DNA from: Clostridia bacterium
Lineage (GTDB): Bacteria; Bacillota; Clostridia; Oscillospirales; CAG-272
Length of the DNA stretch: 64,000 nt
Assembly: GCA_017631085.1 (NCBI GenBank)
Contig: JAGBTY010000050.1
Coordinates: 22,780-86,779 of the forward strand
Direction: 5' to 3'
The position numbers were made by a program, and so were the translations under genes. The notes under the pieces were generated by a model that was not told where the DNA came from, searched no databases, and saw nothing but the letters and a program-made list of their open reading frames with translations. Of the stretch, positions 1-64,000 are shown piece after piece; position 1 is the first letter of the stretch, and each line of letters begins with the position of its first letter.

Positions 1-204
1 AAGTTCAGAAAAGGGGGAGGCCTTGGAATTTCCCGAATTAATAACAGCACTTCTTTTTTGCAGAGAGGCAACAGACGAGGACGGTGCTTCTGTGACGTCT
101 TCCACAAAGCTGTTCCATGCGCTGCAACGAGGACATTTTCCCAGCCATTTGGGACTTTCATATTCACATTCGGAGCATATATATACAGTTTTCAGCCCTT
201 TCAT
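1..204 (-). CDS. radA: DNA repair protein RadA/Sms, N-terminal fragment (gene runs off the left edge)
   Basis: Not in the ORF track (no stop in window). Reverse-strand translation from the ATG at 204-202 gives MKGLKTVYICSECEYESPKWLGKCPRCSAWNSFVEDV... This is the CxxC-x10-CxxC zinc ribbon that opens RadA/Sms. GGAGG (214-210) lies 5 nt upstream. Confidence 0.7.
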   Translation of the reverse strand, partial: MKGLKTVYICSECEYESPKWLGKCPRCSAWNSFVEDVTEAPSSSVASLQKRSAVINSGNSKASPFSEL

Positions 205-260
205 TGAAACCTCCATTACTTTAAGCATTTATATAATTATACTACTTTCCTTTTGTAAAA

Positions 261-1019
261 TCAAGGGGGATCCGCATTGTTTTCATTTTTTTGCGAAGTA
301 TCCGAACCAAGATAATTAATGATAGAGATACAAATGGAATTTGCGACCTCCTTCTGATATGAGGAGCTTGAAAGCTTTTCGCATTCAGAGGCGTTTGATA
401 AAAACCCGCATTCCACAAGAACGGCTGGATGTGTTATTTTGTCAAGCAAAAGTATGTTTTTATCCGACGGCTTGGTCACACGGTTATTTGACGTGTCAAG
501 AAGAAGCTTTCCATTCAGTTGTATCTCGTCCGCCAGAAATTTCGAGCTTGTCGAATTTGTTGAATAATATACCTGAAGTCCTTTGTACTTTTCTTGAGAA
601 AAGGAGTTCATATGTATACTGACAAATATGGCGTTTTCTGTTTTTTCAGCAATATTTAATCTTGCTTCAAGATCAAGCTGCTTCTTGTGCCCCTGATAAT
701 TTACGTTTCGGTCGTATAACAGTATGTCTTCGGTCCGTGTCATGAGAGTCTTGTATCCTTTTTCGCGTAGCATCGACTCAAGCATGAGTGAGAGAGAAAG
801 ATTTATGTCCTTTTCTAAAACTCCGTTTTTTCCGACAGCCCCTCCGTCCTCGCCACCGTGTCCTGCATCTATTATCACGGTAACGTCCGACAGATACGTT
901 TTGTTTTCCGTGTCATTTTCCATACCGTCACCATAGTCGTTTCGGTCCACGTTTGCCTTGCACGATGAGCAGTATATGATAAAAATGGCGGCAAAAAATA
1001 AAATAAATATCCTTTTCAT
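261..1019 (-). CDS. cwlD: N-acetylmuramoyl-L-alanine amidase, germination-specific CwlD type
   Basis: N-terminal signal/anchor, then VIIDAGHGGEDGGAVG...LEKDINL...SIHMNS...ECGFLSN. These are the amidase_3 zinc and catalytic motifs, colinear with B. subtilis CwlD over the full length. Confidence 0.75.
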   Translation of the reverse strand: MKRIFILFFAAIFIIYCSSCKANVDRNDYGDGMENDTENKTYLSDVTVIIDAGHGGEDGGAVGKNGVLEKDINLSLSLMLESMLREKGYKTLMTRTEDILLYDRNVNYQGHKKQLDLEARLNIAEKTENAIFVSIHMNSFSQEKYKGLQVYYSTNSTSSKFLADEIQLNGKLLLDTSNNRVTKPSDKNILLLDKITHPAVLVECGFLSNASECEKLSSSSYQKEVANSICISIINYLGSDTSQKNENNADPP

Positions 1020-1124
1020 ACGGCTTTATCCTCCTGTACTGTAAAAATTTATGAGGGATTTTTAAAATAAAACACATAATTTTAAAAATGTTTCAAAAAA
1101 ACAATTATAAAAATAAAAAAACCG

Positions 1125-2670
<1,546 letters not shown>

Positions 2671-2680
2671 TATAAATAAA

Positions 2681-2722
2681 AAGTTTCGTCGACTTTATTT
2701 GAGTCGGCGAAACTTTTTTCTG
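2681..2722 (+). terminator. Rho-independent terminator after guaB
   Basis: 13-bp stem AAGTTTCGTCGAC / GTCGGCGAAACTT (one G-U pair), 9-nt loop, followed by TTTTTCTGTTTTT. Confidence 0.7.
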
Positions 2723-2815
2723 TTTTTCTCAATATAATATATACAAAATCAAAAAAATATGATATAATATACGTATTAATAAAATAATCGGACTGTTCGG
2801 AGAAAGGTCGAAAAA

Positions 2816-3661
2816 ATGGACAAAAAGAAGAATTATAAAAAAAATACCAATATAAAGAGTGGCGAAAATCAAAGAAGATCATATAATAATGGCAGAGACA
2901 GACGCGCCGATAATGCTGAAATATCCGAGGGCCTTGTTTTTGGAAGAAATGCAATAAGAGAGCTTTTAAGATCCGAAAGAGCAATAGACAAGATCTTTGT
3001 TCAGAAGGGTGAGCGTGAGGGATCGATAGTCGTGCTTGTTGCAGAGGCTATCGAACGTCACATTCCCATAGTTGAGGTCGAAAGAGCGAAGCTGGATACA
3101 ATGACAGGCTTTGCTATACATCAGGGTATAGTTGCAATGGCGGCGGAAAAGGAGTATTGCAGCGTTGAGGATATTCTTGCCATTGCGGCAGAACGCGGAG
3201 AGAAGCCTTTTATCGTTATAGCCGACGGTATAACCGATCCTCATAATCTTGGAGCGATCATCCGTACAGCAGAGGGCGTTGGAGCACACGGACTTATAAT
3301 TCCCAAAAGAAGAGCAGTAGGACTTACTCCTGCCGTTACAAAGGCTTCATGCGGTGCAATAGAGCATCTTGCTATTGCAAAGGTGGTAAATATTGCCGCA
3401 ACCATTGAAAAGCTTAAAGATAACGGAGTATGGATATTCGCAGCCGATATGGGCGGAGAGGCTTATTATAATACAGATTTCAATTGTCCGTGCGCAATAG
3501 TGCTTGGAAGCGAGGGCGACGGTATTTCCAAGATAGTAAAGGACAATTCTGATTTTATTACGTCGATACCTATGTACGGTCACGTAAATTCATTTAACGT
3601 ATCCACAGCGGCTGCCGTGATCCTTGCGGAAATCTCAAAGCAGCATAGAAATATCAAATAA
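2816..3661 (+). CDS. rlmB: TrmH/SpoU-family 23S rRNA (guanosine-2'-O)-methyltransferase, RlmB-like
   Basis: Basic N-terminal tail, SpoU substrate-binding domain, then SPOUT motifs DGITDPHNLGAIIRTA, IVLGSEGDGIS and SFNVSTAAAV. Confidence 0.85.
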   Translation: MDKKKNYKKNTNIKSGENQRRSYNNGRDRRADNAEISEGLVFGRNAIRELLRSERAIDKIFVQKGEREGSIVVLVAEAIERHIPIVEVERAKLDTMTGFAIHQGIVAMAAEKEYCSVEDILAIAAERGEKPFIVIADGITDPHNLGAIIRTAEGVGAHGLIIPKRRAVGLTPAVTKASCGAIEHLAIAKVVNIAATIEKLKDNGVWIFAADMGGEAYYNTDFNCPCAIVLGSEGDGISKIVKDNSDFITSIPMYGHVNSFNVSTAAAVILAEISKQHRNIK

Positions 3662-3704
3662 TAATTAAGTGATTTTTAGACTTTACTCTTCTTTAGGAGG
3701 TCGT

Positions 3705-6659
3705 ATGAATAAGGATAATAACATTGACGATATATTGAAGCTTCTTAAAAATTCGGTAGAAGGTGAAGAGGCTACTGATACCAATTATGGTGATAGTGAA
3801 GCAAGATCATCGGAAGATATTTCGGAGGAAGTATTGAAAAAACAACTCCGCGATCAATATATGGGAGAGCTTTCGGAAATCGAAACGGATAGCTCGGATG
3901 AGGGTGAGGATAGCTACGCCCTTGATGACGATTTTCTTAAAGAAGCAGTGGCAGACGAGAGTGTCGCTGAAGAAACAGAAGAAATAGAAGAAATAGAAGA
4001 AATAGAAGAGCCCGAAGAAGCTTATGAAATACAAGAGGAGCTTGGTGAGATAATCATAGACGAAGATCTCGAAGAAGGAGCGGAAGAAGAGCCTGTTTTG
4101 TCAGAAGAGATCGACGAGTATGCAGAGCTTGACGAATATATTGAACAAATTCAAGCGGAAATAGAGGAACAGGAAGAAGACGAGTCTCTATTTGAACTGG
4201 GTGAAAACGAAGAGGATATTGAATCAAGAGCAGAAAATACCAATACTGAAGCTCTGGTCGCTTCAATGCTTGCTATAAGCTCTGATATGGAAGCATCTCA
4301 AAATGAAGGCGAAGAAGAGCTTCTCCAAGATATTGAATACATAGAAAGTGAGCCGACCGAAGAGGAAACAGAGACCTATGACGAGATAGTTTTTGCTTCC
4401 GAGAAGGATTCGTTTCAGGACAATATTCTTGACGAGGCTTTGGGCGCTGAAGTTTCTTATGACGAGGATTTTGATGACGAAGACATAAACAAAGAAGCCG
4501 AGATTTCAGACCAAGCTACCGAAGAAGCAGAGGAAGAAAGGATATCTTTAAAGGAGCTGTTGACAGATAGAAGTAATGATCCGAAAATTGAGGAAGATCA
4601 TGCTTTGGAGCTCCAGGAGGAAGAGAGCACCTCGTCTTCAAAATACGGAGACGATTATTCATATAATTCAGAGCAAGAGGAAGATAAGGAAAGCGAGATC
4701 TCTCTGCCCGATGACATAGACGAGCTTGACGATTCTGTTTTCGACATTATGATGCAGATGGGATGCTACGAAGAAGCAAAAGCATCGCTGAAGCGAAACG
4801 TGACAGAGGAAAGTAAGCAGGAAAGCCAAGAGATATCTGTCAAGGAACAGCAAAGAGAACAGGATAAGGAAAGACTTGAGGAAGCTCTGTTCGACTATCA
4901 GGTTGAAAAGAAAAACAGCCTACTCAGGCTTATTGGTATTGGAGTTATTACCCTTATTCTGCTTCTATATGAATTGCTTCCAATATTCGACGTATCCTTT
5001 AAGGGAATATTCGATTACGAAAACTATCCGGTTGCATATTCTCTTATAGGTCTGCAACTTGTGGTTTTTGATATTATAATAATGTACCGCAGACTTTGGA
5101 AGGGAATAAGATCTGTATTTACTACCGATAGATCGGTGGATAACGTTGTATCCTTTACCGTTGGCGTTGTTGTTTTGTATGATATCTTATCTCTTTTCGG
5201 TGTTTCGGAAAAAATGCCGATCGCATTTAATTTTATTATTTCCGTGCTTATGCTTCTTTTGTGTATTGACGAATTCATTTCCATAATTACAAAGATCAAT
5301 GGCTGCGAAATAGTATTATCCGACGATGCAAAATATGAATTTTCAAAGTGCGCAAGATTTGGCGGTGTTGCAGAAAAGATGTACCGTGGCGGATATAGCA
5401 CAGAAAGAAGCGTGTTTGTCATGAACGGAACAGATAATATCGATATGTATGCAAACGATATCATCGCCGACGAAAAATTGATATCAAAAAAATCCAAGAT
5501 ATTATTGATACCCGCATTTGTTTTAGCGGCAGTCATGTCTATGGTCTCGGTGATACTGGAGGGAGAATTTATCAGTGCGGTCGGCTCTTTTATAATAACT
5601 CTCTTGCTTATGCTTCCCATCGGTGACGTGGTTATAAACCTGTCACTTTATACCTGCGCAAGATATAAGCTTGTTAAAAAGGGAAGTGTCGTTAACGTTC
5701 AGAAGGTAATAGAAGCCTTCGAGAACGGAGATTCTGTAGTGTTCAGCGATCTTCACCTCTATAAAAAATGTCAGCCTAAAAACATGGGTATAGTGTTCCT
5801 CCGTGACGGACAGCAGTCGCTGGTCATAAGAGGACTTGCAGGGGTTTGTTCGGCAATAGGAGGACCTATGTCGGAGCTTTTTGCCGATGCTTCAAAAAAG
5901 CTTCAGCCTGCAGATGTCAGAATAAACAAAATATGGCACAACGGAATAGACGCATTTATAGACAGACGTTATTCATTCCTTATGGGTGATGCTAAATTCT
6001 TTGAAAAATACGGCATAGTTTTTCCTGAAAACAAAGATAAAACCGGGCGCGAGGGAGTTTCTACTTTGTGTATCGCCATAGGAGGACTTCCCGTTGCAAA
6101 GGTAAGCGTAAAATACGATATAGAGCCAAAGTTCGAGGTCATAGCCGAAAGACTTTACGAGTGCGGAATATCAACGGTAATTGAGACATATGATCCGCTT
6201 ATCAATAGTTCCTTTGTTGCTTCTTGCAGAAATACGGGATCAGCGCCCATAAACGTCGTGCATAAAAATATTGCCGACAAAGACGGAAATAAAAAGGAGA
6301 TCGAGGACAGAGACGGACGCGGTATTCTTTCATGCTCGTCAAGACTTAAGCTTGCCGAGGCTCTTGTGTGGTGCCGCAAAATAATAACTATCAGAAGGCT
6401 GTCGGGAATATTCTCTTGCGTTTTTGCAACTCTTGGACTACTTTTGTCCTGTGCCGCGATCGTACTCGGAATAACGGTAGACATAAACGAATTTTACGTT
6501 TTTGCTTATCTTTTGATCACATTGTTGATCTCGTTCCTTGCGGTAAATAAATATATTCCCAAAAAGTCATATTTTACAGTCGAAGCGTTGCAGAAAAGTA
6601 ATCGAAAGAAAAACACAAAAAACAGAGGTCATCTAAAAAATGAACAAGGAAATCAGTAG
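3705..6659 (+). CDS. Large membrane protein with three parts: a polyacidic N-terminal region of about 400 aa, a polytopic membrane domain, and a degenerate P1B-type-ATPase-like cytoplasmic (P/N) domain
   Basis: I prefer the ATG at 3705 (GGAGG at 3696-3700) to the track's GTG at 3669. The first ~400 aa are E/D-rich low complexity, including a 9-nt GAAGAAATA x3 repeat at 3978-4004. Multiple hydrophobic helices follow. The segment KKGSVVNVQKVIEAFENGDSVVFSDLHLYKKCQP is colinear with the P1B consensus GxLIKGGxxLExxxxxxxxxFDKTGTLTxGxP, but DKTGT is lost. VIETYDPLINSS sits where MLTGD is expected. Confidence 0.5.
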   Translation: MNKDNNIDDILKLLKNSVEGEEATDTNYGDSEARSSEDISEEVLKKQLRDQYMGELSEIETDSSDEGEDSYALDDDFLKEAVADESVAEETEEIEEIEEIEEPEEAYEIQEELGEIIIDEDLEEGAEEEPVLSEEIDEYAELDEYIEQIQAEIEEQEEDESLFELGENEEDIESRAENTNTEALVASMLAISSDMEASQNEGEEELLQDIEYIESEPTEEETETYDEIVFASEKDSFQDNILDEALGAEVSYDEDFDDEDINKEAEISDQATEEAEEERISLKELLTDRSNDPKIEEDHALELQEEESTSSSKYGDDYSYNSEQEEDKESEISLPDDIDELDDSVFDIMMQMGCYEEAKASLKRNVTEESKQESQEISVKEQQREQDKERLEEALFDYQVEKKNSLLRLIGIGVITLILLLYELLPIFDVSFKGIFDYENYPVAYSLIGLQLVVFDIIIMYRRLWKGIRSVFTTDRSVDNVVSFTVGVVVLYDILSLFGVSEKMPIAFNFIISVLMLLLCIDEFISIITKINGCEIVLSDDAKYEFSKCARFGGVAEKMYRGGYSTERSVFVMNGTDNIDMYANDIIADEKLISKKSKILLIPAFVLAAVMSMVSVILEGEFISAVGSFIITLLLMLPIGDVVINLSLYTCARYKLVKKGSVVNVQKVIEAFENGDSVVFSDLHLYKKCQPKNMGIVFLRDGQQSLVIRGLAGVCSAIGGPMSELFADASKKLQPADVRINKIWHNGIDAFIDRRYSFLMGDAKFFEKYGIVFPENKDKTGREGVSTLCIAIGGLPVAKVSVKYDIEPKFEVIAERLYECGISTVIETYDPLINSSFVASCRNTGSAPINVVHKNIADKDGNKKEIEDRDGRGILSCSSRLKLAEALVWCRKIITIRRLSGIFSCVFATLGLLLSCAAIVLGITVDINEFYVFAYLLITLLISFLAVNKYIPKKSYFTVEALQKSNRKKNTKNRGHLKNEQGNQ

Positions 6660-8499
6660 CATTTTAAAATCTGTATCAAAGCCCGGAAGATATTCTGGAG
6701 GAGAATACGGACAGATAATCAAAGACAAAAATAGTGTGAAGGCAAGATTTGCGTTTTGCTTTCCCGACACCTATGAGATAGGTATGTCAAACCTCGGAAT
6801 GAGGATACTCTACGGTGTTCTTAACGAGCAAGAAGACGTTTGGTGTGAGCGCGTATATACTCCTTGGGTGGATATGCAGGAAAAAATGAAGGAATATGAC
6901 CTTCCTCTTACAGCCTGCGAGAGCGGAGATGAGCTTCGCGAGTTTGATATGATAGGATTCACGCTCCAATATGAAATGAGCTATACGAATGTCCTTAATA
7001 TGCTCGAACTTGCAAAGCTACCACTCAGAAGCTCGGAGCGTGACGACAGTATGCCTATCGTTATAGGCGGAGGTCCTTGCGCATATAACCCCGAGCCTGT
7101 TGCGGATTTTTTTGACCTTTTCAATATCGGTGAGGGAGAGGAGATGCTTCCAGAGCTTTGCCGCCTTTATATTCAAATGAAGGAGGAGGGAAGATATACA
7201 AAGGAAGCATATCTTCATGAAGCCGCAAGAACCATTACGGGAATATACGTTCCTTCTCTTTATGACGTAAGCTACAACGACGACGGAACGATAAAGGCGT
7301 ATGCACCTAAGTACGACGATATTCCTACAAAGGTCACTAAAAGAATAATGACCGATATGGATAGATCATATTTTCCGAGCAAGGTCGTAATGCCTTATAT
7401 TGAAACTGTGCACGACAGAATAATGCTTGAGGTGTTCAGAGGATGTATAAGAGGGTGCAGATTTTGTCAGGCGGGAATAATATACCGTCCCGTTCGTGAA
7501 AAATCTCCCGAAGTGCTTAACGATCAGGCGAAATGTCTTTTCGAATCGACGGGATACGATGAAATATCGCTTACCTCTCTTTCAATAAGCGACTATACAG
7601 AGCTTGAAGCTCTTACAGAGCAGTTGCTTGAATGGACAGACGATAATAAGGTAAGCCTGTCTCTGCCATCGCTTCGTGTCGATAGCTTTACCAAGGAGCT
7701 GATGGATAAGATAGCTTCGGTACGCTCCTCATCTCTTACCTTTGCACCCGAGGCGGGAACGCAAAGACTTCGTGACGTAATAAATAAAAACGTCAGGGAA
7801 GAGGACCTCATGAGAGCCGTTGGCGTTGCCTTTGCGGCAGGTAAAAATACGGTCAAGCTCTATTTTATGAACGGACTTCCTACCGAGACTTATGAGGACA
7901 TAAAGGGAATAGCAACACTTGCGGAGCACGTGATAGATGCTTATTATAAGTGCCCCGAAAGAAACAGATCTCAGAAGCCTCAGGTCACCATAAGCGTTTC
8001 ATGCTTTATCCCAAAGCCGTTCACACCGTTCCAGTGGGAAGCACAGGATAGCATGGAAACACTTGCCGAGAAGCAGGAATTTCTCCGCACACAGATAACC
8101 GACAGAAAGATAAGATATACATATCACGACGCCCGCGTCAGTCGTGTTGAGGCGGTACTTGCCAGAGGCGACAGACGACTTGCCGCTGCCCTTGAGCTTG
8201 CTTGTCGCGAGGGCTTCAAGTTTGATGCATGGGACGAATGCTTTGATTACGACAGATGGATATCTGTCTTTGAAAGATGTGGCATAGATCCCGCGTTCTA
8301 CGCAAATCGCGCATTTGGTCTTGACGAGGTGCTTCCTTGGGATATAATCGACTGCGGAGTAACCAAGGAATTCTTAAGGAGAGAAAGAGATAAGGCTTAT
8401 GCCGAAAATACCACTCCACATTGCCGCGAAAAATGCAGTGGGTGCGGAGCAAATAAGCTTGGAGGTGAGAAGACATGCTGCCCGAAAATAGCAAAATAA
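6640..8499 (+). CDS. B12-binding-domain radical SAM protein (TIGR03960-like family, function unknown)
   Basis: 619 aa. The CIRGCRFCQAG (CxxxCxxC) radical SAM cluster motif follows an N-terminal B12-binding-like domain. C-terminal CREKCSGCG cysteines. The start overlaps the upstream gene by 20 nt. Confidence 0.85.
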   Translation: MNKEISSILKSVSKPGRYSGGEYGQIIKDKNSVKARFAFCFPDTYEIGMSNLGMRILYGVLNEQEDVWCERVYTPWVDMQEKMKEYDLPLTACESGDELREFDMIGFTLQYEMSYTNVLNMLELAKLPLRSSERDDSMPIVIGGGPCAYNPEPVADFFDLFNIGEGEEMLPELCRLYIQMKEEGRYTKEAYLHEAARTITGIYVPSLYDVSYNDDGTIKAYAPKYDDIPTKVTKRIMTDMDRSYFPSKVVMPYIETVHDRIMLEVFRGCIRGCRFCQAGIIYRPVREKSPEVLNDQAKCLFESTGYDEISLTSLSISDYTELEALTEQLLEWTDDNKVSLSLPSLRVDSFTKELMDKIASVRSSSLTFAPEAGTQRLRDVINKNVREEDLMRAVGVAFAAGKNTVKLYFMNGLPTETYEDIKGIATLAEHVIDAYYKCPERNRSQKPQVTISVSCFIPKPFTPFQWEAQDSMETLAEKQEFLRTQITDRKIRYTYHDARVSRVEAVLARGDRRLAAALELACREGFKFDAWDECFDYDRWISVFERCGIDPAFYANRAFGLDEVLPWDIIDCGVTKEFLRRERDKAYAENTTPHCREKCSGCGANKLGGEKTCCPKIAK

Positions 8500-9218
8500 A
8501 CGAAATGGCACGGCTTAAAAAGCTTCAGAAAATAGACCCTCCGAGAAATATCCGTCTGAAGTTCAGGAAGGTAGGCTCTCTGCAGTATACCTCTCACCTT
8601 GATCTTCAAAGAACATTCAACCGAGTGATCGTAAGAGCCTGTATTCCCGTTTGGTATACAAAAGGCTTCAATCCACACATAAAGCTTGTTTTCTCAACAC
8701 CTCTCAGCGTTGGGGCGCAGAGCGAGTGCGAGTATCTTGATATAAAGATAGACAGAGAAATGAGCTGTGGCGAGATCATGGAAAGACTAAACCACGAGCT
8801 TACCGAGGAGCTTTGTATTACCGACGTGTATTATCCCATAGACGACTTTTCCGAGATAGGTTACGCCGAATACGATATGAAGATACATACCGTAGGAAAC
8901 AGCGAGAAAATGGCAGAGGATATAAAGAAGATACTTATCACCTCACCCTTGATGCTTACAAAACGCACAAAGGCAGGGGATAAGGAGATAGACATAATCC
9001 CCCTTATAAAGTCTATTGACGTGAGATATTCCTCTGACGAAGATACGGTAAATATCAATACCGTTCTCCGTGCGTCAGCCACCGAGTTTCTAAACCCCGA
9101 AATGCTTGTCACAGCCCTTAAAAATTCTCTCGGAATACTTTCCACCGATCTTTCTAAAGAATGGTATGAGATAGTAAGAAAAGAGATATTCAAAGAGGAT
9201 ATGGCGGTATTCAGATAA
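8475..9218 (+). CDS. Radical-SAM-linked protein (TIGR03936/DUF2344-like)
   Basis: The opening RLKFRKVGSLQYTSHLDLQRTFNRVIVRA is typical of the family that is usually adjacent to, or fused with, the preceding rSAM protein. GGAGG at 8461-8465. Overlaps the upstream stop by 25 nt. Confidence 0.75.
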   Translation: MLPENSKINEMARLKKLQKIDPPRNIRLKFRKVGSLQYTSHLDLQRTFNRVIVRACIPVWYTKGFNPHIKLVFSTPLSVGAQSECEYLDIKIDREMSCGEIMERLNHELTEELCITDVYYPIDDFSEIGYAEYDMKIHTVGNSEKMAEDIKKILITSPLMLTKRTKAGDKEIDIIPLIKSIDVRYSSDEDTVNINTVLRASATEFLNPEMLVTALKNSLGILSTDLSKEWYEIVRKEIFKEDMAVFR

Positions 9219-9259
9219 AATAAATAAAGCTTAATTTAATAATATTTGTGGAGGAACAA

Positions 9260-10771
9260 ATGAAAATGAAAGTAAAAATTTTGTCTCTTATAATGGCACT
9301 TCTTATGTGTGTTGCGGTATTTGTTGCATGTGATTCACCAAAAGCATCAGATGACGATGACGAAAAAGGCGGGGGTAACAAAAATAACGGAAGCGGAGCA
9401 AAGGAAAATATAAAATATTCCGAAGGACTTGAATATGAGGTAAATGACGACGGAAAGACCTGCTCTATTACATGGATAGGGGAGTGTACCGATACCAAAT
9501 TGATGATCCCTAAAGAGATTAACGGATATACGGTAACCGCAATTGGCGCTGAAGCATTTTATAAATGCGATGAGCTTGAGAAGGTAGTTATTCCCGATAC
9601 CGTTAAAAGAATTGGCACAAGCGCGTTTGTTTCTTGCTCGGAGCTTAAAAATGTATCTATTCCCGATGATATTATGTTTATCGGAGACAGTGCATTTGAT
9701 AATTGCAAAAATCTGATATTTAATGAATATGAGAACGCTAAATATTTGGGAAATGAAACCAATAAATACGTGTGTTTCTATAAGTTGATAGATAAAAATA
9801 AGAGCACCTCGGTCACAATGAATCCTTCAACAAAAATTATTGCAGACAACGTGTTTTATTTCAACACCAGACTTAAAAATGTAATCATTCCCGATAGTGT
9901 TAAAACTATTGGCGAAAGTGCTTTTTCCAGTTGTTCAAGCCTTGAGAATATAACGTTGCCGGACGGTGTTACATGCATAGGGGATAGTGCTTTTTCCTAT
10001 TGTTCAAGCCTTGAGAATATAACGTTACCTGACAGTGTTAGAATCATAGGGGACAGCGCCTTTTCCGGTTGTTCAAGTCTTAATAGTATAACATTATCCG
10101 ACGGTATTACAAGCATAGGTGACAGCGCCTTTTACCTTTGTTCAAGCCTTGAGAATATAACGCTACCCGACGGTATTACAAGCATAGGTGACAGCGCTTT
10201 TTCAAATTGTTCAACTCTTAAGAATATAACGTTACCTGACAGTGTTACAAGCATAGGAGACGGAGCTTTTAATTTTTGCTATGAGCTCATATTCAACAAA
10301 TACGGTAACGCATTATATTTGGGGAATGAAACAAACAAATATGTGTATCTGTACGGGGCAATAGATAAAGATAATTATTTTAACCCTGCTCAGATCACAA
10401 TACATCCTTCAACAAAAATTATTGAAAAAGAAGTGTTTTCCGATTTCGGGGGGAATGAGTATATAACTATTCCTGATAGCGTAATAAGTATTGGAGAATA
10501 CTGCTTTAGCTTTTCTCGGGAACTTAAAGGTGTGACAATAGGCAACGGAGTTACGAGCATTGAAAAAGGTATGTTTTATTCTTCTCAAGAATTGAAATAT
10601 GTAACTATCCCAAAAAGCGTCACGTCTATTGGGAAAGAAGCATTTCATAGAAACGATAACCTTACAGACATTTATTATACGGGAAGCAAGGAAGAATGGG
10701 AGCAGATAGAGATATCTGACGGAAATGATTCACTTGAGAACGCAACCATACATTACAATTACAAAGGTTAA
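9260..10771 (+). CDS. BspA-type leucine-rich-repeat surface lipoprotein
   Basis: I prefer the ATG at 9260 (GGAGG at 9250-9254). Signal peptide with lipobox FVAC. About 15 repeats of the 23-aa unit xxITLPDSVTSIGDSAFxxCSSLxx (69-nt period). Confidence 0.85.
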   Translation: MKMKVKILSLIMALLMCVAVFVACDSPKASDDDDEKGGGNKNNGSGAKENIKYSEGLEYEVNDDGKTCSITWIGECTDTKLMIPKEINGYTVTAIGAEAFYKCDELEKVVIPDTVKRIGTSAFVSCSELKNVSIPDDIMFIGDSAFDNCKNLIFNEYENAKYLGNETNKYVCFYKLIDKNKSTSVTMNPSTKIIADNVFYFNTRLKNVIIPDSVKTIGESAFSSCSSLENITLPDGVTCIGDSAFSYCSSLENITLPDSVRIIGDSAFSGCSSLNSITLSDGITSIGDSAFYLCSSLENITLPDGITSIGDSAFSNCSTLKNITLPDSVTSIGDGAFNFCYELIFNKYGNALYLGNETNKYVYLYGAIDKDNYFNPAQITIHPSTKIIEKEVFSDFGGNEYITIPDSVISIGEYCFSFSRELKGVTIGNGVTSIEKGMFYSSQELKYVTIPKSVTSIGKEAFHRNDNLTDIYYTGSKEEWEQIEISDGNDSLENATIHYNYKG

Positions 10772-10784
10772 CTATAAAACAAAT

Positions 10785-10824
10785 AAAAGACCGAGACCGC
10801 TCATTTGAGCGGCCTCGGTCTTTT
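10785..10824. terminator. Bidirectional rho-independent terminator between convergent genes
   Basis: AAAAGACCGAGACCGCT / AGCGGCCTCGGTCTTTT stem (one mismatch), with an A-run on one side and a T-run on the other. Lies between the LRR gene (+) and gpmI (-). Confidence 0.7.
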
Positions 10825-10838
10825 ATATTTATTTGTTT

Positions 10839-12497
10839 TTAAAACTCAATAATACTTTCATCCCACATGTCGGGTGCTTCGTAACCCATAAGGTTTACCA
10901 TAGTTGCGGCAACGTTGGAAAGACCGAAGTTGCCCTTGTCCTCTTTGACCTTATAATCCTTGCTGTTTACGTTGTCGTAAATGATGCAGGGAACTGCGTT
11001 GAGGGTGTGGCTTGTCTTTGCTTTGAAGTTTCCGTTCTTGTCAGCCTTTGGAAGTCCCGTCTTCTTGTCTATCTCGTACATCTCGTCAGCGTTTCCGTGG
11101 TCTGCCGTGATAAGAGCGACACCGCCTACCTTGTCGAGAACGGGAAGTATACGTGCCAGCTGAAGATCAAGCGCTTCCATAGAGCATCTTGTTGCGAGAA
11201 GTGAGCCTGTGTGACCTACCATGTCTCCATTGGGGAAGTTTACACGGAGGTACTTATATTTGCCCGATTCGATGCACTCAATGAGCTTGTCGGTGATCTC
11301 TGCGCATTTCATCCAAGGTCTCTGCTCAAAGGGAACGACGTCAGAGGGGATCTCGATATAAGTCTCAAGCTCATCGGAGAATTTGCCCGAACGGTTTCCA
11401 TTCCAGAAATATGTTACGTGACCGTATTTCTGTGTCTCGGAAATTGCAAGCTGGTTGACACCTGTGTTTGCGAGATATTCGCTCATTGTATTGGTTATTT
11501 CGGGGGGAGAAACAAGATATCTCTGCGGAATGTGAAGGTCGCCGTCGTACTCGAGCATTCCCGCGTAAACTACCTTGGGAACTCTTACTCTGTCGAATTT
11601 GTCAAATTCACCCTCTGCCGCGTCAAATGCCTTGGAGATCTCGATTGAACGGTCACCGCGGAAATTGAAGAATATTACGCTGTCACCGTCCTCAACAGTA
11701 CCGACGGGCTTGCCGTCCTCTGCGATAACGAAGGGGGGGAGATCCTGGTCAATGACCTTTGCCTCAGCTCTGTATGTGTTTACTGCCTCTTCAGCAGATG
11801 CAAACTGTCTGCCTTCACCGAGAACGTGTGTTTGCCAACCGCGTTCAACCATAGACCAGTCAGCTTCGTATCTGTCCATGGTTATCTTCATGCGTCCGCC
11901 GCCCGATGCTATCTTAATGTCAAAGCTTGTGTCACGAAGCTCGGAGAGGAATGCTTCAAAGGGAAGAATGTATTCAAGAGCACTTGTCTCCCCAACGTCA
12001 CGTCCGTCTATGAGAATGTGAACTCTGACACGGGAGATACCCTCTTCTTTAGCTCTTATGATCATAGCCTTGAGGTGATCGATGTGAGAGTGAACGTTAC
12101 CGTCCGAGAAAAGACCGAGGAAGTGGAGAGTTCCGCCCGTTGTCTTTACGTTTGAGGTTATCTCATTCCAAGTGTTCGATGCGAACATTTTTCCGCTCTC
12201 GATCGATTGAGAAACCAGCTTTGCGCCCTGCGCGAATACCTGACCTGCTCCGAGTGCGTTGTGTCCGACCTCGGAGTTGCCCATGTCGTCGTCAGAGGGA
12301 AGACCAACTGCCGTTCCGTGAGCCTTGAGCTTTACCATAGGGTATTTTTCCATGAGCATATCAAGAGTAGGTGTATATGCACCTGCTACCGCATTTGCAA
12401 CAGTATCGGGAGCAAGTCCGACTCCGTCCATAACTATTGTAAGAACAGGACCTTTAACACCTTCAAATGAAGAAAGTTTTTTGAGTGTTGTAGCCAT
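10839..12497 (-). CDS. gpmI: 2,3-bisphosphoglycerate-independent phosphoglycerate mutase
   Basis: I prefer the ATG at 12497 (MATTLKKL, GGAGG upstream) to the track start at 12548. Motifs: LTIVMDGVG, MGNSEVGHNALGAG, HFLGLFSDGNVHSH, ITADHGNADEM. Confidence 0.93.
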   Translation of the reverse strand: MATTLKKLSSFEGVKGPVLTIVMDGVGLAPDTVANAVAGAYTPTLDMLMEKYPMVKLKAHGTAVGLPSDDDMGNSEVGHNALGAGQVFAQGAKLVSQSIESGKMFASNTWNEITSNVKTTGGTLHFLGLFSDGNVHSHIDHLKAMIIRAKEEGISRVRVHILIDGRDVGETSALEYILPFEAFLSELRDTSFDIKIASGGGRMKITMDRYEADWSMVERGWQTHVLGEGRQFASAEEAVNTYRAEAKVIDQDLPPFVIAEDGKPVGTVEDGDSVIFFNFRGDRSIEISKAFDAAEGEFDKFDRVRVPKVVYAGMLEYDGDLHIPQRYLVSPPEITNTMSEYLANTGVNQLAISETQKYGHVTYFWNGNRSGKFSDELETYIEIPSDVVPFEQRPWMKCAEITDKLIECIESGKYKYLRVNFPNGDMVGHTGSLLATRCSMEALDLQLARILPVLDKVGGVALITADHGNADEMYEIDKKTGLPKADKNGNFKAKTSHTLNAVPCIIYDNVNSKDYKVKEDKGNFGLSNVAATMVNLMGYEAPDMWDESIIEF

Positions 12498-12682
12498 TTT
12501 AGACCTCCGAATTAAAAATATTTTCCAATCTTTAATAGTATAACTCATTTTTTGTTTTTTTTCAAGTGTTTAGCAAAAAAATATAATATTTCTTCTAAAA
12601 AATGCCAAACTACTTGAAAAAAAGAATTTTCGGGTGTATAATAATATACGTTCAATGTTTTTTTAAGAAAGGGAAAAAAGAA

Positions 12683-13525
12683 ATGGCAGATGGATGCACA
12701 CACAACTGTTCGACCTGCTCGAGCAATTGTTCTTCTAAAGAAAAGAATTCGCTTAAGGAAAATCCTCATGAGCTGAGCAGCGTAAAGCATATAATCGCTG
12801 TTGTAAGCGGAAAGGGAGGAGTTGGAAAATCACTCGTTACCTCTATGCTTGCGGTAAATATGCAAAGACTCGGTTATAAGACCGCGATCCTTGACGCGGA
12901 TATTACCGGTCCGTCAATACCCAAGGCATTCGGTCTTCACGCGGGAGTTGACGGAGACGAACACGGAATGATACCTCCTACGACTACTTCGGGTATTGAT
13001 ATTATGTCTGTAAACCTTATGCTAGAAGACGAAACGAAGCCTGTGGTTTGGAGAGGACCGGTTATCGCAGGTGCTGTAAAACAGTTCTGGACAGATACTA
13101 TCTGGCACGATATTGACTATATGTTTATTGACTGTCCTCCCGGAACTGGTGACGTTCCCTTGACGGTATTCCAGTCTATTCCGATAGACGGTATCGTTAT
13201 AGTAAGCAGTCCTCAGGAGCTTGTTTCCATGATAGTTGCGAAAGCAGCAAATATGGCACAGATGATGGACGTTCCCGTATACGGACTCATTGAAAATATG
13301 AGCTACGTTAAATGTCCCGACTGCGGAAAAGAGATAAAGGTATTTGGTGATAGCCATATCGAAGAGATCGCCGATAAATTCGGTTATGACCTTCTTGCAA
13401 GAATACCTCTTGATCCAAAGCTGACGGCTCTTGTTGATAAGGGTTGGATAGAGATGATGAACAATGACTATCTCGAGACTGCAGCAGAGGTGCTCGTTAA
13501 CAGAACGACAAAAAAACCGGAATAA
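12683..13525 (+). CDS. Mrp/NBP35/ApbC-family Fe-S cluster carrier ATPase
   Basis: I prefer the ATG at 12683. Cys-rich N-terminus (CTHNCSTCSSNC), deviant Walker A SGKGGVGKS, and the CPDCG (CxxC) cluster-ligand motif. Confidence 0.88.
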   Translation: MADGCTHNCSTCSSNCSSKEKNSLKENPHELSSVKHIIAVVSGKGGVGKSLVTSMLAVNMQRLGYKTAILDADITGPSIPKAFGLHAGVDGDEHGMIPPTTTSGIDIMSVNLMLEDETKPVVWRGPVIAGAVKQFWTDTIWHDIDYMFIDCPPGTGDVPLTVFQSIPIDGIVIVSSPQELVSMIVAKAANMAQMMDVPVYGLIENMSYVKCPDCGKEIKVFGDSHIEEIADKFGYDLLARIPLDPKLTALVDKGWIEMMNNDYLETAAEVLVNRTTKKPE

Positions 13526-13530
13526 AAAAC

Positions 13531-13556
13531 AAAAGCGGCTTTATAGCCGCTTTTTG
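13531..13556. terminator. Bidirectional terminator hairpin
   Basis: AAAAGCGGCT-TTAT-AGCCGCTTTT between the convergent mrp-like (+) and LRR (-) genes. Confidence 0.65.
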
Positions 13557-13565
13557 TAAAAATAA

Positions 13566-14354
13566 TTAAGGCTTCGACGGAATATAGTTACAGGTTACTG
13601 ATATTTGATTTAAGATACTGTTGCCTTCTTTTATTTCGATTTTTTGATATTTTGAAATGCTTTCCTCATAAAGCAGTCCGCAAAGATCCTTGACACCGTC
13701 AAAGGCATAGGCTTCAATTACCTTTACACTTGTTGGGAGGAGATATTTTACTCCGGGACGCATTTGCGGATAACAAACGAGAGAGGTCTTGTCCTCTGAA
13801 AACAGTACGCCACCCACCGAGCAATAATAGTTATTGCTGGAGCTTACGTAAATTGCTATAAGAGAAGAACAACCAATAAAAGCTTTGTCTCCTATATATT
13901 TTACTGTGGCAGGGATCGTAATAGTGACGATCTCCTTGCAGTTTGCAAAGGCTTCCGCGGATATTTCCTCTACCACCTCTCCCGACGGACTTTTTGCGGG
14001 TATCTTTACTTCGGTATCCCGATACGTGCCAAGTCCCGAAATACAGCATGTGCCGTCTCCGTTTGATACGTAGAGTAGCTCATTGGCGCTTTGAGGTGTA
14101 TTGTTGTTTCCGTTTTGGTTTTTGTTTTCATCTGTAGGCGGAGTGGAAGAGAAAACATCTTGTGTCTTATTTTCTGTGTCTTGCGATTCTTCACCGGGGG
14201 TTCGTATGCATAACGCTACGATTCCGGCGGTTATCAGTATAAGACTTAATAAGGTAACTACAATTATGATGGCAAGCTTTTTCTTTGGCATTGCTTTAAG
14301 TTTTTCTTTTGCCTTTATTGTTTTTTCTTTGATCGAAATAAATATTTTTTTCAT
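13566..14354 (-). CDS. BspA-type LRR protein with an N-terminal transmembrane anchor
   Basis: N-terminal TM helix LAIIIVVTLLSLILITAGIVALCI, low-complexity linker, then LRR units (ISAEAFANCKEIVTITIPATVKYIGDKAFIGCSSL...). AAGGAG RBS. Confidence 0.75.
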   Translation of the reverse strand: MKKIFISIKEKTIKAKEKLKAMPKKKLAIIIVVTLLSLILITAGIVALCIRTPGEESQDTENKTQDVFSSTPPTDENKNQNGNNNTPQSANELLYVSNGDGTCCISGLGTYRDTEVKIPAKSPSGEVVEEISAEAFANCKEIVTITIPATVKYIGDKAFIGCSSLIAIYVSSSNNYYCSVGGVLFSEDKTSLVCYPQMRPGVKYLLPTSVKVIEAYAFDGVKDLCGLLYEESISKYQKIEIKEGNSILNQISVTCNYIPSKP

Positions 14355-14572
14355 TTTTCTTTCTCCTTATTTTTGCTTTTATGAGTTTATATTACCATAA
14401 TATGGAAATTATGTCAAATAATTTCGCTCGACAAATATAGTGACAAAGCAAACAAAAAGAAGAATAAAAAAATAAAAGTGAGTCCATGTGACAAAGTGTA
14501 ACAAGATAGACAGAAGTAGTGATTTTAGAAAGTGTAAAAAAACAAGTTTATTTTGGTTTTTAATGGTGAATT

Positions 14573-15580
14573 ATGGGTTTTAAGATTGGAAATACAGAAT
14601 TAAAATACGGACTGATGTTAGCGCCCATGGCAGGAGTTACGGATAAAAGCTTCAGAGCAATATGCCGCAGCTTCGGAGCGGAATATACTGTCAGCGAAAT
14701 GGTATCGGCAAAGGCACTGTGTTACGAATCGAGAGCCAAAAAGCAGACGGCGTCTGTTACGGCATCTCTTGCATACGTGAGTCGAGAGGAGCTACCATTT
14801 TCTGTTCAGCTTTTTGGGAGTGAGTCCGAATTTATGGCGGAAGCCGCCAAAATGATAGAGGAGCTTTCATATAAGGGTTGCCGCGCTGACTGTCCACCCA
14901 CTGCAATTGACGTAAACATGGGTTGTCCTATGAGAAAGATAACCGGAAACGGCGAGGGAAGCGCCCTGATGCGTCAGCCAATGCTTGCGGGTAAGATAAT
15001 TGAAAATATGGTAAAAAGTATATCCTTGCCCGTTACCGTAAAGATCCGTTCGGGTTGGGATAAGGACAGTGTAAATGCCGTTGAGATGGCAAAGGTACTT
15101 GAAGCGAGCGGTGCGTCTCTTATTTGCGTTCATGCAAGGACACGAGAGCAGCTTTATTCACCGGGAATAGACCTTGGAGTTATCGAGAGCGTGAAAAAAG
15201 CGGTAAAAATTCCGGTTGTGGGAAACGGAGATATTTATTCTGCGGCTGATGCTATGAATATGATAGAAAAAACGGGCTGCGACGGTGTTATGATAGGACG
15301 GGGAGCAGAGGGAAATCCGTGGATATTCAAGGAAATACTTTCGGCAATGGAAGGAATAAATTATATTCCACCGACAGTAGAAGAAAAAATCGAACTTGCT
15401 AAAATGCAGCTCCATGAAATGATAGCCGATAAAGGCGAAAGAGTAGGACTTGCCGAAGCGAAAAAGCATATTGCGTGGTACACTGCGGGAGTTGTTGGCT
15501 CTGCGAAGGCAAGAGCAGAGATAATGACAGCTACCACAAAGGAAGAAGTAGAAACGGTATTGAATGCTTTAGTTATTTAA
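14573..15580 (+). CDS. dusB: tRNA dihydrouridine synthase B
   Basis: LAPMAGVTD..FR, DVNMGCP (catalytic Cys), VTVKIR.GW, HARTREQ, GNGDI and MIGRGA motifs. Confidence 0.92.
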   Translation: MGFKIGNTELKYGLMLAPMAGVTDKSFRAICRSFGAEYTVSEMVSAKALCYESRAKKQTASVTASLAYVSREELPFSVQLFGSESEFMAEAAKMIEELSYKGCRADCPPTAIDVNMGCPMRKITGNGEGSALMRQPMLAGKIIENMVKSISLPVTVKIRSGWDKDSVNAVEMAKVLEASGASLICVHARTREQLYSPGIDLGVIESVKKAVKIPVVGNGDIYSAADAMNMIEKTGCDGVMIGRGAEGNPWIFKEILSAMEGINYIPPTVEEKIELAKMQLHEMIADKGERVGLAEAKKHIAWYTAGVVGSAKARAEIMTATTKEEVETVLNALVI

Positions 15581-15675
15581 TTGAAAATGGCTGTCTCAAA
15601 ATTGAGACAGCCGTTCAAGGCGCTGATAAACTTTGCCCACGAGAAGTGGGCTTTCAATTTGCACAAATCAAAAAG

Positions 15676-15836
15676 GCTCCCTTGTGTAAAGGGAGCTGTC
15701 GCGAAGCGACTGAGGGATTGTATCTGATAAAAGAATTTGTTTTTACAATCCCTCCGTCATTTTCTTGCGAAAATGCCACCTCCTCGATGTTTGCTTGGCA
15801 AACTCGACTCCATTGCGGTAGCTTTACACAAGGGAG
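15676..15836. repeat. Hairpin-dense intergenic element bounded by a 15-bp perfect inverted repeat (candidate structured RNA or MITE-like repeat)
   Basis: CTCCCTTGTGTAAAG (15677-15691) is the exact reverse complement of CTTTACACAAGGGAG (15822-15836). Five local hairpins lie inside: 15676-15696, 15698-15710, 15712-15754 (10-bp stem), 15758-15775 and 15789-15803. Confidence 0.4.
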
Positions 15837-15905
15837 GCGTTGGATTTATCAGCTTTGTTTATTTTGCTGATATTGATTTTAAAAACATACTTTGTGAGTA
15901 ATCCG

Positions 15906-15940
15906 AATGGCTGCCTCTGTTTTGAGGCAGCCATTTTCTG
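15906..15940 (+). terminator. Terminator-like hairpin with its T-tract on the + strand
   Basis: 12-bp stem AATGGCTGCCTC / GAGGCAGCCATT followed by TTCTG. The U-tract is only convincing in the + orientation, although the nearest gene end (15951) is on the - strand. Confidence 0.45.
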
Positions 15941-15950
15941 TGGGTATTTA

Positions 15951-17099
15951 TTATTCGTTGTCTTCTTTCTTTTTGCGTATAACTGCCGATGTGACAAGAA
16001 CTGTGATAATGCTAACGCCCATACCGCTTATGACCGACGAACCGCAGCCGATTTTTTGGGTATCGGTTACGTCTTCGGTGGTATCGCTAAAGATTATATT
16101 CGCGTTTTTCAACGTTTCGTTATCTTGACCAATATTGATAGCGCTCCATTTTTCCTCTGTGCCGCCGTAGTATACGTCGGTAAGGGAAGTACAATCTTTG
16201 AATGCAGACGCTCCAATGCTTGTTACGCTTATAGGAATAGTCACGCTCTCAAGGCTTGAACAGCCGGAGAACGTAGATATTCCAATGCTTGTTACCTTGT
16301 CGGAAATGTAAACACTCGCAAGAGATGAGCAATCGGCGAAAGCCAAATGCCCAATAGTCGTTACGCTGTCGGGAACAGTCATACTTACAAGGCTGTCACA
16401 ATCTCCAAAGGCATAATCTTTAATATTTGTTACGCTGTCGGGGATAGTCACATTCGTAAGACTTGAACAACCCGCGAACGCAGAGCTTCCAATGCCTGTA
16501 ACACCATCCGGAATATTTATGCTTGTAATGGCGGAACAATTCCGAAATGCGTGATTTTCAATTTTTGTTACACCGTTGGGAATAGATATGCTTGTGAGAG
16601 CGGAACAGCCGTCGAAGGCAGAAGCTCCAATGCTTGTTACAGAGTCGGGAATGGTTACGTTTGTGAGAGCGGAACAGCCGTCGAAGGCAGAAGCTCCGAT
16701 GCTTGTTACAGTGTCGGGAATGGTTACGTTTGTAAGAGAGGAACAACCTTTGAAGGCGGAAGCTCCGATGCTTGTCACTGTGTCGGGAATAGTCACGTTT
16801 GTAAGGTCAGAACAATTATCGAAGGCGCCCTCGCCAATACTTGTTACACCACTTTCGATAACAACAAACATGGGTCTTTTATCCCAAGGCGAGTAGCTCG
16901 GATAGTCATCCATTTCTCCTGTACCGCTTATAGTCAGTACTCCGGAGTCAAGATTCCAAGTCAGGTTTTCTCCGCAGTCCCCGGAGTTCGGAGCTATGCT
17001 GAGCGCCGACGTTGTGACCGCGCCGAGAGGTATCATTATAAATATCATGACAAATACAGAAATGGCGGAGATCACTTTGAGGTTTTTCATTTTTTTCAT
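15951..17099 (-). CDS. BspA-type LRR surface protein with a Cys-containing C-terminal sorting-signal-like tail
   Basis: I prefer the ATG at 17099 (GGAGG 8 nt upstream). Signal peptide, about 11 LRR units (NVTIPDTVTSIGASAFxGCSSLT). The C-terminus is GCGSSVISGMGVSIITVLVTSAVIRKKKEDNE. Confidence 0.85.
   Translation of the reverse strand: MKKMKNLKVISAISVFVMIFIMIPLGAVTTSALSIAPNSGDCGENLTWNLDSGVLTISGTGEMDDYPSYSPWDKRPMFVVIESGVTSIGEGAFDNCSDLTNVTIPDTVTSIGASAFKGCSSLTNVTIPDTVTSIGASAFDGCSALTNVTIPDSVTSIGASAFDGCSALTSISIPNGVTKIENHAFRNCSAITSINIPDGVTGIGSSAFAGCSSLTNVTIPDSVTNIKDYAFGDCDSLVSMTVPDSVTTIGHLAFADCSSLASVYISDKVTSIGISTFSGCSSLESVTIPISVTSIGASAFKDCTSLTDVYYGGTEEKWSAINIGQDNETLKNANIIFSDTTEDVTDTQKIGCGSSVISGMGVSIITVLVTSAVIRKKKEDNE
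15958..16050. repeat. Copy A of a 93-nt direct repeat (3' end of the LRR gene)
   Basis: Identical to 17154-17246 at 91 of 93 positions by eye alignment. Encodes the GCGSSV..RKKKED tail. Confidence 0.9.
16596..16733. repeat. Near-perfect 69-bp tandem duplication inside the LRR gene
   Basis: Units 16596-16664 and 16665-16733 differ at 2 positions. Flanking 69-nt units are more diverged. Confidence 0.85.
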
Positions 17100-17149
17100 T
17101 TTCGTTTCCTCCAATAGAATGATATTTGTCTTTTGGGATTTACAGATTA

Positions 17150-19966
17150 TTATTTGTCTTCTTTCTTTTTGCGTATAACTGCCGATGTGACAAGAACTGT
17201 GATAATGCTAACGCCCATACCGCTTACGACCGACGATCCGCAGCCGCGTTTTTCTTCGGTTCTGTTATCTCCGCTATCTGAATTGTCCGCTTCATTGTTG
17301 TTGGAATCATTTTCTGATACTTCAGGTGTTTTTGTCTCGGTGTCGGTAACGCCATCAGTGGCAGTATCAGTATCGGTATCAGTATCGGTATCAGTATCGG
17401 TATCAGTATCGGTATCAGTATCGGTATCAGTATCGGTATCAGTATCGGTATCAGTATCAGTATCAGTATCAGGATTATTATCGGAAATATCGCCCTTTAC
17501 GTGTTCGCAACCGTCGTGCAAGGGAAGATCGACCGTTATCTCCTCGACCAAGCTTGGAGATAGGATACCTTCAGATGTGGCTATTACAGTTGAATTTTTG
17601 AGAGAAAAGGTAAGGGTAAGCTGTTCGTTATCACCGATGGGGAGCTCTCCTTTAAAATAAACCGTCTTTTTTTCGTCCGAGAGGTGCGAAAAGCTCATTG
17701 TAATTTCGCTGTCGCTCTCTTTTACATAAACGGTAGCCTTGGCGTCTTCGAGGGTTGAATATAGTTCGTAAACCTCTTTTGTTAAATTGAGAGCAAGGAT
17801 TATTTCATTGTCACCGCATAAGGAAGCATCCTTCAAAGGAGAAAGGGTTGCAATTGGTTCTTTTTCTTCTTCTTTTGACGGATTTGTCAGCTTTTCGATG
17901 GAATATTCGTCATAAATGAGAGGGCCGGGTTCATAAAGGATCGCGATATTTCCGTCACCTTTATCCGCGAGACAGCTATACCAGAAGGCAGAATCGTTTA
18001 TATCGTAGGAATATTTCCATTCTACGCTGTATCTTCCGTAAGCGGGGGCATCAAACCCCTCGTTTTCTGTTATAAGACCTATTTTCAAAACACCGTTGGT
18101 TCTTGAAGCTGTATCATGTGTTCCTTCGGGGTAGGAAATTGCGATAGCATCCTTTCCGTCGATCTTCGCATTGAGATTTGTGACCGATACCATACAGTCC
18201 TTGCAGTAGAATAGGTCTTTATCATGAACGACGGGACTGAATGTCACACCGCCGTCAATACTGTCCGCGTATCCGATATATCGGGTGTTTGTTCGGGTAT
18301 ACATACGGATCGTTCCGTCGGGAAGCTCAATAAGCTGTGTCTCACTTGCCTGAGTGGGCGAGTCTGTCGTTCCGAATGTGGTCCTCTCACCCATGAGCCA
18401 TGTTTTTCCGCCATCGTCGCTGTAAAGCATTCTCGTGACGAGCTGTCCGCCGCTGTATATCGGGAAAAGGATACGTCCTGCATATTCACCCGTCTTGACT
18501 TGGATTCCAACACCGGGACTCTTGTTGAAATAAGGTTCATTTTTTTCAGCGCGATATTCGCTTCCTACAAGCATGGGGTCTGACCAGGTGAATCCACCGT
18601 CGTCGCTGTAAATAAGCCAGAAGTATGAGGTGCAATAGACTTTGAAAAGGGAAGCGCTGTAAAAGATATTCATTGGAACGTCTTTTTCAAGGTTGGGCTT
18701 TTGCTTTACCGTAAGAGGTGTTCCGTTTTGATAGATATAAAATTCCGAGTTTGTCGTGTATCCAGTATCAGAATTATCTGCTACTTTTTTAATTATGTAT
18801 TTGTCATACGTTTTTGTCGAATTGGGATTTGGACACAGATAATATTCGTAGTCTGCGCTTGGAGCTGTGGGGTCTCCCATGGTAAGAGCGTAATAGGATT
18901 TGTCTCCTACCTTGACCGTGCCGTTTCCTCTTCCGCCTATACCGCCGCCACCGTTTGCGGGCATGACGTCTGTAAGGAGAAAGATTCTTCCGCTATCGAC
19001 CTGAACGATAGAAGCGTCTATAAATGATGCTGAATCGCGATCGGAGTAATCGTGCTCATAATCATTGAAATTACAGGGAACTATGGCATCTGACCAGGTG
19101 TTAGTTTTTTTATCAAGGATTCTGACACCTATCTCAATGTTGTTCGGTGAATCCGCAAGAGTTGAACGAAGGTCGGCTGCTGCTAACATATTGCCATTCT
19201 GAAGAGTTATAAGGCAGGGAATACGGAATGTGGAAATATTAAAATCGTCTCCGTGGCTGAATGGCTGTCCGCATTCAAGATGAGAATTGACAGAGGGTGT
19301 TGCCGAGGTGTATTTTTTTAGCTCCGAGGACGAAAAAGCTTTTCTGTATACTGCAAGCTTTCCGATAGATCCCTCAAAGAGATATTCATTGCTTCCTGCA
19401 GATCTGTCTGTTGCTCCTATAAGAATACTGTTAAGACCGTCGATGTCAGAAAGCTTTTTATATGTTCCTTCGTCGAATTTTTTTGTGTCGATCAGCGAGC
19501 CGTTAAGATAGAGCTTGAACGTATAGTCGTCAGCGTTTGCGGAAAATGCAAGAGTATTTATTCCGTAAGGATTTGCAGAATAAGAACTTACGGACAAGCT
19601 GCTGTCCGCGCCCATTCTGAATTCGTATCCGACTCTTTCTCCGTCTACATATACGTGAAAATGATGAGCAGGAGCGGAGCTGTTGCTTATTCCCAAAAGA
19701 GAGGAAGCAATTCCGTCGGTCTGCATAAACTGGCACATAACGGTAAAAGATTCTGCTTCTTTCATTTCGTCAAGATGCTCCGTAAAATCCAAAACGTCAA
19801 GTCCATTCTTCCTGAATTTTTTTATTCCGTCTGTTGCAAAAACGAGAGAATCCTCGTGAGCCGTGCCTATATCCCCAGAGTTTTTTGTTTGTGCCGAAGC
19901 GGAAAATGCCAAGGTATTTATAAGTATAAAGGCAAGAACGAATACAGATATCAATCTTCTTTTCAT
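17150..19966 (-). CDS. Cell-surface exo-alpha-sialidase (GH33) with an N-terminal lectin-like (CBM40/LamG-like) domain, a DT-repeat stalk and a C-terminal sorting-signal-like tail
   Basis: I prefer the ATG at 19966 (GGGAGG upstream). Signal peptide, FRIP motif (STFRIPCLITL), and Asp-boxes SDDGGFTWS, SDDGGKTWL and SIDGGVTFS. The N-terminal domain (LLGISNS..HFHVYVDGERVGYEFR) resembles sialidase lectin domains. A (DT)18 run is followed by GCGSSVVSGMGVSIITVLVTSAVIRKKKEDK. Confidence 0.9.
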   Translation of the reverse strand: MKRRLISVFVLAFILINTLAFSASAQTKNSGDIGTAHEDSLVFATDGIKKFRKNGLDVLDFTEHLDEMKEAESFTVMCQFMQTDGIASSLLGISNSSAPAHHFHVYVDGERVGYEFRMGADSSLSVSSYSANPYGINTLAFSANADDYTFKLYLNGSLIDTKKFDEGTYKKLSDIDGLNSILIGATDRSAGSNEYLFEGSIGKLAVYRKAFSSSELKKYTSATPSVNSHLECGQPFSHGDDFNISTFRIPCLITLQNGNMLAAADLRSTLADSPNNIEIGVRILDKKTNTWSDAIVPCNFNDYEHDYSDRDSASFIDASIVQVDSGRIFLLTDVMPANGGGGIGGRGNGTVKVGDKSYYALTMGDPTAPSADYEYYLCPNPNSTKTYDKYIIKKVADNSDTGYTTNSEFYIYQNGTPLTVKQKPNLEKDVPMNIFYSASLFKVYCTSYFWLIYSDDGGFTWSDPMLVGSEYRAEKNEPYFNKSPGVGIQVKTGEYAGRILFPIYSGGQLVTRMLYSDDGGKTWLMGERTTFGTTDSPTQASETQLIELPDGTIRMYTRTNTRYIGYADSIDGGVTFSPVVHDKDLFYCKDCMVSVTNLNAKIDGKDAIAISYPEGTHDTASRTNGVLKIGLITENEGFDAPAYGRYSVEWKYSYDINDSAFWYSCLADKGDGNIAILYEPGPLIYDEYSIEKLTNPSKEEEKEPIATLSPLKDASLCGDNEIILALNLTKEVYELYSTLEDAKATVYVKESDSEITMSFSHLSDEKKTVYFKGELPIGDNEQLTLTFSLKNSTVIATSEGILSPSLVEEITVDLPLHDGCEHVKGDISDNNPDTDTDTDTDTDTDTDTDTDTDTDTDTDTDTDTDTDTATDGVTDTETKTPEVSENDSNNNEADNSDSGDNRTEEKRGCGSSVVSGMGVSIITVLVTSAVIRKKKEDK
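17154..17246. repeat. Copy B of the 93-nt direct repeat (3' end of the sialidase gene)
   Basis: 91/93 identity to 15958-16050. The flanking sequence is unrelated. Confidence 0.9.
17364..17471. repeat. Hexanucleotide/dodecanucleotide microsatellite (GTATCA/GTATCG)n encoding (Asp-Thr)18
   Basis: 18 consecutive 6-nt units. The first ~15 alternate GTATCA/GTATCG (12-nt period) and the last ones are pure GTATCA. In frame within the sialidase gene. Confidence 0.95.
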
Positions 19967-20157
19967 AAATCCTCCCAAAACATATGAATTTTATAACAAG
20001 TCTACAATTTTATTTTAACATATAGGAACAATATTTTCAATACATCAAAGCAAAATTTGTGCATAATCACGAAAAAATTAAAAGAATAATTAAAAAATAT
20101 AGATCGAAAATAATGTCGCAGAAAAGGTGGATCTGGGAAATATTTAGATAAAAATAA

Positions 20158-20186
20158 TTGACAACGTAATAAGCTTATGATATAAT
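20158..20186 (+). promoter_or_regulatory. Sigma-A type promoter of the 20225-22336 operon
   Basis: TTGACA (20158-20163), 17-nt spacer, TATAAT (20181-20186). Confidence 0.55.
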
Positions 20187-20224
20187 AATTTTAATAAAAT
20201 AATTTAGATTTAAGAGGTAAGATA

Positions 20225-20875
20225 ATGGAACAAAAAAAGCAAAATCTGACTATGATCGTTATAATGGCTGTGTTGGCGGTTGTCGGAATAGTTCTTTTCG
20301 TTTTTGGATGCGTATTTGACGGAAGTCTTTTTGTAAAGATATCGGCGATAATAACCGCTGTTATTTGTCTTGCTTTGGCGGGGGAGCTTGCATACGTTAC
20401 CTTTTTTGCGGGAGACATGAATTCAAATTATTTTTTGTATGATGCTAAAACAAAAAAGAACGTTTCTCTCCAAAAGCTAACATTTCAAACGGTAAACGCG
20501 AGAATGAACAGATATATTTCGTACTATGCGTCCTCCGAGGGAAAGCTTTGGACAGAGGGTGTACTTGAGTCGCCCGAGCTTGATATGGGTGAGGAGTTTA
20601 AGCCTTTGGTCGCATATAAGCTTTTGTATGATCTTGCCGAGGCAAACTCTGAAAACGCATGGAAGTGCTTTGAGGTTTGCGGGGAAGGAACGGTTGAGTG
20701 TATCTGCTCGTGGATAGCATCGGCAGGAGATGCAGAAATGGCTGATAATATCATAAAAATGAAGCAGCTTCGCCCTTATAACGGAGCATACATAAAGGAC
20801 TATCTTGTAAGAAACCGTAAATATCTTCAGAGCAGAATGTTTAAGTACGTATACGAAAACATTGATAAATTTTAA
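20225..20875 (+). CDS. Hypothetical membrane protein (two N-terminal TM helices plus a soluble Cys-containing domain)
   Basis: 216 aa with an AGAGG RBS. TM helices MIVIMAVLAVVGIVLFVFGCVF and ISAIITAVICLALAGELAYVTFF. I recognise no motif in the C-terminal domain (KCFEVCGEGTVECICSW). Confidence 0.6.
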   Translation: MEQKKQNLTMIVIMAVLAVVGIVLFVFGCVFDGSLFVKISAIITAVICLALAGELAYVTFFAGDMNSNYFLYDAKTKKNVSLQKLTFQTVNARMNRYISYYASSEGKLWTEGVLESPELDMGEEFKPLVAYKLLYDLAEANSENAWKCFEVCGEGTVECICSWIASAGDAEMADNIIKMKQLRPYNGAYIKDYLVRNRKYLQSRMFKYVYENIDKF

Positions 20876-20906
20876 AATATTTTTGGCAAAATATTGAGGT
20901 ATTGGT

Positions 20907-21614
20907 GTGTTTACTGTCAAAATGGCGGATATCGTTATCCGTATTGAAAATAAATACGACTACATTTTCGGACTCTGCTCGAAATTTATCATAAAGGATA
21001 CCGAAAAGGCAGATATGACGGTCAGTGCAGATATTTCCGAGCTTCAGGAAGAGATAGATGGGGCAGAGCATCCTATAAGCGAAGCGTATGCTGAAGCATT
21101 GGTGGTATACCGTAAGATATGCGTAAGACTTCCGATAGAATATGACGGCTTTCTTTTCCACAGCGCTCTTATAGAGTACGAGGGAAGAGGGTATGCTTTT
21201 GCGGCAAAGAGCGGCACGGGAAAATCAACCCATATATCGCTGTGGCAAAAGAAATTTGGCGAGTCGGTCAGAGTTATAAACGGAGACAAGCCCATATTCC
21301 GTGCAGTAGGAGAGGAGATAATGGCTTACGGAACACCATGGTGCGGTAAAGAAAATCTTTCCGAAAATGCCTCTGTTCCCCTTAAAGCAATTTGCTTTAT
21401 CGTGCGTTCAAAAATCAATTCGATACGCAAAATTGAAGCGAAGGACGCAATAATACCCATGTTTTCGCAGATATTACGCCCTACCGATATTGAAACCACC
21501 GACGCGCTGTTTGCTTTGCTGGAAAAAACACTGAACAAGGTAGAGTGTTACGTTCTCGAATGTAACATATCCGAAGAAGCGGCAGAGGTCGCATATAACG
21601 GAATGAAAGAGTGA
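20907..21614 (+). CDS. HPr-kinase-C-terminal-domain-like P-loop protein (putative peptide/protein Ser kinase)
   Basis: GTG start 7 nt after GAGG. The Walker-A-like AAKSGTGKSTH resembles the HprK GxSGxGKSE loop, followed by INGDKP...GTPWCG. Size and layout match the HprK-like proteins found beside PqqD genes. Confidence 0.6.
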   Translation: MFTVKMADIVIRIENKYDYIFGLCSKFIIKDTEKADMTVSADISELQEEIDGAEHPISEAYAEALVVYRKICVRLPIEYDGFLFHSALIEYEGRGYAFAAKSGTGKSTHISLWQKKFGESVRVINGDKPIFRAVGEEIMAYGTPWCGKENLSENASVPLKAICFIVRSKINSIRKIEAKDAIIPMFSQILRPTDIETTDALFALLEKTLNKVECYVLECNISEEAAEVAYNGMKE

Positions 21615-21621
21615 GGAAAAT

Positions 21622-21885
21622 ATGAAAATAAAAGAAGGATTTGTTATAAGAGAGGTCGCAGGTCAGAGTGTCGTTATCGCGCTTGGAGCAGCGGCTAAAA
21701 GCTATAACGGTATGATAAGACTTAACGATACTGCAAAGCTTATCTGGCAATGTCTTGAAAAGGGACAGGATAAGGATGCTATCGTTGATGCTATCCTTTC
21801 CGAATACGACGTTGACAGAGAACTTGCAGAAAATGATTTCGACAAGTTTATAAATGCTTTGATAGGAGCTAATATAATTGAGTAA
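21622..21885 (+). CDS. PqqD-family protein (RiPP recognition element-type peptide chaperone)
   Basis: 87 aa. KEGFVIREVAGQSVVI......MIRLNDTAKLIWQCLEKGQDKDAIVDAILSEYDVDRELAENDFDKFINALIGANIIE is the canonical PqqD pattern: a beta strand, then LN.ta..iW.l..g, then the helical D...F...L tail. Confidence 0.8.
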   Translation: MKIKEGFVIREVAGQSVVIALGAAAKSYNGMIRLNDTAKLIWQCLEKGQDKDAIVDAILSEYDVDRELAENDFDKFINALIGANIIE

Positions 21886-22336
21886 TTCGGAATTCAGCTA
21901 TGCTGATATTATAGACGTGATAAGAGAGGTTCTTGACAGTGACGGAGAGATAAAGATACAGCCTCACGGTACGAGCATGCTTCCTCTCATTGTTCAGGGA
22001 AGAGACAGCGTAGTTTTGAGAAAACCTAAAAAAATAAAAAAACACGATATTATTTTTTACCGTCGTGATAACGGACAGTTCGTTCTTCATAGAGTAATGA
22101 AAAAAAGCTCGGACGGAACATTTGTGTTGCTTGGTGACAGTCAGACCGAGTTTGAATATGATATAAAAGAAGAACAGATAATTGCATACGTATGCCGTAT
22201 TGAGCGAAAAGGCAAGGTCTTGAAGATCACTTCCTTGTCATATCGCTTTTACGTTTTTTTATGGACGAAAATGCCGATCCGCAGGGTGCTTTGCTTTGTG
22301 GGGAGAAAAGTCGCTTTTTTGCGAAAAAAAGTTTAA
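21878..22336 (+). CDS. S24/S26-family serine peptidase (signal-peptidase/LexA fold; SipW-like Ser motif and HRV motif)
   Basis: The TTG start overlaps the PqqD stop by 8 nt (GGAG 9 nt upstream). GTSMLPLI nucleophile motif, HDIIFY...FVLHRVMKK second box, and a C-terminal hydrophobic segment YRFYVFLWTKMPIRRVLCFVG. No N-terminal TM helix. Confidence 0.65.
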   Translation: MSNSEFSYADIIDVIREVLDSDGEIKIQPHGTSMLPLIVQGRDSVVLRKPKKIKKHDIIFYRRDNGQFVLHRVMKKSSDGTFVLLGDSQTEFEYDIKEEQIIAYVCRIERKGKVLKITSLSYRFYVFLWTKMPIRRVLCFVGRKVAFLRKKV

Positions 22337-22352
22337 AATTCTTTAAAACGTA

Positions 22353-22381
22353 TTGACTGTAGGTGGAATTTATGGTATAAT
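22353..22381 (+). promoter_or_regulatory. Sigma-A type promoter of the pyr operon
   Basis: TTGACT (22353-22358), 17-nt spacer, TATAAT (22376-22381). Confidence 0.55.
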
Positions 22382-22436
22382 CATAAAGATAAATATGTAT
22401 CATTTATAATCAAATAAAGTTCTCGGAGGTACTGTC

Positions 22437-23675
22437 ATGAAAATGGTTTTTAAAAATTCAAAAATGTTTCAAAACGGTACATTTGTTTCCACTGATGCTT
22501 TTTTCGACGGGAAAGTGTTTTCTTTGGGATATCCTTCTTCTTCGGAGGACGAATATACCGTATACGATAATTGTTTTATAATGCCTGGTTTTTGCGATGT
22601 GCACGTGCATTTTCGTGAGCCGGGTTTTTCTTATAAAGAGGATATTGAGAGTGGCTCAAAGGCTGCTGCAAGGGGAGGATATACCTGTGTTTGCACTATG
22701 CCAAATCTGAATCCTACCCCCGATTCAAGAGAAAATCTTGATATTCAGCTGAATGCTATAAAGGAAAAAGCAAAAATAAAGGTCGTTCCATTTGGTACAA
22801 TAACCAAGCTTGAAGCGGGACTTGAGCTTTCGGATATGGAGGATATCGCCTGCGACGTCGTTGGATTTTCCGATGACGGCAGAGGAGTTCAAAGCGAGGA
22901 TATGATGCTTCTTGCAATGAAAAACTCGGCGTCCCTTGGAAAGATAATTTCCGCTCATTGCGAGGACAACTCTCTTTTGAGAGGCGGCTACATTCACGAC
23001 GGTGAGTACGCCCGTATTCACGGACACCGCGGAATATGCTCGGAAAGTGAATGGGGACCGATAAAAAGAGATATAGAGCTCGTCAAAAAGACGGGGTGTT
23101 CTTATCACGTCTGCCATATATCCACCAAGGAAAGCGTTGAGCTTATACGCAAAGCCAAAGCCGAAGGAGTTGATATAAGCTGTGAGACAGGACCTCATTA
23201 TCTTGTTATGAATGACATGATGCTTGGTGAAGAGGGAAGATTTAAAATGAATCCCCCCATACGCTCCGAAGAGGATAGATGCGCGCTCGTTGAGGGAATA
23301 CTCGACGGAACGATTGAGATGATAGCTACCGACCATGCTCCTCACTCTGCGGAAGAAAAATCCAAAGGACTCGAGAAGAGCCTTATGGGAGTAGTAGGAC
23401 TTGAGACCGCTTTCCCGATACTTTATACCGAGCTTGTTATGAAGGGGATAATTTCTCTCGAGAAGCTCGTTGAGCTTCTGTCCTTAAATCCAAGAAAGAG
23501 ATTTGGGCTGGAGGGAGATGCGGGAATTACGGTGTTTGAATGTAATACGCCCTACGAGATAAACTCGGACGAGTTTGTCTCAAAGGGAAAGAGCTCTCCA
23601 TTTTTGGGAAGAAGAGTGTATGGCAGAAATCTTATGACCTTATATGATTCAAAAATTGCTTATATTGCCGAATAA
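22437..23675 (+). CDS. pyrC: Dihydroorotase
   Basis: PGFCDVHVHFREPG, MPN..P, ISAHCED, HVCHIST and ATDHAPH motifs. Confidence 0.93.
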   Translation: MKMVFKNSKMFQNGTFVSTDAFFDGKVFSLGYPSSSEDEYTVYDNCFIMPGFCDVHVHFREPGFSYKEDIESGSKAAARGGYTCVCTMPNLNPTPDSRENLDIQLNAIKEKAKIKVVPFGTITKLEAGLELSDMEDIACDVVGFSDDGRGVQSEDMMLLAMKNSASLGKIISAHCEDNSLLRGGYIHDGEYARIHGHRGICSESEWGPIKRDIELVKKTGCSYHVCHISTKESVELIRKAKAEGVDISCETGPHYLVMNDMMLGEEGRFKMNPPIRSEEDRCALVEGILDGTIEMIATDHAPHSAEEKSKGLEKSLMGVVGLETAFPILYTELVMKGIISLEKLVELLSLNPRKRFGLEGDAGITVFECNTPYEINSDEFVSKGKSSPFLGRRVYGRNLMTLYDSKIAYIAE

Positions 23676-23687
23676 ACGGAGGAAATA

Positions 23688-24434
23688 ATGAAAGACGTAC
23701 TTTTTGAGATCAGTGAAAATATACCGCTTACGTCAAGCGTATATAAAATGACGTTGCTTGGTGATACGGACGATATAACCGCTTCGGGACAGTTCGTAAA
23801 TATCAAGCTTGAAGGACAGTATCTTCGCCGTCCTATTTCGGTCTGCGACTATGAAAAGGGAAAGCTGACACTTATTTATAAGGTGGTTGGTGTGGGAACC
23901 GAAAAAATGAGCAAAATGACGGCAGGGGACAAGCTTTACGTTCTTACGGGACTTGGAAACGGTTATGACCTTTCTCTTTCGGGTGACGCTCCGCTGCTCG
24001 TTGGCGGAGGAGTAGGTATTCCACCTCTGTATAATCTCTGCAAAAAGCTCACCTGTGAGGGCAAAAAGGTTTCTGTAATTCTCGGAGTAAATACAAAAGA
24101 CGAGTTGTTTTACGAGGACGAGTTTAAAGCGCTTGGCGCAGACGTTTACGTAACTACAGTAGACGGAACGTATGGAATAAAAGGCTTTGTGACCGATGCT
24201 CTCAAAACCATCCACAAAATAAGCTATACATATTCTTGCGGACCTTTTCCAATGCTCAGAGCTTTGGCTAAGGCGACAGAGTGTAGCGGACAGTACAGTC
24301 TTGAGGAAAGAATGGGCTGCGGATTTGGAGCATGTATGGGTTGCTCATGCAAGACAATGCTCGGAAATAAGAGAGTATGCAAGGACGGTCCCGTTTTCGT
24401 AAAGGAGGAGATAATATGGCAGACACAAGAGTAA
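23688..24434 (+). CDS. pyrK: Dihydroorotate dehydrogenase B electron-transfer (FAD/2Fe-2S) subunit
   Basis: RRPISV flavin motif, GGGVGIPP NAD(P) motif, and the C-terminal cluster CGFGACMGCSC...C.DGP. Confidence 0.9.
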   Translation: MKDVLFEISENIPLTSSVYKMTLLGDTDDITASGQFVNIKLEGQYLRRPISVCDYEKGKLTLIYKVVGVGTEKMSKMTAGDKLYVLTGLGNGYDLSLSGDAPLLVGGGVGIPPLYNLCKKLTCEGKKVSVILGVNTKDELFYEDEFKALGADVYVTTVDGTYGIKGFVTDALKTIHKISYTYSCGPFPMLRALAKATECSGQYSLEERMGCGFGACMGCSCKTMLGNKRVCKDGPVFVKEEIIWQTQE

Positions 24435-25327
24435 ATCTTTGCGGAATAGAGATTGATAATCCATTGATACCCGCAAGCGGTACGTTTGGATATGGAAAGG
24501 AATTTGCCGAGCTTTACGATATAAATTGCCTTGGAAGCTTTTCTTTTAAGGGAACGACGTTGAATTCAAGATTCGGGAACCCAACTCCGAGAATAGCAGA
24601 GTGCCCGTCCGGTATGATAAACGCAGTGGGACTTCAAAACCCCGGTGTGCAGGCTGTAGTAGAGCATGAGCTTCCCGAACTTGCAAAGTTTTTCCATAAG
24701 CCCGTAATGGCAAACATATGCGGATTTTCAATCGAAGAGTACACCGAGGTGGCAAGAATACTTGACGCTGAGGAGCAGGTAGGTTGGCTTGAGGTCAACG
24801 TGTCTTGTCCTAACGTCCACGGCGGTGGAATGAGCTTTGGAGTTACCTGCGACGGAGCAGCGTCGGTGGTTCGCTCTGTTCGAGCAGCAACCAAAAAGCC
24901 TCTGATAATAAAGCTCAGTCCTAACGTTACCGACATCGTGTCCATAGCAAAGTCTTGTGAGGACGCGGGTGCAGACGGAATCAGTATGATAAATACCATG
25001 CTTGGTATGCGAATAGACCTCAGGACCAAAAAGCCTGTGATTGCAAACAAAATGGGGGGATTTTCAGGTCCTGCAATAAAGCCTGTGGCTCTCAGAATGG
25101 TTTATCAGGTTTATGAAGCCGTTAAAATACCGATAGTTGGAATGGGCGGACTTTCCTCTGCGGAAGATGTAATAGAAATGATGCTTGCAGGTGCTACGGC
25201 GGTCGAGATCGGAAGCGCAAACCTTGTCGATCCCTTTATCTGCCGTGATATAGTCGAGGCGTTACCTGAGGTAATGGAAAAATATAATATTAAAAATTTA
25301 AAGGATATAATAGGAGGAGCACACTAA
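24416..25327 (+). CDS. pyrD: Dihydroorotate dehydrogenase B catalytic subunit
   Basis: I prefer the ATG at 24416 (AAGGAGG upstream). [23 protein letters not shown] (catalytic Cys), [10 protein letters not shown] and GMGG motifs. Confidence 0.93.
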
Positions 25328-26025
25328 TGGGTAAGGACGTAATTATTGCTTGTGATTTTAATAGCAAGGCAGAGGTTTTGAATTTTCTTGATAAGTTTAC
25401 GGGAAGAAAACCATACGTAAAAATAGGTATGGAGCTTTATTATGCGGAAGGTCCCGAAATAGTAAAGGAAATTAAAAAGAGAGGTCATAAGATATTCCTT
25501 GACCTTAAGCTTCACGATATTCCCAATACAGTTAAAAAGTCCATGTCAGTTCTTTCAAGACTTGACGTTGATATGTGTAACCTTCATGCAAGCGGAACTA
25601 TCGCTATGATGGAAGCGGCAATTGAGGGACTTACAAGAGCTGACGGAACACGTCCTCTTCTTATAGCAGTAACACAGCTTACCTCTACAAGTGAGGAGAG
25701 AATGAAGAACGATCTTCTTATAGACGCTCCTCTTGACGAGGTCGTAATGCATTACGCAAATAACGCAAAGATCGCAGGACTTGACGGAGTCGTTTGCTCA
25801 CCGAGAGAAGCAGGTAAGGTCCACGAAAGATGCGGAAATGAATTTTTGACCGTAACTCCCGGAGTTCGCTTTGCTGACGGAGTTATCGGAGATCAGGTAA
25901 GAGTAATGACACCTGCTGACGCAAAGGCTATCGGATCTGACTATATCGTTGTGGGAAGACCTATAACCGCGGCAGAAGATCCCGTTGCGGCATACGAGAG
26001 ATGCGTTGCTGAATTTGTTGGTTAA
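25327..26025 (+). CDS. pyrF: Orotidine 5'-phosphate decarboxylase
   Basis: [20 protein letters not shown] (DxKxxD) and VVGRPIT motifs. The start overlaps the pyrD stop (TAATG). Confidence 0.93.
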
Positions 26026-26059
26026 TAAAAAATAAAGTTAATATAGAGGAGAAGAAAAA

Positions 26060-26704
26060 ATGTATAACGACACACAAAAGCTTATCGCTAAAGACCTTTT
26101 ATCTATCAAAGCAGTATTTTTCAGACCCGAAGAGCCTTTTACCTGGGCATCGGGTATCAAGAGCCCCGTATACTGCGATAACCGTTTGACACTTACTTCC
26201 GTAAAGGTAAGAACAGACGTTGAGACAAGTCTCGCTAAGGTCATAAAAGAGAATTATCCTGACGTTGAGGTGCTTATGGGTACTTCTACAGCAGGTATAG
26301 CACATGCTGCTATAACAGCACATCTTATGGATCTTCCTATGGGATACGTTCGTTCGGGCGCAAAGGACCACGGCAGACAAAACCAGATCGAAGGAAAGCT
26401 TGAGGCAGGACAGAAGGTAGTCGTAGTTGAAGACCTTATCTCCACCGGCGGAAGCGTAATTGAAGTCGTAAATACACTTCGTGAAGCAGGAGCTGTCGTT
26501 CTCGGTATCGTTTCTATCTTTACTTACGGTATGAAGAAGGGAATCGACAGATTGAACGAAGCAAACGTTAAAAATATAAGCCTTACTAATTTTGACTGTA
26601 TTGCGGAGGTTGCGGCTGAGAGCGGATATATCAAGGAAAGCGACGTAGCACGTCTTATCGCTTTCAGAAATAACCCCTCCGACGAGAGCTGGATCGGAAA
26701 ATAA
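26060..26704 (+). CDS. pyrE: Orotate phosphoribosyltransferase
   Basis: FTWASGIKSPVYCDNR and the PRPP-binding motif VVVVEDLISTGGS. Confidence 0.92.
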   Translation: MYNDTQKLIAKDLLSIKAVFFRPEEPFTWASGIKSPVYCDNRLTLTSVKVRTDVETSLAKVIKENYPDVEVLMGTSTAGIAHAAITAHLMDLPMGYVRSGAKDHGRQNQIEGKLEAGQKVVVVEDLISTGGSVIEVVNTLREAGAVVLGIVSIFTYGMKKGIDRLNEANVKNISLTNFDCIAEVAAESGYIKESDVARLIAFRNNPSDESWIGK

Positions 26705-26757
26705 TTTTCAGTTCCATATAGACGGATACATTTCATTTTAGAAAGGATGTATTAAAC

Positions 26758-27675
26758 ATGAGAAGTTTGATAGATATTCAGGAGCTATCGGTAGAAGAGA
26801 TAAACGATCTTGTCAAGTGTGCCGAGGATATAATTGCAAACCCTGCAAAATACAGCGAAATGTGTAAGGGAAAAAAGCTTGCTACTCTGTTTTTTGAACC
26901 CTCAACAAGAACAAGACTGTCCTTTGAGGCGGCAATGTATGAGCTTGGCGGAAACGTTCTTTCTGTTTCAAGCGCGGCTTCTTCTTCCGCGGCAAAGGGA
27001 GAAAGCGTCGCTGATACGGCAAAGACTATATCAAGCTATGCCGATATAATCGCGATGCGTCATCCCAAGGAGGGAGCACCTCTTGTTGCGGCAATGAATG
27101 CTACGATCCCTGTAATAAACGCAGGTGACGGCGGTCATAACCATCCCACGCAGACCTTGGCAGACATATTGACGATACATTGTGAAAAGGGAAGACTTGA
27201 CAATATGACTATCGGTCTTTGCGGAGACCTTAAGTTCGGAAGGACCGTACATTCACTTATCTCTGCAATGTCAAGATACGAGAACGTTAAGTTTTATCTT
27301 ATTTCCCCCGACGAGCTGAAGGTTCCAAGCTACGTTAAAAAGGATATACTCAAGAAAAACAACGTTGAATATGTTCAGACGTCGGATCTTGAGGGATCGA
27401 TTTCCGAGCTCGACGTTCTTTATATGACAAGAGTTCAGAAGGAGCGATTCTTTAACGAAGAAGATTATCTGCGCCTGAAGGATAGCTATATTCTTACTCC
27501 CGATAAGCTTAAGACGGCAAAGCCTGATCTTTCTATACTCCATCCGTTGCCCAGAGTCAACGAGATCGCTGTCGCCATAGACGACGATCCGAGAGCATGT
27601 TACTTTAAGCAGGTATATTACGGTAAAATAATGAGAATGAGCCTTATACTCAAGCTGTTGGAGGTAGTAAAATGA
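26758..27675 (+). CDS. pyrB: Aspartate carbamoyltransferase catalytic subunit
   Basis: [18 protein letters not shown] and HPLPR motifs. Confidence 0.95.
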
Positions 27676-28091
27676 AGATAGATTCTATTAAAAACGGTAT
27701 TGTTCTTGACCATATAACCGCAGGAAAATCCATGGAGATATACCGTCTTCTCGGTCTTGATTCTCTTGAATGCTCTGTAGCGCTTATAAAAAATGTTCAT
27801 AGCTCAAAAATGGGTAAAAAGGACATAATCAAGATCGATGCTGATATTCCGCTGAATCTCGACGCAATAGGATACGTTGATCCGGGCGTTACTATCGATA
27901 TTATAAGAGACGGACAATTGGTTGAAAAGAAAAATATTTCACTTCCGACCACGATAACAAACGTTATCTTTTGTAAAAACCCCCGTTGTATTACCAGCAC
28001 CGAGCAGGAGCTGCCTCACGTTTTTCGCTTGACAGACGTTGGGAATAAGGTTTTCAGATGTATGTATTGCGAAACCAAGGAAACAAACTGA
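27672..28091 (+). CDS. pyrI: Aspartate carbamoyltransferase regulatory subunit
   Basis: [10 protein letters not shown] opening and the C-terminal zinc site C.NP.C.....C.YC. ATGA overlap with pyrB. Confidence 0.9.
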
Positions 28092-28128
28092 AAAGATATA
28101 AATAATATGTAAAAATTACACCGCAGAA

Positions 28129-28157
28129 TTGACATTTTGTCAGTTTTGCGGTATAAT
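28129..28157 (+). promoter_or_regulatory. Sigma-A type promoter upstream of lgt
   Basis: TTGACA (28129-28134), 17-nt spacer, TATAAT (28152-28157). Overlaps an imperfect hairpin (ACCGCAGAA...TTTTGCGGT) that may terminate the pyr operon. Confidence 0.55.
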
Positions 28158-28195
28158 TATTATATTGATTTTTATTTGGGATCGGAGGCAAAAAT

Positions 28196-29005
28196 ATGTT
28201 TCCTTATGAGATTTTTTCAGGATTTGATACATATGCATTGATGCTTTGTATCGGTCTTGTTGCCGCTATTTTATCATTCAGATTTGTGTCGGATAAAACA
28301 AATATAAGCGGAAAGCTTCAGAACTTATGTCTTTATAACGGAGTTGTATCGATCGGATTCGGTTATTTTTCGGCAGTTTTCTTTCAAGCTATGTATAATA
28401 TTGCAAAAAACGGAGGCTTCGTGATAGATTCCAAAACGGGAGCTACCTTTTACGGCGGACTTGTGGGCGGAGCTGCGATCTTTTTAATTATATATTTCGT
28501 TGCAGGTGCAGTTATATTCAAAGAGGGCGGGGAGCATAAAAAGAAGTTTTGGATCATGAGCGACGTTGCGTGTGCCTCTATTGCATTAGGTCATGCCTTT
28601 GGCCGTATTGGCTGTCTTTTTGCGGGGTGCTGTCATGGAGCAGAGACAGATGCATGGTACGGCATATATATGCAAAGCATAGATAAAAAGGTCATTCCCA
28701 CACAACTTTTCGAGGCTATCTTTCTCTTTGCCCTTTCTGCATTTTTCTTCGTTCGCGTGAAAAAACATAAAACGTATAATCTGCCTATATATATGGGTGC
28801 ATATGGCGCATGGCGTTTCGCTCTCGAATATATGAGAGACGATTACAGAGGAACGACCGTCGTTGATTTTTTGACACCGTCGCAATTTATAGCCTTACTT
28901 ATGATCATAGGTGCTGTTGTTCTTTATATTATCGAAAAGGCGCTTATTGAAAAAGCCGAAAATGAAGTAGACCAAGAGATCGTCGGCGTAGCAAAAGAAG
29001 AGTGA
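28196..29005 (+). CDS. lgt: Prolipoprotein diacylglyceryl transferase
   Basis: Polytopic membrane protein with the Lgt signature GRIGCLFAGCCHG, the YGGLVGG motif and PTQLFEA. Confidence 0.9.
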   Translation: MFPYEIFSGFDTYALMLCIGLVAAILSFRFVSDKTNISGKLQNLCLYNGVVSIGFGYFSAVFFQAMYNIAKNGGFVIDSKTGATFYGGLVGGAAIFLIIYFVAGAVIFKEGGEHKKKFWIMSDVACASIALGHAFGRIGCLFAGCCHGAETDAWYGIYMQSIDKKVIPTQLFEAIFLFALSAFFFVRVKKHKTYNLPIYMGAYGAWRFALEYMRDDYRGTTVVDFLTPSQFIALLMIIGAVVLYIIEKALIEKAENEVDQEIVGVAKEE

Positions 29006-29009
29006 AAAA

Positions 29010-29807
29010 ATGAGTAAAACAAAATTTGATAAAATATTATTTGTCACTGTAATAGGACTTTTTGTCCTTTTGCTTATTGAGACCTTTCAAAGCACGATCT
29101 TCGGTGACGGACTTATAGGCGGATTTCTGTATTCTATTACCACAAGATATCTTGGTAGCGTACTGTGTATTCTGGTAATATATAAATATTCGGCAAAGAG
29201 GATTCTTTATAATTTGCCAAAAGCTAATTCGTTGCTTCTTTTTTTGGTGTGCATGGTCATAGCGGTAAATAATTTTCCGTTTTTAGCATACGTTCGAGGA
29301 GATGCATATATAAGTGAAGGTATATTGGAGATAATATTATTTGCCGTAATGTGTCTTGGCGTAGGACTTTTTGAAGAGCTTGCTTTTCGCGGTTGTGTCT
29401 TTACTCTCATTTTAAGAAACAAAAGAAGCAGCAGAGCAGATGTTTTTTGGTCGATAGTACTGTCTTCAGCAGTTTTTGGAGTGATACACCTTACAAATCT
29501 TTTCGCGGGGGCATCACCCGGATCTGTTTTCTTGCAGATAGGATATTCCTTTTTGATAGGAGGAATGTGCTCGGTCGTCCTTATTAAAACGGGAAATGTT
29601 TTTTGTTGTGCCATAATACACGCGGTATATAACTTTGCAGGAACTGTCATACCCACACTCGGTGGAGGGAATATGCTGAATGTTCCCACTGTGATCATTA
29701 CCGCAATACTTGCATTGGCGGTGGCTACATATATTGTAATCGAGCTTGTAAGATTTGACGTGAGCAGTCTGGACCTTATTTTTGAAGAAGAGAGCAGGAG
29801 TGTATGA
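29010..29807 (+). CDS. CPBP-family (CAAX-type) intramembrane glutamic endopeptidase
   Basis: Motif 1 EELAFRG, motif 2 FGVIHL, motif 3 HAVYN, in a polytopic protein of about 7 TM helices. Starts 4 nt after the lgt stop. Confidence 0.85.
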   Translation: MSKTKFDKILFVTVIGLFVLLLIETFQSTIFGDGLIGGFLYSITTRYLGSVLCILVIYKYSAKRILYNLPKANSLLLFLVCMVIAVNNFPFLAYVRGDAYISEGILEIILFAVMCLGVGLFEELAFRGCVFTLILRNKRSSRADVFWSIVLSSAVFGVIHLTNLFAGASPGSVFLQIGYSFLIGGMCSVVLIKTGNVFCCAIIHAVYNFAGTVIPTLGGGNMLNVPTVIITAILALAVATYIVIELVRFDVSSLDLIFEEESRSV

Positions 29808-29831
29808 CGTCTCTTGCGAAAAGGAGATAAA

Positions 29832-30491
29832 GTGGTCACATTTGAAGAAATAAAAAATAACGAAGTAATAAAAACGTATATACGTGAGGCAGATGAATCG
29901 CTAAAGGCAATTGGATATACAGAACATAGCTTTGCCCATGCGGGAATAGTTGCTAATAACGTTGGTTATATTCTCAAAACATTAGGCTATTCGGAGAGAT
30001 ACGTTGACGTGGCAAAGATAGCTGCATATCTTCATGATATAGGTAATCTAATAAATCGTATCGAGCATTCCCAAAGCGGAGCAATAATGGCTTTTCGTAT
30101 CTTGAGTGAGCTCGGCATGGATGCGGAGGAGATAGCAACCATAATAACGGCTATCGGAAATCATGACGAGGGAACGGGCGCTCCCGTAAATTCCGCGGCT
30201 GCGGCTCTTATACTCGCAGATAAATCTGACGTGAGAAGGTCGCGTGTAAGAGAGCGAAATATTCCCGCGTTTGACATTCATGACAGAGTAAATTATTCGG
30301 TTGCTTCTTCTAAGCTTACGGTAGATGCGGAGAAGAAGGAGGTCTATCTGTGCCTTGTTATAGAGACCGAATACAGCTCGGTCATGGAGTATTTCGAAAT
30401 ATTTCTCGATAGAATGCTTTTGTGCCGAAAGGCCGCCACAGCTCTTGGTCTTGAGTTTCATTTCAAAGTAAACGGCCAAGTCCTTTTATAA
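29832..30491 (+). CDS. HD-domain phosphohydrolase
   Basis: HSFAHA...AAYLHDIGN (H...HD) and NHDEG motifs. I prefer the GTG at 29832 (AAAGGAG 5 nt upstream) to the track's TTG at 29814. The start is uncertain. Confidence 0.7.
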   Translation: MVTFEEIKNNEVIKTYIREADESLKAIGYTEHSFAHAGIVANNVGYILKTLGYSERYVDVAKIAAYLHDIGNLINRIEHSQSGAIMAFRILSELGMDAEEIATIITAIGNHDEGTGAPVNSAAAALILADKSDVRRSRVRERNIPAFDIHDRVNYSVASSKLTVDAEKKEVYLCLVIETEYSSVMEYFEIFLDRMLLCRKAATALGLEFHFKVNGQVLL

Positions 30492-30525
30492 TTTGAAAAT
30501 AATACAATTTTTTTGCTAAAAGCTA

Positions 30526-30554
30526 TTGACTTTGTCTGTTTATTGTGTTATCAT
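30526..30554 (+). promoter_or_regulatory. Sigma-A type promoter of the yerC-his operon
   Basis: TTGACT (30526-30531), 17-nt spacer, TATCAT (30549-30554). Confidence 0.5.
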
Positions 30555-30583
30555 ATTAAAGTGCTAAAACGGAGGTGCAGAAA

Positions 30584-30874
30584 ATGAACATAAAAGAAAA
30601 TGAAGGCTATAAGCTGCTTGTAAAAGCAATCGTTGCAATAAATGACGAGGAAGAGTGTCATTCCTTTTTAGATGACCTTATGACAAAAAGAGAAATGCTT
30701 GATATATCCCAAAGACTTCTTGTTGCAAAAATGCTCTCGGAGCAGGCGGTATACACCAAGATCGTGGAGGATACCGGAGCAAGTACGGCAACTATCAGCC
30801 GAGTAAACCGTTGCTATTCATACGGTGACGGTGGTTACGCGAAGATCCTTAAAAAGCTTGAGGAGGAAAAGTAA
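30584..30874 (+). CDS. YerC/YecD-family TrpR-like DNA-binding protein
   Basis: I prefer the ATG at 30584 (GGAGG upstream). DDLMTKREMLDISQRLLVAKML......I....GASTATISRVNRCYSYG is the TrpR-like HTH typical of YerC. Confidence 0.8.
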   Translation: MNIKENEGYKLLVKAIVAINDEEECHSFLDDLMTKREMLDISQRLLVAKMLSEQAVYTKIVEDTGASTATISRVNRCYSYGDGGYAKILKKLEEEK

Positions 30875-31962
30875 TGAATTATTCCGATGGCGTTTTGAGA
30901 AATGATGAAAAGGCAATATACGCTCTCCGTGAGCTTTACGGAAGATTCGGATATATGCTTTACAAAGTAAATAAATTTGAAGAATACGACCTTTATGCTC
31001 ACAATAAAAATTTTCTTGTAAGCGATAAGGTCCTTGCATTTACGGATACAAACGGAAAGCTTATGGCACTCAAGCCCGACGTAACACTTTCCATAATTAA
31101 AAACATAGCATATGAGGACAATACGATAAATAAGCTCTGCTATAATGAAAACGTTTACAGGACCTCCGACGGAGACGGCTTTAAGGAGATCATGCAGACG
31201 GGACTTGAGTGCGTTGGAAACGTAGATATGTATAACGAGTGTGAAGTTATCATGCTTGCGGCAAAAAGCCTTGAGACAATAAGCAACGAATACATACTCG
31301 ACCTTTCACATATGGGATTTACCGACGGACTTCTTGACAAGGCAGGAGTTGATCTCTCACAAAGAGAAGAAATACTTAAGCTTATAGAATCCAAAAACGT
31401 TTCCGTACTGAAGGCGTATTTAAATAAGATCGGAATGACCGAAGAGTATTGTGAAAATCTTTGCAAACTCGTGGAAATGTATATGCCTCTCGGCGAGGCT
31501 CTGAAAGTTATTGAGGGTTGTGTCAGCGGTGAAAAAATGAGGGCTGCATATGAGGAGCTCTCACTCATAGCCGAAATGATGGTCACCTACGGTGTCAGCG
31601 ATAAGATATATCTTGACTTGTCGGTGGTAAATGACCTTAACTACTATGACGGTATTACGTTTAAAGGATTTATAAACGGAATTCCCGCAAGTGTGCTTTC
31701 GGGCGGAAGATATGACAGATTGCTCCGAAAGTTCCGAAAAAACGTAGGTGCTATAGGTTTTGCTGTATATCTTGACCGACTTGAGCGATTTAACGTTCAG
31801 GAGAGAAAATATAACGTTGATGTTTTACTGGTTTATGATGAGAATGCCGACGTCAAGAAGATATCCGAAGCGGTTAAAAAGCTCAATGATGAAGGAAAAT
31901 CCGTGTTGACATCTGTTTCGGACGTAACGTCTGTAAGCTATAAACAGCTTGTCAGAATATAA
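30874..31962 (+). CDS. hisZ: ATP phosphoribosyltransferase regulatory subunit (HisRS paralogue)
   Basis: 362 aa with a class-II aaRS-like core (LKPDVTLSI, QTGLECVG, GGRYD.LL). It lies directly upstream of a short-form hisG. ATGA-type overlap with yerC. Confidence 0.85.
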   Translation: MNYSDGVLRNDEKAIYALRELYGRFGYMLYKVNKFEEYDLYAHNKNFLVSDKVLAFTDTNGKLMALKPDVTLSIIKNIAYEDNTINKLCYNENVYRTSDGDGFKEIMQTGLECVGNVDMYNECEVIMLAAKSLETISNEYILDLSHMGFTDGLLDKAGVDLSQREEILKLIESKNVSVLKAYLNKIGMTEEYCENLCKLVEMYMPLGEALKVIEGCVSGEKMRAAYEELSLIAEMMVTYGVSDKIYLDLSVVNDLNYYDGITFKGFINGIPASVLSGGRYDRLLRKFRKNVGAIGFAVYLDRLERFNVQERKYNVDVLLVYDENADVKKISEAVKKLNDEGKSVLTSVSDVTSVSYKQLVRI

Positions 31963-31979
31963 GACGGAGGTGTCAGATT

Positions 31980-32609
31980 ATGAAGCAGATGATAAATATT
32001 GCTCTTCCCAAAGGACGACTTGGAGAGAAAGCATACGGAATACTTGAAGCGGCAGGCTTTGAGTGCCCTTCTATAAAAGAAGAAAGCAGAAAGCTCATAT
32101 TTGAAAATGAAGAAAAGGGAGTACGGTATTTCTGGGTAAAGCCCTCGGATGTCGTAATATACGTTGAGAGAGGTGCAGCAGACATAGGTATTGCGGGAAA
32201 GGATATTATTCTCGAATATTCTCCCAATATATATGAGCTTGCCGACCTCGGTATTGGAAAGTGCAGAATGGCAGTAGCAGCAAAGAAGGACTTTTACGAC
32301 AGAAGAGACAGAACTCTTCGCGTTGCTACAAAATTCCCGAATATTGCGAGAGATTTTTATAATAAGCAAAGCAGAGAGATAGATATTATCAAGCTTAACG
32401 GCTCAATAGAGCTCGCTCCTATTCTCGGTCTTTCCGATGTTATAGTCGATATTGTTGAGACAGGAAAGACACTTTACGAAAATAATCTCGAGCCCAAGCA
32501 GGATATCGTTCAGATAAGTGCGCGCCTTGTTGCCAATAAGGCAAGCTATAAGTTCAAAAACAAAGAAATAAAAGAAATTTGTGAAAAGGTCCAAAATATA
32601 ATTGGATAA
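31980..32609 (+). CDS. hisG: ATP phosphoribosyltransferase, short form
   Basis: INIALPKGRL, DIGIAGKD, IVETGKTL and LVAN motifs. At 209 aa it lacks the C-terminal regulatory domain. Confidence 0.93.
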   Translation: MKQMINIALPKGRLGEKAYGILEAAGFECPSIKEESRKLIFENEEKGVRYFWVKPSDVVIYVERGAADIGIAGKDIILEYSPNIYELADLGIGKCRMAVAAKKDFYDRRDRTLRVATKFPNIARDFYNKQSREIDIIKLNGSIELAPILGLSDVIVDIVETGKTLYENNLEPKQDIVQISARLVANKASYKFKNKEIKEICEKVQNIIG

Positions 32610-32625
32610 AATACATGGAGGCAAA

Positions 32626-33921
32626 ATGATTCGTATACTTAATTATAAAGAGATGAATAATGAGGATATTTTCTTGCGTGTTGAAAGCAAAAGCAACGTG
32701 GAAAATATTGTTTCGGATATTATTGCAAACGTAAGAAGCAACGGTGACAAGGCTCTTTATGAGTATTGCGAGAAATTTGATAAGGTAAAGCTCGAAGGTC
32801 TCTTGGTTACAGACGAGGAAATAGAGGAGGCTTGGGAGACTGTTGACGAAAAATTCAAGGAAATAATCAAAAAGGCTTCCGAAAACATTTATGCTTTTCA
32901 CTCAAGACAGGTCAGAAACAGCTTTCTTATCAATGAAAAAGACGGTGTTGTTATAGGTCAGAAGGTAATACCGATAGAGAAGGTAGGACTTTACGTTCCG
33001 GGAGGAACAGCGGCATATCCCTCGTCGGTGCTCATGAACTGTATCCCCGCAAAGATCGCTGGCTGTCAAGAGATAGTAATGGTAACACCTCCGTCTAAAA
33101 ACGGAAAGGTCAATCCCGTAATTCTTGTTGCGGCAAAGATCGCGGGTGTGGGAAGAATATTCAAGGTCGGAGGAGCACAGGCGGTAGCGGCTCTGGCGTA
33201 CGGAACAGAAACGATCCCCTCGGTCGATAAAATAGTCGGGCCCGGAAACGCATTCGTTGCCGAGGCAAAAAAGCAGGTGTTTGGCAAAGTTTCGATAGAT
33301 ATGATAGCGGGACCCAGTGAGATACTTGTGATTGCCGACGGAAGCTGTGATCCACGTTACGTTGCAGCTGACCTTCTTTCTCAAGCAGAGCATGATAAGA
33401 TGGCAAGTGCCGTCCTTGTTACAGATTCGGAAAAGCTCGCAAGGGAAACAGCTGAAGAGATCGAGCGTCAGCTTACTTTGCTCGAAAGAGAAGAGATCGC
33501 AAGAACGTCGATAGAAAATAACGGAAAGATAATCATAACAGAGAGCATTGACGAAGCTGTTCGTGTGGCAAATGAAATTGCACCGGAGCACCTTGAGATA
33601 TGCGTTGACGAGCCCTTTATGTATCTTGATAAGATAAAAAATGCAGGCTCGGTATTTATGGGTAAATATTGTCCCGAGGCTCTTGGCGATTATTTCGCAG
33701 GACCTAACCATACTCTTCCCACAAGCGGAACGGCACGCTTCTCAAGCCCCTTATCGGTAGACGATTTTGTAAAGAAAACACAGTTTACATATTACACCAA
33801 GGAGGCTCTCGCAAAGGTCGGACGGGATATAGAATTTTTTGCAAATAAAGAGGGCCTTGGCGCTCACGCAAGAAGCGCGGTTATAAGACTTGAGGACGAG
33901 GCTGAGGACGAAAACAAGTAA
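32626..33921 (+). CDS. hisD: Histidinol dehydrogenase
   Basis: I prefer the ATG at 32626 (GGAGG upstream). [33 protein letters not shown] and GPNHTLPT motifs. Confidence 0.95.
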
Positions 33922-33943
33922 CGGTTGAGGAAAAACAATTATA

Positions 33944-35011
33944 ATGAGTAGATTTTTAAACGAAAAATATCTGTCGCTTGAAGCGTATACTCCGGGAGAA
34001 CAGCCGACAGATATGAAGTACATCAAGCTGAATACCAACGAGTCTCCTTATCCTCCCTCCGAGGGCGTTATAGAGGCGTTGAATTCAGAGGAAATAAAAA
34101 AGCTTAATCTGTATCCCGATCCTACGGGAAACCAACTGAAAAGCAGTATAGCAGAGCTTTACGGAGTGAATAAGGAAAACGTTTTCTTGTCCAACGGCTC
34201 GGACGATATTCTTAATTTTTCCTTTATGGCGTTCTGTAATGATTCTACAAGTCCCGTAAAATTCCCCGAAATATCTTATGGATTTTATAAGGTATACGCA
34301 GATCTTTACAAGGTTAAATACTCGCAGATATCATTGAAGGACGACTTTTCAATAAATATCGACGATTATATGGGAAACGATGCAACCGTTGTTATCGCAA
34401 ACCCCAATGCTCCGACCGGTTTGGCACTCGGTATCGAGGATATTGAAAAGATAGTATCGAATAATAAAGATCATATAGTCCTTATTGACGAGGCATACGT
34501 TGATTTCGGCGCTGAAAGCGCCGTGGAGCTTACCAAAAAGTATAAAAATCTTTTGGTGGTATGTACTTATTCGAAATCACGCTCCATGGCGGGAGCAAGA
34601 CTTGGTTTTGCCATCGCTGACAGTGAGATAATTTCGGACCTTGAAAAGATCAAGTATTCTACAAATCCTTACAATATAAACCGTCTTACCATGACAGCGG
34701 GAATAGCTGCCATTAAGGACAACAATTATTATATGGATAATTGCCGAAGGATAATCGAAACAAGAGAATATACCGCAGCGAAGCTTCGCATGGCGGGATT
34801 TGAGCTTACAGACTCAAAATCAAACTTCTTGTTTGCAAGAACACCGAAAATGTCAGGTCAGGAACTTTATTCTATCCTTAAACAAAAGGGAATACTCGTA
34901 AGGCATTTTTCTTCTCCAAAGATATCGGACTACGTCCGTATTACCGTGGGCACACGAGAGCAAATGGATAAGCTGCTTGATACTATTGAAGATATACTGA
35001 AGGACAAATAA
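33944..35011 (+). CDS. hisC: Histidinol-phosphate aminotransferase
   Basis: KLNTNESPYP, NPNAPTG, IDEAY.DF and the YSKSRSMAGARLG (PLP Lys) motif. Confidence 0.93.
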   Translation: MSRFLNEKYLSLEAYTPGEQPTDMKYIKLNTNESPYPPSEGVIEALNSEEIKKLNLYPDPTGNQLKSSIAELYGVNKENVFLSNGSDDILNFSFMAFCNDSTSPVKFPEISYGFYKVYADLYKVKYSQISLKDDFSINIDDYMGNDATVVIANPNAPTGLALGIEDIEKIVSNNKDHIVLIDEAYVDFGAESAVELTKKYKNLLVVCTYSKSRSMAGARLGFAIADSEIISDLEKIKYSTNPYNINRLTMTAGIAAIKDNNYYMDNCRRIIETREYTAAKLRMAGFELTDSKSNFLFARTPKMSGQELYSILKQKGILVRHFSSPKISDYVRITVGTREQMDKLLDTIEDILKDK

Positions 35012-35025
35012 AAGAAAAGGTAAGA

Positions 35026-35619
35026 ATGAAGATGAGAACATCGGAAATAAAAAGAAAAACTGCAGAGACAGATATAGAGATCAAATTGAATATTGACGGA
35101 AAAGGAAATGCAGAGATAAATACCGGATGCGGATTTATGGATCATATGCTGACTCTTTTTGCGTCTCACGGAAAATTTGACCTCTATGTAAAATGCGTGG
35201 GAGATACCGACGTTGATTATCACCATAGCGTAGAGGATATAGGAATAGCGCTCGGACAAGCTTTTCTTGAAGCACTGGGAGACAAGCGTGGAATCGTTCG
35301 TTACGGAAATATGGTGCTTCCCATGGACGAATCGCTCATTTTGTGTGCTCTTGATATAAGCGGAAGAGACTGCTTGGTATATGATCTTGATATTCCAACC
35401 GAGAAGGTCGGGAATATGGATACCGAGCTTGTGGAAGAATTCTTCCTCGGATTTGTAAGAAACGCAAAGGTAACCCTGCATATTAAAAAACTTGACGGTA
35501 AAAACAGTCACCATATTATAGAGGGAACGTTCAAATCCTTTGCAAGAGCTATGAAAATGGCTGTTTCTATCGATCCGGCGTATGCCGATGAAGTCCCTTC
35601 AACCAAAGGAGTCCTTTGA
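35026..35619 (+). CDS. hisB: Imidazoleglycerol-phosphate dehydratase
   Basis: RKTAETDI, GFMDHML, DVDYHHSVEDIGIALG, NSHHIIEG.FK and PSTKGVL motifs. Confidence 0.95.
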   Translation: MKMRTSEIKRKTAETDIEIKLNIDGKGNAEINTGCGFMDHMLTLFASHGKFDLYVKCVGDTDVDYHHSVEDIGIALGQAFLEALGDKRGIVRYGNMVLPMDESLILCALDISGRDCLVYDLDIPTEKVGNMDTELVEEFFLGFVRNAKVTLHIKKLDGKNSHHIIEGTFKSFARAMKMAVSIDPAYADEVPSTKGVL

Positions 35620-36230
35620 TGATAGCAATAATAGATTACGGCGTGGGGAATCTTTTTTCCCTCAAAAGCTCCTTTGCGAAAATATCCGAGGATGCAGTTG
35701 TGACCTCGGATAGAAAAATAATTGCTGAAAGCGACAGAATAATACTTCCCGGTGTGGGTGCTTTCGAGGATGCTGCACGAAAGCTTCACGAAAGTGGCAT
35801 GGACGAGGCTGTCTACGAGGAGGTAGAAAAAGGAAAGCCACTTATGGGGATATGTCTCGGTATGCAAATGCTTTTTGATAAAAGCTATGAATACGGTGAG
35901 CATAAAGGGCTTGGACTTATAGGAGGCTCTGTTACGGCGCTTAAGGGCAAGATAGATCCCTCCTTGAAAATACCGCATATAGGCTGGAACGCACTGAGTT
36001 TCAGAGAGCGCAAGGACGAGCTATTCAAATACGTAGACGAAGGCGATTTCGTTTATTTTGTTCATTCTTTTCATGCAATTGACTGCGACGATGCCGTTAT
36101 CGCAACGTCAGAATACGATATAAACGTGACTGCCGCAGTAAGAAAAGAAAACGTAATGGGATGCCAGTTCCACCCCGAAAAAAGCGGCAAAACAGGTCTT
36201 GCAATATTAAAAGCTTTTTGTGAGATATAA
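35619..36230 (+). CDS. hisH: Imidazole glycerol phosphate synthase, glutaminase subunit
   Basis: IAIIDYGVGNL, LPGVGAF, GICLGMQ (catalytic Cys), HIGWN and FHPEKS motifs. The ATG at 35619 overlaps the hisB stop. Confidence 0.93.
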   Translation: MIAIIDYGVGNLFSLKSSFAKISEDAVVTSDRKIIAESDRIILPGVGAFEDAARKLHESGMDEAVYEEVEKGKPLMGICLGMQMLFDKSYEYGEHKGLGLIGGSVTALKGKIDPSLKIPHIGWNALSFRERKDELFKYVDEGDFVYFVHSFHAIDCDDAVIATSEYDINVTAAVRKENVMGCQFHPEKSGKTGLAILKAFCEI

Positions 36231-36262
36231 GAGAAGACGGCTATAAGAGAAAGGTAAAAAGA

Positions 36263-36988
36263 ATGAATATATTTCCTGCAATAGATTTGCTTGGCGGATG
36301 TGCCGTCAGACTTCAAAAGGGTGATTACGAAAAGGTAACGGTATACAGTAAAGATCCCTTGGAGGTCGCAAAATACTTTGAGAGTGTCGGTGCAAGATAT
36401 TTACATATAGTCGATCTTGACGGAGCGAAGGACGGAACGACGGCAAATTTCGAGACGGTAAAGAGGATAGTCGATAATACTTCCTTATCGGTTGAAATAG
36501 GCGGCGGAGTGAGAGATATGGAAAGAGTAGATAAATATCTCGAGCTTGGAGTCGATAGAGTTATAATCGGAACTGCCGCGGTAACAGATCCCATTTTTTT
36601 GACCGAAGCGGTAAAAAAACATGGGAATAAGATAGCTGTCGGTGTTGATATCAAGGACGGCATGGTTGCAATAAAAGGCTGGAGAGAAGTATCGGGCGTT
36701 AGTACAGACGAAATGTTTGCGACTCTTCAGAATATAGGAATTGACAGTGTTATATGTACCGATATATCCAAGGACGGAATGATGTCGGGAACAAATATAG
36801 ACCTTTACCGTGAGCTTTCCGAAAAATATTCTCCGAAGCTCATAGCATCGGGCGGTGTGTCAACCATGGACGATATAAAAACTCTTAAGAGTATGAATGT
36901 GTTTGGCGCAATAGTAGGAAAGGCTATTTATACGGGTGCTATTGAATTGAGCGAAGCACTCTCTGAATGTCGGGAGGAAGACCGATGA
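36263..36988 (+). CDS. hisA: 1-(5-phosphoribosyl)-5-[(5-phosphoribosylamino)methylideneamino]imidazole-4-carboxamide isomerase
   Basis: IFPAIDL..G..VRL.KGDY, HIVDLDGA, EIGGGVR, IIGTAA, D..KDGM..G and ASGGV motifs. Confidence 0.93.
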   Translation: MNIFPAIDLLGGCAVRLQKGDYEKVTVYSKDPLEVAKYFESVGARYLHIVDLDGAKDGTTANFETVKRIVDNTSLSVEIGGGVRDMERVDKYLELGVDRVIIGTAAVTDPIFLTEAVKKHGNKIAVGVDIKDGMVAIKGWREVSGVSTDEMFATLQNIGIDSVICTDISKDGMMSGTNIDLYRELSEKYSPKLIASGGVSTMDDIKTLKSMNVFGAIVGKAIYTGAIELSEALSECREEDR

Positions 36989-37743
36989 TAGCTAAAAGAA
37001 TAATACCATGTCTTGACGTAAAAAACGGCAGAGTAGTAAAGGGCGTAAATTTCGAAGGACTTTCGGATGTTTCAAATCCCGTAACTCTTGCTGAATATTA
37101 TAGTGATTGCGGTGCGGACGAGCTTGTTTTTTATGATATAACAGCATCCTTTGAGGGCAGAGCGCTCTTTACGGATATTTTGACAGAGACCGCAAGAAAC
37201 GTATTTATCCCTTTGACAGTTGGAGGCGGAATAAATACCATCGAAGATTTTGACCGTGTACTTAAATGCGGCGCGGATAAGGTCAGCGTCAATTCGGGGG
37301 CTTTGAGAAACCCCTCATTGATATCCGAGGCGGCAAAAAAATACGGAGATCAGTGTGTTGTTTTGTCGGTCGACGTAAAGCGTGTTGACGGTGTTTTCAG
37401 AGTCTTTGCCAAAGGCGGAAGAGAAAACACGGGAAGAGAAGCGATATCCTGGATAAAGCAATGCGTAGCCGACGGAGCGGGTGAGATAGTCGTTAACAGT
37501 ATCGATACCGACGGAGTTAAGAAAGGCTTTGATCTTGAGATGCTCGATGCCGTATGTAATGCGGTATCCGTTCCCGTTATTGCTTCGGGAGGAGCAGGCT
37601 CTGCGGAGGACTTTGTTACGCTGTTCAAAACATTGCCCAAGGTCGACGCAGGACTTGCGGCGTCTATCTTCCATTTCGGAGAGGTAAATATCAAGGATTT
37701 GAAGCAAAAGCTTTCGTCTGAAGGCATAAATATGAGAATATAA
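36985..37743 (+). CDS. hisF: Imidazole glycerol phosphate synthase, cyclase subunit
   Basis: I prefer the ATG at 36985. [51 protein letters not shown] and IASGGAG motifs. Confidence 0.95.
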
Positions 37744-37768
37744 AAACAAAATCTATGGAGAAGAAAAA

Positions 37769-38422
37769 ATGATAAACGTAAATGAACTTAAATTTGACGC
37801 AAACGGTCTTATTCCTGCAGTAGTGGTAGACGCAGTAACGAAAAAGGTACTTACCGTTGCCTATATGAATAAGGAAAGCCTTGAGATAAGCATGAACGAG
37901 GGAATGACTTGTTTCTGGTCTCGCTCAAGAAAGTGCCTTTGGAGAAAGGGCGAGACGTCAGGAAACCGTCAGCATATCGTGAACATAACTGCCGATTGCG
38001 ACAGAGATGCACTTACAGTTTCGGTCTACAAGGACGGTCCTGCATGCCATCTTGGAACAGATTCTTGCTTTAACGACCTTGTTTATGAAAATAACGAGCT
38101 TGAGGGTGAGTTTTCTCTCGATGCTCTTATGAAGGTCATCGAGGGTAGAAAGATAGAAAAGAAAGAGGGCTCGTATACCACGTATCTTTTTGAAAAGGGA
38201 ATAGATAAGATACTCAAAAAGGTAGGAGAGGAATGTACCGAGGTAATTATAGCGGGTAAGGCTAACGATAAGGCAGAGACTATCTATGAGATATCTGACC
38301 TTGTATATCACGTAATGGTGCTTATGATAGAAATGGGAATTTCTCTTGACGATATAAATAACGAGCTTGCGTCAAGACATGTTATCGACCATAAAGTAAA
38401 GCAGGAGAAAATGACAAAATGA
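37769..38422 (+). CDS. hisIE: Bifunctional phosphoribosyl-AMP cyclohydrolase / phosphoribosyl-ATP pyrophosphatase
   Basis: N-terminal half: LIPAVV.D....VL.VAYMN.ES...T......FWSRSR..LW.KGETSGN. C-terminal half: [20 protein letters not shown] and DL.YH..VL. Confidence 0.93.
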
Positions 38423-39240
38423 AAGACCTTAAATGTACACTCCACTCCCATACCACTTACTGTGACGGAAAAAATACGGTAGAGGAAATGGTCGAGAGTG
38501 CTGTGGTGCTTGGCTGTCATACAATTGGCTTTTCGGGTCACGCATACATAAAGGTCTTCGACTGGGTCGAGGATTGGTGTATGACACTCGAAAATGAGAA
38601 AAAATATCAGCAAGACGTAAGAGCGGTCGGGGAGAAATATAAAAACAAAATCGACGTCCTGCTCGGTCTTGAGCTTGATTATTATTCAAAAGCTCCCGAA
38701 TATGAATATGATTATATCATAGGCTCGGTGCATTACGTAAAGACGCCAAATACGTATATTGCGGTAGACCTTTCTCCCGATGACCTTAAAGTCAAGGTGG
38801 GAGAAGAATACGGCGGAGATTTTATTGCCTTTGCAAGAGACTATTACGAGCTTGTGGCAGATGTGTATAATAAGACAAAATGCGATATGATCGGACATTT
38901 TGACCTTATAACCAAGTTCAATGAAAAATTTAATTTCTTTGACGAAAATGATAAAAAGTACCGAGAATACGCATACGATGCACTTGATACACTACTTAAA
39001 ACGGGAGTGCCATTTGAGGTAAATACGGGAGCAATATCAAGGGGCTGGAGAACTACTCCGTATCCGTCACCCTTTATACTATCACGAATTGCCGAGAAAA
39101 ACGGCTCGGTCATTATAAATTCTGACACACATAGCAGAGACAGTATTCTTTGCGAATACGAAAAAGCATATGAGATTGTTAAAAACAGCGGAGTGAAGAA
39201 CATTTGTACCGTAAAAGATAAAAAGATCATATGTATATAA
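38419..39240 (+). CDS. hisK: Histidinol-phosphatase, PHP family
   Basis: The HSHTTYCDG opening (PHP His cluster), GFSGHA, GLELDY, GSVHY, IGHFDL and NSDTHS motifs. ATGA overlap with hisIE. Confidence 0.85.
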
Positions 39241-39254
39241 TTTAAGGGGGCAAT

Positions 39255-40409
39255 ATGTCGAATTTTGTGTTGATAAAAAATGCAAATGTCGTCCTTGAGA
39301 ACGGAATCCTTTGGAATGGCGCTATTCTTGTAAAAGATGGGATCATTGCGGATTTTGGAAACGAAAAAGAGATTTCAGCTCCTTCGGATGCAAAGATCAT
39401 TGACGCAAATGACCTTTACGTCGGTCCGGGGTTTGTTGACATACATGTTCACGGTGGCAGTGGATACAAAACCTATGAAGAACCCATCAAGGCATCCGGA
39501 TATTTTCTTGATCACGGTGAGACGACTATTCTTGCGACACCCTCATATTCTATGAATTTAGACGAATTTCTGGAAGCAACGATAAATGTCAAAAAAGCAT
39601 GGGGCGAGGCAAAGACCATCAGAGGAATCTATATGGAAGGACCTTATACAAATCCCGAATACGGTTCTCTGTCGTGGCTGAATCCTTGGCGTAACGGAGT
39701 TCTCGAAAAGGACTATAAGCCACTTGTTGACGAAGCGGGAAAATACGTTAAGGTCTGGTCAATAGCTCCCGAAAGAGAGGATATAATGCCTTTCCTTGAA
39801 TACGCTAGAGAAGTAAATCCCGACGTTGTGTTTGCGGTAGGACACAGCGAGGCTACTCCAGAGCAGATAAGAGCCATCGGTTCAAAATACCGTCCGACAC
39901 TGATGACACATACCTTCAATGCCACGGGAAGACAGCCTGTTGCGGGTGGTACAAGAGGGTACGGACCAGATGAGTATTGTATGAGAGAGCCTGAAATGTA
40001 TGCTGAGCTTATAAGCGACTCCTGCGGTATACACGCTCACGCGGAGATGCAACAGCTTCTTGTTCACTGTAAGGGTGTTGACAAGGTCGTTCTTATAACC
40101 GACAGCACGACAAGTGATGGTGAAAATCCTCCCGAACTTAAACATATAAAAGATCTTAATTTCGACGAACAAGGCGGTTTGTCGGGCAGCAAAATGACCA
40201 TGGAACTGGCTTGTCGAAATATAATGACACATACCTCGTGCGGTATCACACAAGCTTTCAAGATGGCGGCTCTTAATCCCGCTAAGGCAATAGGTATGGA
40301 TAATGAGCTTGGCTCAATAGCCAGAGGAAAACGCGCCGACATCGTTTTTGTTGACGACAAATTTAATGTAAAAATGGTAATGCTTGGCGGAGAAATGTGC
40401 CGAGGTTAA
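39255..40409 (+). CDS. nagA: N-acetylglucosamine-6-phosphate deacetylase-like amidohydrolase
   Basis: PGFVDIHVHGGSGY, GIYMEGPY, VGHSEAT, THTFNA and LITDS motifs, typical of the NagA subfamily. Substrate not verified. Confidence 0.7.
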   Translation: MSNFVLIKNANVVLENGILWNGAILVKDGIIADFGNEKEISAPSDAKIIDANDLYVGPGFVDIHVHGGSGYKTYEEPIKASGYFLDHGETTILATPSYSMNLDEFLEATINVKKAWGEAKTIRGIYMEGPYTNPEYGSLSWLNPWRNGVLEKDYKPLVDEAGKYVKVWSIAPEREDIMPFLEYAREVNPDVVFAVGHSEATPEQIRAIGSKYRPTLMTHTFNATGRQPVAGGTRGYGPDEYCMREPEMYAELISDSCGIHAHAEMQQLLVHCKGVDKVVLITDSTTSDGENPPELKHIKDLNFDEQGGLSGSKMTMELACRNIMTHTSCGITQAFKMAALNPAKAIGMDNELGSIARGKRADIVFVDDKFNVKMVMLGGEMCRG

Positions 40410-40416
40410 TAAATGA

Positions 40417-40460
40417 AAAAACGCAGTTGCTGACAGCGACTGCGTTTTCGTCTTTTTTCC
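40417..40460 (+). terminator. Rho-independent terminator after the his/nagA operon
   Basis: 10-bp stem ACGCAGTTGC / GCGACTGCGT (one G-U pair), loop TGACA, followed by TTTCGTCTTTTTT. Confidence 0.7.
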
Positions 40461-40540
40461 AAGATTATATGCTCCTTTCATAAGGAAAACTAATTTTGAG
40501 TATTTTTATATGCTCAAAAAATAAAGAAAGGAGAAAAGAC

Positions 40541-41317
40541 ATGAAAAAGATCATTTTGCTTTTGGTGCTCGTTCTTTTAGCCTTTTCATTTGCAAAAAGC
40601 GGGGCTTTTGCGGAAGATTCTATCGGATGGTATACGGTTAGAAACACCGAACACAAACAGCCGAGACTTGACAGCTCACTTGCTTTTATTGAAAAATACG
40701 GAGCAGTATATGTAGACCGTGCGCATGGAGATAATAACGAAGAAAAGGTGATATATCTTACCTTTGACGTTGGTTACGAGAACGGAAACGTAGAAAAAAT
40801 ACTTGACGTTATGAAGGAAGAAGGTGTACAGTCGTCTTTCTTTGTGCTTGGAAATATCGTTGTGAAAAACACCGAGCTGGTTAAGAGAATGGTAAAAGAA
40901 GGTCACCTTGTTTGTAATCACACCTATCACCATACGGACATGACAACCGTCTCCTCTTATGAGAAATTTTCTGAAGAGTTGAAGCTAATGGAAAATGTAT
41001 TCAAAGAAAAAACGGGAAGTGAGATGGCTAAATTTTTCCGTCCGCCGGAGGGAAAATTTAATGAAAAGACTCTTAGATACGCAAATGATTTGGGATATAA
41101 AACTGTTTTCTGGAGCTTTGCATACGAGGATTGGGACAATAACAAGCAGATGCCTTGCGGAAAAGCGTTGGAAAAGATAAGATCAAATATCCACAACGGA
41201 GCTATACTTTTGTTGCATCCTACCTCTTCTACAAACGCAGAAATAATGAAAGAGCTTATCATTTCTCTGAAGAATGATGGATACAGATTTGCGACTCTTG
41301 AGGAAATAGGAGGATAA
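40541..41317 (+). CDS. pdaA: Delta-lactam-biosynthetic de-N-acetylase (PdaA-type polysaccharide deacetylase)
   Basis: I prefer the ATG at 40541 (AAAGGAG upstream). Signal peptide. Colinear with B. subtilis PdaA: W....N..HKQP, IYLTFDVGYENGN, CNHTYHH.D, FFRPPEG.F, TVFWS.A..DW and LLLHP. Confidence 0.8.
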   Translation: MKKIILLLVLVLLAFSFAKSGAFAEDSIGWYTVRNTEHKQPRLDSSLAFIEKYGAVYVDRAHGDNNEEKVIYLTFDVGYENGNVEKILDVMKEEGVQSSFFVLGNIVVKNTELVKRMVKEGHLVCNHTYHHTDMTTVSSYEKFSEELKLMENVFKEKTGSEMAKFFRPPEGKFNEKTLRYANDLGYKTVFWSFAYEDWDNNKQMPCGKALEKIRSNIHNGAILLLHPTSSTNAEIMKELIISLKNDGYRFATLEEIGG

Positions 41318-41324
41318 TGTTAAG

Positions 41325-42011
41325 ATGATTTGCAGGAAAAGAATTTTTTTGTTTTTTTGTTTGACCGTTTTAACCTTTGCTTTTTGTGTGTCCTCTTATG
41401 CAGATAATATTGTTTCATCTACGGGATTTGATAATGATAAAAAGACGAAACGTATTGCTCTGACATTTGACGACGGACCACACCCCAGATTTACGCCTCA
41501 AATACTTGAGGTTTTAGGTGAATACGGTATAAAAGCAACCTTTTTTGTAATTGGCGTAAACGTGCAAAATTATTATGAAAGCTATCAAAAAATAATTGAT
41601 AGCGGATGTGAGATAGGAAATCATACCTATTCTCACGCAAATCTTAATTTTGCAGATAGTAAAGCGATCAGAGACGAGATACTACTGTGTGCGGATGCCA
41701 TAGCAGGCGGAGACAGTGACAGACTTTTAAGACCGCCGCAAGGAGCGTGTAATACCGAGGTGAAAAGAATTGCATCAGAGCTCCAATACGACCTTGTTTT
41801 TTGGACGATAGATACGATGGATTGGGCTCACACGGGCACAAAGGAAATAATAGATACAGTGCTTTTGAATGCTTCGGACGGAGATATAATCCTTATGCAC
41901 GATTACGTTTCGGGTAAAAGTCATGCGTGCGAGGCGTTAAGAGTTATAATTCCGGAGCTTCTGTCACGCGGATTTGAGTTTGTGACAGTTTCGGAAATGA
42001 TGAGCAAATAA
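41325..42011 (+). CDS. Polysaccharide deacetylase (NodB homology domain) family protein
   Basis: Signal/anchor, then LTFDDGPHP, ATFFVIG, GNHTYSH, RPPQGA, DT.DW and ILMHD motifs (CE4 family). Confidence 0.85.
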   Translation: MICRKRIFLFFCLTVLTFAFCVSSYADNIVSSTGFDNDKKTKRIALTFDDGPHPRFTPQILEVLGEYGIKATFFVIGVNVQNYYESYQKIIDSGCEIGNHTYSHANLNFADSKAIRDEILLCADAIAGGDSDRLLRPPQGACNTEVKRIASELQYDLVFWTIDTMDWAHTGTKEIIDTVLLNASDGDIILMHDYVSGKSHACEALRVIIPELLSRGFEFVTVSEMMSK

Positions 42012-42014
42012 AAA

Positions 42015-42046
42015 CTAAAGCCGATGCATTAATGCATCGGCTTTAG
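42015..42046. terminator. Bidirectional terminator (perfect 32-nt palindrome)
   Basis: CTAAAGCCGATGCATT / AATGCATCGGCTTTAG between the convergent deacetylase (+) and ruvB (-) genes. Confidence 0.7.
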
Positions 42047-42051
42047 TCATT

Positions 42052-43131
42052 TCAGTCGTTATTATTGAAAATATCTATCTGATCAGATCGTTGTTGAGAT
42101 GAACGGGTTTGAGAATTATAGGGAATACCCAAATGTTCATAAGCCATTCTGGTAACGCATCTTCCTCGTGGTGTACGGCTGAGATATCCGATTTGAAGCA
42201 GATAGGGCTCATATACGTCCTCAAGTGTTATGGCTTCCTCACCTATGGTTGCTGAAAGAGTTTCAAGTCCGACAGGACCGCCATCATAGAATTTGATTAT
42301 AGCTTCGAGCATTCGTCTGTCTGTGTTGTCAAGTCCCAATGCGTCTATTTCGAGTCTTTCGAGCGCGTATTTAGCAATATCGTCGTCAATAGTATCTCTG
42401 CCCGAGACCTGCGCGAAATCACGTACACGCTTCAGAAGTCTGTTGGCGATTCTTGGAGTTCCGCGTGAGCGTGAAGCTATTTCATATGCTCCGTCGTTGG
42501 TGATAGGAAGACCAAGAATACCCGCACTTCTTCTGACTATAAACGCAAGCTCCTCGGGAGTATAAAGCTCAAGCTTAAGTACTACACCGAATCTGTCACG
42601 GAGAGGTGTGGTGAGCTGTCCCGCTCTTGTTGTAGCGCCGATAAGTGTAAAGTGTGGCAGGTCGATACGAATACTTCTTGCCGCAGGTCCCTTTCCGATA
42701 ATAATGTCAATTGCATTGTCTTCCATTGCGGGATAGAGAATTTCTTCGACACTGCGTGAAAGACGGTGTATTTCGTCGATAAAAAGCACGTCGCCTTCTG
42801 AAAGGTTGGTCAGAAGTGCTGCAAGGTCACCCTGCTTTTCAATAGCAGGACCTGACGTAACTCTGATGTTTACACCCATTTCGTTTGCGATTATGTTTGA
42901 AAGAGTGGTCTTACCAAGTCCCGGAGGTCCGTAAAGAAGTACGTGGTCAAGGCACTCGCCGCGCAGTTTTGCGGCTTCTATATATATTTTTAGATTTTCT
43001 TTTACCTTGTCCTGACCGATATAGTCGTCAAGGGACTTGGGACGCAGAGAGTTGTCAATATCAGAATCCTCTCTGGTATATGAGGTATTCATGATCCGAT
43101 TTTCAAAATCGAAATCTTCGTTAAAATCCAT
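42052..43131 (-). CDS. ruvB: Holliday junction branch migration DNA helicase RuvB
   Basis: [12 protein letters not shown], Walker [10 protein letters not shown], Walker [18 protein letters not shown] and the winged-helix tail. Confidence 0.96.
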
Positions 43132-43171
43132 GTTTTAGTTGTATCCTTTCATAAAAATACGGGGGAGTGCA

Positions 43172-43801
43172 TCAGTTCTTCATAAGCTTTTTGAGGGCTT
43201 GTTTGATTATTTCGTCAAGATCGAGATTTTGTGTGTCTATCGTTCCGAGAACCTTTGCGGCTTCACTTCTGGAATATCCGAGAACGGTCAGTGCATCCTG
43301 CGCATCCGCAAATTTAGAGGACGACGGATCACCCACAGAAAGCTCATATATGTCTGAGTCGGAGGCAGAATCGATCGTGCGTTCCTTGTTGAATTTATCC
43401 TTAAGCTCAAGTATTATTCTTGCGGCAGTTTTCGGTCCTATGCCGTTTGCGGCAGAAATAGCTTTTTTGTCGTCGGTGCAAATAGCAAGAGCAAGCTTAC
43501 TTGGAGAAAGCTGCGAGAGAATAGATATCGCCGCTTTTGGACCGACTCCCGATACACCTATAAGCATCTTAAAGCTTGAAAGCTCCTCTTCGCTTATAAA
43601 TCCGAAGAGTTCAACTCCGTCCTCGCGGACTGCCATGTGGGTATATAGCTTTATATTTAGTTGATTTTGAGAATTAGAGAGCTTTTGTATTTCAAAATAA
43701 GTATTTCCGCTGATATTGAGCTTATAGCCTACTCCAGAAGCATCTATGACAGCAAAGCTTTTGTCAAGATGTGCCAGATTTCCGCTTATAAAATAAAACA
43801 T
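43172..43801 (-). CDS. ruvA: Holliday junction branch migration complex subunit RuvA
   Basis: MFYFISG......... opening, the HhH pairs F..LI.VSGVGPK.A..IL and GIGPKTA.RI..EL, and the C-terminal domain III ALTVLGYS..EA. Confidence 0.93.
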   Translation of the reverse strand: MFYFISGNLAHLDKSFAVIDASGVGYKLNISGNTYFEIQKLSNSQNQLNIKLYTHMAVREDGVELFGFISEEELSSFKMLIGVSGVGPKAAISILSQLSPSKLALAICTDDKKAISAANGIGPKTAARIILELKDKFNKERTIDSASDSDIYELSVGDPSSSKFADAQDALTVLGYSRSEAAKVLGTIDTQNLDLDEIIKQALKKLMKN

Positions 43802-43822
43802 TTTATTCCTACCCCTTTTGGT

Positions 43823-44035
43823 TTACTGTATATTTTCGTCGGTATATTCGGAGGACACGATCCTTTTTGTAGCTTTTTCCAGCTTCAGCCTATCGACAGT
43901 CATGTCTCTCCCGCAACCGAGGCAAAGAAGCCTTACGTCGCTTCCTACACGGAGGACCTTAAACTGCTTGTTTTGGCAAGGGTGTTGCTTTTTTAGCTCA
44001 ATTATATCGTTTACCCTGAATTTTATGATCTGCAT
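43823..44035 (-). CDS. Small conserved protein (DUF951-like)
   Basis: 70 aa with a KKQHPCQNKQFKVLRVGSDVRLLCLGCGRDMTV pattern (C...C..C). Co-oriented with ruvAB. The family name is from memory. Confidence 0.6.
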   Translation of the reverse strand: MQIIKFRVNDIIELKKQHPCQNKQFKVLRVGSDVRLLCLGCGRDMTVDRLKLEKATKRIVSSEYTDENIQ

Positions 44036-44137
44036 ATGTATCTGCTCCGAATATTTTTATATATTAACTATATTATAACCTTATTTTATCATATTGTCAA
44101 TAATTTGTAAATAAGTGAATAAAATAAAAAAATTCGT

Positions 44138-44166
44138 TTGACTTAATCTTTATTATGTGATATAAT
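44138..44166 (+). promoter_or_regulatory. Sigma-A type promoter upstream of ruvC
   Basis: TTGACT (44138-44143), 17-nt spacer, TATAAT (44161-44166). Confidence 0.55.
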
Positions 44167-44196
44167 GTAATATGGTTTATTATGGAGGAATGCGAT

Positions 44197-44697
44197 ATGG
44201 TGATTTTAGGAATAGATCCAGGACTAGCAATAGTCGGGTGGGGAGTTATAGAATATAAAGGTTCGCATTTTACCATTTTGGGATATGGCTCTATCGAGAC
44301 ACCTGCGGGAATGGCAACAGAGGAGAGGCTTTCACTCATATACGACGGGATCGGTGAGCTGATAGACAAATATCACCCCGATCAAATGGCGGTAGAAGAG
44401 CTTTTCTTCAATACAAACCAAACTACCGGAATAAGAGTTGCAGAAGCGAGAGGCGTTATACTTACACAAGGTTACCGAAAGAGAGTCAAAATATTTGAAT
44501 ACACTCCTTTGCAGGTGAAACAGGCAGTCGTAGGATATGGACGAGCTGAAAAGAAGCAGGTAATAACTATGGTCACTACTATTTTGGGACTGCAAAAGCC
44601 ACCAAAGCCCGACGATACCGCAGACGCACTTGCGATCGCTGTGTGCCATGCTCATTCGGGTGCTTCAAGACTTGCTGCGTATTATAATAACAAATAA
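44197..44697 (+). CDS. ruvC: Crossover junction endodeoxyribonuclease RuvC
   Basis: I prefer the ATG at 44197 (GGAGG upstream). ILGIDPGLA..GWG, the catalytic E in MAVEELFF, YTP..VK.AV.G.G.A.K.QV and DD.ADALAIA.CH motifs. Confidence 0.92.
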   Translation: MVILGIDPGLAIVGWGVIEYKGSHFTILGYGSIETPAGMATEERLSLIYDGIGELIDKYHPDQMAVEELFFNTNQTTGIRVAEARGVILTQGYRKRVKIFEYTPLQVKQAVVGYGRAEKKQVITMVTTILGLQKPPKPDDTADALAIAVCHAHSGASRLAAYYNNK

Positions 44698-44715
44698 CGA
44701 AAAGGATATTGCTGT

Positions 44716-45588
44716 ATGTGGATTGCTGACAATTGGAAGGATTACGAATTGCTCGATGCGGGAGACGGAGAACGCCTCGAAAAATGGGGTGAATATATTC
44801 TCATACGCCCCGATCCCCAAATAATATGGAAAAGAAATTCAGGGCATCCTATGTGGAGACGGGCAGATGCTATGTATAAGCGTTCTTCAAAGGGTGGAGG
44901 AGAGTGGTCTAAAAATGACCTTCCGGAGCAATGGACGATAAATTACGGTGAATTAAAATTTATTTTAAAGCCTATGGGCTTTAAGCATACGGGACTTTTT
45001 CCCGAGCAGGCGGCAAACTGGGATTGGTTTTCAGAGCTTATAAGAAAATCTGTTGCCGAAGGAAAAAGCGTGAAGGTGCTTAATCTTTTTGCATACACGG
45101 GTGGAGCGACACTTGCAGCAGCCTCAGCAGGAGCATCTGTCGTCCACGTAGATGCTTCCAAGGGAATGGTTGCCCAGGCAAAGCAAAACGCACAGATATC
45201 GGGACTCGGAGATAAGCCGATACGTTATATTGTTGACGACTGTAAAAAATTCGTTGAACGGGAAATACGAAGAGGCAATAAATACGATGCAGTAATAATG
45301 GATCCTCCTTCTTACGGAAGAGGGCCTTCGGGTGAGATATGGAAGATAGAAGAAAGTGTTGACGAGCTGATATCACTTGCAGCCGAGCTCCTTTCGGACG
45401 ATCCGATTTTCTTCCTGATAAATTCCTACACTACTGGACTGTCTCCCCTTGCAATGCAGTATATTTTAGGAATGAAGGTCGCTCGCCGTTACGGTGGAAA
45501 AATGGAATCGGGTGAGCTGGGGCTCAGGGCTTCGGCTACCAAACTGCCAATACCTTGTGGCGCAAGTGCCAGATGGCAGAGAATATAA
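44716..45588 (+). CDS. Class I SAM-dependent (RNA) methyltransferase, RlmI/YwbD-like catalytic domain
   Basis: G.FPEQ, the SAM motif VLNLFAYTGGATLAAA, VHVD.S and IMDPPSYGRG motifs. No PUA domain. Confidence 0.75.
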   Translation: MWIADNWKDYELLDAGDGERLEKWGEYILIRPDPQIIWKRNSGHPMWRRADAMYKRSSKGGGEWSKNDLPEQWTINYGELKFILKPMGFKHTGLFPEQAANWDWFSELIRKSVAEGKSVKVLNLFAYTGGATLAAASAGASVVHVDASKGMVAQAKQNAQISGLGDKPIRYIVDDCKKFVEREIRRGNKYDAVIMDPPSYGRGPSGEIWKIEESVDELISLAAELLSDDPIFFLINSYTTGLSPLAMQYILGMKVARRYGGKMESGELGLRASATKLPIPCGASARWQRI

Positions 45589-45614
45589 GGGTTATCGTTT
45601 TTGATGGAGAAAAA

Positions 45615-46484
45615 ATGGAAGAAGCTTTTATAAAAATAGAAAACGTATCATATATGTACGAGGAAAACGACGGGTTCGCAAAAATCGATAGATATGCGGT
45701 AAAAAACGTCTCCCTCGAAATAAAAGAGGGCGAATTTGTTGCGGTGCTCGGTCATAATGGCTCCGGCAAGTCAACTCTTGCAAAGCTTATCAATATGATA
45801 TACACCCCCACGTCAGGAAAAATATATATCAAGGGTAGAGATATAACCGATGAAAATATGAGCGACGAGGACATAATGGGGCTCAGAAAAACTGTGGGAA
45901 TGGTATTTCAGAACCCGGATAATCAGCTGGTCGCTACAATAGTTGAAGATGACGTTGCCTTTGGACCTGAAAATCTCGGTATTCCGTCAGAGGAGATACG
46001 TAAACGTGTGGACGATGCTTTGGCTGACGTTGGCATGACGAAATACGCAAACCACGAGCCACACAGACTGTCGGGGGGACAAAAGCAAAGAATTGCCATC
46101 GCGGGAATAATCGCAATGCTTCCCGAATGTATAATCTTTGACGAGTCAACAGCGATGCTTGACCCCGTTGGAAGAAAAGAAGTAATGGAGTCGATAATCA
46201 AGCTCAACAGAGAAAAGAATATAACCGTGCTTATGATAACTCATTACATGGAAGAAGCAGCTTTGGCTGACCGAGTAGTCGTTATCGACGACGGAAGGAT
46301 CATATCCGATGGAAAGCCTATTGAGGTTTTTAAAAAAGAAAAAGAACTCAGAGACTGCGGTTTGTCAGTACCTCAGTGTACAGAGCTTGTTCATTGCCTC
46401 TCTGAAAACGGCTTTGATATAAAGGGCGAATGCGTTGACGTGGTGAGTTGCGCAAATATGATCTTCGAGGCGCTAAATTTATAA
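45615..46484 (+). CDS. ecfA1: Energy-coupling factor transporter ATPase EcfA1
   Basis: I prefer the ATG at 45615. Walker A GHNGSGKST, Q-loop VFQNPDNQ, signature LSGGQKQR, Walker B IIFDESTAMLD and H-loop ITH. Confidence 0.92.
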   Translation: MEEAFIKIENVSYMYEENDGFAKIDRYAVKNVSLEIKEGEFVAVLGHNGSGKSTLAKLINMIYTPTSGKIYIKGRDITDENMSDEDIMGLRKTVGMVFQNPDNQLVATIVEDDVAFGPENLGIPSEEIRKRVDDALADVGMTKYANHEPHRLSGGQKQRIAIAGIIAMLPECIIFDESTAMLDPVGRKEVMESIIKLNREKNITVLMITHYMEEAALADRVVVIDDGRIISDGKPIEVFKKEKELRDCGLSVPQCTELVHCLSENGFDIKGECVDVVSCANMIFEALNL

Positions 46485-46500
46485 ATTTCGGGAGATAGAT

Positions 46501-47370
46501 ATGTCTCGTATTGAACTTATCGATATAGAATATTATCATGGCAAGGATACGCCATATGAGATCCATGCTCTAAAAAATATAAATATTGCAATTCCTGAAG
46601 GGCAGATCACGGGTATAATCGGACATACCGGATCGGGAAAATCCACCCTTGTCCAGCTTTTTAACGGTATATTGAAGTCTCATTCAGGAAAGGTTATGAT
46701 CGATTCTGAAGATATTTGGCAAAAGCCAAAGCAGATAAAGCGATTCAGATATAAGGTCGGTCTCGTTATGCAGTATCCCGAGTATCAGCTTTTTGAGGAT
46801 ACCGTATATAAGGATATAGCATACGGGCCCAAAAACATGGGATTGTCCGAGGAGGAGATAGATAACCGTGTCAGAGAAGCGGCAGCCTTTGCCGGACTTG
46901 ACGCAGAGCTTCTTGAACGTTCCCCCTTTGATCTTTCGGGCGGACAAAAAAGAAGAGCTGCAATTGCGGGTATTATTGCTATGCGCCCTGACGTGCTTGT
47001 TCTTGACGAGCCTGCGGCAGGACTTGATCCGAGAGGAAGAGATTCCATATTCAATAATATCAGAGAGTATCAGAAAACGCTGAATACTACTGTAATAATC
47101 GTAAGTCATAGCATGGAAGATATGGCTCGTCTTTGCGACAGTCTTATCGTTATGCATGATGGCGAGATAGCTATGACAGGAAGCTGCGACGAGGTGTTTT
47201 CCAAAGCAGATGAGCTTGTAAAAATGGGACTTGATATTCCGCAGATCACAAAAGTTATGCAGCTACTGTCTGAAAAAGGAATTGACGTTCCCAAAGGAAT
47301 ATATACGGTAGAGCAAGCCGTGGAATTTTTAAAGAGTTTAAGAAAAAGTAAAAAGGAAGCCTTACAGTAA
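46501..47370 (+). CDS. ecfA2: Energy-coupling factor transporter ATPase EcfA2
   Basis: GHTGSGKST, MQYPEYQLF, LSGGQKRR, LVLDEPAAGLDP and SHSM motifs. Confidence 0.92.
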   Translation: MSRIELIDIEYYHGKDTPYEIHALKNINIAIPEGQITGIIGHTGSGKSTLVQLFNGILKSHSGKVMIDSEDIWQKPKQIKRFRYKVGLVMQYPEYQLFEDTVYKDIAYGPKNMGLSEEEIDNRVREAAAFAGLDAELLERSPFDLSGGQKRRAAIAGIIAMRPDVLVLDEPAAGLDPRGRDSIFNNIREYQKTLNTTVIIVSHSMEDMARLCDSLIVMHDGEIAMTGSCDEVFSKADELVKMGLDIPQITKVMQLLSEKGIDVPKGIYTVEQAVEFLKSLRKSKKEALQ

Positions 47371-48192
47371 ATGAAAAACATTGCATTTGGGCAGTATTAT
47401 CCTGCTCGATCACCGTTGCATAGGCTTGATCCAAGAGTGAAGATCATTTTAACTATTCTTTATATAGTTTGCTCGTTTTTGTGTAAAAACGTGTGGAGCT
47501 TTGCTCTGTTGGCGATATCGAGCATCATGCTTATAATTTTAGGCAGAGTTCCTTTCAAGATAATACTTGGCGGTTTGCGCCCCGTATTGATAGTTTTGAT
47601 ATTTACTTCCATAATAAACGTCTTTTGGACTAAGGGCGAGATATTGCTTCTCGAATGGAGGTTTATACACATATATCTTGAAGGAATTTTCAGCGCGATC
47701 TTTATAATCGTTCGTATATCCTCACTTATAATCGGAACGGGAATGCTTCTCACCTATACCACTACACCCATAGCACTTACCGATGCGCTTGAGGATGTAC
47801 TGTCACCGCTTAAGAAAGTAAAAGTTCCCGTTCACGATTTTGCTATGATGATGACTATAGCTCTTCGCTTTATTCCTACTCTTGTTGAGGAGACAGATAA
47901 AATAATGACCGCCCAAAAAGCAAGAGGAGCAGATTTCTCAAACGGAAATATAATCGACCGTGTAAAAGCGTTGATACCAATAATCATTCCGCTTTTCGTG
48001 TCTGCCTTTAGTAGAGCGGGAGACCTTGCAACTGCAATGGAATGTCGCTGTTATCAGGGAGGCGAGGGAAGAACCAGACTTCATGTAAGGCATATGAGAT
48101 TTAAAGACTTCATTCCGCTTGTTCTTATAGTCGTTTTTGGAACAGGATTGGTTTTACTCAATATATTTGCCCCTGGGTTTACAATGTCATAA
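47371..48192 (+). CDS. ecfT: Energy-coupling factor transporter transmembrane subunit EcfT
   Basis: Polytopic protein with the S.LH.LDPR.K opening and the conserved ARG coupling motifs (AQKARGADF...). Immediately follows ecfA2. Confidence 0.9.
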   Translation: MKNIAFGQYYPARSPLHRLDPRVKIILTILYIVCSFLCKNVWSFALLAISSIMLIILGRVPFKIILGGLRPVLIVLIFTSIINVFWTKGEILLLEWRFIHIYLEGIFSAIFIIVRISSLIIGTGMLLTYTTTPIALTDALEDVLSPLKKVKVPVHDFAMMMTIALRFIPTLVEETDKIMTAQKARGADFSNGNIIDRVKALIPIIIPLFVSAFSRAGDLATAMECRCYQGGEGRTRLHVRHMRFKDFIPLVLIVVFGTGLVLLNIFAPGFTMS

Positions 48193-48217
48193 ATTAACTT
48201 TAAGGAGTCCATGCCCA

Positions 48218-48994
48218 ATGAGTAAAATATTGCTTTACATTTCTTTTGTTGGAACTAATTATTGCGGTTATCAGATACAACCTAACGGAGTAACTATTCA
48301 ACAAAGGCTCAATGAAGCCGCAGAAGCACTTTTTGGGTATCCTTGCGACGTGGTCGGCTGTAGCCGAACAGACAGCGGTGTTCATGCAGCGCAATTTTGC
48401 GCAACCGTATCTAAAAAAGGCGAGGGGCATCTTTTGACGACTGTCCCAACAAATAAAATTCCTCTGGCAATATCAAAGTATTTACCCAGTGATATTTCTG
48501 TTTACCTTGCGCGTGAAGTTGATGATGATTTTCATGCAAGGTATGACGTAGTGTCTAAAGAATATATTTACCGTATCTGGAACAGTCAGGTAAGAAATCC
48601 ATTTGAAGATGGTAGAAGCTATCATTATCCCAAGGCAATTTCAAGGGAATCAATAAATCTTATGAACGAGGCTGCAAAGCATTTTATCGGTACGAAGGAT
48701 TTCACATCATTTATGGCGGCAGATTCCAAGATAGTTGATGCCACCAGAACCGTTTATTCTGCTGAGGTGGAAAGATACGGAGATTTGGTTACGTTCAGAG
48801 TGAGTGCCAACGGTTTTCTTTACAATATGGTCAGGATAATGACGGGAACGCTGCTGGCGGTTGCCGAGGGCAAAATACTACCCGAAAATATAGATGCGAT
48901 CATTGAGTCGAAAGATAGGTCAAGGGCAGGCTTTACAGCTCCGCCTTGTGGGCTTTATCTTAACAAGGTCGAATATAATATAGACCATAAATAA
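48218..48994 (+). CDS. truA: tRNA pseudouridine(38-40) synthase TruA
   Basis: I prefer the ATG at 48218 (AAGGAG upstream). Y.GT.Y.G.Q.Q, the catalytic GCSRTDSGVHA, FHAR, G..DF..F, F.RV.ANGFLYNMVR and APP.GL.L motifs. Confidence 0.93.
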   Translation: MSKILLYISFVGTNYCGYQIQPNGVTIQQRLNEAAEALFGYPCDVVGCSRTDSGVHAAQFCATVSKKGEGHLLTTVPTNKIPLAISKYLPSDISVYLAREVDDDFHARYDVVSKEYIYRIWNSQVRNPFEDGRSYHYPKAISRESINLMNEAAKHFIGTKDFTSFMAADSKIVDATRTVYSAEVERYGDLVTFRVSANGFLYNMVRIMTGTLLAVAEGKILPENIDAIIESKDRSRAGFTAPPCGLYLNKVEYNIDHK

Positions 48995-49014
48995 AATTTA
49001 TCTAAGGAGGGCTT

Positions 49015-50334
49015 ATGGGGGATTTTTTTAACAAGAATAAAGAAAAGAATAATAACGAGTCTCCTAAAAAGACCTCCGATAGAAAATTTTATTCTAAAAT
49101 AACCGATCTTTTCAGTACCGAGCCTCAAAAGGAAAAGGTTTTGCGGCACGAGGATTTTAACGGGGCAGGAGATGTATATTATGCATCTGTTTCTGCAGCA
49201 TATAAGATCGCTTCACGAATTTTGTTGTTGCTATTGGTTATTTTTCTTGTCTTTTCGGTAATTATAAATTATAAACAGATAACATATGATAACTTTTTTT
49301 ATCTGCTGAAGGATTTTTCAGCATCGGTCGATGCTGAAAGTACGAATTATGATACGTTATCCTACGATTCGGATTCAAGGCACTCTTTCTCATTATACAG
49401 AGGAGGACTTGCCATAGTAAATCCTTCGAGACTGACGGCGTTTACGGCTACGGGAAGAAGAACGCTTGACGTTACGTCTGAATTTTCATCTCCTAACGTT
49501 GTCTGTTCGGATAAATACATACTTGTATATGATAGCTCTGACGGATATTTTGCAATATATAATTCCTTTGCAAGAGTGTATTCGGAGACGTCAGAGACGC
49601 TGAAATATCCCGTGACCGATGCTTGCTTCGGTGATGACGGCTCTTTTGCCATAGTAACCAGAAGTGCAGAAAACAAGTCGGTTGTCAGATATTATTCCAA
49701 AAACATGAAAGAAGTTTTTGCAGATAATTCAAATGAGCTTTGCTTGGACGTTCAAATAAACAGCAAACAAAAAATTCTGACTTCGGTACACTATGATGTG
49801 GGTGATAACGGAGGAAAGACCGTAATATCGGTCATAAATAATATTGATGATAAAAATAAAAGAGAAAAGATAGAATATGAGATAAGCGGAGAGTTTCCAA
49901 TTGCATCGCAATTTTTGGATAACGGAAATAAATTTGCGGTTATAACCGACAGATCCATAAAAATATTTAATTTTGATAAAGAATTAAGACAGATCGTATC
50001 TGAAGAATTTTCAGCCAGCTATATTTCAGGCTTTTACGCGGAGAAAAACGGAATAGCGATATCATATGTTTCCGAGTCGAAAAATCATATAATTGTATTT
50101 GACAAATCGGGTGAAATGGTATATAATGATTTAGTGTCGGTAAACGTAAGAGATATCGGATATGATGAATACGTTTTTTTACAGACAGATTCAGGCGTTT
50201 TACGTATGGATATAAGCAAAAATGAAGCTACAAGCATGCTTCTTCAGGCTCAAAGCGGGAAAATGATCGTATATGATCATAAAACGGCTGTAATATGCGG
50301 AGAATCAAAGGCGGAATATGTCGTTTTTGAATAA
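49015..50334 (+). CDS. Hypothetical membrane-anchored protein (single N-terminal TM helix, large extracytoplasmic beta-rich domain)
   Basis: 439 aa with a strong AAGGAGG RBS. TM helix ASRILLLLLVIFLVFSVIINY. I recognise no catalytic motif. Confidence 0.6.
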   Translation: MGDFFNKNKEKNNNESPKKTSDRKFYSKITDLFSTEPQKEKVLRHEDFNGAGDVYYASVSAAYKIASRILLLLLVIFLVFSVIINYKQITYDNFFYLLKDFSASVDAESTNYDTLSYDSDSRHSFSLYRGGLAIVNPSRLTAFTATGRRTLDVTSEFSSPNVVCSDKYILVYDSSDGYFAIYNSFARVYSETSETLKYPVTDACFGDDGSFAIVTRSAENKSVVRYYSKNMKEVFADNSNELCLDVQINSKQKILTSVHYDVGDNGGKTVISVINNIDDKNKREKIEYEISGEFPIASQFLDNGNKFAVITDRSIKIFNFDKELRQIVSEEFSASYISGFYAEKNGIAISYVSESKNHIIVFDKSGEMVYNDLVSVNVRDIGYDEYVFLQTDSGVLRMDISKNEATSMLLQAQSGKMIVYDHKTAVICGESKAEYVVFE

Positions 50335-50376
50335 ATTGTTCAAATTGATTAGATTAATTTAGAGAGGGACATAAAA

Positions 50377-50958
50377 ATGAAGTTAAAGTACATTCCAAAT
50401 ATTTTATCTGTAATAAGGATCTTATTGGTCTTTGTTTTTATATATTTGTTTTTTGTGCCGGAGAATATAGTTGCTGCAATAATCGTTTTTCTTATTGCGG
50501 GACTTACCGACGTAATTGACGGTATTCTTGCAAGAAAAAACAATTGGATAACAAACCTCGGAAAAATACTTGATCCGGTTGCTGATAAATTTATGCAGTT
50601 TACCGTTCTTATAAGCTTCAGTATTAAAGGCTTGTTGCCATGGTGGTTTTCATTGCCTTTCTTCCTGAAAGATATAACGACTCTTATTTTGGGAGCTATA
50701 GTTATAAAGAGAAGGAGCGTGGCTATAGTGAGCAGATGGTACGGAAAGCTTGCGGTATGCTTGTTTTATGCAACGGTTGTATTGTCTGTTATACTTAAGG
50801 ACATTCTTGCAGAAAATATTGCTGCGTCGATCGCTCTTTACATCCCTGCGATAGTGTGCGCGATAGCATCATTCATTGCCTATGTAAAGCATTATGCATA
50901 TCTCAAGCATGAAGAGATAGTAAAAGGAAATTTTCGAAATATCCGAAAGGAATTATAA
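50377..50958 (+). CDS. pgsA: CDP-alcohol phosphatidyltransferase (CDP-diacylglycerol--glycerol-3-phosphate 3-phosphatidyltransferase-like)
   Basis: The signature D(x2)DG(x2)AR(x8)G(x3)D(x3)D is present as TDVIDGILARKNNWITNLGKILDPVADK. Polytopic, 193 aa. Confidence 0.85.
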   Translation: MKLKYIPNILSVIRILLVFVFIYLFFVPENIVAAIIVFLIAGLTDVIDGILARKNNWITNLGKILDPVADKFMQFTVLISFSIKGLLPWWFSLPFFLKDITTLILGAIVIKRRSVAIVSRWYGKLAVCLFYATVVLSVILKDILAENIAASIALYIPAIVCAIASFIAYVKHYAYLKHEEIVKGNFRNIRKEL

Positions 50959-50991
50959 TGCTGACAAGCATTTAAAGATAATTGATAAGTT

Positions 50992-53301
50992 ATGGTTATG
51001 TGTTCAAGATGCCACAAAAGAGTGGCGGTAGTATTTGTTACAAAGCTCGAAAACGGAAATAAAGTAAGCGAGGGCTTATGTATAAAATGTGCCAAGGAAA
51101 TGGGTGTTCCCGTTGATAATATGCTTGGTAACGTTATGAACCAATTCGGTATATCCTCCGATCAGCTTGAATCTATGGAAGACGATATGGTTGGTTTTCT
51201 TGAGGAGATCGGAGAAGCTCCATCCGAGAACGATGACGTTGAGGAGGGCGGAGCTCCCGCTATCGATATTCCGAAATTGTTTAAAGAGGCAGGATTCCCG
51301 GCGCCAAATCAGAATGAGGATCATCAAAAGAAAAAGACCGAAAACAAGGGCAACAAGCCTAAAAAATATAAATTTCTTGATACCTATTGCAGAAATCTGA
51401 CAAAACGTGCCGAGGACGGTAAGCTTGATAAAATAATAGGTCGCGATAAGGAGCTTGAAAGAGTTATACAGATACTCTGTCGCCGCCAAAAAAACAATCC
51501 GTGTCTTATAGGTGAACCGGGTGTAGGAAAAACGGCAATATCCGAAGCATTAGCTCAAAGAATTGCAGACAATGACGTTCCTTATAAGCTTAAAGGAAAA
51601 CAGATATACCTTGTGGATCTTACAGCACTTGTGGCGGGAACTCAATTCAGAGGACAGTTTGAATCAAGAATTTTGGGCCTTTTGAATGAGGTTAAAGAAG
51701 CGGGAAACGTAATACTTGTTATTGACGAGGTGCACAATATAGTCGGTACGGGTGACGCAGAGGGAAGCGTTAATGCGGCAAATATATTAAAACCCGCACT
51801 TTCAAGAGGTGAGGTGCGCATTATTGGCGCGACCACTCTCAATGAATATCGAAAATATATCGAGAAGGATACGGCGCTTGAGAGAAGATTCCAGCCCGTA
51901 ATGGTAAATGAGCCTTCGGTTGAGGAAACGGTAAAGATGCTCGAAGGAATAAAGCATTATTATGAGGAATTTCATTCAATAAAAATTCCCGATGCAGTAG
52001 TTCAAAGATCTGTCGTTCTTTCTGAAAGATATATTATGGACAGATATCTGCCCGATAAGGCGATCGACCTCCTTGACGAAGCGGCATCAAGACTTTCTCT
52101 TACAAGTCCGGCGCTAAACGAGACTCAACAGATAAGAGAAGAGCTTCTTACGTTGCGTGAAAGGAGAGAGACTCTCGAAGCAGACACCCCTGCGGACGAT
52201 AAGGCAGCTCAAAAGAAATATGAAGAGATCGCCGAGATCAAAGCGAGAGAGATACAGCTTTCAGGAAAGCTCAAGGAGCTTGAGCCAACGGTAGAAAATA
52301 TCGTTTTAACCGAATCGGATATAGCCGACGTTATTGAAATATGGACGGGAGTTCCCGCGGCGGATATAACCGAAAATGAATTCAAAAGAATAGATGACCT
52401 TGAGGCGCGTCTCAAATCAAGGATCATAGGACAGGATGAGGCGGTAGTTGCCGTTTCTAAAGCCATAAAGAGAAACAGGGCGGGAATTGCATATAAGCGT
52501 AAGCCTATTTCGTTTATTTTTGCAGGACCTACGGGAGTTGGAAAGACAGAGCTTGTAAAGACACTTGCTTCCGACCTTTTCCATTCACCCGAAACACTTA
52601 TTCGACTTGACATGTCGGAATTTATGGAGAAGCATTCTGTATCGAGAATAATCGGAGCGCCTCCCGGATACGTTGGATACGACGAAGCAGGACAGCTTAC
52701 CGAAAAAATAAGAAGAAGACCCTATTCCGTGGTGCTCTTCGACGAGATAGAAAAAGCACATCCCGACGTATTGAATATCATGCTTCAGATACTTGACGAC
52801 GGAAGAATAACCGACGCAAGAGGAAAGACTGTCAATTTTGAAAATACGGTTATAGTTATGACGACCAATGCAGGCTCGGATCACTCGTCGTCAACAGTAG
52901 GATTTTATAATGATACTGCCAAAGCAAATTCAGATAAAACCATGAAAGCGTTATCTGCGTTTTTGAGACCTGAATTTATTAACCGCGTAGACGAAGTGAT
53001 AACCTTTAATTCTTTGACAGAAGATAATTTTCGTGCTATTGCCAAAATTATGCTGGGTGAGCTTAAAATTGCGCTCGGTGAAAAGGGAATCGATTTTTCG
53101 TATTCAGACAAGGCTGTCAAGTATATTGCCGAAAACTCATTCTCTCAAAAATTTGGCGCGAGAAATATGAGAAGGTTCATAACGAGCAACGTAGAAGATC
53201 TGATCGCCGAAAAAATAATTGCGGATTATTCTCATACTATTTCTTCGGTAATGCTTGAATATTCCGAAAAGCAAAAAAATCTTACCGTTAAATGTCTGTA
53301 A
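50992..53301 (+). CDS. Clp/Hsp100 AAA+ ATPase, ClpE-like (N-terminal zinc ribbon instead of Clp_N repeats)
   Basis: N-terminal CSRCHK...CIKCAKE (CxxC-x21-CxxC) and an acidic linker. D1: GEPGVGKTA and VIDEVH. Short coiled-coil middle domain. D2: GPTGVGKTE and LFDEIEKAH. VGF tripeptide (SSTVGFYN) at the position of the ClpP-docking loop. Confidence 0.85.
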   Translation: MVMCSRCHKRVAVVFVTKLENGNKVSEGLCIKCAKEMGVPVDNMLGNVMNQFGISSDQLESMEDDMVGFLEEIGEAPSENDDVEEGGAPAIDIPKLFKEAGFPAPNQNEDHQKKKTENKGNKPKKYKFLDTYCRNLTKRAEDGKLDKIIGRDKELERVIQILCRRQKNNPCLIGEPGVGKTAISEALAQRIADNDVPYKLKGKQIYLVDLTALVAGTQFRGQFESRILGLLNEVKEAGNVILVIDEVHNIVGTGDAEGSVNAANILKPALSRGEVRIIGATTLNEYRKYIEKDTALERRFQPVMVNEPSVEETVKMLEGIKHYYEEFHSIKIPDAVVQRSVVLSERYIMDRYLPDKAIDLLDEAASRLSLTSPALNETQQIREELLTLRERRETLEADTPADDKAAQKKYEEIAEIKAREIQLSGKLKELEPTVENIVLTESDIADVIEIWTGVPAADITENEFKRIDDLEARLKSRIIGQDEAVVAVSKAIKRNRAGIAYKRKPISFIFAGPTGVGKTELVKTLASDLFHSPETLIRLDMSEFMEKHSVSRIIGAPPGYVGYDEAGQLTEKIRRRPYSVVLFDEIEKAHPDVLNIMLQILDDGRITDARGKTVNFENTVIVMTTNAGSDHSSSTVGFYNDTAKANSDKTMKALSAFLRPEFINRVDEVITFNSLTEDNFRAIAKIMLGELKIALGEKGIDFSYSDKAVKYIAENSFSQKFGARNMRRFITSNVEDLIAEKIIADYSHTISSVMLEYSEKQKNLTVKCL

Positions 53302-53332
53302 CCTAAATGATAGTTAAGGAATTTTATATTTA

Positions 53333-56041
53333 ATGAAGAACGAAAAATGGTTTTCTTTAAGTGTTGAACAAATAGAAAAAAAATTAAAAACTAATGCCGC
53401 CTCAGGACTTTCTCCCAAGGCGGCTCGTTCTCGTTCTCAAAATAGCGATATAGAAGCCGTAAAAATAAAAGGTAAAAGCTTTAAAAATATTTTATTTGAA
53501 CTGTTTGCCGATTTTGCGTGGCTTATATTCGTTGCATCAGCTATTCTTGCATGGACATTTGGAAATATTTATTTAGGTGCATCAATTACCGTACTGTTGG
53601 TTTTAAACGCTCTTATATGCATTGGCTTTTATTATAGAAGTGAGAAGTTTGAAAAAAACATGGAAAAGCACTTTCTGCCAACGGTAAAGACAATAAGGGG
53701 CGGACGTCTATATAATCTTGATTATTCTTCACTTGTTGTCGGAGACGTAATAATCATAGAAAAGGGTGACGTCTTATGCTGTGACGCAAGACTTGTTACG
53801 TCAGAGGCATTGAATGTGACCATGCAGATAGAAAAAGACAAATATATTTCTCTTGATAAACAGGCACAAGGACGTATTGTGGAAAACGCGAATCTTGCGG
53901 AAAACCATGTAAATATGGTTCATGCGGGCTCTGTGGTGGAAGAGGGAAGTGCAAGAGGAATAGTTGTTGCCGTAGGAAAATATACATATGTTTCGGCAAA
54001 GTTTGGTACGGTATATCACGAGGCGAAGCAAACATTTCCATATGAAATAGAAAAAATGAGACGGACAAGTGCATCGATTTCTTTTTGGGTCATACTGTCT
54101 GTGTTACCCTTTTGCGTATTGAGCCTTTTACTTTCAAAGCTTACGGGCGGAGCTGCTTCGTTGTCCCTTGTATTTATAACTGCTATGTCTCTGGCGGTTT
54201 CTACTATGCCAAGACTTTTGTGTTCTCTTTGTAAGGTGTTTTTTATTTTTAATATGCAAACTCTTTTGAAAAACAAAGAAGCGGCGGCACTGCGTTCGTC
54301 ACGTATATATGACAGATTGAGTCGAGTCAAATATTTATTTTTGCTTGACGGAGCGGTACTTACAGACGGCAAACTTCATTTTGAGGGGGCTGTGGGCGCG
54401 GACGGTAATATCTTCAAGGACACAAAGCTTACGAAAACGGGACGGCAGTTAGCCGATCTTGCAGGACTTTATTATAGCGGGGAATCATCCTCGTTGAGTA
54501 CGGGAGTAAGCTCCGCAGATAAGATCCTTGTGCCACTCAAGGAATTTTTAAACGAAACGAAATGTGATATTGAAGCATTAAAAATACGCTGTAATATTTT
54601 GTCGTGCCATAACGAAAACAACAGTGTCGGAACAGATAAGATCATATATACCGACAGAGGAGCTGTGCTTGTTTTGAGTGTTTCCAAATCCGACGAAATA
54701 ATAAAAAGATGCGGTTTTGTTTGCTCGGGTGCGAGAAGGGTGGAAATTACAGAAGAAAAAAGAGAAGAGCTACGTACCATCTGTGCAGCCTTGAAAAGAA
54801 AAGGAAGCGAATATCTTATCTTTTCGACTTCTACAATGAATAGTAACGATAGTGATTCCGAAAGATGCTTTGTTGGAATCATAGCCTTCGGTGAGGGTGT
54901 TGATAAAAAAGCCGCCGAGAAGATATCAAGACTTGAAAAAAACGGTGTTAAGGTCATTTGCTTTGATAAGTGTACTGACGCAAACCAAATGCCGCTGATA
55001 CCGCAAGGCATATCATTCGAAAAAACAGTAACCCCGTATTCTTTCAGCTCGAGAAATCTTCCGCTGACATATAATTTCGGAAAATATGACAGATACCTTG
55101 GTTTTTCATCGGATGAGATCTTATTACTTCTTAAATACGCGCATAGTCACCGTATGGGTGTGGCAGTTATGGGATTCACCGATTATGCACCGCAGGTATT
55201 ATCCGAAGCAGACGTATTTATAACCTGCTCGGAAATAGATAATAAAAAGAATAAAAAAGATAAGCGAATACAGGAATCAAACGAATCACTTGGAGAGACG
55301 TCATCGGCATCGTGTATGCAGGTGATCAAGAAGGAAGCGGATATTGTCATAACAAGACCAAGTAAAGAAAATGGCGGACTCAATTCATTGATCAAGGTCT
55401 TTGTATCTGGTAAGACGATCCAAAGAAATCTTTCAAGCTTCTTTTTGTATTTGACAGTCTCCATGATGATCAGAATTGCTGCCGTCGGAATTCCGATGCT
55501 CTTTGGCTATGATTCACTTGATGCAAGACACGTGATACTTGTGTCGACAGTTTTCGATCTTTCTGCACTGACGCTATTCTGCTATGATATGTCAAAGTAT
55601 GACAAAAGAAAGACCTATGCTTCCTATGATCTTAAAAGAGAAATATTGAAAAATATTCCGATAATTACCGCGGCACTCATATCTGTGATCGTATGTATAT
55701 TCTCGCCATATCTGATTGAGCAAAGCGGAATATTCGGAGTGTATATTTACAAGATGGAATATATGCTTGTATCTTTGATCCTGCTACATATACACGTGAT
55801 TTGTTCTATAAGGTTTGTTTTGGTGAAAAGAATAAGGGAAGTCATAAAAAATAAAATATTCCTGTCACTTCTGGTTATATCATTTGCTTTATTATTAGCT
55901 ATGGGAATATTCAAAAGCTTTGGAATATTCTTTGGAATGGAAAAATTCGTGTTGTCATATACGATTGCATCAATTATTACAACATTTGTTTTTTATCCTT
56001 TACTACTTCTTTTTAATAGAATACTCAAAGCAAAAGAGTAA
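53333..56041 (+). CDS. P2-type cation-ATPase homologue with degenerate catalytic motifs (probable pseudo-enzyme)
   Basis: Cation_ATPase_N-like opening (WFSLSVEQIEKKLKTNAASGLSPKAA), an A-domain-like block (GDVIIIEKGDVLCCDARLV...NMVHAGSVVEEGSARGIVVAVG) and 8-10 TM helices. TGES is replaced by QIEK. DKTGTLT is replaced by LLDGAVLT. MITGD is replaced by CFDKC. GDGVNDAPAL is replaced by GFTDYAPQVL. Confidence 0.6.
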   Translation: MKNEKWFSLSVEQIEKKLKTNAASGLSPKAARSRSQNSDIEAVKIKGKSFKNILFELFADFAWLIFVASAILAWTFGNIYLGASITVLLVLNALICIGFYYRSEKFEKNMEKHFLPTVKTIRGGRLYNLDYSSLVVGDVIIIEKGDVLCCDARLVTSEALNVTMQIEKDKYISLDKQAQGRIVENANLAENHVNMVHAGSVVEEGSARGIVVAVGKYTYVSAKFGTVYHEAKQTFPYEIEKMRRTSASISFWVILSVLPFCVLSLLLSKLTGGAASLSLVFITAMSLAVSTMPRLLCSLCKVFFIFNMQTLLKNKEAAALRSSRIYDRLSRVKYLFLLDGAVLTDGKLHFEGAVGADGNIFKDTKLTKTGRQLADLAGLYYSGESSSLSTGVSSADKILVPLKEFLNETKCDIEALKIRCNILSCHNENNSVGTDKIIYTDRGAVLVLSVSKSDEIIKRCGFVCSGARRVEITEEKREELRTICAALKRKGSEYLIFSTSTMNSNDSDSERCFVGIIAFGEGVDKKAAEKISRLEKNGVKVICFDKCTDANQMPLIPQGISFEKTVTPYSFSSRNLPLTYNFGKYDRYLGFSSDEILLLLKYAHSHRMGVAVMGFTDYAPQVLSEADVFITCSEIDNKKNKKDKRIQESNESLGETSSASCMQVIKKEADIVITRPSKENGGLNSLIKVFVSGKTIQRNLSSFFLYLTVSMMIRIAAVGIPMLFGYDSLDARHVILVSTVFDLSALTLFCYDMSKYDKRKTYASYDLKREILKNIPIITAALISVIVCIFSPYLIEQSGIFGVYIYKMEYMLVSLILLHIHVICSIRFVLVKRIREVIKNKIFLSLLVISFALLLAMGIFKSFGIFFGMEKFVLSYTIASIITTFVFYPLLLLFNRILKAKE

Positions 56042-56052
56042 TAATAGACATG

Positions 56053-56096
56053 CCCCTTTGCATAAATTAAAAAAAATTTATGCAAAGGGGTTTTTT
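56053..56096 (+). terminator. Rho-independent terminator (16-bp perfect stem plus T6)
   Basis: CCCCTTTGCATAAATT (56053-56068), A6 loop, AATTTATGCAAAGGGG (56075-56090), TTTTTT (56091-56096). Confidence 0.85.
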
Positions 56097-56381
56097 ATGG
56101 AAAGAGTAAGCACATGGAGACTGCGTGAAAAAGATGTAATAAATCTCTGCGACGGCAGGAATCTCGGTTGCCCTGAGGACTTTGAGGTCAATGTTTGCGA
56201 TGGAAAGATCACCGCAATAATAGTAGCGAGACCGTCGGGATTTTTAGGACTTAATCACGAAAAGGATCTTATAATACCGTGGAATAAGGTAGAGTGTATA
56301 GGTAGCGATGCCATACTTGTAAAGATAATGCCGGGGGAATGTAATTATATACCGGACAGAGATAGAAGACGCAAATGTTAA
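56097..56381 (+). CDS. ylmC: PRC-barrel protein, YlmC/YmxH sporulation family
   Basis: I prefer the ATG at 56097 within track ORF 55920-56381. L..K.VIN..DG..LG...D.E......G.I.AIIV......F.....KDLIIPW..V..IG.D.ILV matches the YlmC/YmxH pattern. Confidence 0.75.
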   Translation: MERVSTWRLREKDVINLCDGRNLGCPEDFEVNVCDGKITAIIVARPSGFLGLNHEKDLIIPWNKVECIGSDAILVKIMPGECNYIPDRDRRRKC

Positions 56382-56406
56382 TATACTGTAAACTTTTGGA
56401 AAGGTA

Positions 56407-56435
56407 TTGAAATTCATATTATAATATGATATAAT
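56407..56435 (+). promoter_or_regulatory. Sigma-A type promoter of rpsB-tsf
   Basis: TTGAAA (56407-56412), 17-nt spacer, TATAAT (56430-56435). Leaves a leader of about 135 nt before rpsB. Confidence 0.5.
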
Positions 56436-56571
56436 ATCCACAATTGCGTGTTGAGAAACGCAAAAATAAAATACACACACATGAGCTGTCGGCAATGCGG
56501 TATCGTTTTGCATTAAAAAGCGATAGATTTGCTGTGCTATGTGGTGGAAAAAACCGAAGGAGGACATAAAA

Positions 56572-57327
56572 ATGTCTATTATCTCAATCAAACAGCTTCT
56601 CGAAGCAGGCGTTCATTTTGGACACCACACAAGAAGATGGAACCCCAAAATGCAGGAGTACATCTTCACAGAAAGAAACGGAATCTACATCATCGACCTT
56701 CAGAAGACAGTAAAGAAGTTCGATGAGGCTTATGCTTTCGTTCGTGACATCGCAGCTGAAGGCGGCACACTTCTCTTTGTTGGTACAAAGAAGCAGGCTG
56801 CTGAAGCAATCAAGGAAGAGGCAACACGTTGCGGAATGTACTACGTAAACGTACGTTGGCCCGGCGGTATGATGACCAACTTCAAGACCATCAAGCGTTC
56901 TATCGGTCGTCTTAACAGCCTTGAAAAGATGCAGGAGGACGGAACATTCGATCTTCTTCCCAAGAAGGAAGTTGCTGCAAAGCAGAAGGAGATCTTCGAC
57001 CTCGAAAAGAACTATGGCGGTATCAAGAACATGGATACACTTCCTGCCGCAATCTTCATAGTTGACCCCAAGAAGGAAAGAAACGCAGTTCTCGAAGCTA
57101 AGAAGCTCGGTATTCCGGTAGTTGCTATCGTTGACACTAACTGTGACCCTGACGATGCAGATTACGTAATTCCCGGTAACGACGATGCTATTCGTGCTAT
57201 CAAGCTCATTTCTGCAGCACTTGCTGATGCAGTTATCGAGGGCAGACAGGGCGAGCAGCTTGTAGAAGCAGAGGGCGAAGAGGCAGTTGAAGCAACCGAA
57301 AATGTTGAGGCTGCTGACGCAGAATAA
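56572..57327 (+). CDS. rpsB: 30S ribosomal protein S2
   Basis: I prefer the ATG at 56572 (AAGGAGG upstream). [43 protein letters not shown] and D.NCDPD motifs. Acidic C-terminal tail. Confidence 0.97.
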
Positions 57328-57371
57328 TTAAGATCCAAAAAGTTTATATAATCAGAAAGGAAGTAATTATT

Positions 57372-58301
57372 ATGGCAAATATAACCGCTAAGGACGTTGC
57401 CGCTCTTCGTGCAAAGACCGGTATCGGTATGATGGAATGTAAGAAGGCTCTCGTTGAGGCTGACGGTGACGTTGATAAGGCAATAAAGATACTCCGTGAA
57501 AGAGGAGAACTCAAGGCAGAGGCAAAGGCAGCTACAAGAATTGCTGCAGACGGTATCGTTGATATCATGAAGGAAGGCAACGTAACGGCAATGATCGAGG
57601 TTAACTCCGAGACAGACTTCGTTGCAAAGAATGCTTCTTTCCAGGAGTTCGTTAAGAACCTTCTTAAGACAATAATCGCTAACAAGCCTGCTGACGTTGA
57701 CGCACTCATGGCTTCTCAGTATATCGATGGCACAGCAACCGTTGATGCAAAGCTTAAGGAAATGATCTTCGTTATCGGAGAAAAACTCAGCATTCGCCGT
57801 TTTGCTGTTGTTGAGGGTGTTGCAAGCACATATATCCACGGCACAGGAAGCATCGGTGTTATCGTAACCTTTGATGCTGACGAGGCTATTGCTGCAAAGG
57901 ACGAGTTCGTAGCATTCGCAAAGAACATCGCTCTTCAGGTAGGCGCATATCCTACTCCTTATCTTAACAAGGAATCCGTTCCCGCTTCTGTTATTGAGGA
58001 AGAGAAGTCGATCCTTATGGCGCAGATCGCAAACGATCCTGCAAATGCTAAGAAGCCCGCTCAGATCATCGAAAAGATGGTTTCGGGAAGAATCAGCAAA
58101 TTCTACGACAACAACTGTCTCCTTGATATGTCTTACGTTAAGGACGATGAGATCAAGGTTGGCAAGTACGTTGAGAATACCGCTAAGGAGCTTGGTGGCA
58201 ACATCACTATAACAGGCTTCTACCGTTTCGAAAAGGGCGAGGGTATTCAGAAGAGAGAAGAGAACTTCGCTGAAGAGATCGCAAAGCTTACAGGTAACTG
58301 A
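57372..58301 (+). CDS. tsf: Translation elongation factor Ts
   Basis: The opening ITAKDVAALRAKTGIGMMECKKAL.EA.GD.DKAI..LRE.G (UBA-like domain), EVN.ETDFVAKN and the dimerisation domain. Confidence 0.97.
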   Translation: MANITAKDVAALRAKTGIGMMECKKALVEADGDVDKAIKILRERGELKAEAKAATRIAADGIVDIMKEGNVTAMIEVNSETDFVAKNASFQEFVKNLLKTIIANKPADVDALMASQYIDGTATVDAKLKEMIFVIGEKLSIRRFAVVEGVASTYIHGTGSIGVIVTFDADEAIAAKDEFVAFAKNIALQVGAYPTPYLNKESVPASVIEEEKSILMAQIANDPANAKKPAQIIEKMVSGRISKFYDNNCLLDMSYVKDDEIKVGKYVENTAKELGGNITITGFYRFEKGEGIQKREENFAEEIAKLTGN

Positions 58302-58322
58302 TAATTCAGATAAAACGAAATG

Positions 58323-58356
58323 GGCTACGCAAATTGCGTAGCCTATTTTATCTTTT
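58323..58356 (+). terminator. Rho-independent terminator after tsf
   Basis: GGCTACGCA-AAT-TGCGTAGCC followed by TATTTTATCTTTT. Confidence 0.8.
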
Positions 58357-58454
58357 ACCCATTGGACGGGGAATCCTTTATAAGAGAAAAAATGCAATAT
58401 TTGTATTAATAATCAACCGAATGAAACGGTATTTTATTATATTTTAAAAAAGTA

Positions 58455-58483
58455 TTGAAAAAAAAGAGAAGTTATGATACAAT
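58455..58483 (+). promoter_or_regulatory. Sigma-A type promoter of nfnAB
   Basis: TTGAAA (58455-58460), 17-nt spacer, TACAAT (58478-58483). Confidence 0.45.
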
Positions 58484-58542
58484 TGTTTTGTATGCAATGT
58501 AATTTACGCATAAACAGTTTCATAAGGTAAAGGAAAAGTGAA

Positions 58543-59397
58543 ATGTACAAAATAGTAAAAAAGGAATTCTTGAATCCTACGGTCACACTTATGGAGATCG
58601 AAGCGCCTTTTATTGCAGCAAAAGCAGAGCCGGGGCAGTTTATAATTCTGCGTGTCGATAATGAAGGTGAAAGAATACCTCTCACTGTTGCAGGTTACGA
58701 CAGAAAAAAGGGGACTGTAACTATAATATTCCAGATAGTTGGGGCAACGACCGCCCTTTTGAATCAAAAGGCAGAAGGCGAATTTATTTCTGATTTTGTA
58801 GGGCCTCTCGGAAAAAAGACTGAAACCGACGGACTTAAAAAGGTATGTATCGTCGGAGGAGGAGTGGGTTGCGCTATCGCTCTTCCCGTTGCGCGAAAGC
58901 TTCATGAGCTTGGCTGTCACGTTACGTCTATTATTGGATTTCGCTCGAAGGATCTTCTTATTCTTGAGAAGGAATTTACGGACGTGTCGGATAAGCTTTA
59001 TATAATGACCGATGACGGCTCTTACGGCAGACAGGGTAATGTTTGTGTTCCGCTCAACGAGATGTTTGCCGAGGGAGAGAGCTTTGACGAGGTCATTACC
59101 ATTGGTCCGCTTATTATGATGAAATTTGTTGTGGCGGCAGTTAGACCTACGGGGATCCCATGTACCGTATCAATGAATCCCATTATGATAGACGGTACGG
59201 GAATGTGCGGAGGCTGTCGACTTACACTCAACAGAGATGGAAAAAAGGTGACAGAGTTTGCATGCGTAGACGGACCTGATTTTAACGGATACGAGGTCGA
59301 TTTTGACGAGGCGATGTCAAGAGGTGTAATGTACCGTGACTTTGAACGTCATGCTTACGAGGAGACCTGCAATCTTTTCTCAAAGGAGGTAAAATGA
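58543..59397 (+). CDS. nfnA: Ferredoxin-NADP+ reductase-like FAD/2Fe-2S subunit (NfnA / SudB-type partner of a GltD-like oxidoreductase)
   Basis: PGQF.ILR, R.PLT.A, VGGGVG.A and the C-terminal cluster motif DGTGMCGGCR...C.DGP. Adjacent to the GltD-like subunit. Confidence 0.8.
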   Translation: MYKIVKKEFLNPTVTLMEIEAPFIAAKAEPGQFIILRVDNEGERIPLTVAGYDRKKGTVTIIFQIVGATTALLNQKAEGEFISDFVGPLGKKTETDGLKKVCIVGGGVGCAIALPVARKLHELGCHVTSIIGFRSKDLLILEKEFTDVSDKLYIMTDDGSYGRQGNVCVPLNEMFAEGESFDEVITIGPLIMMKFVVAAVRPTGIPCTVSMNPIMIDGTGMCGGCRLTLNRDGKKVTEFACVDGPDFNGYEVDFDEAMSRGVMYRDFERHAYEETCNLFSKEVK

Positions 59398-59398
59398 G

Positions 59399-60817
59399 AT
59401 GGCTGCTAACATGTCGCAAGTGAAAAATCCGATGCCTACTCAAGCTCCTGAGGTAAGAGCTCATAATTTTGATGAGGTCGCAACAGGTTACGATGAAGCA
59501 ACTGCAATTGATGAGGCTCTCAGATGCTTGAATTGTAAAAATATGCCGTGTGTATCGGGTTGTCCGGTAAATATACATATTCCTCAATTTATCTCAAAGG
59601 TCAAAGAAGGGGATTTTGAAGAAGCATATCGCATAATAAGTGAGTCTTCAAGTTTGCCTGCGGTGTGCGGACGAGTATGTCCACAGGAAAAGCAGTGCGA
59701 AAGCAAGTGCGTAAGAGGAATAAAAGGGGACCCCGTCGGTATAGGCAGACTTGAGCGATTTGTAGCCGATTGGCACAATGCACATTCTAATGAAGCACCT
59801 ATAACAGAAGCTTCCAACGGTCATAAGGTCGCCGTTGTTGGTTCAGGACCTTCAGGACTTACGTGCGCAGGCGATCTTGCTAAAAAAGGATATAAGGTAA
59901 CCGTTTTTGAAGCGCTTCATGCTGCGGGCGGTGTCCTTGTATACGGTATTCCCGAATTCAGACTTCCCAAAGCAATCGTTCAAAAGGAAGTAGACAACCT
60001 TATTGCTATGGGTGTCGATATGGAAACTAATATGGTAATAGGCAAGACCTTGACCATAGACGAGCTTTTTGATATGGGTTACGAAGCCGTGTTTGTAGGT
60101 TCTGGCGCAGGACTTCCCAGCTTTATGGGTATACCCGGTGAATCCTTGAAGGGCGTATATTCGGCTAACGAATTTCTTACGCGTTCAAATCTTATGAAGG
60201 CATACAGAGGCGTAGCAACTACTCCCATAATGAAGGGAGGTCGTGTGGCGGTCGTAGGTGGCGGTAACGTTGCAATGGATGCAGCAAGAACGGCCTTAAG
60301 ACTTGGTGCTGAAAAGGTTTATATCGTTTACCGTCGTTCCATGGAGGAATTACCTGCGAGACGTGAAGAGGTAGAGCATGCAATGGAAGAGGGTATCGAA
60401 TTTATGCTCTTGAATAATCCCGTGGAGATACTCGGATATGAAAATTCCGAAGATAAACGTGATCCTAAAAATGGTTTTGTAACGGGTATGAGGTGTGTAC
60501 GCATGGAACTTGGTGATCCCGACGAAAGAGGTCGCAGACGTCCCGTTGAAATTAAAGGAAGCGAATTTGTTCTTGATGTGGACACGGTAATAATTTCTAT
60601 CGGTACTACACCCAATCCATTGATAAAAATGACTACAGATGGACTTGAGGTAAATCAGCGCGGCGGAATCATCGTAGAGGAAAGTACAGGCGCGACGACC
60701 AAAGAAGGAGTCTATGCCGGAGGAGACGCTGTTACGGGTGCCGCAACCGTTATATCTGCTATGGGGGCGGGAAAGGTAGCCGCTACTGCCATAGATAATT
60801 ATTTAAAGAAGAAATGA
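59399..60817 (+). CDS. nfnB: NADPH-dependent glutamate-synthase-small-chain-like oxidoreductase (NfnB / SudA type)
   Basis: Two Cys clusters (CLNCKNMPCVSGCP and CGRVCPQEKQCESKC), FAD motif VAVVGSGPSGLTCA, NADPH motif VAVVGGGNVAMD and GGD tail. Confidence 0.85.
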   Translation: MAANMSQVKNPMPTQAPEVRAHNFDEVATGYDEATAIDEALRCLNCKNMPCVSGCPVNIHIPQFISKVKEGDFEEAYRIISESSSLPAVCGRVCPQEKQCESKCVRGIKGDPVGIGRLERFVADWHNAHSNEAPITEASNGHKVAVVGSGPSGLTCAGDLAKKGYKVTVFEALHAAGGVLVYGIPEFRLPKAIVQKEVDNLIAMGVDMETNMVIGKTLTIDELFDMGYEAVFVGSGAGLPSFMGIPGESLKGVYSANEFLTRSNLMKAYRGVATTPIMKGGRVAVVGGGNVAMDAARTALRLGAEKVYIVYRRSMEELPARREEVEHAMEEGIEFMLLNNPVEILGYENSEDKRDPKNGFVTGMRCVRMELGDPDERGRRRPVEIKGSEFVLDVDTVIISIGTTPNPLIKMTTDGLEVNQRGGIIVEESTGATTKEGVYAGGDAVTGAATVISAMGAGKVAATAIDNYLKKK

Positions 60818-60840
60818 AAATTTTAGTTTAGAGGTGTAAT

Positions 60841-61551
60841 ATGATAAAACTTGTCGCTTTTGATCTTGATGGAACGTTGACACAGCACAAGACCCCACTT
60901 GATCCTAAAAACAAATCGGTTCTCGACAGACTTTCTGAAAAATATTCCTTGCTTATGGTAGGGGCAGGTCAGTGCAGAAGAATATTTAATCAGCTTGGCG
61001 GATATCCAATAAACATAATTGGTAACTACGGACTTCAGTACGCAGAGTATGACAGTGAGACCAAAGACATAAAAATTGTCAGAGACCAGATCTTTCCTGT
61101 AGATAAAGAATCTGTTTCTGAGCGTATTGAATTTGCAAGAAAAAAATACGGTTTTACGGAATATAAGGGAAAGAGTATTGAATTTCACCCTTCGGGATGT
61201 GTGACATTTCCTATAATCGGAACAGAAGCTCTTATAGAGGACAAGCTTTCTTTTGACCCCGACAGAGTAAAAAGACGTAAAATATATGACGAGATATGTG
61301 AGCTGTTTAATGACTATATCGTTTTTGTTGGAGGCTCGTCGTCATTTGATATGTCTCCAAGACCGTATAATAAATATTACGCATTGGATCTTTACTGTAA
61401 GGAGCACGGACTCACTCACGATGAGGTAGCGTTTGTGGGAGACGATTACGGAATCGGCGGAAACGACGAATCGGTATATAAATCGGATTTCAAATTTATA
61501 TGCGTAGACAATTATCTTGAACTCGAAGAGGCACTCGCAGAGCTTCTGTAA
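60841..61551 (+). CDS. HAD-superfamily hydrolase (IIB-like)
   Basis: Motif I VAFDLDGTLT and motif IV GDDYGIGGND. 236 aa. Confidence 0.75.
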   Translation: MIKLVAFDLDGTLTQHKTPLDPKNKSVLDRLSEKYSLLMVGAGQCRRIFNQLGGYPINIIGNYGLQYAEYDSETKDIKIVRDQIFPVDKESVSERIEFARKKYGFTEYKGKSIEFHPSGCVTFPIIGTEALIEDKLSFDPDRVKRRKIYDEICELFNDYIVFVGGSSSFDMSPRPYNKYYALDLYCKEHGLTHDEVAFVGDDYGIGGNDESVYKSDFKFICVDNYLELEEALAELL

Positions 61552-61562
61552 TTGAATATGAA

Positions 61563-61600
61563 AAAGCAACGCCAAAGATTTAAACCGTTGGCGTTGCTTT
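61563..61600. terminator. Bidirectional terminator hairpin
   Basis: AAAGCAACGCCAA (61563-61575) pairs with TTGGCGTTGCTTT (61588-61600). Lies between the convergent HAD (+) and LytM-domain (-) genes. Confidence 0.7.
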
Positions 61601-61624
61601 GCTATTTGTATAAAATGAAAATGT

Positions 61625-63244
61625 TTAACTTCTGTGATTTGGAAAGTCAAAAAACAGCTGTGGATCTATTATGCTTCCGTTTACCGAAACCATAAATATA
61701 AAACCGTCTGATGAGGATAACTCACATATTCCGCTTCTGCCTAATGTTTCACCTTGCAATATATAATCTCCCAACGAAACCGAAATGTCGCTGATGCCGA
61801 AATACCATGTTTGAATTCCGAGACCGTGATCTATTATCACGGTGTTTCCAATCAGATCGTATTTTTCGATGGCAACTATTTTTCCTGAGGTTGCAGCCGT
61901 TACTTTTTGTGCCGATTCTTTCGCGATAAATTCTGTAGCGCTGATAAGCTCTGAATTGATGAGAATGTCTCGTTGATTAAAGCCTTGCAAAGTAGGTAGT
62001 AAGAAATCGTCTTTTATATAACAATTTTTTATATTCAGCGGCGCTGGAGCTGTCTTAAGTATGTTGCTTATCTTTTTGTCAAACTCTTTGTCATATTCAT
62101 TGCTGTCCGATGATTCGTTTTTATCGATGCTTATTGTAAAGGTCTCGGATGATGCCCCGTATTTTACTGACAAATTAAATTTATCGGATAGGTGATTTGT
62201 GGGGTAGGGAATTAGACATTTTAAAACTTCGCCGTCGTATGCAAAGTTCGGAGAGAAGCCACGAAGGTCTGTGGAAAATTCAAGGTCATCTGTGTTTGAG
62301 ATGTTCGTGCAACTTAATACTATAAATTCTTTTGGAGATACGGAGTTATCGCTTATATAAAACTCCGAATGATTTCTTATTTCAACTTTAAAGTTATATG
62401 TTGTTGAACCGAAATAAAGTTCTTGTTTGGCTTTTTTCCATTCGGCATAAACGTTAAGGGTTAAAATTTCATCCGAATTTACGGTAATATTGGAAATATC
62501 ATTAAGTGGTCCTTCGAATATCTTTTTGCTATTTTGGTTGTAAACGGTAACAGTACAGTAGTCCGGGGTGGTTGTGAATTGTAATCCAAGTGAGTCTGTG
62601 ATGTTATATGAGTTTATTTGGCTTGAAATCTTGTTCTTTGAAGCTGGGACAAATTCGTTTTTGTAATTTTTGTAGTGCCATTTTACCGAGTTGGGAAGAA
62701 TAATATCTCCGTCTGCTGTTGATAACAGCGGAGGTATTGAGTGTTCATAAAGCGTCTCCGAATATGAGGAGATAAGAAAATTGTATGCATCTGTTCTTTC
62801 AATTTTGTACCAAGAACCCGAACTGTCGGTACAATATGAATCAGAGTTTGATGCTAAAAAATAACACGTGAGGGTTTCGCTTATTTTGTCAGAGGTAATG
62901 GTTGCGGTAATTGGAATGAGATCTGATGTCGAAGAAAGCGGAGAAAAACGCAAGGGCGATTTGTTGGTTAAAATCGCGTGGAATAATTTTACCAAAGAAT
63001 CTTCATTCGCGTAAAGAAGACTGCTTGACTCACTTTCCAAAAGAGTATTGTTTGAGTCATATATAGAAACGGTTATTTCGTCGAGCGCTAAAAGGTCGGT
63101 ATTCCTGTTCACAGAACGGTAGCTCGCAGCCGCTAATGCAAGAGGAATGAGAGATAATAATATCAGAAAACCAATTAAAATAACTTTTTTTATTAAGCTT
63201 TTTCTTGACGATGTGTTATTTAATGATCTTTTTATTGCTCTCAC
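61625..63244 (-). CDS. Membrane-anchored protein with a C-terminal degenerate LytM (peptidase M23) domain
   Basis: N-terminal TM helix VILIGFLILLSLIPLALAAA. The C-terminus GKIVAIEKYDLIGNTVIIDHGLGIQTWYFGIS....GD.I..GE.LG.SG....SDGFIFMVSVNGSIIDP is colinear with M23 domains but lacks the HxxxD and HxH residues. The GTG start at 63244 is uncertain. Confidence 0.65.
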   Translation of the reverse strand: MRAIKRSLNNTSSRKSLIKKVILIGFLILLSLIPLALAAASYRSVNRNTDLLALDEITVSIYDSNNTLLESESSSLLYANEDSLVKLFHAILTNKSPLRFSPLSSTSDLIPITATITSDKISETLTCYFLASNSDSYCTDSSGSWYKIERTDAYNFLISSYSETLYEHSIPPLLSTADGDIILPNSVKWHYKNYKNEFVPASKNKISSQINSYNITDSLGLQFTTTPDYCTVTVYNQNSKKIFEGPLNDISNITVNSDEILTLNVYAEWKKAKQELYFGSTTYNFKVEIRNHSEFYISDNSVSPKEFIVLSCTNISNTDDLEFSTDLRGFSPNFAYDGEVLKCLIPYPTNHLSDKFNLSVKYGASSETFTISIDKNESSDSNEYDKEFDKKISNILKTAPAPLNIKNCYIKDDFLLPTLQGFNQRDILINSELISATEFIAKESAQKVTAATSGKIVAIEKYDLIGNTVIIDHGLGIQTWYFGISDISVSLGDYILQGETLGRSGICELSSSDGFIFMVSVNGSIIDPQLFFDFPNHRS

Positions 63245-63323
63245 CCCTTTGTGTAATTTAATATGCTACCATATATTATACACTATTATTAGTGAGAGGT
63301 CAAGTGAATTTTTTAAATGCTTG

Positions 63324-63953
63324 TTAGTATAATTCGTGTTTTATGCCGTAGCTTTTTGCATATGATTCTGCAAAAGAGCCGTCAGGGCAATATATAGTGA
63401 TTTGATCTGAAAATGAACCGAACGCTGAATGACCTATACTCGTTACGCTGTCGGGGATGGTTATTTTTATTAATGATGTGCAATTGCTGAAAGCGAACCA
63501 ACCGATCTTTTCAATTCCTTCGGATATCAATATTACTCTTGCTTTTTGCGGCAGATTACAATTGTCTGCGATGGCTATTATTTTGTACCCATCTATGTGT
63601 GACGGTATTACCATATTTTCTTCATCGCCTGAAAAACCTGTAATTACCGCAGAATTATTGTCGATCTCATATGTAAATTGCGCGGACGGTTCGGGTGTGG
63701 GCTCGGGGCTTGATGTGGGAATGTCTTGCTTGAGGCCTAAAATAATGTCTTTTAAGCTCTCAAGTTCACTTTTGTATTGTTCGATAGAGGTGGTTTGATT
63801 TTTGATCAATTCTTCTAATTTTTGCACATCGGTATCTTGAGGTTCTGGATCTGCCGGAATGTTGTTTTGAGGTGATTGGGGGGAGCATGATATCATAAAT
63901 ACAGGTAAGGCTATTGCAACAATAAAACAGATGTATAATATGAATCTTTTCAT
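63324..63953 (-). CDS. Small BspA-type LRR lipoprotein
   Basis: Signal peptide with lipobox MISC, Pro/Gln-rich linker, short coiled-coil-like stretch, then LRR units (ISEGIEKIGWFAFSNCTSLIKITIPDSVTSIGHSAF). Confidence 0.75.
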   Translation of the reverse strand: MKRFILYICFIVAIALPVFMISCSPQSPQNNIPADPEPQDTDVQKLEELIKNQTTSIEQYKSELESLKDIILGLKQDIPTSSPEPTPEPSAQFTYEIDNNSAVITGFSGDEENMVIPSHIDGYKIIAIADNCNLPQKARVILISEGIEKIGWFAFSNCTSLIKITIPDSVTSIGHSAFGSFSDQITIYCPDGSFAESYAKSYGIKHELY

Positions 63954-64000
63954 GTTATCTTCCTTTCAATAATGGTAATAATATTATATTGGTAGATTTT

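Follow-up and report, generated by a model that had tools for sequence, protein, structure and literature searches.

At the end of two adjacent genes of an uncultured gut Clostridia genome, within the 64,000-nucleotide stretch of contig JAGBTY010000050.1 analysed here (the window), nearly the same 3' module is found attached to proteins that otherwise have nothing in common. This raises the question whether the encoded C-terminal tail is a dedicated sorting signal and, if so, which enzymes might process it. The features concerned are as follows.

15951..17099, minus strand: BspA-type LRR surface protein, 382 aa (PF13306 LRR_5, E 4.5e-78)
15951..16050, minus strand: 3' module A, encoding the tail of the LRR protein (91/93 nt shared with module B)
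17150..19966, minus strand: exo-alpha-sialidase, 938 aa (PF02973, E 2.4e-23; PF13088, E 8.5e-12)
17150..17246, minus strand: 3' module B, C-terminal tail of the sialidase
17354..17484, minus strand: (Thr-Asp)n low-complexity linker just ahead of the sialidase tail (12-nt unit, ~9 copies, 98% match)

The common 3' module

A recount bore out the 91 of 93 identical nt that the first-pass annotation had reported between positions 15958-16050 and 17154-17246, the mismatches being located at 16031 (T/C) and 16041 (A/T); the central exact 51-mer is present twice in the window (0 expected, 100 shuffles). The rest of the two genes is unrelated, as had been claimed: the sole blastn alignment between them is the module stretch (100 nt, 96%, E 1.8e-43), and the homology has sharp edges, with identity lost within a few bases on either side. 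The codons read G-C-G-S-S-V-I-S-G-M-G-V-S-I-I-T-V-L-V-T-S-A-V-I-R-K-K-K-E-D-N-E-stop in module A and G-C-G-S-S-V-V-S-G-M-G-V-S-I-I-T-V-L-V-T-S-A-V-I-R-K-K-K-E-D-K-stop in module B; the tail translations given earlier match the predicted C-termini of the LRR protein (..IGCGSSVISGMGVSIITVLVTSAVIRKKKEDNE, then stop) and the sialidase (..RGCGSSVVSGMGVSIITVLVTSAVIRKKKEDK, then stop).

The LRR protein, whose gene contains 69-nt repeats at 16565-16850, starts with a Sec signal peptide and leads through an acidic/Thr linker into the tail. The sialidase comprises an N-terminal signal peptide (ending ..AFSASA before Q), a lectin-like N-terminal domain, a BNR propeller and the (Thr-Asp)n linker, which is likely to serve as a wall-spanning stalk. 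Its best homologue (P0001, 43% identical, from an unrelated sample) ends in GCGS..KKKEDQ with a helix sequence quite unlike that of the window sialidase, and the homologues of Clostridium species carry an LPxTG tail at the position held here by the GCGS tail. Besides these two genes, no further ORF of the window encodes a GCGS-type tail. The other LRR_5 proteins of the window exhibit an N-terminal lipobox in place of a C-terminal tail.

Breadth and anatomy of the tail family

A genome collection was scanned with a degenerate DNA pattern (GCGS-x21-KKKED) that demanded neither a hydrophobic helix nor a stop codon. It matched 66 times in 61 loci. In ~59 cases the match is a true C-terminus, where a 21-residue stretch is hydrophobic throughout and KKKED is followed at once by a stop codon, whereas 7 chance matches from other taxa possess neither helix nor stop; the same contrast separated 12 true from 13 chance matches in a metagenome scan. 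The true tails are spread over 36 or more species-level MAGs, with few exceptions from uncultured gut Clostridia, Oscillospiraceae or Ca. Scatosoma. With neighbouring variants admitted (GCGG, GCSS, SCGS, NCKS, GCAS; ends KKKKED, RKKED, KKKEN), 91 tail-bearing ORFs were counted, and one MAG holds at least 13. Each complete carrier opens with a type-I (Sec) signal peptide, and the passenger domains belong to unrelated families (Sialidase, Endonuclease_1, Metallophos, NAGPA, GDPD, LRR_5, Flg_new, Big_3), the majority lacking any Pfam domain; the cargo includes a large family of ~540 aa without known domain as well as nucleases and phosphodiesterases.

In the alignment of 64 carrier proteins the Cys is the sole invariant column, and G-1, G+1, S+2 and KKK are near-invariant. 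The consensus consists of an acidic Thr/Pro-rich linker (T/E/A/D/P-rich in the relatives), [K/E]-[G/K/S]-G-C-G-S, ~21 Ala/Val/Gly-rich helix residues and a K-K-K-E-D carboxyl end, with the spacing between Cys motif and basic cluster fixed at 21-23 residues. Read in reverse order, C-G-S-[V/I] is a lipobox. When tails on unrelated passengers are compared, their helix parts share 54% identity within a genome versus 24.5% between genomes, a pattern that, like the sharp module boundaries, fits tail exchange or conversion; judged from these sequence comparisons, the near-identity of the two window modules fits recent gene conversion or module exchange that would keep the tails alike within the genome, as the first-pass annotation had supposed.

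A purely local event, in which a chance recombination exchanged the 3' ends of the adjacent genes and the tail is of no broader significance, would account for copies that lie side by side, share 97.8% of their nucleotides and are sharply bounded. However, this reading is refuted by the occurrence of the tail type on ~90 other proteins of at least 36 species-level genomes, is at odds with the quite different helix of the closest sialidase homologue, and retains a negligible probability. Confinement to the two proteins had been named beforehand as the observation that would speak against a dedicated, possibly undescribed anchoring or processing signal; the unrelated carriers and their invariant Cys instead agree with that proposal, and the tail almost certainly represents a real dedicated signal family.

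The suggested link to the Firmicu-CTERM class found no support: no NCBIfam sorting-signal model matched the tails (E<=10), nor did any match the 64 carriers at full length (E<=1e-3). The tail was not recognised by any Pfam sorting-signal model either, and the LPXTG_anchor model aligned to its helix/basic part only (model positions 12-34, 14-16 bits). A literature search on the tail found nothing. By its sequence features, the tail looks like a tripartite surface-anchoring or sorting signal that contains Cys and has not been catalogued before; it would be of the MYXO-CTERM class, from a Gram-positive lineage.

The Lgt-CPBP gene pair and the proposed processing of the tail

The window contains no LPXTG motif, sortase or exosortase, as had been reported correctly, and no rhomboid gene; it does, however, hold the following pair of candidate partner enzymes, overlooked in the first-pass annotation, 8-11 kb from the tail genes.

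28196..29005, plus strand: Lgt-family (prolipoprotein diacylglyceryl transferase) gene, 269 aa (PF01790, E 2.4e-29)
29010..29807, plus strand: CPBP/Rce1-like glutamic intramembrane protease, 265 aa (PF02517, E 1.3e-17)

The CPBP gene starts 4 nt past the Lgt stop. Its product (AF2 model, pLDDT 92.7) has retained the motifs EExxxR, FxxxH and HxxxN, which are invariant in 120 homologues, and its NCBIfam matches are mostly myxosortases (MrtJ, Mrt_core, MrtC, MrtS, MrtP), all weak and below cut-off (Mrt_core: 26 bits, cut-off 100). The Lgt homologue scores under the NCBIfam lgt cut-offs and is of "CC-type" (signature GRIGCLFAGCCHG): according to the profile alignment to 5azb, Cys replaces both N146 and E151 of E. 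coli Lgt, a feature common to all of its best 150 relatives and already known among "distantly related Lgt-s" (10.1101/2025.03.27.645668). In every context read, the Lgt gene is immediately upstream of the CPBP gene (overlapping or <=33 nt apart), in four distinct flanks (pyr/his, IMPDH/rhamnose, GlyRS/ROK, TsaD-tail gene/CitMHS); a search for Lgt-CPBP fusion proteins found none. At locus L048, a tail gene encoding a Big_3 protein is followed directly, on the same strand, by the Lgt gene and the CPBP gene; the 68 nt from the end of the Big_3 gene to Lgt contain no predicted terminator, and a sequence matching the promoter consensus perfectly is located upstream. Among ~55 tail loci, the pair was located within 8 kb of a tail gene once (~0.2 expected by chance, not significant), and none of 15 further CPBP-centred loci (~10 distinct) had a tail gene within 10 kb.

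Cys-type C-terminal signals have been tied to CPBP proteases, the sole enzyme class so far associated with them, and an "Lgt-like acyl-transferase" is the leading but unproven lipidating enzyme (Haft 2023, bioRxiv 10.1101/2023.06.07.544157; mBio 2025, PMC11980579). On the model of MYXO-CTERM/myxosortase and CAAX/Rce1, we infer that the tail is probably lipidated on its Cys and cleaved by CPBP. The lineage adds the tail to many unrelated Sec-exported surface proteins. After export directed by the N-terminal signal peptide, the C-terminal helix and Lys cluster would keep the protein membrane-bound and place the Cys on the outer side; the Cys would be lipidated, the Lgt-family enzyme (28196-29005) being the best candidate; the translationally coupled CPBP (29010-29807) would cleave just past the Cys and free the helix-KKKED peptide; and the mature protein would be tethered to the outer leaflet through its lipidated C-terminal Cys, with the (TD)n or TEAP-type linker bridging the wall. 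Processing of the tail as a sorting signal is likely, and the complete scheme of Lgt-family lipidation and CPBP cleavage is favoured somewhat less firmly. The window CPBP has a slightly less than even chance of being the partner enzyme, as myxosortase-like cleaving protease, and its Lgt-family neighbour is only a tentative candidate for lipidating the Cys.

An unprocessed tail, whose helix and KKKED remain in the membrane as stop-transfer anchor while the juxtamembrane G-C-G-S has another use, for instance being reversibly S-acylated, forming a disulfide with a partner or capping the helix, is considered rather improbable. Its architecture by itself would suffice for membrane retention, the helix/basic part resembles generic Firmicute anchors, and no processing enzyme consistently adjoins the tail genes; yet neither the invariant Cys with near-invariant Gly/Gly/Ser across 64 unrelated proteins nor the fixed spacing would be explained, related sialidases bear the processed LPXTG signal at the matching place, and all described tripartite signals with invariant Cys have been linked to processing (10.1101/2023.06.07.544157; PMC11980579). 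Slightly more weight, though still a minor share, is given to processing by a different enzyme encoded elsewhere in the genome (sortase-like, rhomboid-like or of a still unknown kind), with the Lgt-CPBP pair serving classical N-terminal lipoprotein maturation or another membrane role. Firmicutes possess many CPBP genes, and the CPBP-fold protein LnsB of S. aureus works in N-terminal lipoprotein acylation (PMC7387801; PMC13559823). Since the tail-bearing genomes also encode classical lipobox proteins, the window Lgt may be a plain housekeeping enzyme; similarly, the pair is mostly found in housekeeping synteny, and it could therefore have been conserved because a general role in lipoprotein biology is inherited vertically. 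The non-significant proximity to tail genes and the sub-threshold myxosortase scores point the same way. On the other hand, LnsB lacks the CPBP catalytic motifs (PMC7387801), whereas all are kept invariant in the window CPBP family; the window is devoid of the competing enzyme classes, ~500 kb of tail loci contained no LPXTG-type tails, and the contiguous arrangement at L048 as well as the fact that CPBP is so far the only enzyme class tied to Cys-type tails argue for the CPBP-dependent scheme.

Comparison with known systems

The closest resemblance in layout is to MYXO-CTERM/myxosortase MrtX (TIGR03901; Haft 2023; mBio 2025). Both signals are tripartite, with an invariant Cys in G-C-G context abutting a helix without charged residues (Pro absent there, almost absent here), and each genome has dozens of unrelated proteins with signal peptides that bear them, together with a CPBP glutamic intramembrane protease; the proposed order is Cys lipidation, then cleavage. 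They differ in GCGC versus GCGS, in an Arg-rich cluster versus a Lys-rich one with conserved Glu-Asp carboxyl end, and in the host, Myxococcota versus Gram-positive Clostridia with neither outer membrane nor type II secretion step. TIGR03901, proposed for comparison in the first-pass annotation, gave no match to the tail, the CPBP is far under the Mrt cut-offs, and no translational coupling to an Lgt-family gene has been reported for Mrt systems. Synerg-CTERM/MrtS (TIGR04564) likewise has a single invariant Cys ending a small Gly/Ser cluster, no spacer ahead of the helix and a restriction to one gut-associated lineage, but belongs to another phylum; its helix is Leu-rich with an invariant Pro, not Ala/Val/Gly-rich and almost Pro-free as here, and its model scores the tail at 8.8 bits (cut-off 22.5).

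LPXTG/sortase A signals (TIGR01167) share the C-terminal position on Gram-positive surface proteins, sialidase homologues included, the similar helix and K/R-rich end, and a preceding acidic or repeat linker; in the tail, the Cys motif takes the place of LPXTG or a related xPxTG, and the expected product would be a membrane lipid anchor, not a peptidoglycan link formed by a sortase. With the classical lipoprotein pathway (lipobox, Lgt, LspA) the tail has in common a Cys at the outer helix end beside small residues, C-G-S-[V/I/L] being the reverse of [L/V/I]-[S/A]-[G/A]-C, and the Lgt-family gene adjoining the candidate protease. Here, however, the Cys is C-terminal and the chain runs the opposite way with respect to the helix, a CPBP replaces signal peptidase II as candidate protease, and the Lgt is CC-type (N146C, E151C). 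Eukaryotic/archaeal CAAX processing (prenyltransferase and Rce1) employs the same protease superfamily (PF02517) and, as proposed here, lipidates a Cys close to the C-terminus before the chain is cut just past it; in contrast, the substrate of the Clostridia system would be extracytoplasmic, the removed piece a helix of ~29 residues instead of three residues, and the presumed donor and transferase phosphatidylglycerol and Lgt in place of prenyl diphosphate and its transferase.

The shared 3' module of two window genes

The sialidase and LRR genes are neighbours on the minus strand, separated by 50 nt, and apparently form an operon behind a promoter-like site:

20040-20012: promoter-like site of the sialidase-LRR gene pair
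17150-19966, minus strand: sialidase, 938 aa
15951-17099, minus strand: BspA-type leucine-rich-repeat (LRR) protein, 382 aa

The first-pass annotation had described a 91/93-identical module on two otherwise unrelated genes, and this was confirmed as stated: the stretches 15958-16050 and 17154-17246 differ by two mismatches (one synonymous, the other Val to Ile), the module was the sole similarity between the two genes in blastn (100 nt, 96%, E 1.8e-43), its identity ends sharply at both edges, and an exact 51-mer has two copies against a chance expectation of zero. The encoded tails read ..GCGSSV[V/I]SGMGVSIITVLVTSAVIRKKKED with K or NE before the stop; besides these two, no further tail-bearing ORF was found in the window. 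The closest homologue of the sialidase, P0001, which comes from an unrelated sequencing run and shares 43% identity, has ..GGCGSVIGGTAIALTATLALGAGITFKKKEDQ immediately before the stop: G-C-G-S, the 21-residue spacing and KKKED are alike in both proteins, whereas the helix differs. Clostridium sialidases carry LPxTG anchors at the C-terminus in place of the GCGS tail.

The sialidase tail is preceded by a perfect (Thr-Asp)n repeat (17354-17484; 12-nt unit, approximately 9 copies) that resembles the Ser-Asp stalks of the staphylococcal Sdr adhesins. Between the LRR gene and the convergent dus gene (14573-15580), an inverted repeat is present (GGCTGCCTC-TGTTTTG-AGGCAGCC, 15909-15932) that is likely a bidirectional terminator; it was not reported by the terminator scan.

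Distribution and anatomy of the tail family

A search for matching C-termini beyond the window was run with a DNA pattern based on the shared tail features (GGN TGY GGN WSN - N63 - AAR AAR AAR GAR GAY) against one genome per species from 185,579 species, and resulted in 66 matches in 61 loci. The pattern demanded neither a hydrophobic stretch nor a stop codon; approximately 59 of the 66 matches were genuine C-termini with G-GCGS, 21 purely hydrophobic residues, KKKED and an immediate stop, and nearly all of these belonged to MAGs from the guts of ruminants and other animals, assigned to uncultured Clostridia, "Eubacteriales", Oscillospiraceae or Ca. Scatosoma. The seven chance matches (Chloroflexota, Patescibacteria, archaea and one Bacteroidales repeat) had neither helix nor stop, and the same contrast separated 12 true matches, mostly from one sample, from 13 chance matches in the JGI metagenomes. 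Searching the fetched loci for tripartite C-termini of every kind added approximately 30 variant tails (motifs GCGG, GCSS, SCGS, NCKS, GCKG, GCAS and GCDG; ends KKKKED, RKKED, KKKEN and KKRRNRR); this search found no LPXTG tails in the fetched tail loci. In total, the family comprised 91 tail-bearing ORFs from at least 36 species-level assemblies, with at least 13 carriers in a single MAG (JAFVSI01). One typical Clostridia-type tail gene (L046, CALDPN010000086.1) was located on a contig binned as "Bacteroidales"; this bin is probably contaminated.

The tripartite layout consists of G-C-G-S, 21-23 residues from the Cys to the basic cluster, and KKK(ED) directly before the stop. In an alignment of 64 otherwise unrelated carriers (mean column identity 9%), the Cys was the sole invariant column, and G-1, G+1, S+2 and KKK were conserved to at least 90%; the Cys was present in 83 of 83 unique tails, the search patterns themselves having required it. 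The consensus starts with a T/E/A/D/P-rich linker followed by [K/E]-[G/K/S]-G-C-G-S-[V/S]-[V/I]-G-x-G-A, and ends with an essentially uncharged, Ala/Val/Gly-rich helix (A 25%, V 22%, G 15%, P 0.5%) and [F]-K-K-K-E-D-COOH.

All carriers with their start inside the fetched locus possess a type-I Sec signal peptide (MKKxLS...AxA), and their passengers contain unrelated Pfam domains (Sialidase, Endonuclease_1, Metallophos, NAGPA, GDPD, LRR_5, Flg_new, FIVAR, Big_3 and LTD). The commonest cargo is a protein family of approximately 540 aa without any Pfam or NCBIfam domain (tail loci L023/L024, L038, L041, L051 and L054); its members occur in tandem arrays of three to four paralogues, all of which carry a signal peptide and a tail of their own. 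Ordinary N-terminal lipoboxes are also used in the tail-positive genomes (..VFVAC followed by D, ..IFASC by G, ..AFAGC by N; the Cys being the lipobox residue). Three further BspA/LRR_5 proteins of the window are anchored N-terminally, two of them by lipoboxes (..VFVAC before DSP and ..FMISC before SPQ) and one by a helix:

9260-10771, plus strand: N-terminally anchored BspA/LRR_5 protein
13566-14354, minus strand: N-terminally anchored BspA/LRR_5 protein
63324-63953, minus strand: N-terminally anchored BspA/LRR_5 protein

One passenger type is thus combined with different anchors, N-terminal or C-terminal, in one genome; such interchangeability on the same passenger type (LPXTG in other Clostridia, N-terminal lipobox, GCGS tail) is as expected of a sorting signal.

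The near-identity of the two window modules had been attributed to gene conversion or module shuffling, and the family supports this explanation. Among carrier pairs whose passengers had no detectable similarity, the 20 scored helix residues were identical to 54% within a MAG (42 pairs) versus 24.5% between MAGs (2361 pairs; Mann-Whitney p ~1e-16, the pairs not being independent), and the window pair marks the extreme of the within-MAG range (95% helix identity). The tail comparisons show gene conversion or module shuffling to be a general habit of the signal.

The Lgt-CPBP gene pair as candidate machinery

The earlier statement that the window contains no sortase or exosortase gene stands, and no rhomboid gene was found there either; however, a gene pair at 28196-29807 had been overlooked:

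28196-29005, plus strand: Lgt-family gene (PF01790, E 2.4e-29)
29010-29807, plus strand: CPBP/Rce1-like protein gene (PF02517, E 1.3e-17), starting 4 nt after the Lgt gene

The Lgt-family protein scored 102.8 bits against PF01790 and remained under the equivalog cut-offs (74.9 versus 118.9 for TIGR00544; 120.8 versus 334 for NF000778). The 13-residue Lgt motif of Legood 2025 comprises Y26, H103, G104, G142, R143, G145, N146, E151, G154, Y235, R239, E243 and R246. In the alignment to 5azb, which was reached in the PDB only by the Lgt profile and not by single sequences, the window protein retains G142, R143, G145, G154, R239 and E243, with Tyr in place of H103 and Cys in place of both N146 and E151; its R137 corresponds to R143 of E. 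coli Lgt. A tyrosine at the H103 position is normal in Firmicutes. The CC-type signature GRIGCL[F/M]AGCC[H/Y]G, which replaces E. coli GRLGNFINGELWG, was common to all of the 150 best relatives in a library of 1.84 billion proteins, and the CC variant has already been reported for distant Lgts by Legood et al. (10.1101/2025.03.27.645668); in consequence, the proposal of the window Lgt as a dedicated divergent paralogue was dropped. The protein may be the only Lgt of its lineage. A CC-type homologue annotated as "hypothetical protein" (P0254 cluster) is present in an Acholeplasmataceae MAG; the CC-type subfamily thus extends past the tail-bearing Clostridia.

The CPBP protein exceeded the PF02517 cut-off (64.3 versus 22.4 bits), and its assignment to the CPBP/Rce1-like class is based on this Pfam match together with the motifs EExxxR, FxxxH and HxxxN/D: the catalytic motifs EExxxR, FxxxH and HxxxN are kept in 120 homologues, where E122, E123, R127, F156, H160, H204 and N208 are invariant or conserved to at least 99%. 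The best 120 of its 798 homologues share at least 42% identity with it and derive without exception from MAGs or metagenomes of uncultured Clostridia or Ruminococcaceae; the orthologue group and the tails are alike confined to uncultured Clostridia MAGs. Five of the seven NCBIfam matches of the protein were myxosortase models, all far under their cut-offs: Mrt_core (NF040914; 26.3 bits, cut-off 100), MrtJ (27.0; 75), MrtC (20.7; 195), MrtS (19.3; 130) and MrtP (13.9; 250). None of the described Mrt families, therefore, includes it. A Foldseek search of the PDB with an AF2 model of the protein was uninformative, and the PDB sequence search with single sequences gave no matches.

In every genomic context read, the Lgt gene is located directly upstream of the CPBP gene, usually with an overlap of 4-11 nt, in one of the following arrangements.

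Genes flanking the Lgt-CPBP pair
pyr operon ... his operon (window arrangement)
IMPDH-YccF ... AraC/rhamnose or tRNA genes
GlyRS ... ROK/NifS
TsaD, tail-bearing Big_3 protein ... CitMHS (locus L048)

In most relatives (L063-L071, L097-L102), an HD-domain protein of approximately 219 aa follows the pair, its gene often overlapping the CPBP stop; this gene is absent from L048, L101 and the window, the latter having an unassigned 137-aa minus-strand ORF (30048-30461) in its place. Upstream of the pyr operon, a block on the plus strand (20225-22336) encodes an unassigned 216-aa membrane ORF, a ScmC-like/HPr-kinase-like protein (20922-21614), PqqD (21622-21885) and a small ORF. Every syntenic relative (L063, L069-L071, L099, L100, L102) has kept this block, which might serve as a cassette for peptide modification. 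Two long plus-strand ORFs of the window, 3705-6656 (984 aa) and 49015-50331 (439 aa), had no Pfam match at E<=1e-3.

A connection between the pair and the tail is favoured by several lines of evidence: Cys-type signals go with CPBP proteases in the precedent of their class, and the window CPBP looks active; the pair has been conserved through rearrangements and deep divergence; the window is devoid of sortase, rhomboid and exosortase; and one cargo gene adjoins the pair. In this one case, the locus L048 with the most divergent CPBP (approximately 43% identity), the stop of the tail gene lies 68 nt ahead of the Lgt gene without a predicted terminator in between, and a perfect TTGACA-17-TATAAT precedes the tail gene. 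However, the connection is weakened by the location of the tail genes, which are usually found elsewhere, and by the mostly housekeeping surroundings of the pair: it occurred within 8 kb of a tail gene at one of approximately 55 tail loci versus approximately 0.2 expected, which is not significant, and none of 15 other CPBP-centred loci (approximately 10 distinct) had a tail gene within 10 kb. Neighbour clustering over 55 tail loci likewise revealed no recurrent adjoining enzyme, the clusters (NusB, TsaD, XseA, an aminotransferase, a radical SAM protein and a GDSL lipase) reflecting housekeeping synteny only. Two further points count against the connection: no Lgt-CPBP fusion was found among long CC-type Lgt relatives, the extra parts of which were GHMP kinase, phage Gp30.3 or unassigned; and the CPBP-fold protein LnsB of S. 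aureus, which is without the catalytic motifs invariant in the window CPBP family, acts on N-terminal lipoproteins (PMC7387801).

On balance, we infer that the pair is the best candidate machinery for the tail. That the window CPBP cleaves it has, in our estimate, somewhat less than an even chance; lipidation of the tail Cys by the window Lgt is a possibility to be held more tentatively.

Proposed mechanism and comparison with known sorting signals

C-terminal sorting signals decide the surface display of bacterial proteins, and the textbook routes of Gram-positives are LPXTG/sortase and N-terminal lipoproteins. The idea of a dedicated C-terminal signal holds for the tail, which is conserved, Cys-containing and unmatched by current models: an uncultured lineage of gut Clostridia uses it in the place that LPXTG occupies in relatives. 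By analogy, its mechanism would most likely follow the logic of MYXO-CTERM and CAAX processing in a Gram-positive envelope: the carrier would be exported by Sec, retained in the membrane by helix and Lys cluster, lipidated at the tail Cys at the outer face and cleaved after this Cys by the CPBP, with the loss of approximately 29 residues (28 in the sialidase). The resulting protein would be held by a lipid at its C-terminus, and its linker would span the wall. In the direction from Cys to helix, C-G-S-[V/I/L] corresponds to the reversed bacterial lipobox [L/V/I]-[A/S/T]-[G/A/S]-C. A mirror image of the lipoprotein pathway is possible, though less likely than not: the CC-type Lgt would diacylglycerylate the Cys of this C-terminal retro-lipobox (C-G-S-V in inverted topology), and the coupled CPBP would act as a "C-terminal signal peptidase". 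If true, surface proteins held by a lipidated C-terminal Cys would result, and the Lgt-CPBP operon would give a first genomic indication of the lipidating enzyme still missing for all myxosortase-type (MYXO-CTERM class) systems.

The tail would represent a third, uncatalogued Gram-positive route in abundant, uncultured animal-gut Clostridia, and would mark their surface proteome, to which a mucin-relevant sialidase, adhesins of the BspA type and nucleases belong; a profile model would allow such cargo to be flagged directly in annotation.

The sorting-signal models of NCBIfam release 20 (June 2026) were compared with nine tail queries (E<=10) and 64 full-length carriers (E<=1e-3). Beyond a half-model match to LPXTG and trivial scores of the tails against the Synerg-CTERM, cyano-PEP and PTPA models, there was no match; no Pfam model covered the tail, and a full-text literature search found no description of it. 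The suspected kinship with Firmicu-CTERM was not borne out: neither TIGR04145, which is assumed to be contained in this release, nor MYXO-CTERM (TIGR03901) matched any tail or carrier at these thresholds. For the LPXTG anchor (TIGR01167), only model positions 12-34, i.e. helix and basic end, were aligned (14.3-15.9 bits, cut-off 15.9), and the LPXTG motif itself is absent from all tails. Synerg-CTERM (TIGR04564) reached 8.8 bits versus a cut-off of 22.5 and has an invariant Pro in a Leu-rich helix, in contrast to the Ala/Val/Gly-rich tail helix with its 0.5% Pro. JDVT-CTERM and CGP-CTERM gave no model match, the tail having neither the DP (JDVT) nor the CGP motif, and PTPA-CTERM was not applicable in the NCBIfam model search.

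Haft placed MYXO-, JDVT-, Synerg- and CGP-CTERM in one group of tripartite signals whose Cys is invariant, and predicted for each of them a cognate cleaving enzyme of the CPBP/Rce1-like glutamic intramembrane protease class (10.1101/2023.06.07.544157); MrtX has been shown to cleave MYXO-CTERM (mBio 2025, PMC11980579). Neither the preprint of Haft (10.1101/2023.06.07.544157) nor PMC11980579 mentions Firmicutes or an lgt linkage. MYXO-CTERM is characterized by a GCGC-type motif and an Arg-rich end and belongs to Myxococcota with type II secretion, whereas the tail has GCGS and KKKED and belongs to Clostridia. By analogy, the tail would work like a myxosortase-type signal, yet it is placed outside every named family because the membership tests failed for each of them. 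For the Cys-type signals, i.e. MYXO-CTERM and its relatives, the protease is known, and an "Lgt-like acyl-transferase" is the leading candidate for the Cys-modifying enzyme in the MYXO-CTERM model (PMC11980579); a translationally coupled Lgt and CPBP, in cells without outer membrane or type II secretion, would offer a simple two-gene system for this published guess.
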